Positions 1-32,000 of a stretch of DNA of 32,000 nt are shown here, one piece after another. Positions within the stretch are counted from its first letter, which is position 1; the number at the start of each line of letters is the position of its first letter. The notes beneath the pieces were generated by a model. That model had not been told where the DNA came from. It did not search any database and saw only the letters and a list, made by a program, of their open reading frames with translations. Source of the stretch: an uncultured Erysipelotrichaceae bacterium (GTDB lineage: Bacteria; Bacillota_I; Bacilli_A; Erysipelotrichales; Erysipelotrichaceae); assembly GCA_964401865.1 (NCBI GenBank), contig CAYNZZ010000004.1:62980-94979 (forward strand), given 5' to 3'. A program made the translations under genes and the position numbers.

Positions 1-2
1 TT

Positions 3-830
3 ATTAAAAACGGAAAAGAACATGAGGTAAAAGGCAAATATGTTCTTATCGCTGTTGGACGCGCCGGATCTAGAGAATTTCAGACTTGGTGCAAGAAAAA
101 TGATATTCCACTTAAAAATAATCAGATTGATATTGGAGTCAGAGTTGAACTTCCTTGGACTATTTGGAAACATTTTTCAAGAAAGATATATGAGCCGAAA
201 ATTCTTTATCGAACAAAGATGTATCATGATAGCGTTAGAATGTTTTGTTTCAATGAAAAAGGCTATGTCGTAACCGAAAACACTGACGGCGTATTAACGG
301 TAAATGGACATTCGTTTAAAGACAAAGCTAAGAAGACTGACAATTCTAATTTTGCACTTTTATCGACTATTAATTTTACTGAACCATTCGATGAACCGAT
401 TGAATATGCTAGGTTTGTTGCCTCGCTTGCCAATAAAATATCTGGTGGCAGTGTTTTGGTACAGAGGTTTGGCGATTTGGTTAATGGAAAACGCACAAAT
501 GATAATCGCCTAGCTTCGTCAAGTGTTAAACCAACTTTGAAGGCGGTGGCTGGTGATTTAAGCTTATGTATGCCAAAAAGACAGCTTGATAATATTATCG
601 AAACAATATATGCCCTAGATAAAGTTGCACCAGGCACTGCTAATTACGATACTCTTTTATACGGCGTTGAGTGTAAGTATTATAGTGCCAGACCGAAATG
701 TAATGATTTTGAAATTGAGGGTACTGATAGAATATTTGCGCTTGGTGATGGAGCAGGATTTACTCGTTCTTTATCTCAAGCTGCAGCTAATGGTTTGATT
801 GTAGCGGATAAAATTCTTAATGAAATATAA
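3..830 (+). CDS. FAD-dependent oxidoreductase (COG2509-like NAD(FAD)-utilizing dehydrogenase), 5' end outside window
   Basis: Frame 3 is open from the window edge (IKNGKEHEVKGKYVLIAVGRAGSREF...) and runs into the listed 219..830 ORF, so the ATG at 219 is internal. The C-terminal GDGAGFTRSLSQAAANG resembles the FAD-binding GD motif of this family. Confidence 0.7.
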   Translation: MKNGKEHEVKGKYVLIAVGRAGSREFQTWCKKNDIPLKNNQIDIGVRVELPWTIWKHFSRKIYEPKILYRTKMYHDSVRMFCFNEKGYVVTENTDGVLTVNGHSFKDKAKKTDNSNFALLSTINFTEPFDEPIEYARFVASLANKISGGSVLVQRFGDLVNGKRTNDNRLASSSVKPTLKAVAGDLSLCMPKRQLDNIIETIYALDKVAPGTANYDTLLYGVECKYYSARPKCNDFEIEGTDRIFALGDGAGFTRSLSQAAANGLIVADKILNEI

Positions 831-1509
831 AATATTTATCGTTGAAGACGATGAAATAATCGCTTCACTATGCAAGAAACATTTAACATCTTGGGGATAT
901 GACGCTAAAGTATGCGAAGATTTTCATAATGTCTTAAATGAGTTCATTTCTTATGATCCGACGCTTGTGTTGTTGGACATTTCTTTGTCATACTTTAACG
1001 GTTTTAAGTGGTGCGAAGATATTAGAAAGATTTCATCGGTACCGATTATTTTTATTTCTAGTGCTAGCGATGATATGAATATGATTATGGCTATGCATTT
1101 AGGGGCCGATGATTTTATTGCTAAACCTTTTTCAATTGATTTATTAATCGCTAAGATACAAGCTATTTTAAGAAGAAACTACGATTATAAAAGCAGCAGT
1201 CAATTATTAAAATATCGTGATTATTTTTTGAATGTTGAAAAGGCTTCTATCATTTATGGTGATAGTTCCTTAGAATTGACTAAGAATGAGTTTAAAATAT
1301 TTAAAACTTTATTAGAAAATAAGGGTAGGATAGTTAAAAGAGAAACGCTAATGCAAAAGATATGGCAGACTGATGAATTCATTGATGATAATACTTTGAA
1401 TGTCAATGTCAATCGTTTAAGAAAAAAATTGGAAGATATTGGACTTATAGCTGTCATTGAAACCAAAAAGAATCTAGGTTATATATTAAAAGATGAAGAA
1501 AATGTTTAA
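820..1509 (+). CDS. OmpR/PhoB-family response regulator, BceR-like
   Basis: Receiver domain (IFIVEDDE, VLLDISL, FIAKPF) plus C-terminal winged-helix effector domain (LTKNEFKIFKTLLEN...NVNVNRLRKKLE). It is the first gene of a four-gene RR-HK-ABC-permease block, and its start overlaps the upstream stop. Confidence 0.9.
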   Translation: MKYKIFIVEDDEIIASLCKKHLTSWGYDAKVCEDFHNVLNEFISYDPTLVLLDISLSYFNGFKWCEDIRKISSVPIIFISSASDDMNMIMAMHLGADDFIAKPFSIDLLIAKIQAILRRNYDYKSSSQLLKYRDYFLNVEKASIIYGDSSLELTKNEFKIFKTLLENKGRIVKRETLMQKIWQTDEFIDDNTLNVNVNRLRKKLEDIGLIAVIETKKNLGYILKDEENV

Positions 1510-2455
1510 TTATCTGTATAAGAACAGGATATTGATATGTGCATATTGTTTGGCTAATTTTTTGTGTGCATTTGTCTACATTCTGTATGGCAAAGAGTTA
1601 GAAATAGTTTTATATCCTATTGTGATTTCGTCCTTAGTGTTTGTGATGTTTCTAATGTATGGATTTATAAGATATTTAAAGCATTTGGAAAATATTAAAA
1701 ACTTCTTTGATAATAATATTTTATTTGAAGTCAAAGAACTTGATGAAAGGTTAGAAATTGACCGTATTATCGAACTAAATAAAAAAGTTAATCGTTTGAA
1801 TAATTTAATGATTAAAGAAAAAGAAGAGATGATTGATTTTTATGCCATGTGGGTTCATCAAATCAAGATACCTGTCTTTGCGATGAAATTGCTTCTTGAC
1901 GAAAGCAGTGATATTAATTTACAGATAGAATTATTGAAAATTGAGCAATATGTGAATATGGTTTTAAACTTTATTCGTTTAAATGATTCAAGTGGAGATT
2001 TGCTAATCGAAGAAGTTGATGTTGATGAGATAGTTAAAAATGCCATTAAGACATACTCGAATATCTTCATCAATAAGCATTTGTATATTGATTTTAAAGA
2101 TACTAATCAAAAAGTTTTGAGCGATAAAAAGTGGTTGATTTTTGTGGTTGAGCAGATTGTTGCCAATGCGGTTAAATACACCAAAAAAGGTGGTGTGACA
2201 ATTAGCTTTGAAAACAGCGTTCTTTCAATTAAAGATACAGGGCTTGGCATTGAAAAAAGCGATTTATCAAGAGTGTTTGAAAAAGGATATACTGGCAAGG
2301 TCGGAAGAAGCGAGATGCAATCAACAGGACTCGGCTTATATTTATCTAAAAAAATTCTCGATCATTTAAATCACAAAATTACAATAGAATCTCGTATCAA
2401 TGAAGGCACTGATGTTATGATTGATTTATCGAGTGATAGGCGTTTAAACGACTAA
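1493..2455 (+). CDS. Intramembrane-sensing histidine kinase, BceS-like
   Basis: Two N-terminal TM helices are separated by only ~5 residues, so there is no extracellular sensor domain. H-box WVHQIKIP; ATPase N/G boxes (ANAVKYT, DTGLGI, GLGLYL). Overlaps the regulator gene by 17 nt. Confidence 0.9.
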   Translation: MKKMFNYLYKNRILICAYCLANFLCAFVYILYGKELEIVLYPIVISSLVFVMFLMYGFIRYLKHLENIKNFFDNNILFEVKELDERLEIDRIIELNKKVNRLNNLMIKEKEEMIDFYAMWVHQIKIPVFAMKLLLDESSDINLQIELLKIEQYVNMVLNFIRLNDSSGDLLIEEVDVDEIVKNAIKTYSNIFINKHLYIDFKDTNQKVLSDKKWLIFVVEQIVANAVKYTKKGGVTISFENSVLSIKDTGLGIEKSDLSRVFEKGYTGKVGRSEMQSTGLGLYLSKKILDHLNHKITIESRINEGTDVMIDLSSDRRLND

Positions 2456-2482
2456 TCTTACATTAATGTAAGATTAGTTTTA
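2452..2482 (+). terminator. Hairpin (CTAATCTTACA / TGTAAGATTAG) followed by a T-rich run after the kinase gene
   Basis: Near-perfect palindrome read directly from the sequence, followed by TTTTAT. The same palindrome contains the regulator box listed next. Confidence 0.55.
2458..2471 (+). promoter_or_regulatory. BceR-type regulator box TTACA-TTAA-TGTAA upstream of the ABC transporter genes
   Basis: Exact fit to the inverted-repeat consensus I recall for BceR-like regulators (TNACA-N4-TGTAA). It lies ~80 nt upstream of the transporter ATG at 2552. Confidence 0.6.
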
Positions 2483-2551
2483 TATTTGTAAGGTAAATCA
2501 ATGGTTAGTGAAATTCAAAAGAATTAATCTTGAAGTATAGGAGGAAAACTT

Positions 2552-3310
2552 ATGAATTTATTAGAAGTTAAGAATTTGAAAAAGACATATACTACAAGAT
2601 TTGGATCGATGAAATGTCAGGCACTTAATGGTGTTAATTTCAATGTTGAAAAAGGAGAATTTGTCGCTATTATGGGTGAATCTGGTAGTGGCAAAACTAC
2701 ACTTTTAAATATCATTGCCGGCATTGATTCACCAAGTGAAGGTGAGATTATTTTAAATGGGCAAAACTATGACCATTTGAGTGAAAAAGATATTACGATT
2801 TTTAGAAGAAATCATATGGGTTTTGTTTTTCAAGATTTCTCTTTACTAGATAATTTCAATATTAAAGACAATATTTTATTACCACTTGTTTTATCAGGGA
2901 AAAGTGTTAGAGAGATGGAAAATAAAATATATTCATTGGTAAATAAATTGGGTATTGAATCACTACTTTTGAAGCAACCTTACGAAGTATCTGGTGGTCA
3001 AAAACAACGCGTCGCAGTTGCGAGGGCTTTGATTAATGATCCGGACTTAATTTTGGCTGATGAACCAACTGGAGCTCTTGATTCCAAAGCATCTGATGAA
3101 CTTTTGAATCTATTTGAAGATATTCATGATGGTGGGCAGACTATTTTGATGGTAACACATTCAACTAAAGCGGCTTCTTACGCTTCACGTGTTCTTTTCA
3201 TTAAGGATGGGTCTTTGTTTCATCAGATATACAAGGGTGATGACAGCAACGAGATGATGTATAAAAAAATTAGCGACACACTTTCGCTATTATTGAAGGA
3301 CGCAAAATGA
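2552..3310 (+). CDS. ABC transporter ATP-binding protein, BceA-like (MacB/FtsE class)
   Basis: Walker A GESGSGKTT, signature LSGGQKQRVAVARAL, Walker B LILADEPTGALD. SD AGGAGG lies 8 nt upstream. Confidence 0.93.
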   Translation: MNLLEVKNLKKTYTTRFGSMKCQALNGVNFNVEKGEFVAIMGESGSGKTTLLNIIAGIDSPSEGEIILNGQNYDHLSEKDITIFRRNHMGFVFQDFSLLDNFNIKDNILLPLVLSGKSVREMENKIYSLVNKLGIESLLLKQPYEVSGGQKQRVAVARALINDPDLILADEPTGALDSKASDELLNLFEDIHDGGQTILMVTHSTKAASYASRVLFIKDGSLFHQIYKGDDSNEMMYKKISDTLSLLLKDAK

Positions 3311-5247
3311 AAAATTTGTATTGGCGTTTAGCTTTTCAAAATATTTTTAAGAATAAAAAGGTTTATTTCCCTTATATCATCTCCATTACTTTTTTAGTCA
3401 CGATGACTTATATTATCGTGTCGCTATCGTTAAACGAATCATTTTTATCGACTCTTGGTGGTCAAGTTATCAACGATTTCCTTATACTCGGCACTTTTGT
3501 TATTGCGATACTAGTTTTCATTTTTCTATTTTATTCTAACTCTTTTATGATTAAGTCTAGAAGAATGGAATTAGGGCTATATAATATTTTAGGCTTGGAA
3601 AAAAGACATGTTATGATGATCATGTTTGCTGAATTTATTTATATCGCTATTTTTTCAATCGGTGTCGGTTTAGCGTTCGGTGTCTTATTGGATAAATTAG
3701 CTTTTATGATCTTACTGAATTTATCTAAGGGTAGCGTGCCAATCGGTTTTAGCTTATCGATTAAAGCTTTAATCGAAGTATCAATTTACTATATTCTGAT
3801 CTTATTTTTAACCTTTATATACAACTCTTTACAAGTTAAACATTATACAGCGATTAATTTATTAAAAAGTGACAGTATCGGTGAAAAAGAACCAAAGGCT
3901 AAATATTTAACGGCTATTTTAGGATTCGCAATACTAGCTTATGGTTATTACATCGCTATAAGTGTCATCAATCCTATTGAAGCAATTATCAATTTCTTTG
4001 TGGCGGTCATTTTAGTTATCGTTGGGACATATATGTTATTTATTGTCGGAGTGCCAGCTATACTGAAACTTTTAAAATCAAAGAAAGACTACTATTATAG
4101 GACTACTCATTTTATTTCTGTATCTACACTTTTATATCGCATGAAAAAGAATGCAGTTGGTTTGGCTAATATTTGTATTTTGTCAACCATGGTTCTGGTC
4201 ATGATATCTTCGACTAGTGCGATATGGTTTTCCTCATATAGTACTTTACATAGTTTATATCCAAATGATGCCAGAATCACAATTAATAATTCTTTAAGAG
4301 AAGAAAATACACTTGCTGATTCTATTGTTGAAAAAATATTAAATGAAAATGGTTTTTCAGATGACGATTATGTAGCTTTCAATGAAGTATACCTTAGTGG
4401 CAGTTTTGAAAATCGTAAAATCATTAAAAGCAATGGCGAAAATACATATATCTTACACTTTGTAACAGTTGATACTTATAACCGTTATACAGATAAAAAT
4501 GTTATTTTGGCAGATAATGAAATCATTATGCTAAATGAATTAAGTTTAACTTTTGATGATAAAGTGCAAATCTTTGATAAAGAATTTGATAATGTTTTAA
4601 GTGAAAATAAACTTATTAAGGATTTACCTTTATCGCCAGTTATTTCTAACGGAGAAATACAGGTGGTTGTAAAAGACGAAGATGTATTAAATAGTTTTAA
4701 CACTACAGTAAGTCGTTATTATGGTTTTGACTTAGGTGACAAAGAATTAACTGACAATATCGTTTCTGAAATATATGATTCATTCCTTGAAGAATTATCT
4801 GAAACAAGTATTTTGAGTTTATCTAATTTTGGTGAATTATACGAACTGATGATGAGTGTATATGGAGGCTTGTTCTTTCTGGGTATCTTTTTGAGTGTTG
4901 TCTTTATCGTGGCAATGACTCTTGTCATGTACTATAAACAGCTTCAGGAAAGTAGCGAAGACTTAAAACGATTTAAGATTATGAAAAAGGTTGGTTTAAC
5001 TAATAAAGATATCTCTAGAACAATTAATTCGCAAATGTGGATATTATTCTTTCTTCCGTTGATTGTGGCTATTATTCACATGTTGTTTGCTTACAATATT
5101 ATCAATAAACTATTAGTAGCAGCATCGATGAACGGAAGTTTCAGTTACGCTTCGGTGTTTATTACAACTATAGCAATATTCATAGTTATATATGGAATAA
5201 TCTATAAACTGACATCAAAGCTTTACTATAACATTGTTACAGTATGA
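3307..5247 (+). CDS. FtsX-family ABC permease, BceB-like (10 TM with large extracellular domain)
   Basis: 646 aa with multiple TM helices. A ~200-aa hydrophilic insert (about residues 310-515) lies between TM clusters, as in BceB/VraG permeases. ATGA overlap with the ATPase gene. Confidence 0.9.
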   Translation: MKNLYWRLAFQNIFKNKKVYFPYIISITFLVTMTYIIVSLSLNESFLSTLGGQVINDFLILGTFVIAILVFIFLFYSNSFMIKSRRMELGLYNILGLEKRHVMMIMFAEFIYIAIFSIGVGLAFGVLLDKLAFMILLNLSKGSVPIGFSLSIKALIEVSIYYILILFLTFIYNSLQVKHYTAINLLKSDSIGEKEPKAKYLTAILGFAILAYGYYIAISVINPIEAIINFFVAVILVIVGTYMLFIVGVPAILKLLKSKKDYYYRTTHFISVSTLLYRMKKNAVGLANICILSTMVLVMISSTSAIWFSSYSTLHSLYPNDARITINNSLREENTLADSIVEKILNENGFSDDDYVAFNEVYLSGSFENRKIIKSNGENTYILHFVTVDTYNRYTDKNVILADNEIIMLNELSLTFDDKVQIFDKEFDNVLSENKLIKDLPLSPVISNGEIQVVVKDEDVLNSFNTTVSRYYGFDLGDKELTDNIVSEIYDSFLEELSETSILSLSNFGELYELMMSVYGGLFFLGIFLSVVFIVAMTLVMYYKQLQESSEDLKRFKIMKKVGLTNKDISRTINSQMWILFFLPLIVAIIHMLFAYNIINKLLVAASMNGSFSYASVFITTIAIFIVIYGIIYKLTSKLYYNIVTV

Positions 5248-5253
5248 TAAATT

Positions 5254-5274
5254 GGTCCTTTTAGGACCTTTTTA
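5254..5274 (+). terminator. Rho-independent terminator GGTCC-TTTTA-GGACC + TTTTT
   Basis: Hairpin and T-tract read directly, 7 nt after the permease stop. Confidence 0.75.
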
Positions 5275-5301
5275 TATGATATTATTTAATTGGTAGTTAC
5301 T

Positions 5302-5331
5302 TTGCGCTAAAAAATAAATATATGATAGAAT
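5302..5331 (+). promoter_or_regulatory. Putative sigma-A promoter TTGCGC-N18-(TG)ATAGAAT for the Asp23/DAK2 operon
   Basis: -35-like TTGCGC (5302-5307) and extended -10 TGATAGAAT (5323-5331). Its position argues that the ORF-track start at 5322 is not real. Confidence 0.4.
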
Positions 5332-5357
5332 TGTATAGATATTCAGGAGGGACAGGT

Positions 5358-5717
5358 ATGTCAATTAGTAAAAAGACTTCTTTAGGACAAGTAAAAATAT
5401 CGGATTCAGCTATTGCAGTATTAGCTGGCGGAGCTGTTGTAGAGTGTTATGGTGTTGTGGGCATGACTAGTCAACAAGTATTAAAAGATGGTCTTAATGA
5501 ATTATTAAAGAAAGAAAATTACTCAAAAGGAGTAGTTGTTAAAAATAAGCCTGATGGTTTAGAAGTTGATTTATATATCATCGTAAGCTATGGTGTTAAA
5601 GTATCGGAAGTTGTTAATGAGGTACAGAAACGTGTTAAATACACTTTAGAAAAATCATTAAATATGGATGTTTTGAGTGTTGATGTGTATGTACAGGGAA
5701 TCAAGGTGGTAGCATAA
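5358..5717 (+). CDS. Asp23/Gls24-family envelope stress protein (YloU-like)
   Basis: MSISKKTSLGQVKISDSAIAVLAGGAVVECYGVVGM is the typical Asp23 N-terminus. The ATG at 5358 has AGGAGGG 7 nt upstream, and the listed start at 5322 lies inside the promoter. Confidence 0.88.
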   Translation: MSISKKTSLGQVKISDSAIAVLAGGAVVECYGVVGMTSQQVLKDGLNELLKKENYSKGVVVKNKPDGLEVDLYIIVSYGVKVSEVVNEVQKRVKYTLEKSLNMDVLSVDVYVQGIKVVA

Positions 5718-5718
5718 T

Positions 5719-7326
5719 ATGAAAACAATTAATGGTGCTATTTTAAAGGAGATGCTTAAAAGCGGTAATGCTAATTTGAGCAATCATAAAAGTTTAATTG
5801 ACTCATTGAATGTATTTCCGGTGCCTGATGGTGATACCGGTACAAATATGTATATGACTTTCTCTAACGGCGTTAAAGATGCTTTAGGTGTAGCATCTGA
5901 TAGTATTTCCGATGTCGCTAAAGCATTATCTAAAGGTTTGCTTATGGGGGCAAGAGGAAATAGTGGAGTTATCACTTCACAGATTTTTAGAGGATTCTAT
6001 CAATATGTTGAAGGCAAAGAAGAAATTACGACCAAAGAGTTAGCTGAAAGTTTTGAAAATGGTGCTAAGGTTGCCTATAAGGCAATTATGAAACCGGTTG
6101 AAGGCACTATCTTAACCGTAATTAGAGAAGCGAGTTGGTATGCTAACCACTATATGATTGAACATCCAGATATTGATGTTGAAGAATATTTTAGATTGTT
6201 GATTGATTTTGCTCAGGATTCTCTAGATCATACACCAGAGTTACTTCCGGTATTAAAAGAAGTGGGAGTAGTAGATAGTGGCGGAACTGGTTTAGTCAAG
6301 ATATTTGAGGGTTTTAAAGCTTATTTAGATGGCAAACCATATGTCATCGAAGAAAATAGTCAAGAAATTACAAGCAAAGCCAAAGAAGCTGAAAATGATG
6401 AATTTGGTTACTGTACAGAATTTATTTTAAGATTAAATGACGAAAAAAAATTTAAGGAAACTATCTTGCGCAATAAGCTTGCTGAGATTGGAGAATCATT
6501 AGTGGTAGTTAAAGATGATGATTTAGTTAAGGTTCATGTTCACACATTAAAACCTGGTGATGCTTTAAACATCGGTCAAAGATATGGTGAATTCATTAAG
6601 TTAAAGATAGAGAACATGCAGGAACAACATTCTAATTTATCTGATGAAAAAACCACTAAAGAGAAGAAAAAATATGCGGTTATTGCTGTAGCGGCTGGTA
6701 AAGGACTTGAAAAGTTATTCAAAGATTGTCGTGCTGATATCGTCATTTCTGGTGGACAGACAATGAATCCATCTACTGAAAGTTTTATTGAAGAAATCAA
6801 GAGAGTTAATGCTGAACATATTATCATTCTTCCAAACAATTCAAATATCATCTTAGCTGCTGAACAGGCTAAGTCGATTATGGAAGACATCGATATAAGA
6901 GTATTGCCTACTAAATCAATTCAAGAGGGTATCAGTGCTTTGTCGATGTATTCTCCAGAAGCTGATATCGAAGAAAATTTAGAAGAGATGAGCGAAGCAG
7001 TAAAAAATGTTCAATCAGGCTCCATCACTTATGCTATTAAAGATACTGTATTTAATGGGGTCGAAGTTAAAGAAGGCGATTTTATCGCGATGACTAATAA
7101 AACGATTGTTGCAAGTAATATCGATAAATTGACTACGGTCAAAGCCTTATTAGATGAAATGTTTAAAAAAGAAGATGCTGAACTTCTTACATTAATTGCC
7201 GGTGAAGATTCTAGTCAAGACGAAATAGATGAAATAACTGCTTATATTGAAGAAAATAGTGATTTAGAGGTTGAAATGATTAAGGGCGATCAACCGGTAT
7301 ATTGCTATTTATTCGGTGTTGAATAA
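5719..7326 (+). CDS. DAK2 domain-containing protein (YloV-like)
   Basis: N-terminal DAK2 signature (NVFPVPDGDTGTNM, GARGNSGVI) and a 535-aa length. The Asp23-DAK2 pairing is conserved in Firmicutes. Confidence 0.9.
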   Translation: MKTINGAILKEMLKSGNANLSNHKSLIDSLNVFPVPDGDTGTNMYMTFSNGVKDALGVASDSISDVAKALSKGLLMGARGNSGVITSQIFRGFYQYVEGKEEITTKELAESFENGAKVAYKAIMKPVEGTILTVIREASWYANHYMIEHPDIDVEEYFRLLIDFAQDSLDHTPELLPVLKEVGVVDSGGTGLVKIFEGFKAYLDGKPYVIEENSQEITSKAKEAENDEFGYCTEFILRLNDEKKFKETILRNKLAEIGESLVVVKDDDLVKVHVHTLKPGDALNIGQRYGEFIKLKIENMQEQHSNLSDEKTTKEKKKYAVIAVAAGKGLEKLFKDCRADIVISGGQTMNPSTESFIEEIKRVNAEHIIILPNNSNIILAAEQAKSIMEDIDIRVLPTKSIQEGISALSMYSPEADIEENLEEMSEAVKNVQSGSITYAIKDTVFNGVEVKEGDFIAMTNKTIVASNIDKLTTVKALLDEMFKKEDAELLTLIAGEDSSQDEIDEITAYIEENSDLEVEMIKGDQPVYCYLFGVE

Positions 7327-7350
7327 ACCACTTCGGTGGTTTTTCTTTTT
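7325..7350 (+). terminator. Rho-independent terminator AAACCAC-TTCG-GTGGTTT + T-tract
   Basis: Read directly; overlaps the DAK2 gene stop codon. Confidence 0.8.
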
Positions 7351-7352
7351 GC

Positions 7353-7399
7353 TTGACGCTGTATTAATTGTCATAGTATACTTAATACAGATAATACAG
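7353..7399 (+). promoter_or_regulatory. Promoter with GntR/YtrA-type operator
   Basis: TTGACG (7353-7358) and a TATACT/TAGTAT -10 region (7374-7382). A perfect 9-bp inverted repeat, CTGTATTAA (7359-7367) / TTAATACAG (7382-7390), brackets the -10. A third half-site, ATAATACAG, lies at 7391-7399. Confidence 0.6.
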
Positions 7400-7411
7400 A
7401 AAGGAGATAAA

Positions 7412-7798
7412 ATGTTCTTAATATCTTTGTCAGGGAAAGATTCAATTTATGAACAGATAAAAAAACAGATTTTGCGTTTTATTCAAACTGGTGTATTAAG
7501 CCCTAATGACAAGCTTCCTTCAGTTAGGCAACTGGCTGGTGAATTGGGTATCAATCCTAATACTGTTCAAAAAGCTTATCAAGAATTAGAAAGCGAAGGA
7601 TATATCTATACGTTGTCAAAGAAAGGCGCATTTGTTGCTGACGGAACTAAAGTTAATACTAACGAAATGTTAAGAGACGAGTTTTTTAAGATTGTTGCTC
7701 GCTATAGGAATGATGGTTTTGATGAAATTGAATTGATAAATATAGTGAAAGAAGTGTTTAAACAAGGAGGGGACGATACTTATGAGTTTAAGGATTGA
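7412..7798 (+). CDS. GntR-family transcriptional regulator, YtrA subfamily
   Basis: Short GntR (128 aa) with a winged HTH (LPSVRQLAGELGINPNTVQKAYQELESEGYI). The ATG at 7412 is preceded by AAAGGAG. The longer listed ORF from 7316 would overlap the terminator and promoter. Confidence 0.88.
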   Translation: MFLISLSGKDSIYEQIKKQILRFIQTGVLSPNDKLPSVRQLAGELGINPNTVQKAYQELESEGYIYTLSKKGAFVADGTKVNTNEMLRDEFFKIVARYRNDGFDEIELINIVKEVFKQGGDDTYEFKD

Positions 7799-8669
7799 AG
7801 GCGTAACCAAGAGTTTTAAAGAATTAAAAGTTTTAGATGCTATTGATTTAGAAATAGAAAAAGGTTCGGTGTTTGGGCTTGTTGGCGTTAATGGTTCAGG
7901 CAAATCAACTTTGCTCAGATCGATTGCTGGAATTTACTCATTAGATGGCGGAAACATCTATTTTGAAGGTGAAGATACATATGCTAACCCAAATATTAGA
8001 AGAGATATTTTTTTGGTGGCTGATGATTTATATTATTCATTTGCGTCAACCATTAACACATTAAAAGATTTTTATGCTTCTTTTTATTCATTTGATGAAA
8101 ATGAATTTCAGAAGTATTTAAAGATTTTCCGTTTAGATCCCAACAAGCAGATCAATAATTTTTCAAAGGGCATGAAAAGACAGGTGTCGCTAGTTTTTGC
8201 TTTGGCGATAAAACCTAAGTTATTACTTTTGGATGAAGCTTTTGATGGCCTTGATCCGCTTGTGAGATATACATTTAATAAACAGTTAGCCAATCTTTTG
8301 GAAGATGAAGAAATAACGGTTATTATTTCTTCTCATAACTTAAAAGAATTGGAAAATATTTGTGATACTTACGGTATTTTAGAAAACGGCAAGATCGAAA
8401 ACTATGGCGATTTATCAGCTAATAAAGCTAATATTTCTAAATATCAAATGGCTTTTAAAGAAGAGAAGACAATTGATGATTTTAAAGATTTTAATGTTTT
8501 ACATTACTCTAAAATAGGTAAGGTTATTACACTAGTGATCAAAGGGGAAAAGCAAGAGACGATTGAAAAGCTCGAGGCTTATAATCCACTGATTTTAGAT
8601 GTCTTAAATGTCAACTTTGAAGAATTGTTTATATATGAAGTCGAAAGCAAGGAGCACCAATATGAATAA
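7782..8669 (+). CDS. ABC transporter ATP-binding protein (YtrB-like)
   Basis: Walker A GVNGSGKST, degenerate signature FSKGMKRQV, Walker B LLLLDEAFDGLD. Overlaps the end of the GntR gene. Confidence 0.9.
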   Translation: MSLRIEGVTKSFKELKVLDAIDLEIEKGSVFGLVGVNGSGKSTLLRSIAGIYSLDGGNIYFEGEDTYANPNIRRDIFLVADDLYYSFASTINTLKDFYASFYSFDENEFQKYLKIFRLDPNKQINNFSKGMKRQVSLVFALAIKPKLLLLDEAFDGLDPLVRYTFNKQLANLLEDEEITVIISSHNLKELENICDTYGILENGKIENYGDLSANKANISKYQMAFKEEKTIDDFKDFNVLHYSKIGKVITLVIKGEKQETIEKLEAYNPLILDVLNVNFEELFIYEVESKEHQYE

Positions 8670-10209
8670 AAGTTTTATTAAGTTTCAACTGACATCAAAG
8701 AAATACTTGATTATTTTCTTATTTGTAATTCAATTTTTAACCTGCTTAGTTGCTTTTGCGTTTACAAGTTTTAGTTTCTTTAATAAGGGGATATTGAGCT
8801 ATGGTTTGAGTTTTGCGACTTTGATGGTTGCGATTATTTCTCTGACGCCACTATTCTTTAATTTTCTTCACAATAAGAAAAGTATAGATACTTATTATTC
8901 CTTACCGATGTCAAGAAAATCGCTATTCTTTAATACTGTTATCTTTTTGATAGCCATATTATTTGCATCTTGGATAGTTCCTAATTTTCTTACTTTCTTA
9001 TTGATAGCTGGTGAGTTTGGAGCTTTCTTGCCGGCTTTGTTAGGATTTTTGGAATATGTCTTAATGATTATTATGATAATAGCTGGTCTAGTTTTCTTTT
9101 ATGCTACGATATATTTGGTTGCCAATAATTCATTAGATGGAATTGTTATGATGGTTGCTTACATATTGTTGCCTTTATTTCTTGCGATAGGAGTATATAT
9201 ATTTGGAGATATATTTGTATGTGGATATCAACCTTTTAGTCTTGACATTTTTGGTTTCTTATCAATGCCTTTTATGGCCTGCAATATGTTTTTTGAATCG
9301 TTGGATTTCTTGACAGTAAGTCGATATTATACAAACACCTTTTTCGTTGCTAGATATTTGGATATGCTGATATTCTTTATTAGTACAGTTGGGTTCGGCG
9401 CTTTACTGTATCATACTTTTGTGAGTCGTAAGGCAGAAAATGTGGAACAGAATTCTGATAGTTTCTTCGCTTATCCATCATTAATTTATTTTTATACTTT
9501 TATCTTATTATTTATATTAACTTCTAGAGTTACATTTAATTATTATTACTCTTCTTCAACAACCACTTTGTTCTCCAATGCCATTGCATATCTATTTGTC
9601 TTTATATTCTTTGCAGTTGCACATTTTGTCTGTCGTAGAAAGATATATATCAATATTAGAATGATTGCATTCTTTGCGTTATCTATTGTGCTTGTAAGTG
9701 GTTTTTCAACTTTGGCATATCAGACGAGAGGATTTGGTTTTTCTGATAGTTATACAAGAAATCATGAAAATGTAATCTTTGCTTTTAATACTATTTCAGA
9801 TGCAGTTGAAGATAGAGAGTTAGTCGATCATTTAATAGAAGAATTAAAACCGATAGTAGAAGAATATTATGGTGATTATAATTACGATTATTTGAATCTT
9901 AGTATTGAAATAGAAATGGACAAAGAGGATATTCAGAATAATCCAAAATTATATGAAATGATTGATGATCATCGCCGGTTGATGATTGATAGCTATTATG
10001 GCAACGATTCAACAAACGATGTTTCAGGTGTTAATGGTTTATGGGCCAGAATGAATGTTTATGAAAAAGACAATAAAGGCAACACAGAAAAATATTACTA
10101 TTATTACACTAATTCATTTTATTTAGAGAAAGAGTTCAGCGATGAACTATTAAACTATGATAAAATCAGAATTATTGCTGATGGATATGATATCGAAATT
10201 GCGGATTGA
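8662..10209 (+). CDS. Polytopic membrane protein with C-terminal soluble Asp/Tyr-rich domain (putative transporter partner)
   Basis: About 10-12 hydrophobic helices followed by a ~150-aa hydrophilic tail. The ATG at 8662 follows AAGGAG and overlaps the ATPase stop. I recognise no family signature. Confidence 0.7.
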   Translation: MNKSFIKFQLTSKKYLIIFLFVIQFLTCLVAFAFTSFSFFNKGILSYGLSFATLMVAIISLTPLFFNFLHNKKSIDTYYSLPMSRKSLFFNTVIFLIAILFASWIVPNFLTFLLIAGEFGAFLPALLGFLEYVLMIIMIIAGLVFFYATIYLVANNSLDGIVMMVAYILLPLFLAIGVYIFGDIFVCGYQPFSLDIFGFLSMPFMACNMFFESLDFLTVSRYYTNTFFVARYLDMLIFFISTVGFGALLYHTFVSRKAENVEQNSDSFFAYPSLIYFYTFILLFILTSRVTFNYYYSSSTTTLFSNAIAYLFVFIFFAVAHFVCRRKIYINIRMIAFFALSIVLVSGFSTLAYQTRGFGFSDSYTRNHENVIFAFNTISDAVEDRELVDHLIEELKPIVEEYYGDYNYDYLNLSIEIEMDKEDIQNNPKLYEMIDDHRRLMIDSYYGNDSTNDVSGVNGLWARMNVYEKDNKGNTEKYYYYYTNSFYLEKEFSDELLNYDKIRIIADGYDIEIAD

Positions 10210-10213
10210 TTTT

Positions 10214-10236
10214 AAAGAAGCGAGAGCTTCTTTTTT

Positions 10237-10238
<2 letters not shown>
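10214..10238 (+). terminator. Rho-independent terminator AAAGAAGC-GAGA-GCTTCTTT + T7
   Basis: Read directly. Confidence 0.85.
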
Positions 10239-12227
<1,989 letters not shown>

Positions 12228-12512
12228 ATGGAAATAAATGAGATAAAAAAACTAGCACTTGATATTAAATTTGAATTATCAGATGAAGAAGCGAGCGATA
12301 TTCAAAATGATTTTGTTTTACTGGAAAAGAAACTTGCCTTGTTAGATGTTATTAATACTGATGGGGTTGAAGAAATGATATATCCGTTTGATATAGAGAC
12401 ATCATATTTGAGAGAAGACGAAGTAAGCGATGTTTTATCGGTTGAAGATGCTTTATCAAATGTATCTAAAACTAAGCAGAATCATGTGGTAGTACCAAAG
12501 GTGGTAAAATAA
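12228..12512 (+). CDS. gatC: Asp/Glu-tRNA(Asn/Gln) amidotransferase subunit C
   Basis: 94 aa, in the conserved gatCAB order, immediately after the ligA stop. Confidence 0.93.
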   Translation: MEINEIKKLALDIKFELSDEEASDIQNDFVLLEKKLALLDVINTDGVEEMIYPFDIETSYLREDEVSDVLSVEDALSNVSKTKQNHVVVPKVVK

Positions 12513-13912
12513 TGAGAATAAAGATTAATGACAATTATAAAGAAGAATGTTTAAAGGCTTATAATAAAGCAGTTGCAGTACAAGAAAAGGTCAATGCATC
12601 GGTTACTTTAATTGATCCAAGCTCAAGACTTGAAGAAAAGCTAGAAGGTAAGCTGAAGGGTGTTGCAATTGCGGTTAAGGATAATGTTAATACTAAGGGC
12701 GTTAAGACAACTGCCTGCTCAAGAATTCTAGATAATTATGTGCCTGTCTATAATGCGCATATTGTTGATTTGTTGAATAAAGAAGGCGCAGTCATCATAT
12801 CAAAAACCAATATGGACGAACTTGCTATGGGCGGCACTAATCTTACAAGTTATTTTGGGGCTTGTAAAAATCCATATGACTTGAATCGTATTTCAGGTGG
12901 TTCTTCAGGTGGAAGTGCCGTTATCGTTGCCAGTAATGTTGTAAGTGTATCTATTGGTTCTGATACTGGTGATTCAGTTAGAAAACCGGCGTCATACTGT
13001 GGCGTTGTCGGTGTTAAGCCTACATACGGTAAAATTTCTCGTTTCGGCATTATTCCATATGCTTCTAGCCTTGACCATGTTGGTTATTTTACTACCAATG
13101 TTAAAGATGCAGCTTTGATGTTAGAAGTATTGCAGGGCAGAGATGATAGAGATATGACTAGCGCTGATGTAGAAAATGAAGAATATACTAAACTTTTAAA
13201 TGCTGATGTAAAAGGTAAAAAAGTATTAGTATTTAAAAATGTTGTTGACGCTATCAAAAATGCAAAAACAGTTGAATTGTTTAATAATGTTGTAGAAATA
13301 TTAAAAAATAAGGGTGCTATGGTTGAAGAAGTTACCTATGATGAAGATTTATTAAGGGCAATTCTTCCTGTTTATTATATTATTGCTAATGCTGAAGCCA
13401 CAGCTAATCATTCAAACCTTGATGGTATTTTATTTGGACATAGGGAAGATGGCGAATCTACTGATGATATTATGATTAATAGCAGAACTAAAGGTTTTGG
13501 TCCATGGATTAAAAAACGTTTTGTCATTGGGTCTTATGCATTATTTGAAGAAAATCAAGAAAGATTATTGCGTAAAGCTCAAAAAGTTAGAAGGCTCATT
13601 GTTGATGAAGTATTATCTAAACTACAAGATGCTGATGTATTGCTTGCGCCGGCTGCTACAGGTGTGGCACCACTTATTGAAGGACAGTCAACCGATGAAT
13701 TATCAGACGAGTCTTTAATTGCGGAAAATCATATGGTTATTGCCAATTTTGGCGGTTTACCATCAATGACTATACCTATGGGTTATATTGATGGACTACC
13801 AATTGGTGTTAATTTAACAGCTAATCCTTTCAAGGAACAAGTAATGTTTGATATTGCTTTGGCTATTGAAGAAGGAACTGGTTTGGCTGATCAGACTAAG
13901 GAGGTATTATAA
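12512..13912 (+). CDS. gatA: Asp/Glu-tRNA(Asn/Gln) amidotransferase subunit A
   Basis: Amidase signature GGSSGGSA and gatCAB context. Confidence 0.96.
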   Translation: MRIKINDNYKEECLKAYNKAVAVQEKVNASVTLIDPSSRLEEKLEGKLKGVAIAVKDNVNTKGVKTTACSRILDNYVPVYNAHIVDLLNKEGAVIISKTNMDELAMGGTNLTSYFGACKNPYDLNRISGGSSGGSAVIVASNVVSVSIGSDTGDSVRKPASYCGVVGVKPTYGKISRFGIIPYASSLDHVGYFTTNVKDAALMLEVLQGRDDRDMTSADVENEEYTKLLNADVKGKKVLVFKNVVDAIKNAKTVELFNNVVEILKNKGAMVEEVTYDEDLLRAILPVYYIIANAEATANHSNLDGILFGHREDGESTDDIMINSRTKGFGPWIKKRFVIGSYALFEENQERLLRKAQKVRRLIVDEVLSKLQDADVLLAPAATGVAPLIEGQSTDELSDESLIAENHMVIANFGGLPSMTIPMGYIDGLPIGVNLTANPFKEQVMFDIALAIEEGTGLADQTKEVL

Positions 13913-15336
13913 TGGAATACGATGTTGTTGTCGGTTTAGAGATTCACTTGGAATTAAAAACTAAGACTAAGATGTTTTCGGGCGCTCCTTATGCTTTTAA
14001 AGATCAGGCTAATCATGATACAAACGAAATAGATTTAGCTCATCCAGGAACATTGCCTTGCGTTAATGAAGAAGCGGTTAAAAAAGCTATTCAAGCATGT
14101 GTTGCTTTCAATTTAACAATTGATCCACTTATCAAATTCGATCGTAAGAATTATTATTATTCTGATTTACCTAAGGGCTATCAGATTACTCAGCAATTTC
14201 ATCCGATTGGAAGACAGGGCTATATAGAAATTTTTGTTGATGGTAAGTATAAAAAGATTCGTATCAATCGTATTCATATGGAGGAAGATACTGCCAAACA
14301 ATTTCACTTATATGATGAGACTCTGATTGATTATAATCGTGCTGGTGTTCCTTTGATTGAACTCGTATCCGAACCAGATATGACCAATGGTCAAGAAGCC
14401 AGTCTATATTTAGAAAAACTTCGTCAGACTTTGGATTATCTTGAAGTATCAGATGTCAAGATGGAAGAGGGTTCAATGCGTTGTGATGTCAATGTATCGA
14501 TTAAACCAAAAGGTTCGAGTGTGCTAGGTACTAAAGTTGAAATCAAAAACTTAAATAGTATTTCTAATGTTAGGATGGCTATTGATTACGAAGTGCAAAG
14601 ACAAAAAGAATGTATTGAAAGTAATGAAGAAATAGTTCAAGAAACTCGTCGTTTTGATGAAAAGAGCCAAACTACTGTATCAATGAGAAAGAAAGAAGGT
14701 TCGGTTGACTATAAGTATTTTCCTGAACCAAATATTTTCCCAATCCGTTTAAGTGAAGAATTTATTAAAAATATCCAAGACAATATGCCTGAACTTCCAG
14801 ATGCGAAGTTTAAACGATACGTTGATGAATACAAATTGAGTGAATATGATGCTAACGTAATCATTGCTAATAAAGCTTTATGTGCATACTTTGAAAAGAC
14901 AATGCAGAAAACAAATAATGCTAAACTTGTAAGCAATATGTTGAGCAGTGAATTAGCTGGTATTTTGGCTAAAAATAACTATTCATTTGAGAATTGTCCG
15001 ATCAATAGTGATAACTTTGCTAAGTTAATTACGATGCTAGAGGCAAAAGAAATTTCTAATAATCAAGCCAAAGAAATTTTAGGTTTGATGCTAGATGGTG
15101 GTGACCCCAAAGCTATTGCTGATCAAAAAGGTTTTAAACAAGTATCTAATGAAGATGAAATCTTAAAATTAGTAATTTCTGTTCTTGATGATAATCCTCA
15201 ATCAATCGAAGACTTTAAGAATGGTAAAGATCGTGCCTTAGGCTTCTTGGTAGGACAGGTTATGAAACGTTCTAAAGGACAAGCTAATCCAAAATTGGCC
15301 AGTGAATTAGTCGCAAGAGAACTAAAGAATAGATAG
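13912..15336 (+). CDS. gatB: Asp/Glu-tRNA(Asn/Gln) amidotransferase subunit B
   Basis: The N-terminus YDVVVGLEIHLELKTKTKMF is typical of GatB. C-terminal YqeY-like tail. 474 aa. Confidence 0.96.
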   Translation: MEYDVVVGLEIHLELKTKTKMFSGAPYAFKDQANHDTNEIDLAHPGTLPCVNEEAVKKAIQACVAFNLTIDPLIKFDRKNYYYSDLPKGYQITQQFHPIGRQGYIEIFVDGKYKKIRINRIHMEEDTAKQFHLYDETLIDYNRAGVPLIELVSEPDMTNGQEASLYLEKLRQTLDYLEVSDVKMEEGSMRCDVNVSIKPKGSSVLGTKVEIKNLNSISNVRMAIDYEVQRQKECIESNEEIVQETRRFDEKSQTTVSMRKKEGSVDYKYFPEPNIFPIRLSEEFIKNIQDNMPELPDAKFKRYVDEYKLSEYDANVIIANKALCAYFEKTMQKTNNAKLVSNMLSSELAGILAKNNYSFENCPINSDNFAKLITMLEAKEISNNQAKEILGLMLDGGDPKAIADQKGFKQVSNEDEILKLVISVLDDNPQSIEDFKNGKDRALGFLVGQVMKRSKGQANPKLASELVARELKNR

Positions 15337-15342
15337 AAGATA

Positions 15343-15366
15343 AAAAGCCTTTGTATAGGCTTTTTA
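15343..15366 (+). terminator. Rho-independent terminator AAAAGCCT-TTGTAT-AGGCTTTT
   Basis: Read directly after the gatB stop. Confidence 0.8.
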
Positions 15367-15485
15367 TAAAGATTGAATAAAGTGATATAATAGTTGATGT
15401 ATTGGAAATATAATCCTTTTGAATATGGCATGATTATATATTTTCCAAACTAAAATAAATATGATAGAATTTTAAAGGTGATAAA

Positions 15486-16094
15486 ATGAAAGAAAATAAA
15501 CAAAAGATTAAAAAAGGAAAAAAGCTATCTAAGCCAGCTATTGTATTGATTGTTGGATTATGTATTATATTGATACCTCTAACTGTTTTTGGTGGAATAT
15601 TGCTTAAAGCCCAATTACAGACCGGTAAACCAATATTCGGCGATCGCTTTGTGGGGGATTTAGATCCAGCTATTACAAATCAACAGATGACCGATGTTGA
15701 AAATGAAATCAAGCAGTTAAAAGATGTTGAAGGAGTTACAGTGGTAATGACATCAGCACAGCTTCGCATCAACATTGATACTAAAGATACAATGACTGCT
15801 GAAGAAATGGATTTATTATTAGATGATGCTTATATCATTGTTAATAAAAAGCTACCTATTTCAACATATTTTACTTCAACCGATTCAAAAAGAATGTATG
15901 ACCTTGCGATAAATGCTTATAACTTCATTGATAGAGATGATGAAAGTATGGTTTATGTGATATTGACCAAGAATGCTATGATGGATAATTGGGAAAAACA
16001 AGTGTTGTCTGAACCGTTAGATAGCGAATTAGCTAGTGAACTTCGTGGGGAAAATGTTGAAGTTGAACCTACAGAAACTCCAGAGGCTGAATAA
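15486..16094 (+). CDS. Hypothetical membrane-anchored protein (N-terminal TM helix, acidic C-terminus)
   Basis: Lys-rich N-terminus, one TM helix (IVLIVGLCIILIPLTVFGGILL), then a soluble domain. SD AAAGGTG. No family recognised. Confidence 0.7.
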   Translation: MKENKQKIKKGKKLSKPAIVLIVGLCIILIPLTVFGGILLKAQLQTGKPIFGDRFVGDLDPAITNQQMTDVENEIKQLKDVEGVTVVMTSAQLRINIDTKDTMTAEEMDLLLDDAYIIVNKKLPISTYFTSTDSKRMYDLAINAYNFIDRDDESMVYVILTKNAMMDNWEKQVLSEPLDSELASELRGENVEVEPTETPEAE

Positions 16095-16120
16095 AACTTC
16101 ATTTATAATGAAGTTTTTTA
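16094..16120 (+). terminator. Rho-independent terminator AAACTTCAT-TTATA-ATGAAGTTT + T-tract
   Basis: Read directly. Confidence 0.8.
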
Positions 16121-16132
16121 TTAAGGAAGAAT

Positions 16133-17440
16133 ATGAAAAATCAGAAAATAGAATGTAAATGTATAGATATGACTGTTGACGGCTTTGGGATTTGCAAGTA
16201 TGATTCCTTAGTTATTTTTGTCAAACAAATGCTCATTGATGAAGTGGCGATCATCAAGATTATTTCTCATAAGAAGAATTTAGCTTATGGCATTATCGAT
16301 ACTTTAATTGTACCTAGCAAATATCGCATTAATAGTCCGTGTAAAGTGGCATATAAATGTGGAGGCTGCGATTTGCGACATGTCGATTATCGTTATGGTC
16401 TGAAGCTCAAACATAATATTTTAGATAATACGATGAATAAAATGGCTAAATTAGGAGTGAAAGTCGAGGATATTGTCGAAAGTCCTTTAAAAGATGGATA
16501 TCGAAATAAGGTGCAAATACCGGTTAAAGAAAAGGGTATTGGCTTTTATCGCAAGAACTCCAATGATATCGTGGAGTTTGATAGATGTTTAATTCAAAGT
16601 GATGTTGAAAATGATATATTGTCTAAGCTAAAAGAACTAATTGGTGAATATAAGATAAGCGATTATTTGCGCCATATCATAATTAAAGAAGCATTTGGTA
16701 CAAAAGAAGTTATGGTGGCACTGGTTGTCAAAAGTTTTGATATACCGTCAATCGATGAGATAACAGCCATTATGGTTAAATGTTTCCCAATGATTAAGTC
16801 TTTTATTTTGAATTTAAAAAAGACTGATGATAATGTTGTACTGGGTGATGAAGAAAAGATATTATATGGTTCTTCATATATTATTGATGAATTTGATGGA
16901 ATTATGGTTGAGATTTCGCTTAAATCTTTCTATCAGGTTAATCATCAACAAATGATAAACCTTTATAATAAGGTTTTAGAATTAGCCGATGTCGATAAAG
17001 ATAGTTCAGTATTAGATTTATTTTCGGGTATTGGCACTATTTCTTTATTTATGGCAAAACACGCAAATAAGGTTATTGGCGTTGAGATTGTTGAAGATGC
17101 GGTGATGAACGCTAAAGAGAATGCTAAGCTAAATCATATTGATAATGCAGAGTTTTATCTTGGTGATGCAAAGGATGGATTAAATGAATATTTAGTCGAT
17201 AAAGATGTAGTTATTGTTGATCCGCCTAGAAAAGGTTTAAATGAGCAGATAATTGATAAACTAGCAGAGTTTAATATTCCTAAGATTGTTTATGTTTCTT
17301 GTAATCCTGCGACATTAGCCAGAGATTTAGAACTATTTAAAAAGAAAGGTTACTACTTTGATACAGTATATCCTTTTGATATGTTTCCGCATACAATGCA
17401 TGTTGAGACGGTCTGCTTGATGTCTAGGAAAGAGAAATAA
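16133..17440 (+). CDS. rlmD: 23S rRNA (uracil-C5)-methyltransferase, RumA/RlmD family
   Basis: N-terminal TRAM-like region, Fe-S cysteines (CKVAYKCGGCDLRH ... FDRC), SAM motif LDLFSGIGTISL and catalytic VYVSCNPATLARD. Confidence 0.93.
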   Translation: MKNQKIECKCIDMTVDGFGICKYDSLVIFVKQMLIDEVAIIKIISHKKNLAYGIIDTLIVPSKYRINSPCKVAYKCGGCDLRHVDYRYGLKLKHNILDNTMNKMAKLGVKVEDIVESPLKDGYRNKVQIPVKEKGIGFYRKNSNDIVEFDRCLIQSDVENDILSKLKELIGEYKISDYLRHIIIKEAFGTKEVMVALVVKSFDIPSIDEITAIMVKCFPMIKSFILNLKKTDDNVVLGDEEKILYGSSYIIDEFDGIMVEISLKSFYQVNHQQMINLYNKVLELADVDKDSSVLDLFSGIGTISLFMAKHANKVIGVEIVEDAVMNAKENAKLNHIDNAEFYLGDAKDGLNEYLVDKDVVIVDPPRKGLNEQIIDKLAEFNIPKIVYVSCNPATLARDLELFKKKGYYFDTVYPFDMFPHTMHVETVCLMSRKEK

Positions 17441-17550
17441 ATAGCGAAAAGTAGCGTATTTACGGGCTTTTTTGAGATTAGGCAATAGCTCATGAAAGTC
17501 CGTAATTCTTATATTGAAACATATCTACTGTAAAAATGGTCAGATGGTTT

Positions 17551-17694
17551 AGGCTGTGGATTAGATGTCGTGGGTTGTGGCACTAAGATAGATGTTATCT
17601 AGGGTGCAAACTCAATTTGAGTGAGTGATTTAGATGTTGTCTAATCCGGCAACTCAACCGTTGGCAATAAAGCAGGCAGTGGATTAGATGTTAT
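17551..17694 (+). repeat. Four direct copies of a TAGATGT-centred motif, all in one reading phase, including an 18-bp repeat AGGC[T/A]GTGGATTAGATGT
   Basis: TAGATGT lies at 17562, 17589, 17631 and 17685, giving offsets of 27, 69 and 123 nt, all multiples of 3. The 18-mer at 17551-17568 matches 17674-17691 with one mismatch. Confidence 0.8.
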
Positions 17695-17712
17695 GGAAGG
17701 AGCGAGGAAACA

Positions 17713-18642
17713 ATGAAATGTGCGTATTGTGGAAAAGAAGCTAAAGGTACAAAAGAGCATATCATTTCCAGTGGTATTCTCGGATTATTCCCTGAGTGCT
17801 TTGCGACAATAGATGGTGAAAGGAAAGTAGTGCATCAAGGTGACCCAATGGTTAAAGATGTGTGCGCCGATTGCAATAACAACAAAATTTCTTATATAGA
17901 TTCCTACGCCAAGGCATTTATAGAAAAGTATTTTATTAGGAAGTACACCAAGGACGAGATTTTGAAAATAGAATACGATTACTCTATGATTCAAAAAATG
18001 TGCTTGAAATATGCGTTCAATGATTTGCGTTCGAGAAAGAAGGACACTTCATTTTTTAGTGAAGAAATTATTGGTTTTCTTTTAAATGAAAACGAAACAG
18101 AGCCATTAAGAAATGTAACAGTGTTGGCTGGACTTGCAGTAAATACTTCTCCTATGCCAGATTATGTTTTCGGTAATATGAAATTACGTTGGAGTGACTC
18201 ACCAATGTTTTGCTCGAATAGTATTGCAATGAATGTTGATTATGATACAGGGAAAATAACATTACGAGATAAGATGGAAGTTCAGGAGTTTAAGAATACC
18301 GCATTATCATATGTGTTTAGATTTAACAGTCTCCAGATATTGTTACTTTGTTGGGATAAAGAAATCACAGATGCGGATTTAATGGAAAACAAGATTGTTT
18401 TAGAGCATCAGTATCCGTATAAGATACTGGAACCTGTAGGTAATTCTGAGATATCAAGGTGTACTAGTGAGGCTACATATCATCATGAGAAAATAATTGA
18501 TGTAACATGGGGGCAATCAATTATGGATGAAATAAGTTTTATGAGAGGCACATTTACTGAGGAATATCAAAAATATATGTCTTTTGTTGAGTCTGAATGG
18601 AGTAAAGAAGAAAAGCATTTATCAGAAGAACATCCAAGATAA
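17713..18642 (+). CDS. HNH-type endonuclease domain protein (HNH_5-like head plus unassigned ~235-aa C-terminal domain)
   Basis: C3-x2-C6, E15-H16, C51-x2-C54-N55 (MKCAYCGKEAKGTKEHII...VCADCNNNKISYID). SD GGAAGGAG upstream. I recognise nothing in the remainder. Confidence 0.75.
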   Translation: MKCAYCGKEAKGTKEHIISSGILGLFPECFATIDGERKVVHQGDPMVKDVCADCNNNKISYIDSYAKAFIEKYFIRKYTKDEILKIEYDYSMIQKMCLKYAFNDLRSRKKDTSFFSEEIIGFLLNENETEPLRNVTVLAGLAVNTSPMPDYVFGNMKLRWSDSPMFCSNSIAMNVDYDTGKITLRDKMEVQEFKNTALSYVFRFNSLQILLLCWDKEITDADLMENKIVLEHQYPYKILEPVGNSEISRCTSEATYHHEKIIDVTWGQSIMDEISFMRGTFTEEYQKYMSFVESEWSKEEKHLSEEHPR

Positions 18643-18693
18643 CTCGCGAAAATTACAAAGCCTATTATAGAAGCAATAGGAGGTTCGAAACAT

Positions 18694-19983
18694 ATGGAAT
18701 ACATAGGAATTGGTATTGTCATAGCTGTAGCAATAGCAGCAGGCATTATCATCTATACAAAATTTAATAAGCGTGAAGCTATTCCATCAGGAGATTTGGT
18801 ATCAGTGTCAACAACCAGCGGAAAAGATGAGCTTGCTGAGATTCATCAGGAAAATGAACTTATTATTCAGATGGAGATGCTCCCGGCTGAAGCTATTGAT
18901 GATGAAACTAAGCTGGTAGAAATTACCGATAGCAAGGTTCTTGCTCATGTCAATAATCTGGTTCCGGGATTGGCTCAGGCTGGCAATGCAGTAAATAATG
19001 CTGCGCAGGCTGTTCAAGCAGCGAATGGCGAAGTGTTGTATCGTGCGGTTATTCCAGCAGGTGCCAAACTGACAAATTCTAAAGCAATGGAAGGTGCTGT
19101 ACGCGGTATCTATCATGGTGCTGATGGAATTAAAGGTCATGCCAATCTTGTGGCTGTAGAAGCACAAAAAGGAACTGCGGTAGTTGCTAATACTGCAGCA
19201 GCGGCAATGGGCGTTGCATCAATGGTTGTTGGTCAGTATTACATGACTCAGATAAATGCTGAGCTAGGTGAAATCAGTGATGGCATTTCTCAGATACAGG
19301 ATTTTCAGGATAATGAGTATCGCAGCAGAGTATTTTCGCTTGTAGCTCACGTAAAAAAGATTGCTGATTTCCAAACTGAAATTTTAGAAAACGATGAGTT
19401 ACGTCTTTCAAAGATTGCGCAACTTGATAGCTTGGAAGAAGAATGTACACAGCTTCTAGGACAAGCAAATCTTACACTCGCAGGTTTCGCAAAGAAAACG
19501 GGTCTAGATTATGAAGCTTATGAGAAGGCATTAGGTAATGCGCAGAACTGGTTTATGTATCAGAAGTCATTATTGGATGTGCTTTACAAGATATCTGATT
19601 TGAGATATACATTGCACTTGGGTGCTGTATCAAGGGAACAGTGTGTTGCGTTATTACCAACCTACACTAAGCAAGTAAGTGATACTCAAGAACGACTTAC
19701 AGCATGGCATGATGGAACAACTCAACGCTTAGGCATCGAAACTGATGAAATTCGCAGAAAAAGAGCTGGATTTGATAGCGTGATTCATTTCATACCGGGA
19801 CTGTTTAACGATGATTTCAATTTCCGTTCGATAGAAAAGAAAACAGCAAAAATGATTACTGCGCAGGCATCTGGTCATGAATCATTACATGTTGTGGATA
19901 CATCAGAGCTATATTCAGAAGATGTTCAACTAATTTCAAAAGATGGAAAGATTTATTATCTTCCTGAAAGTAAAGCAGAGTAA
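18694..19983 (+). CDS. Membrane-anchored hypothetical protein (N-terminal TM, Ala/Gly-rich region, helical C-terminal domain)
   Basis: TM helix at residues 4-21 followed by K/K/R. Second hydrophobic stretch at about residues 161-184. SD AGGAGG 8 nt upstream. Lies 51 nt after the HNH gene with no terminator between them. Confidence 0.75.
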   Translation: MEYIGIGIVIAVAIAAGIIIYTKFNKREAIPSGDLVSVSTTSGKDELAEIHQENELIIQMEMLPAEAIDDETKLVEITDSKVLAHVNNLVPGLAQAGNAVNNAAQAVQAANGEVLYRAVIPAGAKLTNSKAMEGAVRGIYHGADGIKGHANLVAVEAQKGTAVVANTAAAAMGVASMVVGQYYMTQINAELGEISDGISQIQDFQDNEYRSRVFSLVAHVKKIADFQTEILENDELRLSKIAQLDSLEEECTQLLGQANLTLAGFAKKTGLDYEAYEKALGNAQNWFMYQKSLLDVLYKISDLRYTLHLGAVSREQCVALLPTYTKQVSDTQERLTAWHDGTTQRLGIETDEIRRKRAGFDSVIHFIPGLFNDDFNFRSIEKKTAKMITAQASGHESLHVVDTSELYSEDVQLISKDGKIYYLPESKAE

Positions 19984-19991
19984 ATAAAAAC

Positions 19992-20022
19992 AACCCTCTC
20001 AACCATCATGGCTGGGAGGGTT
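19992..20022. terminator. Bidirectional hairpin terminator between convergent cargo operon and recombinase operon
   Basis: 10-bp stem AACCCTCTCA / TGGGAGGGTT (one G-U pair), flanked by A5 on the left and T4 on the right. Confidence 0.7.
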
Positions 20023-20036
20023 TTGTGCGTCTTGTG

Positions 20037-21605
20037 CTATCTTTCTACATCGACCTTGAGTCCGGATTTCAATTCAACGGTGCAGTGGGTTGGCCAGATT
20101 ATGATTTGTTTAAGCCAGCGTTTTACAAGGGTTTCATCAAACACTGTAAGGTCGGAAGGCTGGTCTTTAATGAAATCCTGCAATTCGTTTATGCGCTGTA
20201 ACTGTTCATCACGCTGTACCGTGTCAATTGATGCTTGCTGACGCTTTTCTCTGAGTGTAAAAATCTGGTCGGCAATCTCGTCGTAGGCTTCTTTGTTGTT
20301 GGCCTTTTTAACAAGCTCCTGCTGAAGTTCCATAAGCTTCTCATCAATACCATCCGTGGTGATTGCTGCAGAAGCTCTGATGACCGAGGCGATGTTTTGC
20401 TGTAGCTGTTTCTGGTATTTGGATTTATCACCAAGGAGCTCATTCAAGGCAATGAGTACGATTTCCTGTAGGTCAAGCTCGTTGATGGTTCTGGCGTGGC
20501 ATTCAAGGCCAGTAGGTTCTAGCTTGCTAATGCAGTGCCAGACGATGGACTTGCAGCCGCGATTGTTCCAATGAATTCTTCTGAACATCTCACCGCAGTC
20601 GCCACAAATGATAATCTGTGAGAAGCAGTGGTTGCAACTGTAGCTTCGTTTCTTTCCATTGGCGCTGGTCTTAACCACTCGTCTGCGTACCAATTCTTCC
20701 TGCACACGCATGTAAATCTCTTTTGGGATAATCGCTTCGTGGTTTCCTTCAACATAATACTGCGGAACGATGCCAGTGTTTTTAACTCTTGTCTTGTTAA
20801 GAAAATCGGTGGTGTAAGTCTTTTGAAGAAGGGCATCACCGATGTATTTTTCATTGCGGAGAATCTTGTTGATGGTGCTTGTATGCCAGCGTGGTTTACC
20901 TGCGCCGGTAAGAATACCATCCGCTTCAAGACCTGCAGCAATCTTATCCATACTGTAGCCTTCAAGGTACTCTCGGTAGATGCGCTTTACAACTTCAGCC
21001 TGTTCAGGGTCAATGACAAGGTTGCCATCTTCATCTTTGGTGTAGCCAAGGAAGCGGTTGTGGTTTACCTGCACTTGACCATTCTGGTAGCGGAACTGAA
21101 GACCAAGCTTTACGTTCTGGCTTAAAGACTGTGATTCTTGCTGGGCCAGTGAAGCCATAATCGTAAGAAGAACTTCACCCTTGGCATCCATTGTATTGAT
21201 TGCCTCTTTTTCAAAGAATACAGGGATGTTCTTTTCCTTAAGCTGTCTGATGTATTTCAAGCAGTCTAAGGTGTTTCTGGCAAATCGGCTGATTGATTTT
21301 GTGATAATCATGTCGATGGTGCCAGCTTCGCAATCCTCAATCATTCGGTTGAATTCTTCTCTGTTCTTTGTGTTGGTACCGGAAATACCGTCATCAGCGT
21401 ATATTCCGACAAATTCCCATTCAGGGTTCTTCTTAATATATTCTGTGTAGTGCTCAACCTGAGCTTCATAACTTGTAGCCTGCTCATCGCTGTCAGTACT
21501 TACTCTACAGTACGCCGCGACTCGGAGTTTAGGCTTTGCATCCTGCTTGCGACCGGTATTACCAATTTGTCGCTTGGCAGGAATGACCATTACATTTCCC
21601 ATCAA
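20037..21605 (-). CDS. Large serine recombinase (resolvase/invertase N-domain + recombinase domain + zinc ribbon + coiled coil), apparently intact
   Basis: Catalytic region [14 protein letters not shown], the motifs [11 protein letters not shown] and [11 protein letters not shown], recombinase domain, and Cys-rich zinc ribbon (CNHC...CGDCG). 522 aa. Confidence 0.92.
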
Positions 21606-22021
21606 ATAACCTCGCTTTCTATAAGGCTGTATAAGTACTCAGCCTGTTTTACTGGATTGTCAAAATACTCTGTGATATCGCTGAAGCGGAAGAGTATTGG
21701 AGCCTTTTTCTCAGGTAGTTCTTTGAATCTGTCGTTGCGGCCAAGTTTGGCTGACCTGCGTCTGATTTCTCTACCTGCAGCAATGAAGGTTTCCTTATCG
21801 ATGATGGCTGGATAAAAGTCATCACCGAGATAATGCTTGTTTTGCATAATTCGCTTGGAACCTGCGTGAAGAGCATTGATTCCAGCTTCCTTAGCAGCAT
21901 TCGTAAGTGAAAGACCACTAAGGTAATTCTTGTATAGCTGTCGTACCTTAGCTGCAGTTTCTTCATCGATAACTGCGATTCCATTTTCGATACGATAGCC
22001 AAGTGGCGTATGTCCCATCAA
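21602..22021 (-). CDS. Small recombinase-domain-only protein (no catalytic resolvase domain)
   Basis: [46 protein letters not shown] matches the start of the 'recombinase' domain of large serine recombinases. 4-nt overlaps with both neighbouring genes. Confidence 0.7.
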
Positions 22022-23324
22022 ATCATCTCCTTAAAAGTAAGACCACACTTCATGACAAATCCGACTTCCTTTCTGGAATACACCAGAATGTGGTCTACAA
22101 ATCTCTCAAATAAATCTTCGCTGTATTCTTCCAGCATTGAACCACGTTCCGCAAAGTGGAGTAGGCGTTCAGCTTCAAAGAACCTAGAGCTGTCACCGCT
22201 CATCGTAGCATTGATAACCTCGATGTTCTCCCTGTAGGTATTGGCCTGTGCAAGAAGAGCATTTGTTTCGCTGTTGTACAATGCTTGGTCGATGTAGCCT
22301 TGCGCCATCAGTCTGGTTAAAGTTTCTCGCTGTTCCGTATTCTGCTCCAGAAGTCGTTCTAAGTGCTGAATTCTTACAAGGTTCTCATCACTGGAATTGC
22401 TCTGGAGGGCAGCAGCATAAGGTTTCAAGACTAGCTTGTGGCTGTAGATTAGTTTGTTAAGAACGGTAACGAAAGCTACCTTTAAATCTTCATCCTTAAG
22501 AAATAGCATCGAGCATTTTGTTTTATCTGCCAGATGGGTATTGTAGCACCAAGCTACGTATTTGCCATAGGTACTGGAGTGCATCCTTCTCCTGAAGGTA
22601 TCGCCACATTCGTCGCAGATGATTTTTCCGGAGAAGGCATAACGCTGCTGGTACTTATTGCTTTCACGCTGGATACCTTTTTCAGCAGCGCGTTGGGTTA
22701 CCAAAAGTCCTGCTGCTTCAAAATCTTCTTTACTGATAATGGCTTCGTGATGGTCGGCAACATAATACATATCAAGTTCACGTTTGTTGTATGTCTGTTG
22801 AAAGAACCATCTGTAAAGGTCTTCTGGAAGATAACGTCGCCGGTATATTTCTCATTGGCAAGAATGCCTCTAATACTTGTTGATGTCCATTTACTACCAC
22901 GCTCGGTAGGGGCACCTTCATCCTCAAGGGCTCTTGCGATAGCATCCGTACCTTTACCGGAAAGAACATCAACAAAGATATGTTTTACAACTTCAGCCTG
23001 CTCAGGAATAACGCGAAGTGTGCGTCCATCCCAGCGGTATCTGTAAGGAGCGTAGCTAAGTTTGAAGGTTCCATTCTGGAATCGCTTCTTGATTGACCAC
23101 TTGCTGTTTTCAGAAATAGAAGTGGATTCACCTTCGGCCATTGAGCTTAGGATTGTCAGGAATAGTTCGTTTTCCATTGAGCCGGTGTTTATGTTTTCTT
23201 TTTCAAAGTAAATAGGAACATCCAGCTACTGCAGCTTTCTGACAAGCTCCAAGCAGTCAGTTGTGTTTCTTGAGAATTGGCTGATGGATTTTGTAATGAT
23301 GAAGTCTATCTTCTTCAAGGTGTA
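22018..23324 (-). pseudogene. Decayed large serine recombinase: 5'-truncated, in-frame TAG, one frameshift
   Basis: My reverse translation upstream of 23177 gives [51 protein letters not shown], with the stop at 23226-23228. This is homologous to the intact paralogue from [11 protein letters not shown] onward. The N-terminal ~90 aa, including the catalytic Ser, are absent. A frame change near 22771-22790 joins ORFs 22698..23177 and 22018..22770. Confidence 0.85.
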
Positions 23325-23325
23325 G

Positions 23326-23658
23326 TTTTACAAATATTATAGTGGGCTTGGGATTGAGAGAAATGACATAGAGGGTGTTCTTGAATTGAACCTAGAGCAG
23401 CATAGCTATGATATTTTGATCTATGACAATGTTCCGGGAGGAGCAGGTCATGTTAAGAGACTGGTTGAGAAGAACGCTGTAATAACATCTTTAAATGCAG
23501 CATATGTGAAAGTATCACAACAATGTTGCGATAAAAACACTTCTTGCTATAACTGCCTTAGAAACTATTGCAACCAAGCAAATCACAGTAAATTAAAACG
23601 CAAGTATGCTCGTGATTTCATTGAAAGTCTATTGAGACAAATAGGTGTTAGACCTTAA
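23326..23658 (+). pseudogene. 3' remnant of a DUF1998 (MrfA/YprA, DrmB, DruE-type) helicase-associated gene
   Basis: ILIYDNVPGGAGHVKRL ... QQCCDKNTSCYNCLRNYCNQANHSKLKRKYA is the four-Cys zinc-binding C-terminal module of DUF1998 proteins. The frame is open only back to 23326, there is no helicase body upstream, and it abuts the truncated recombinase. Confidence 0.75.
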
Positions 23659-23927
23659 AACAGTCTTTATAGGTATAAGGGAGAGCGTGTTTTGGAAGCA
23701 AAATGTATTATTCAGCTTCTTGTATCTGATGATGTCGCCTCATGCAGAAATATATGTGCATGAAGATGACAGTACAAAGCAGATATATGGATTTATCGGA
23801 TTGGATAATGACTATATTGCGGGTGTTTTTTGCAAAAGAAACAATGCAATCCGGGAGAAAAGGAATTTTTAATGGTTTGGAATCATTAACTTCCAATTTG
23901 TGTGGGAGAAACACAGAATCTAGATAA
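23645..23927 (+). pseudogene. Frameshifted, truncated GNAT acetyltransferase remnant
   Basis: AEIYVHEDDSTKQIYGFIGLDNDYIAGVF in one frame continues as KETMQSGRKGIFNGLESLTSNL...NTES in another (ORF 23742..23927). This is the GNAT beta4-alphaA pattern. Both the N-terminal and C-terminal parts are missing. Confidence 0.45.
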
Positions 23928-23987
23928 GGGTGGGTTCACTTCAAGAAATAAAGGATTATATTTAAATAAAAAAATGATTAGTACTAG

Positions 23988-24013
23988 ACACTCACATATT
24001 GAGTGTTTTTTAT
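23988..24013 (+). terminator. Rho-independent terminator ACACTCA-CATAT-TGAGTGT + T6
   Basis: Read directly. It has no intact gene in front of it. Confidence 0.75.
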
Positions 24014-24220
24014 TATGATCGATTATTAATATTCAAATGGATTTACCTCTTTTTCTTCGATTACAGGTTTTAATTGATTTAAAATTTTTCATCAATAGGT
24101 AATCTAATCCAAATTATATATCTTCATTTAATTATACTTTTAGCTTTATTTATTAGTTAGTAATATTTTTGTTGAATGATTATATAATCTATAATTGGAA
24201 ATATATGATTGGAGATTTAA

Positions 24221-24685
24221 GTGATTGAATTGTATAAACCTAAAATAGAAGAGTTATGGTTCAGAGAAGCAATGCTAAATGATAAACAAACTATGTCTTA
24301 CAATAATGCTTATGGTGGCACAATACCATTTCCAAAAGAAAAATGGCAATCGTGGTACGATAAGTGGTTAGTAAATGCTGAAGATAAAAGATTCTATAGG
24401 TACATTAAAGATAACGATGATTTTGTAGGTAATGTAGCATATTATTTTGACGAAGATAGAGAAATATATATTACGGAAATAGTTGTATATGCTCCGTATA
24501 GAAGAAAAGGATATGGCTACAGTGCGTTATTAAAAATATGCGAGATTGCTAAAAACAATGGTATAAGTGAAATATACGATGACATAGCTATAGACAATCC
24601 GTCGATTTCATTATTTATTAAATGTGGTTTTAAGAAAGTGATGCAAACTGATGAGTATATTTTGGTTAAAAGAGAATTTGATTAG
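24221..24685 (+). CDS. GNAT-family N-acetyltransferase
   Basis: GTG start after GGAG. Acetyl-CoA-binding core IVVYAPYRRKGYGYSALLKICEIAKNNG. 154 aa. Confidence 0.8.
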   Translation: MIELYKPKIEELWFREAMLNDKQTMSYNNAYGGTIPFPKEKWQSWYDKWLVNAEDKRFYRYIKDNDDFVGNVAYYFDEDREIYITEIVVYAPYRRKGYGYSALLKICEIAKNNGISEIYDDIAIDNPSISLFIKCGFKKVMQTDEYILVKREFD

Positions 24686-24822
24686 GTAATTAAATCATTA
24701 TTTTATTTATACTATCCAGCGTGATATTCAATCACATTCGGCAGTAAGCAGAAATATAAATAAATATATGCAAGCTAACTGAGATTGTATAGATTAGAAA
24801 TATTTTATATTCTTAAAATAAG

Positions 24823-24856
24823 TTAACATATTTTAACATAACTACTACTTAACATA
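24823..24856 (+). repeat. Three direct TTAACATA repeats upstream of the SWIM gene
   Basis: TTAACATA at 24823, 24833 and 24849, read directly. Confidence 0.5.
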
Positions 24857-24930
24857 AGAAACAATAACGGAATCATTGAATCATAGAATACGCATTGTTA
24901 GAATTGAGATGTATTAGAAAGAGGTATAAT

Positions 24931-25815
24931 ATGTCAGATAATAATGTGATAAAAATAATTGATAATGAAATATTAGATGATGAAGAAGAATCAACACTTT
25001 ATTGTGATGAAGGAAAAATCTTAGGTAAAATGAAAGATGAATTTCATGACAAGATTAAAAGAAGAGGAAAAGATTATTACTATCTTGGAAATGTTCTAAA
25101 GTGTTTTAAAGATGGCAATAGTTATGTTGCGAAAGTAAAAGGTTCTTTGCCAAAACCATACACTGTGAAAATTACCAATAGTATTTATGATGGCATAAAA
25201 ATGGAATGTGATTGCCCATGTGACTATCCATGTAAACATGAATATGCTGCATTGATGGCTATATCTAATCAAGAATATAAAGAAGTGACATTGAAACCTG
25301 AATTAACAAAAAAGAAAAAGCCATTGTGTTCAATTATTGAAAGCATTCCTGCCGAAGAAATTAAGTCATATTTATTATCTCCGGTAGGCGAAGATTATGT
25401 TTGCTTTGAAATGATGGCCTTCGAGAAATATTTTATAAAGTATCTGCCAAAACAAGATTATGATTTTTACTATAACAACCTCTACAACAAAATTCTTTTA
25501 GAGGAAGATACAGATATGATATTAGAGTCGTATTTGGATAAAACTAAACAATATATTGATGGCGATGATTTTGTTGAAAGCTTTAAAATAATAAAAAGTA
25601 TAATCGAAGCTTATAACGATTCAAATAGACTCAATTTTGATGATTGTATTATTGATACATTATCTAAAATTGGTATGTTTTTAAGAATTATATATCGAAA
25701 GTGTGATATTGATACAAAGAAAGATATTGATGAATGGGCAGTATCTTTAAAAGATAGTGATTATTATGATAACTATTATTTAGAAGATATTATCAAAATG
25801 GTTAAAAGTATTTAA
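24931..25815 (+). CDS. SWIM zinc-finger domain protein
   Basis: RGKDYYYLGNV...AKVKGS...YTVKI...CDCPCDYPCKHEYAALMAI is the CxCxnCxH SWIM pattern. The ATG at 24931 follows AGAAAGAGG, and the listed TTG start at 24895 is unlikely. Confidence 0.8.
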   Translation: MSDNNVIKIIDNEILDDEEESTLYCDEGKILGKMKDEFHDKIKRRGKDYYYLGNVLKCFKDGNSYVAKVKGSLPKPYTVKITNSIYDGIKMECDCPCDYPCKHEYAALMAISNQEYKEVTLKPELTKKKKPLCSIIESIPAEEIKSYLLSPVGEDYVCFEMMAFEKYFIKYLPKQDYDFYYNNLYNKILLEEDTDMILESYLDKTKQYIDGDDFVESFKIIKSIIEAYNDSNRLNFDDCIIDTLSKIGMFLRIIYRKCDIDTKKDIDEWAVSLKDSDYYDNYYLEDIIKMVKSI

Positions 25816-25823
25816 GAAAAATT

Positions 25824-25854
25824 GAGGTAGTTTATAGATGACTATCTCTTTTTA
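25824..25854 (+). terminator. Hairpin GAGGTAGT-N9-ACTATCTC + T5
   Basis: Read directly; the stem has one G-U pair. Confidence 0.55.
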
Positions 25855-25926
25855 TAAGAATGGTTACTAAAGCTAGAAACAATGTGTAAAACGATTTAAT
25901 ATTATATTAAGGAAGGAAGTTGCCTT

Positions 25927-27204
25927 ATGAAACAAGCTTATATTAATGGAATAATACTAGATGGTACAAAAGATATGAAACCTGTATCAGGTAAAATGAT
26001 TTTGTGTAATGATGGAATAATCGAAAGCATCGAAAATCAAAGAGATATTTCTGATTATGAAATAATAGATTTGAAGAATAGATATATCATGCCTGGGCTT
26101 ATCAATTTACATGTTCATTTACCAGCGACTGGTAAACCACAAAAGAAACCAACCGATCCTAAGAAACTTATCAAGTTAGTTGGCTTAAATAGCTTGACCA
26201 AAAAGATTGGCGAAAAAATCTGCGAAAAAAGTGCTAAGACTCAATTATTGAGTGGCACCACAACCATTAGAACAGTGGGTGGAGCTTTTGATTACGATAC
26301 GATTATTAGAGATAAGATTGCGAATAAGGAAATAATTGGACCTAGAATTTTAGCTAGTAATATGGCTATCTCGGTTCCTGAAGGTCATATGGCAGGTTCA
26401 CTTGCCTATATTGCACATGATGAAAATGAGACTAGTAATTATGTAGAGATGATAGCTAAAGATAAACCTGATTTAATTAAACTTATGATAACTGGTGGCG
26501 TCTTGGATGCTAAAGTAAAGGGAGAACCAGGCGAGCTTAAAATGAGTGCAGAACTTGTTAAAGCAGCATGTGATAAAGCTCATGAATTAGGATTGGTTGT
26601 GGCGAGCCATGTCGAAAGTCCGGAAGGGGTAAAGGTAGCTTTGAAAAATGGTGTTGATACGATTGAGCACGGTGCCAAACCTGATGAAGAGATGATTAGT
26701 TTATTTAAAGAAAGAAACGCATCGTTAGTTACCACTTTATCCCCAGCCTTGCCATTTGCACTATTTGATCAAAGTGTTTCCAATGCTTCAGACATCGAAA
26801 AATACAATGGCAATATTGTTTTTGAAGGAATTATCGATTGTGCAAAAACCTGTTTAAAAGAAGATATAAAAGTTGGTTTGGGAACTGATACTGGTTGCCC
26901 GTATGTAACTCATTATAATATGTGGCGCGAATTAAATTATTTTCACAACTATTGCGATGTATCTAATAGTTTTGCTCTATATACCGCAACCTTAGTTAAC
27001 GCAGAAATTGCTAAGATTAGCCATATGGTAGGTTCGATTGAAAATGGTAAATGCGCCGATTTTATTGTCACTAAAGAAAATCCATTAGATAATCTTTGTG
27101 CTTTAAGGAATATTGACATGGTTGTTAAGGATGGAAAAATAATAAATAATCCAACCGTTAAAAAAATGGATAATGTCGAAAGGGAATTAGATAAATTTAT
27201 CTAA
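25927..27204 (+). CDS. Metal-dependent amidohydrolase family protein
   Basis: HxH motif (INLHVHL), later metal ligands (ASHVES, IEHG) and GTDTG. 425 aa. Confidence 0.85.
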   Translation: MKQAYINGIILDGTKDMKPVSGKMILCNDGIIESIENQRDISDYEIIDLKNRYIMPGLINLHVHLPATGKPQKKPTDPKKLIKLVGLNSLTKKIGEKICEKSAKTQLLSGTTTIRTVGGAFDYDTIIRDKIANKEIIGPRILASNMAISVPEGHMAGSLAYIAHDENETSNYVEMIAKDKPDLIKLMITGGVLDAKVKGEPGELKMSAELVKAACDKAHELGLVVASHVESPEGVKVALKNGVDTIEHGAKPDEEMISLFKERNASLVTTLSPALPFALFDQSVSNASDIEKYNGNIVFEGIIDCAKTCLKEDIKVGLGTDTGCPYVTHYNMWRELNYFHNYCDVSNSFALYTATLVNAEIAKISHMVGSIENGKCADFIVTKENPLDNLCALRNIDMVVKDGKIINNPTVKKMDNVERELDKFI

Positions 27205-27245
27205 TTCTTTTATTTATGTATGATAATATATAGATAAATATCAAT

Positions 27246-27539
27246 ATGAATAGTATAGATAAAGAAAATTTTGAAATTAACTCAATGATTATGAAGGCTT
27301 TTTCAGATCCTTGGCGCTTAAAGATTCTCAAAATATTGAAAGACGAACCTAAAAATGCCTCAGAATTATTGAGCTATTTAAACATCACTCAACCAACTCT
27401 ATCTCATCACATGAGAATTTTATTAAATTCCGGAATTGTGAAAGCAAATAAAAGGGGCAAATGGTCATATTACAGTCTAAATTGTGAGATGTTAAAGGAA
27501 GTTTCTAAGTATATTAGCGATATATCTAAAGATTATTAG
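27246..27539 (+). CDS. ArsR/SmtB-family transcriptional regulator
   Basis: FSDPWRLKILKIL...ASELLSYLNITQPTLSHHMRILLNSGIV...GKWSYYSLN. The SD is weak, so the exact start is uncertain. Confidence 0.82.
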   Translation: MNSIDKENFEINSMIMKAFSDPWRLKILKILKDEPKNASELLSYLNITQPTLSHHMRILLNSGIVKANKRGKWSYYSLNCEMLKEVSKYISDISKDY

Positions 27540-27588
27540 ACAAAAGATGATTATGCAGATATAATGCTTTAAAGGATAAGGGGAAAAT

Positions 27589-28164
27589 ATGGAAGCTTTA
27601 AAAGAAAAAATAAAAAAAGAAGGGTCTGTCGCTATTGGCAATGTTTTAAAAGTTGATAGCTTTTTAAATCATCAGGTCGATATTAAATTCTTAAATGAGA
27701 TAGGTAAAGAATTTAGACGCCTATTTCCAAGTAAAAAAATAAATAAGATATTAACTATTGAGTCATCGGGCATAGGTATTGCCTGTATTGCTGCTCAATA
27801 TTTTGACTGTCCGGTTGTGTTCGCCAAGAAATCGCAAAGTATAAATATTGATGGAGAATGTTATCGCACTAATATCGAATCTTTTACGCACAAATGTATT
27901 TATCATGTGATGGTATCAAAAAAGTATTTATCTAGTGGGGATAATGTTTTGATTATCGATGATTTCTTAGCTAATGGCAATGCAATGATCGGACTTATTG
28001 ATATTGTTAATAAGAGTGGCGCCACATTGGAAGGTGCTGGTATTGTAATTGAAAAAGCCAACCAAGTAGGTGGCATGATTATTAGAAATAAGGGTGTGAA
28101 TTTACATTCGCTAGCCATCATTGAATCGATGAAAGATGGCGAAATCAAGTTTAAAGACGAATAG
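27589..28164 (+). CDS. xpt: Xanthine phosphoribosyltransferase
   Basis: LKVDSFLNHQVD N-terminal motif and PRPP-binding loop VLIIDDFLANGNA. 191 aa. Confidence 0.93.
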   Translation: MEALKEKIKKEGSVAIGNVLKVDSFLNHQVDIKFLNEIGKEFRRLFPSKKINKILTIESSGIGIACIAAQYFDCPVVFAKKSQSINIDGECYRTNIESFTHKCIYHVMVSKKYLSSGDNVLIIDDFLANGNAMIGLIDIVNKSGATLEGAGIVIEKANQVGGMIIRNKGVNLHSLAIIESMKDGEIKFKDE

Positions 28165-29251
28165 GACCTTGTAATTCTTTTTTGAGTAAAAGCTGTCTTT
28201 TTTCTTCGCTGAATAAAGAAGAGTATAATAAACTACTTTTCCATTCTAGAATACGATGTTCTAATGGGATAGTCTTAAAATTAGAAATAATTGGAGAATC
28301 ATCATGATTTAGTTCGTGAAGAATTTTTCGACCGATATCATCAAAACCTAACACTCTAGCGTAAAGAGTGTTTTTTACATCTTCGATTTCTTTCTTAGTT
28401 GTGTGAGTCATGATACTAATCAATGTTCTTTGTATGCGAGCTTTTGTATATCTTTTAGAAGTTAGAGAATTGATGAAATCATCATAGTTATTATATTTGA
28501 AAGCACTATCCTTGAAACTTTTTTCAATACCTTCATTTACTAAGTGGTAGTTTCTTAATTCTTCAATGTCGCTTAAAAGTAAGACATTTCTAAGGTATGG
28601 ATATAGCTCATCATTAAAATGTGGATCATCAACAATTAAAGGAGTGGCAACTTTATAATTTTCATCGTTATTTTTCAATGCTTTTCTGATAGCGGTGGCA
28701 GATGAAATACTGTTTATATCTATGCTATGATATTCATTGGTTCTCTGTATACTTATAGGTTTTATATCGCTATTAGATATAGCTTTTAAGTATGATATAG
28801 CTAAGATGTCATTAGGATATAAAGAACCATTTAATAGACCGTAAGCTTTTGGATAGCTAACACCGGTTTTCATAATTTCTTTTAAATAATCGACATTGAT
28901 CGATGAATTGGCAATGGTATTTAGTTCTTCGATATTGTTGGTTTCTGAACCGAATACTAAATAGTTAATGCCTAGCAGTTTTAATATTTCAACACTTTTT
29001 TGCCCAAAAATCGATGCATTTTGTATCGTGAAAGCAAAAGGGAGTTCAATGACTAAATTGACACCATTTTTAAGGGCTGCTTCAGTTTTGGCAAATTTAT
29101 CAATAACCGATATTTCGCCACGCTGACAGAAATTTCCTGACATTATAGCTATTAAGCCATCTGGGTTTGTCAGTCTTTTGGCCTCTTTAATATGATAGAT
29201 ATGTCCGTTGTGAAAAGGGTTATATTCAGTTATGATACCGCATAAATTCAT
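28151..29251 (-). CDS. tmcAL: tRNA(Met) cytidine acetate ligase (YlbM/UPF0348 nucleotidyltransferase)
   Basis: GIITEYNPFHNGHIYHI (HxGH nucleotidyltransferase motif). 366 aa. It is the conserved neighbour of ylbN-rpmF. Its 3' end overlaps xpt convergently by 14 nt. Confidence 0.88.
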   Translation of the reverse strand: MNLCGIITEYNPFHNGHIYHIKEAKRLTNPDGLIAIMSGNFCQRGEISVIDKFAKTEAALKNGVNLVIELPFAFTIQNASIFGQKSVEILKLLGINYLVFGSETNNIEELNTIANSSINVDYLKEIMKTGVSYPKAYGLLNGSLYPNDILAISYLKAISNSDIKPISIQRTNEYHSIDINSISSATAIRKALKNNDENYKVATPLIVDDPHFNDELYPYLRNVLLLSDIEELRNYHLVNEGIEKSFKDSAFKYNNYDDFINSLTSKRYTKARIQRTLISIMTHTTKKEIEDVKNTLYARVLGFDDIGRKILHELNHDDSPIISNFKTIPLEHRILEWKSSLLYSSLFSEEKRQLLLKKELQGPIRL

Positions 29252-29257
29252 AGCTCA

Positions 29258-29293
29258 ATTATAATTGACATTGCAAGGGCTGTAAACTATAAT
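29258..29293. promoter_or_regulatory. Overlapping divergent sigma-A promoters
   Basis: + strand: TTGACA (29265-29270)-N17-TATAAT (29288-29293), a perfect consensus. - strand: TTTACA (complement of 29281-29286)-N17-TATAAT (complement of 29258-29263), ending 6 nt before the tmcAL ATG. Confidence 0.7.
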
Positions 29294-29313
29294 TATTAGG
29301 CGTTGGTGCGAAA

Positions 29314-29808
29314 ATGAAGATTAAAAAGAGTGAATTAGTTAAAATCGAAAATAGCAAATCATTTGATTATATGTTAGATCAAAGAACTTTTGATAATTAT
29401 CCTTATTTGCGTTCATTACGCGATGTTAAGGGAGAAATTGTTATAAAAAGAGATTTAGCTACTAATCTTTTAGCTCATGTATCACTGAAGGGGAACATGA
29501 TTTGTCCTTGTGCGATTACGCTCGAAGATGTCGTTGTGCCATTTGATTTGGATGAAGAGGTAACATTGTCTTTTGAGGATTTAGATGATAGTTATTTCAT
29601 TGCTAATGATTTAGATTTAGATGATTTAGTAATATCACTTATTCTACCAGAAGTACCAATAAAGGTTGTAAAAAACGCGAAAATAGAGTATCCTAGTGGA
29701 GATGGCTGGTGTGTCATGACAGAAGAAGATTTACAAGATAAAAAAGCTGATGTCATCGATCCGCGTTTAGCGATTTTAAAAGAATATCAATTTGATGAGG
29801 AGGAGTAA
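29314..29808 (+). CDS. YceD/DUF177 family protein (YlbN-like, ribosomal large-subunit accumulation)
   Basis: 164-aa acidic protein immediately upstream of rpmF, which is the conserved yceD-rpmF pairing. Carries the CPC motif. Confidence 0.85.
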
Positions 29809-29810
29809 AG

Positions 29811-29957
29811 ATGGCAGTTCAACAGAGAAGAAATTCAAAAACAAGAAAAGCAAAAAGAAGAACACATTTTAAATTAACAGCACCTACATTGGTGAAATGT
29901 CCTGCTTGCGGTGAATTTAAATTACCTCACCACGCTTGTTCTTGCGGACATAAATAA
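29811..29957 (+). CDS. rpmF: 50S ribosomal protein L32
   Basis: Not in the ORF track because it is under 60 aa. My translation is [59 protein letters not shown] upstream. Confidence 0.93.
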
Positions 29958-29972
29958 TCTATTTGCTTAAAT

Positions 29973-29996
29973 GCCGCTTATGCGGCTTTTATTTTG
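29973..29996 (+). terminator. Rho-independent terminator GCCGC-TTAT-GCGGC + TTTTATTTT
   Basis: Read directly after rpmF. Confidence 0.8.
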
Positions 29997-30002
29997 TCTT
30001 AG

Positions 30003-30030
30003 AAAGTGATTTTTAATCACTTTTTTGTTT
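30003..30030 (+). terminator. Second AT-rich hairpin AAAGTGAT-TTTTA-ATCACTTT + T6
   Basis: Read directly. Its left arm also carries an AAAGTG box. Confidence 0.45.
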
Positions 30031-30044
30031 ACTTTAAGACCCTT

Positions 30045-30091
30045 ATAGTGCATAATAGTGGTATAAAGTGGTTAAAAGTGGAGGATAGTGG
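30045..30091 (+). promoter_or_regulatory. Five direct A[A/T]AGTG(G) repeats at exact 10-bp spacing: putative MraZ operator
   Basis: AGTG ends at 30050, 30060, 30070, 30080 and 30090. The boxes read ATAGTGC, ATAGTGG, AAAGTGG, AAAGTGG and ATAGTGG. They lie directly upstream of mraZ. Confidence 0.7.
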
Positions 30092-30094
30092 TAG

Positions 30095-30529
30095 ATGTTT
30101 ATAGGTGAGTATTCACATAGCCTTGATTCAAAGGGAAGAATAATCATACCTAGTAAGTTTCGTGAAGACTTACAAGACACTTTTATCTTGACTCGTGGTT
30201 TAGATGGTTGCTTAACGATTTATTCAAGTGATCAATGGGAAAAGATAAATGAAAGATTGGCCAAACTTCCAAACACTAAGAGTGCAGTTAGACAATACAG
30301 CCGTATGTTATTGTCTGGCGCAACTGAATGTACACTTGATAATCAAGGACGCATTCAGATTCCTTCATTTCTATCAAAACCAGTAAATATCATTAAAGAA
30401 TGTGTAGTTATTGGGGTTAATGACCATATAGAAATTTGGGATAAAGCCACTTGGGAAAGCTACTATATGCAGGCTAGTGAGAGCTTTGAAGAAGTAGCTG
30501 AAGGATTAAGCGAGTTGTTAGATGAATGA
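30095..30529 (+). CDS. mraZ: Transcriptional regulator MraZ
   Basis: MFIGEYSHSLDSKGRIIIPSKFR and the second DxxGR repeat (LDNQGRIQIP). 144 aa. Confidence 0.96.
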   Translation: MFIGEYSHSLDSKGRIIIPSKFREDLQDTFILTRGLDGCLTIYSSDQWEKINERLAKLPNTKSAVRQYSRMLLSGATECTLDNQGRIQIPSFLSKPVNIIKECVVIGVNDHIEIWDKATWESYYMQASESFEEVAEGLSELLDE

Positions 30530-31428
30530 AACATTATAGTGTAATGCTTAATGAGTGCATGGAGCTGTTGAATGTTAAAGAAGACGGTGTTTATGTTGAT
30601 GGAACTTTAGGGCGAGGTGGACATAGCGAAGCCATTCTAAAACGCTTAAAAAACGGCAAGTTATATGTATTTGATTTAGATGAAAACGCAATTGAAGAAT
30701 CTAGAGTAAAATTAGCTAATTATTCTAATGTCATATACATTCACGATAATTTTGCCAATATGGAAAATTACATTGAAGAAAAAGTTGATGGTATTTTATT
30801 GGATTTAGGCGTTTCATCACCGCAGTTTGATGAAGGCGACAGGGGCTTCTCTTATCGCTTCGACGGTCCACTTGATATGCGCATGGATCAAAATCAGAAT
30901 CTAAGAGCTTCGGATATCGTTAATACTTATGAAGAAAAAGAAATCAGGGATATTCTTTACAAATACGGCGAAGAAAAGAATGCACCGATAATTGCAAGAG
31001 CGATTGTTAGAAATAGACCGATTAACACAACACTGGAACTAGTAGAAGTAATAAAAAAAGCGCTTCCACAGAAAGTTTTAAATAAAAAAGGCCATCCAGC
31101 AAAACAGACGTTTCAAGCACTTAGAATTAAAACTAACGATGAATTGGGCTCACTCGAATACTTCTTAAATAACTTTGATCATCTTCTGAATGAAGAGGGA
31201 AGAGTTGTAATAATAACTTTTCATTCTTTGGAAGACCGATTGGTTAAAAGAGCGTTCAAAGAAAGAACAATAATCAAAGTGGATAAGAAAATATTTATTC
31301 GACCAGAAGATGTAGAAAAACCTGCTTATGAATTATTAAATCATAAGGTTATAGAAGCAAATGAAGATGAGCTATTTCAAAATCATCGCTCAAAATCAGC
31401 TAAATTAAGAGGAATTAAAAAGATTTAA
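30526..31428 (+). CDS. rsmH: 16S rRNA (cytosine1402-N4)-methyltransferase
   Basis: HYSVMLNE...DGTLGRGGHS and the DLGVSSPQ motif. Follows mraZ with a 4-nt overlap. Confidence 0.96.
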   Translation: MKHYSVMLNECMELLNVKEDGVYVDGTLGRGGHSEAILKRLKNGKLYVFDLDENAIEESRVKLANYSNVIYIHDNFANMENYIEEKVDGILLDLGVSSPQFDEGDRGFSYRFDGPLDMRMDQNQNLRASDIVNTYEEKEIRDILYKYGEEKNAPIIARAIVRNRPINTTLELVEVIKKALPQKVLNKKGHPAKQTFQALRIKTNDELGSLEYFLNNFDHLLNEEGRVVIITFHSLEDRLVKRAFKERTIIKVDKKIFIRPEDVEKPAYELLNHKVIEANEDELFQNHRSKSAKLRGIKKI

Positions 31429-31445
31429 AGGGGAGAGAAAGAATT

Positions 31446-31748
31446 ATGGCCAAGATTATTAGACGTACAAAAAGAAAATTAAGACTAGAAGCAATTGCAG
31501 CGTTTATTTTTGTCTTTGCGTTTATTACAAGTATTATATCTAATCTATATGTTGGTTCTTTAAAGGCTTCTTTAATGATTGATATTCAGAATATGAATTT
31601 AAAAGCTGAAAATTTAAAGGTTGAAAATCAAAAGATAAATATTGAAATTCAGACTTTGCAGAATAAAGATCGTGTATATACAATTGCACAAGATGCAGGC
31701 TTACAACAAAATCAAGATAATGTTGTAAGCATTAATAACGGAGAATAA
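31446..31748 (+). CDS. ftsL: Cell division protein FtsL-like
   Basis: 100 aa with a basic N-terminus, one TM helix and a coiled-coil region. Sits in the canonical position between rsmH and the PBP gene. Confidence 0.8.
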   Translation: MAKIIRRTKRKLRLEAIAAFIFVFAFITSIISNLYVGSLKASLMIDIQNMNLKAENLKVENQKINIEIQTLQNKDRVYTIAQDAGLQQNQDNVVSINNGE

Positions 31749-31750
31749 AT

Positions 31751-32000
31751 ATGAAGCGAAGCAATAGAATGCTTCAGCTAATACTCACAATTGCATTGAT
31801 TGTTGTGTTACTCATGATAATCAATGTTTTTGTTGTGGTGGTAGGAAAAGTGCACATTCGTTCGATGACACATCTTGATCCTTATGTTGATTCAGTTGCT
31901 TATGTATCGGAAACCATATATGCCAATAGGGGATATATTTTTGATGCTAATGGTCAAGTGGTTGCACAGGATCAAAGAACATATGATATTATCTGTTATT
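31751..32000 (+). CDS. Penicillin-binding protein (FtsI/PBP2B-like), 3' end outside window
   Basis: ATG at 31751 after GGAG. My translation is MKRSNRMLQLILTIALIVVLLMI... (TM anchor) then ...RGYIFDANGQVVAQ, typical of the class B PBP dimerisation region. dcw-cluster position. Confidence 0.8.
   Translation, partial: MKRSNRMLQLILTIALIVVLLMIINVFVVVVGKVHIRSMTHLDPYVDSVAYVSETIYANRGYIFDANGQVVAQDQRTYDIICY

Follow-up and report, generated by a model that had tools for sequence, protein, structure and literature searches.

Candidate single-gene defence cargo in the exchange slot of a decayed rumA-targeting serine-recombinase island

In the 32,000-nucleotide stretch of DNA analysed here, which we call the window, two adjacent genes (gene 1, with a nuclease-like head, and gene 2, with a membrane anchor) lie between a rumA-type methyltransferase gene and a group of serine recombinases. 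The question raised by this locus is whether both genes constitute a single sensor/effector defence system, as the original prediction proposed, or whether they are separate passengers that happen to be neighbours. The individual features described in that prediction were largely found again in our analysis, whereas its reading as a single two-gene system did not stand. The reading that we favour as fairly probable from sequence comparisons is a joint one: the locus would be the cargo-bearing part of a small serine-recombinase island, partly decayed, in the 3' end of rumA, and its two genes would be independent candidates for single-gene defence or abortive infection.

The rumA island and its expression signals

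Both co-oriented ORFs were recovered as described (Table 1), separated by a gap of 51 nt, and each of them is preceded by an SD site (GGAAGGAG at 17695-17702 and AGGAGG at 18678-18683) located 10 nt upstream of its ATG. Both are real genes under purifying selection (dN/dS 0.04-0.10), with 333 homologues of gene 1 and more than 1649 of gene 2. The search for a terminator pattern between the two genes gave none, in agreement with the original prediction, and the spacer folded at the level of shuffled sequences (-5.7 kcal/mol, z -0.2). The hairpin expected downstream of gene 2 was confirmed, with -18.4 kcal/mol (z -3.1) on one strand and -19.2 kcal/mol (z -4.4) on the other, and hairpins of this type occur directly 3' of single cassettes in four other loci. 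As judged from these signals, gene 1 and gene 2 probably share one transcript.

Table 1. Coordinates of the features of the locus, numbered along the window
Feature	Position	Strand	Remark
rumA/rlmCD-type 23S rRNA (uracil-5) methyltransferase, integration target	16133..17440	+	Pfam tRNA_U5-meth_tr 1.2e-21
Approximate left junction (attL), CATGTTGAGACGG	17398..17412	.	Placed by onset of similarity
Cargo-slot leader, repeated (G)GATTAGATGT motifs, 3' end = SD GGAAGGAG	17441..17702	+	
Gene 1, 309 aa, zinc-ribbon HNH_5-type head and alpha/beta tail	17713..18642	+	Variable-slot occupant
Spacer of gene 2 unit, CTCGCGAAAATTACAAAGCC...AGGAGG	18643..18693	+	Junctions of 26 loci
Gene 2, 429 aa, N-terminal TM anchor	18694..19983	+	
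Bidirectional terminator hairpin	19990..20026	.	Common to element family
Intact large serine recombinase, 522 aa	20037..21605	-	Resolvase 2.8e-37, Recombinase 2.2e-24, Zn_ribbon_recom 2.6e-9
139-aa Recombinase-domain ORF and second serine recombinase split in two ORFs	21602..23177	-	Decayed right end
MZB (MrfA Zn-binding, former DUF1998) helicase-associated gene remnant	23386..23658	+	PF09369 1.1e-8

The claim that this cargo occupies a known integration hotspot within an island was likewise supported: the insertion lies in the rumA 3' end and a large serine recombinase is found at the opposite side. An MZB/DUF1998 remnant is located at 23386-23655. G+C climbs from about 0.31-0.35 to 0.40-0.46 across 19-23 kb. 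Homology to sister elements begins within the 3' end of rumA (17378-17405), whose final ~13 codons come from the island, and similarity among loci with different left neighbours starts at the approximate attL. Towards the right, the second serine recombinase lacks the catalytic Resolvase domain and homology to one sister element extends to about 23315; no right boundary of the island could be set. According to the portions of a survey of Firmicutes elements considered here (PMC4701971), single serine integrases are documented to insert at rumA and the att site lies within the integrase gene, so that integration swaps gene ends. The chimeric N-terminus of the recombinase in locus L006, where the leader is joined at the attL point to the RVSTD-coding stretch of a resident recombinase gene, fits a rumA island of this type.

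Genes between leader and terminator are freely exchanged among sister elements

Gene 1 stands in a fixed expression slot, which consists of a leader of ~300 nt (marker sequence GGCARTGRATTARATGTTATGGAAGGAG), an ORF and then a conserved spacer. On the other side, the element family keeps a conserved terminator before the recombinase gene. Among blastn-compared loci with differing ORFs the leader is 77-96% identical, mostly 89-96%, and the exact 28-nt pattern of its end is present in 49 metagenome loci. In every compared locus, identity to sister elements breaks off at 17702 and returns at 18640-18644, and the ORF in between differs. At least 15 unrelated ORF families occur directly behind the exact leader pattern in sister elements, and further unrelated ORFs are located behind diverged leaders or immediately 5' of more distant gene 2 homologues. 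Likewise, the spacer type that precedes gene 2 begins immediately after the stop codon of whichever gene comes before it.

Defence-like neighbours were observed in other genomes, in support of the original prediction. Annotated ORFs in the slot or upstream of gene 2 include AbiH (3.6e-51), AbiJ_NTD3 (6e-25), DUF4238 (3e-22), RES, HNH_3 and GmrSD, as well as the PADLOC candidates PDC-S11 (1e-81) and PDC-S09. The cargo is not purely defensive, since the slot also contains ORFs without a defence-like appearance, such as a glyoxalase-like protein, a CDP-alcohol phosphatidyltransferase fusion and an ADH_zinc_N fragment. The leader itself has a fold z of -3.6; as a structured RNA it displayed neither covariation (term +0.32, 1 of 40 pairs) nor an Rfam match, and a sigma-70 promoter search of it returned nothing convincing. 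GCGAAAA(G/T)TA, present at both 17441 and 18643, was considered as a direct repeat or att site and rejected as a short match not beyond chance, with four occurrences found in the window against 1.5 expected.

The original prediction had named beforehand the failure of homologues to co-localise elsewhere as evidence against its reading; they do fail to co-localise, and a single sensor/effector system is not supported. None of the 79 species-level gene 2 loci contains an intact gene 1, a 34-aa remnant being found in one of them, and the pair is known only from the window and, with a broken gene 1, from Veillonella. Upstream of gene 2 in these 79 loci, a tight ORF is present in 33, rumA is the nearest gene in 10, none is present in 29 and the contig is too short for a decision in 7; the tight ORFs belong to more than 20 unrelated families. 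Moreover, gene 2 is located immediately behind the leader in five loci and its spacer immediately after the rumA stop codon in two others, while only 2 of the 49 leader-bearing metagenome loci carry it at all. DUF4238 and RES cassettes occupy the slot of gene 1 both with and without gene 2, and decay of either gene is seen while the other remains intact. Gene 1 and gene 2 are independent cargo units, arranged here in tandem without an intervening terminator, and their adjacency in one operon does not imply one system.

A variable partner could nevertheless be part of a design rather than of a shuffle. It is rather unlikely, in our opinion, that gene 2 serves as a common membrane-tethered sensor, scaffold or executioner for interchangeable upstream effectors, gene 1 among them, in a manner resembling JukA with its variable effectors. 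The wider form of the idea, with gene 2 as a common membrane module coupled to HNH, RES, SIR2-like, HEPN/AbiJ and DUF4238 effectors and rumA islands as an integron-like shuffling platform, has a similarly low probability; if true, it would represent a modular two-component immunity design so far undescribed for Gram-positive bacteria. Gene 2 does follow at least seven unrelated effector-type ORFs (HNH_5, DUF4238, RES, AbiJ, SIR2-like, a 412-aa and a 280-aa ORF) with an identical spacer type running from the stop codon, and such a constant 51-nt spacer after many effector-type genes could reflect functional coupling. The missing terminator between gene 1 and gene 2, a read-through fusion of DUF4238 and gene 2 in one locus, and JukB as the best PDB fold match of gene 2 point in the same direction. 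Against this, intact and conserved copies of gene 2 lack any upstream partner on plasmids, behind rumA and immediately behind the leader, the same cassettes exist without gene 2, and one gene decays beside an intact other. AbiH, AbiJ, DUF4238 and GmrSD are known as single genes by annotation or action, and the variable upstream proteins have no common terminus or domain; a docking terminus shared by them was looked for and none was seen.

The two cargo proteins and their putative roles

Under the preferred reading of independent cargo, each protein has to be considered on its own. The CxxC/EH/CxxCN signature announced for gene 1 is confirmed by its homologues, 50 of which were compared: C3, C6, E15, H16, C51 and C54 are invariant and N55/N56, the Asn after the second CxxC pair, nearly so (at least 90% conserved). 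The two CxxC pairs (C3/C6 and C51/C54) are as expected of the zinc brace of a His-Me finger/HNH_5 domain, and the EH motif ends the strand 12-16 in the AF2 model, which matches the first-strand criterion for the catalytic His. The assignment of an HNH_5-type head holds at the family level, with PF14279 matching 30 of the 50 members at E<0.01 (best 4.5e-6), whereas the window protein alone remained below the Pfam threshold (E 0.03, 14.7 bits, gathering cut-off 27.5). The head spans approximately residues 1-75 and conservation extends to ~115; matches on enterobacterial and other plasmids cover residues 3-115 only. In the AF2 model (pLDDT 91, pTM 0.91) the head is followed by a conserved alpha/beta tail of ~230 aa, and Foldseek gave no fold match of this model in the PDB (best E 0.06). 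Homologues of gene 1 occur without gene 2 in four other settings: C. difficile prophages, the rplL site, the rumA site, and members of the same element family from which gene 2 is deleted. Relatives of gene 1 also recur beside STAND NTPase and DUF4365 genes.

The N-terminal TM helix predicted for gene 2 was clearly detected (KD19 2.55), and its C-terminal half is helical as claimed; the second hydrophobic stretch, at 161-180, is present but borderline (KD19 1.66). After the TM anchor (2-24) come an acidic linker, which is disordered, and a small domain of beta/alpha type (59-153). The hydrophobic helix, with the best-conserved motif of the family, VVGQYYMxQIN (179-188), precedes a bundle of helices (207-346), and a further small domain makes up the C-terminus. 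This family comprises 750 clusters at 50% identity; its members come from Bacillota, Actinomycetota and further phyla and are often carried by Enterococcus faecalis plasmids, although a literature search on one such homologue (WP_002362438) was without result. Gene 2 appears alone on 81 plasmids, close to PemK/MazF, Fst, Fic, AbiV and R-M genes. Among its 132 nearest neighbours outside the rumA context, GmrSD_N (4), DUF4238 (3), Fic (3) and Macro (2) were recorded, with MobL relaxases (3) and integrases also recurrent. Against viral structures, Foldseek returned for gene 2 a single uncharacterised siphovirus protein (E 2.6e-4), an uninformative match. Neither gene 1 nor gene 2 had a significant match among Pfam, PADLOC, NCBIfam and PHROGs profiles, neither family profile found any PDB sequence, and both proteins were absent from 50,697 phage genomes.

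As we could infer from these features, gene 1 may act on its own as a nuclease-type defence or abortive-infection protein, in which the zinc-braced HNH (beta-beta-alpha-metal) head would cleave nucleic acid and the conserved tail would target or control the head. Gene 2 would be a stand-alone membrane-tethered protein with most of its mass in the cytoplasm, according to the positive-inside rule, and with its conserved hydrophobic helix presumably concealed within the helical bundle. It most likely acts at the membrane, where it might cause an infection-triggered permeabilisation leading to abortive infection, or interfere with the entry of DNA.

We regard as very unlikely that the two genes are addiction or toxin-immunity cargo stabilising the island, with gene 1 as a nuclease toxin and gene 2 as its immunity protein or antitoxin, or the reverse. 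Such a role would be in line with the RES toxins among the slot cargo, with the SUKH (SMI1/KNR4) immunity-type second genes that follow first genes of 413, 292 and 256 aa in sibling elements, and with PemK/MazF, Fst and Fic near the plasmid copies of gene 2. Immunity proteins, however, are toxin-specific, whereas gene 2 remains the same behind different first genes and is also found alone, and gene 1 in turn occurs without gene 2. To our knowledge, a 429-aa membrane-anchored protein would also be atypical as an antitoxin. A type II toxin-antitoxin pair was rejected, since its partners vary freely instead of showing a specific, conserved pairing. Most improbable of all are functions serving the element itself, with gene 1 as a phage-packaging or homing HNH endonuclease and gene 2 as a factor that excludes competing elements or DNA entering the cell: a gene 1 homologue does lie two genes 5' of the terminase genes in C. 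difficile prophages and the membrane-anchored gene 2 does travel on islands and plasmids, but a STAND NTPase gene parts gene 1 from the terminase, gene 1 is threefold larger than packaging HNH proteins and is present in non-phage islands, neither protein was found among the phage genomes searched, and gene 2 resides in tiny islands and on plasmids, 61 of 81 of which are typed as mobilisable and not as conjugative, and no transfer apparatus was seen in its vicinity.

If the reading of independent defence cargo is confirmed, these loci would define a compact family of serine-recombinase islands that target rumA in gut Firmicutes, with a fixed leader and ribosome-binding site and ORF-precise exchange. 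Since known Abi and defence genes alternate in the slot with many unannotated ORFs, the slot offers a ready list of candidate defence genes, each with guilt by association from its slot-mates. A phenotype for gene 2 would annotate thousands of proteins of a very large family that lacks a Pfam model, and in gene 1 the HNH_5 head, itself poorly characterised, is extended by a conserved tail of 230 aa.

Comparison with known systems

The original prediction that no named defence system would match was borne out, neither protein reaching E<=1 with any family of PADLOC-DB 2.0. Septu (PtuA ATPase and PtuB HNH) resembles gene 1 in having an HNH nuclease as presumed effector; nonetheless, no Septu-type ATPase partner is present, as had been stated, the neighbours being rumA, gene 2 and recombinases, and the HNH of gene 1 is of the HNH_5 type with a large tail of its own and no PADLOC match. 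The combination of a constant gene with variable partners recalls Juk, in which the sensor JukA works with variable effectors and JukB is a pore former (bioRxiv 10.1101/2022.09.17.508391, PMC13282480), though the constant gene 2 is also found alone. The best PDB match of gene 2 in Foldseek is the JukB chain 9jht_B, a weak one (E 0.025, TM 0.24/0.36), and membership of JukB was rejected on this weak fold match and a profile that finds no PDB sequence; no JukA/YaaW domain was found among the Pfam matches to the scanned window ORFs. AbiH, AbiJ and the DUF4238 system sit in exactly the slot of gene 1 in sister elements, without sequence relation to gene 1, which has an HNH_5 head, or to gene 2.

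As for the carrier, the island shares with rumA-targeting Firmicutes ICEs and IMEs, as they appear in the portions considered here (Ambroset et al. 2016, PMC4701971), the insertion at the rumA 3' end, a recombinase with Resolvase, Recombinase and Zn_ribbon domains, and an att site inside the integrase gene. It differs from the elements in those portions in its size of only ~6.5 kb, in that no conjugation or mobilisation module was seen, and in that the recombinase gene seems to be exchanged at its 5' (RVSTD-coding) end rather than at the 3' end; the same portions of the rumA-element literature hold no mention of a leader-SD slot with interchangeable ORFs. The closest parallel to the cargo turnover is offered by the hotspots of P2 phages and P4 satellites (Rousset et al. 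2022, PMC9122126), where conserved flanks likewise enclose many alternative anti-phage cargoes, including a DUF4238 single gene that confers strong T7 resistance in E. coli. Unlike those hotspots, the carrier described here is a serine-recombinase island of gut Firmicutes, in which ORFs are precisely replaced behind a common ribosome-binding site with at most two tandem cargo units per leader.

An expression slot with exchangeable cargo

Our comparisons do not support the undescribed two-gene system that had been proposed for this locus, which is an expression slot with exchangeable cargo and not a gene pair. The predicted layout itself was recovered, namely two co-oriented ORFs, gene 1 (HNH_5-head protein) and gene 2 (membrane-anchored protein), separated by 51 nt, each behind its own Shine–Dalgarno sequence (SD). 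A pattern search of the intergenic spacer found no terminator and the spacer folded no more strongly than shuffles (−5.7 kcal/mol, z −0.2), while the expected hairpin 3' of gene 2 was strong on either strand (−18.4 and −19.2 kcal/mol, z −3.1 and −4.4 versus shuffles). Both genes are probably transcribed together, from the leader ahead of gene 1 or by read-through from rumA, the 23S rRNA (uracil-5) methyltransferase-type gene upstream. For gene 1 we found 333 homologues, for gene 2 over 1649, and dN/dS values of 0.04-0.10 against relatives at several distances indicated purifying selection on both.

Identity to sister elements (blastn) ended at 17702, the end of the gene 1 SD, and restarted at 18640-18644, just past the stop codon. 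These breakpoints were kept in every locus compared, whichever ORF lay between. The leader (~260 nt) was 77-96% identical (mostly 89-96%) among blastn-compared elements with differing cargo. Independently of gene 2, metagenome contigs were searched for the 28 nt that end the leader; the pattern occurred in 49 loci, with an ORF start 8-12 nt past it in nearly all and gene 2 in two. Many loci (e.g. L106, L127, L136 and L139) showed the order leader, one ORF, a terminator hairpin as in the window and a recombinase gene. Fifteen unrelated ORF families lay behind the exact leader in metagenome loci, including AbiH (3.6e-51) and an HNH_3 protein, and DUF4238 and RES cassettes were found both with and without gene 2. 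Some sibling elements (metagenome loci L107, L110, L113, L114, L117, L122, L123, L133, L143, L147, L149 and L152) carry a 141-aa SUKH (SMI1/KNR4) immunity-type protein as constant second gene behind three unrelated first genes (413, 292 and 256 aa), the same variable-first, constant-second pattern as in the gene 2 elements. Part of the slot cargo appears non-defensive, such as a glyoxalase-like protein and a CDP-alcohol phosphatidyltransferase fusion.

The motif (G)GATTAGATGT is repeated four to five times in the leader, with some inverted pairs, and the leader RNA fold reached −78.4 kcal/mol (z −3.6 versus shuffles). Since neither an Rfam match nor covariation was found for it, the leader could alternatively be a set of protein-binding DNA sites rather than a structured RNA. 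In L098 and L099 it is shorter, as if the stretch separating two of the repeats had been deleted. A near-palindrome, CTCGCGAAAATTA, opens the spacer (18643-18655) and reads TTCGCGAA in most loci; ATAGCGAAAAGTA, directly past the rumA stop codon (17441-17453), is similar. This likeness might mark a recombination scar on either side of leader plus cassette, but so short a match is not beyond chance within the window.

Separate occurrence of gene 1 and gene 2

Gene 2 behaves in these comparisons as an autonomous unit. Its relatives numbered 235 when each species was represented by one genome, and 79 loci were analysed. A tight co-oriented upstream ORF (<=100 nt), belonging to more than 20 unrelated families, was present in 33 loci and absent in 29; rumA was the nearest upstream gene in 10, and the contig was too short in seven. 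An intact gene 1 occurred in none of the 79 and a 34-aa remnant in one, so that the co-occurrence as adjacent pairs implied by the original prediction was not found. Upstream of close homologues in other assemblies (94-99% identical) the gene differed each time: a 412-aa protein without assigned function (L001), a DUF4238 protein gene in Enterococcus cecorum and a broken gene 1 copy in Veillonella caviae. Upstream ORFs include DUF4238, RES, AbiJ_NTD3, GmrSD, nucleotidyltransferase and PNKP, together with the PADLOC candidate families PDC-S11 (1e-81) and PDC-S09. The 51-nt spacer moves with gene 2; it lies directly 3' of the rumA stop codon in L024 and L066, and follows the leader with no ORF between in L027, L040, L055, L029 and L041. 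Because effector-type genes so often stand immediately upstream of gene 2, with the spacer conserved, gene 2 might still be the common partner of varying upstream genes in a modular system; set beside the loci where gene 2 has no tight upstream gene, we regard this as unlikely.

On 81 plasmids (70 from Enterococcus, others from Lactococcus and Lactiplantibacillus) gene 2 was a lone hypothetical gene, with neighbours including PemK/MazF, Fst, Fic, AbiV and an R-M system. Among its 132 nearest neighbours at loci other than rumA, GmrSD_N (4), DUF4238 (3), Fic (3) and Macro (2) recurred, as did MobL relaxases (3) and integrases; this neighbourhood is of the defence-island and mobile-element type. 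Gene 2 was absent from 50,697 phage genomes. Its longer relatives P0336, P0376 and P0386 are fusions to a microbial PARG/macro domain, a P-loop GTPase-like region or DUF1643, and P0411 is a stop-codon read-through joining DUF4238, spacer and gene 2. Truncated copies joined to other sequence (P0241, P0242 and P0255), recognisable in the first two as type I R-M (hsdM/hsdR) fragments, point to R-M systems often adjoining gene 2. On the E. faecalis plasmid pBE5_2 (L154, 10538-16213), three genes just downstream of gene 2, encoding an 864-aa sigma-like HTH protein, a 405-aa unannotated protein and a DEAD/DEAH helicase, look like another uncharacterised defence-type operon.

Gene 1 likewise appears autonomous, with homologues lacking gene 2 in four kinds of place. 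The first is a set of four C. difficile prophage variants (L002-L005, 8001-11448), where a 61% identical homologue is followed after ~490 nt by a 653-677-aa NACHT/nSTAND3/SNaCT5 STAND NTPase; the two form a conserved block in these prophages, which differ in other respects; it lies past the late-regulation genes and ahead of the terminase genes. As no recognised effector domain was among the listed Pfam hits of the STAND protein, this raises the idea of the HNH protein working for it in trans. At the rplL hotspot (L102-L104, 6001-7415), a DUF4365 gene overlaps a 67% identical homologue by 49 nt; IS66 and IS3 elements flank that pair. A further setting is rumA with other neighbours, and in L099, of the same element family, gene 1 is kept and gene 2 plus terminator are precisely deleted. 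Decay of one gene with the other intact was seen in both directions. We hold the independence of the two genes to be quite probable. That they are toxin-immunity or addiction cargo appears improbable.

The carrier island

Features of the locus and its surroundings in the window
Feature	Position	Strand	Detail
rumA-type methyltransferase gene	upstream of leader		island's integration target
Leader	17441-17702		conserved block
Gene 1 SD	17695-17702		GGAAGGAG, 10 nt ahead of ATG
Gene 1 ORF	17713-18642	+	309 aa
Spacer	18643-18693		
Gene 2 SD	18678-18683		AGGAGG, 10 nt ahead of ATG
Gene 2 ORF	18694-19983	+	429 aa
Terminator hairpin	19990-20026		
Large serine recombinase, intact	downstream	opposite to genes 1/2	522 aa
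Recombinase-domain ORF	downstream	opposite to genes 1/2	139 aa
Second serine recombinase	within 21602-23658	opposite to genes 1/2	split into two ORFs, without catalytic Resolvase domain
MZB (DUF1998) gene remnant	abuts broken second recombinase		90 aa
GNAT acetyltransferase	24221-24685		Pfam
Amidohydrolase	25927-27204		Pfam

The proposed setting as defence cargo of an island stood as regards the rumA island, the serine recombinases and the DUF1998 remnant. The island's right part (21602-23658) is decayed, no clear attR was found at its right end, and the copy in the window is probably immobile by now. Likeness to sister elements starts at ~17398, inside rumA, suggesting that the last ~13 rumA codons are island-supplied. 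In E. cecorum (L006:6163-6597, minus strand), the N-terminus encoded by a resident serine recombinase gene is foreign (MSYCLISKKPGNTLLF...TVSTC), and the join falls exactly on the RVSTD catalytic motif; the foreign part corresponds, in reverse complement, to the block made up of the leader and the 3' end of rumA (window 17398-17493, minus strand). From this join, the att site of the island family seems to lie within the 5' part of the recombinase gene that encodes the catalytic serine, in agreement with what has been published on serine integrases that target rumA, where att is internal to the integrase gene (PMC4701971). Elsewhere in the window (1-16000 and 24000-32000), covered by an ORF listing and a few Pfam checks, G+C is ~0.30-0.35 and nearly all genes are on the plus strand.

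Candidate functions and known systems

The predicted zinc-ribbon HNH signature of gene 1 was upheld, C3, C6, E15, H16, C51 and C54 being invariant and N55/N56 nearly invariant in 50 homologues (54-95% identity). The window protein fell under the Pfam threshold for HNH_5 (E 0.03), and 30 of the 50 family members matched at E<0.01 (best 4.5e-6), so that the HNH_5 head assignment stands for the family as a whole. HNH_5, a mostly uncharacterised group, is placed in the His-Me finger superfamily (PMC5714182). The confident AlphaFold model (pLDDT 91, pTM 0.91) matched no fold in the PDB (best E 0.06), nor was there a PDB sequence match. Weak plasmid matches indicate that the head (residues 3-115) is common to proteins with different tails, and the tail (~residues 76-309) has many invariant residues of its own among the 50 homologues. 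Gene 1 may encode a nuclease-type protein that works alone in defence or Abi, and its tail would control the HNH head.

A strong N-terminal TM helix was computed for gene 2, as anticipated, and the basic residues after it suggest that most of the protein is probably cytoplasmic. A disordered acidic linker, a small beta/alpha domain and a helical bundle forming most of the remainder follow (model pLDDT 81), the most conserved family motif, VVGQYYMxQIN, standing at the end of a borderline hydrophobic helix. The family comprises 750 clusters at 50% identity, 299 with E<=1e-30; consistent with the proposed lack of a named system, it had no match in Pfam, PADLOC, NCBIfam or PHROGs. Gene 2 may act at the membrane, either by permeabilising it when triggered by infection or by keeping DNA from entering.

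Overall we favour, with some reserve, two independent single-gene defence or Abi-type cargo units on a rumA island. The solid parts of this reading are the slot with exchangeable cargo, gene independence, purifying selection, the HNH signature and the membrane anchor; the chances of a defence role are slightly better than even. Functions serving the element itself are very unlikely.

The best PDB fold match of gene 2 was JukB, a pore-forming anti-jumbo-phage effector (PMC13282480), a weak likeness (E 0.025, TM 0.24/0.36) without sequence support from the family profile against PDB sequences, which we take as a lead only. Defence cargo at mobile-element hotspots is already known (PMC9122126); new here are this carrier family, with its ORF-precise slot behind a common ribosome-binding site, and the placing of two large unannotated protein families in that slot.
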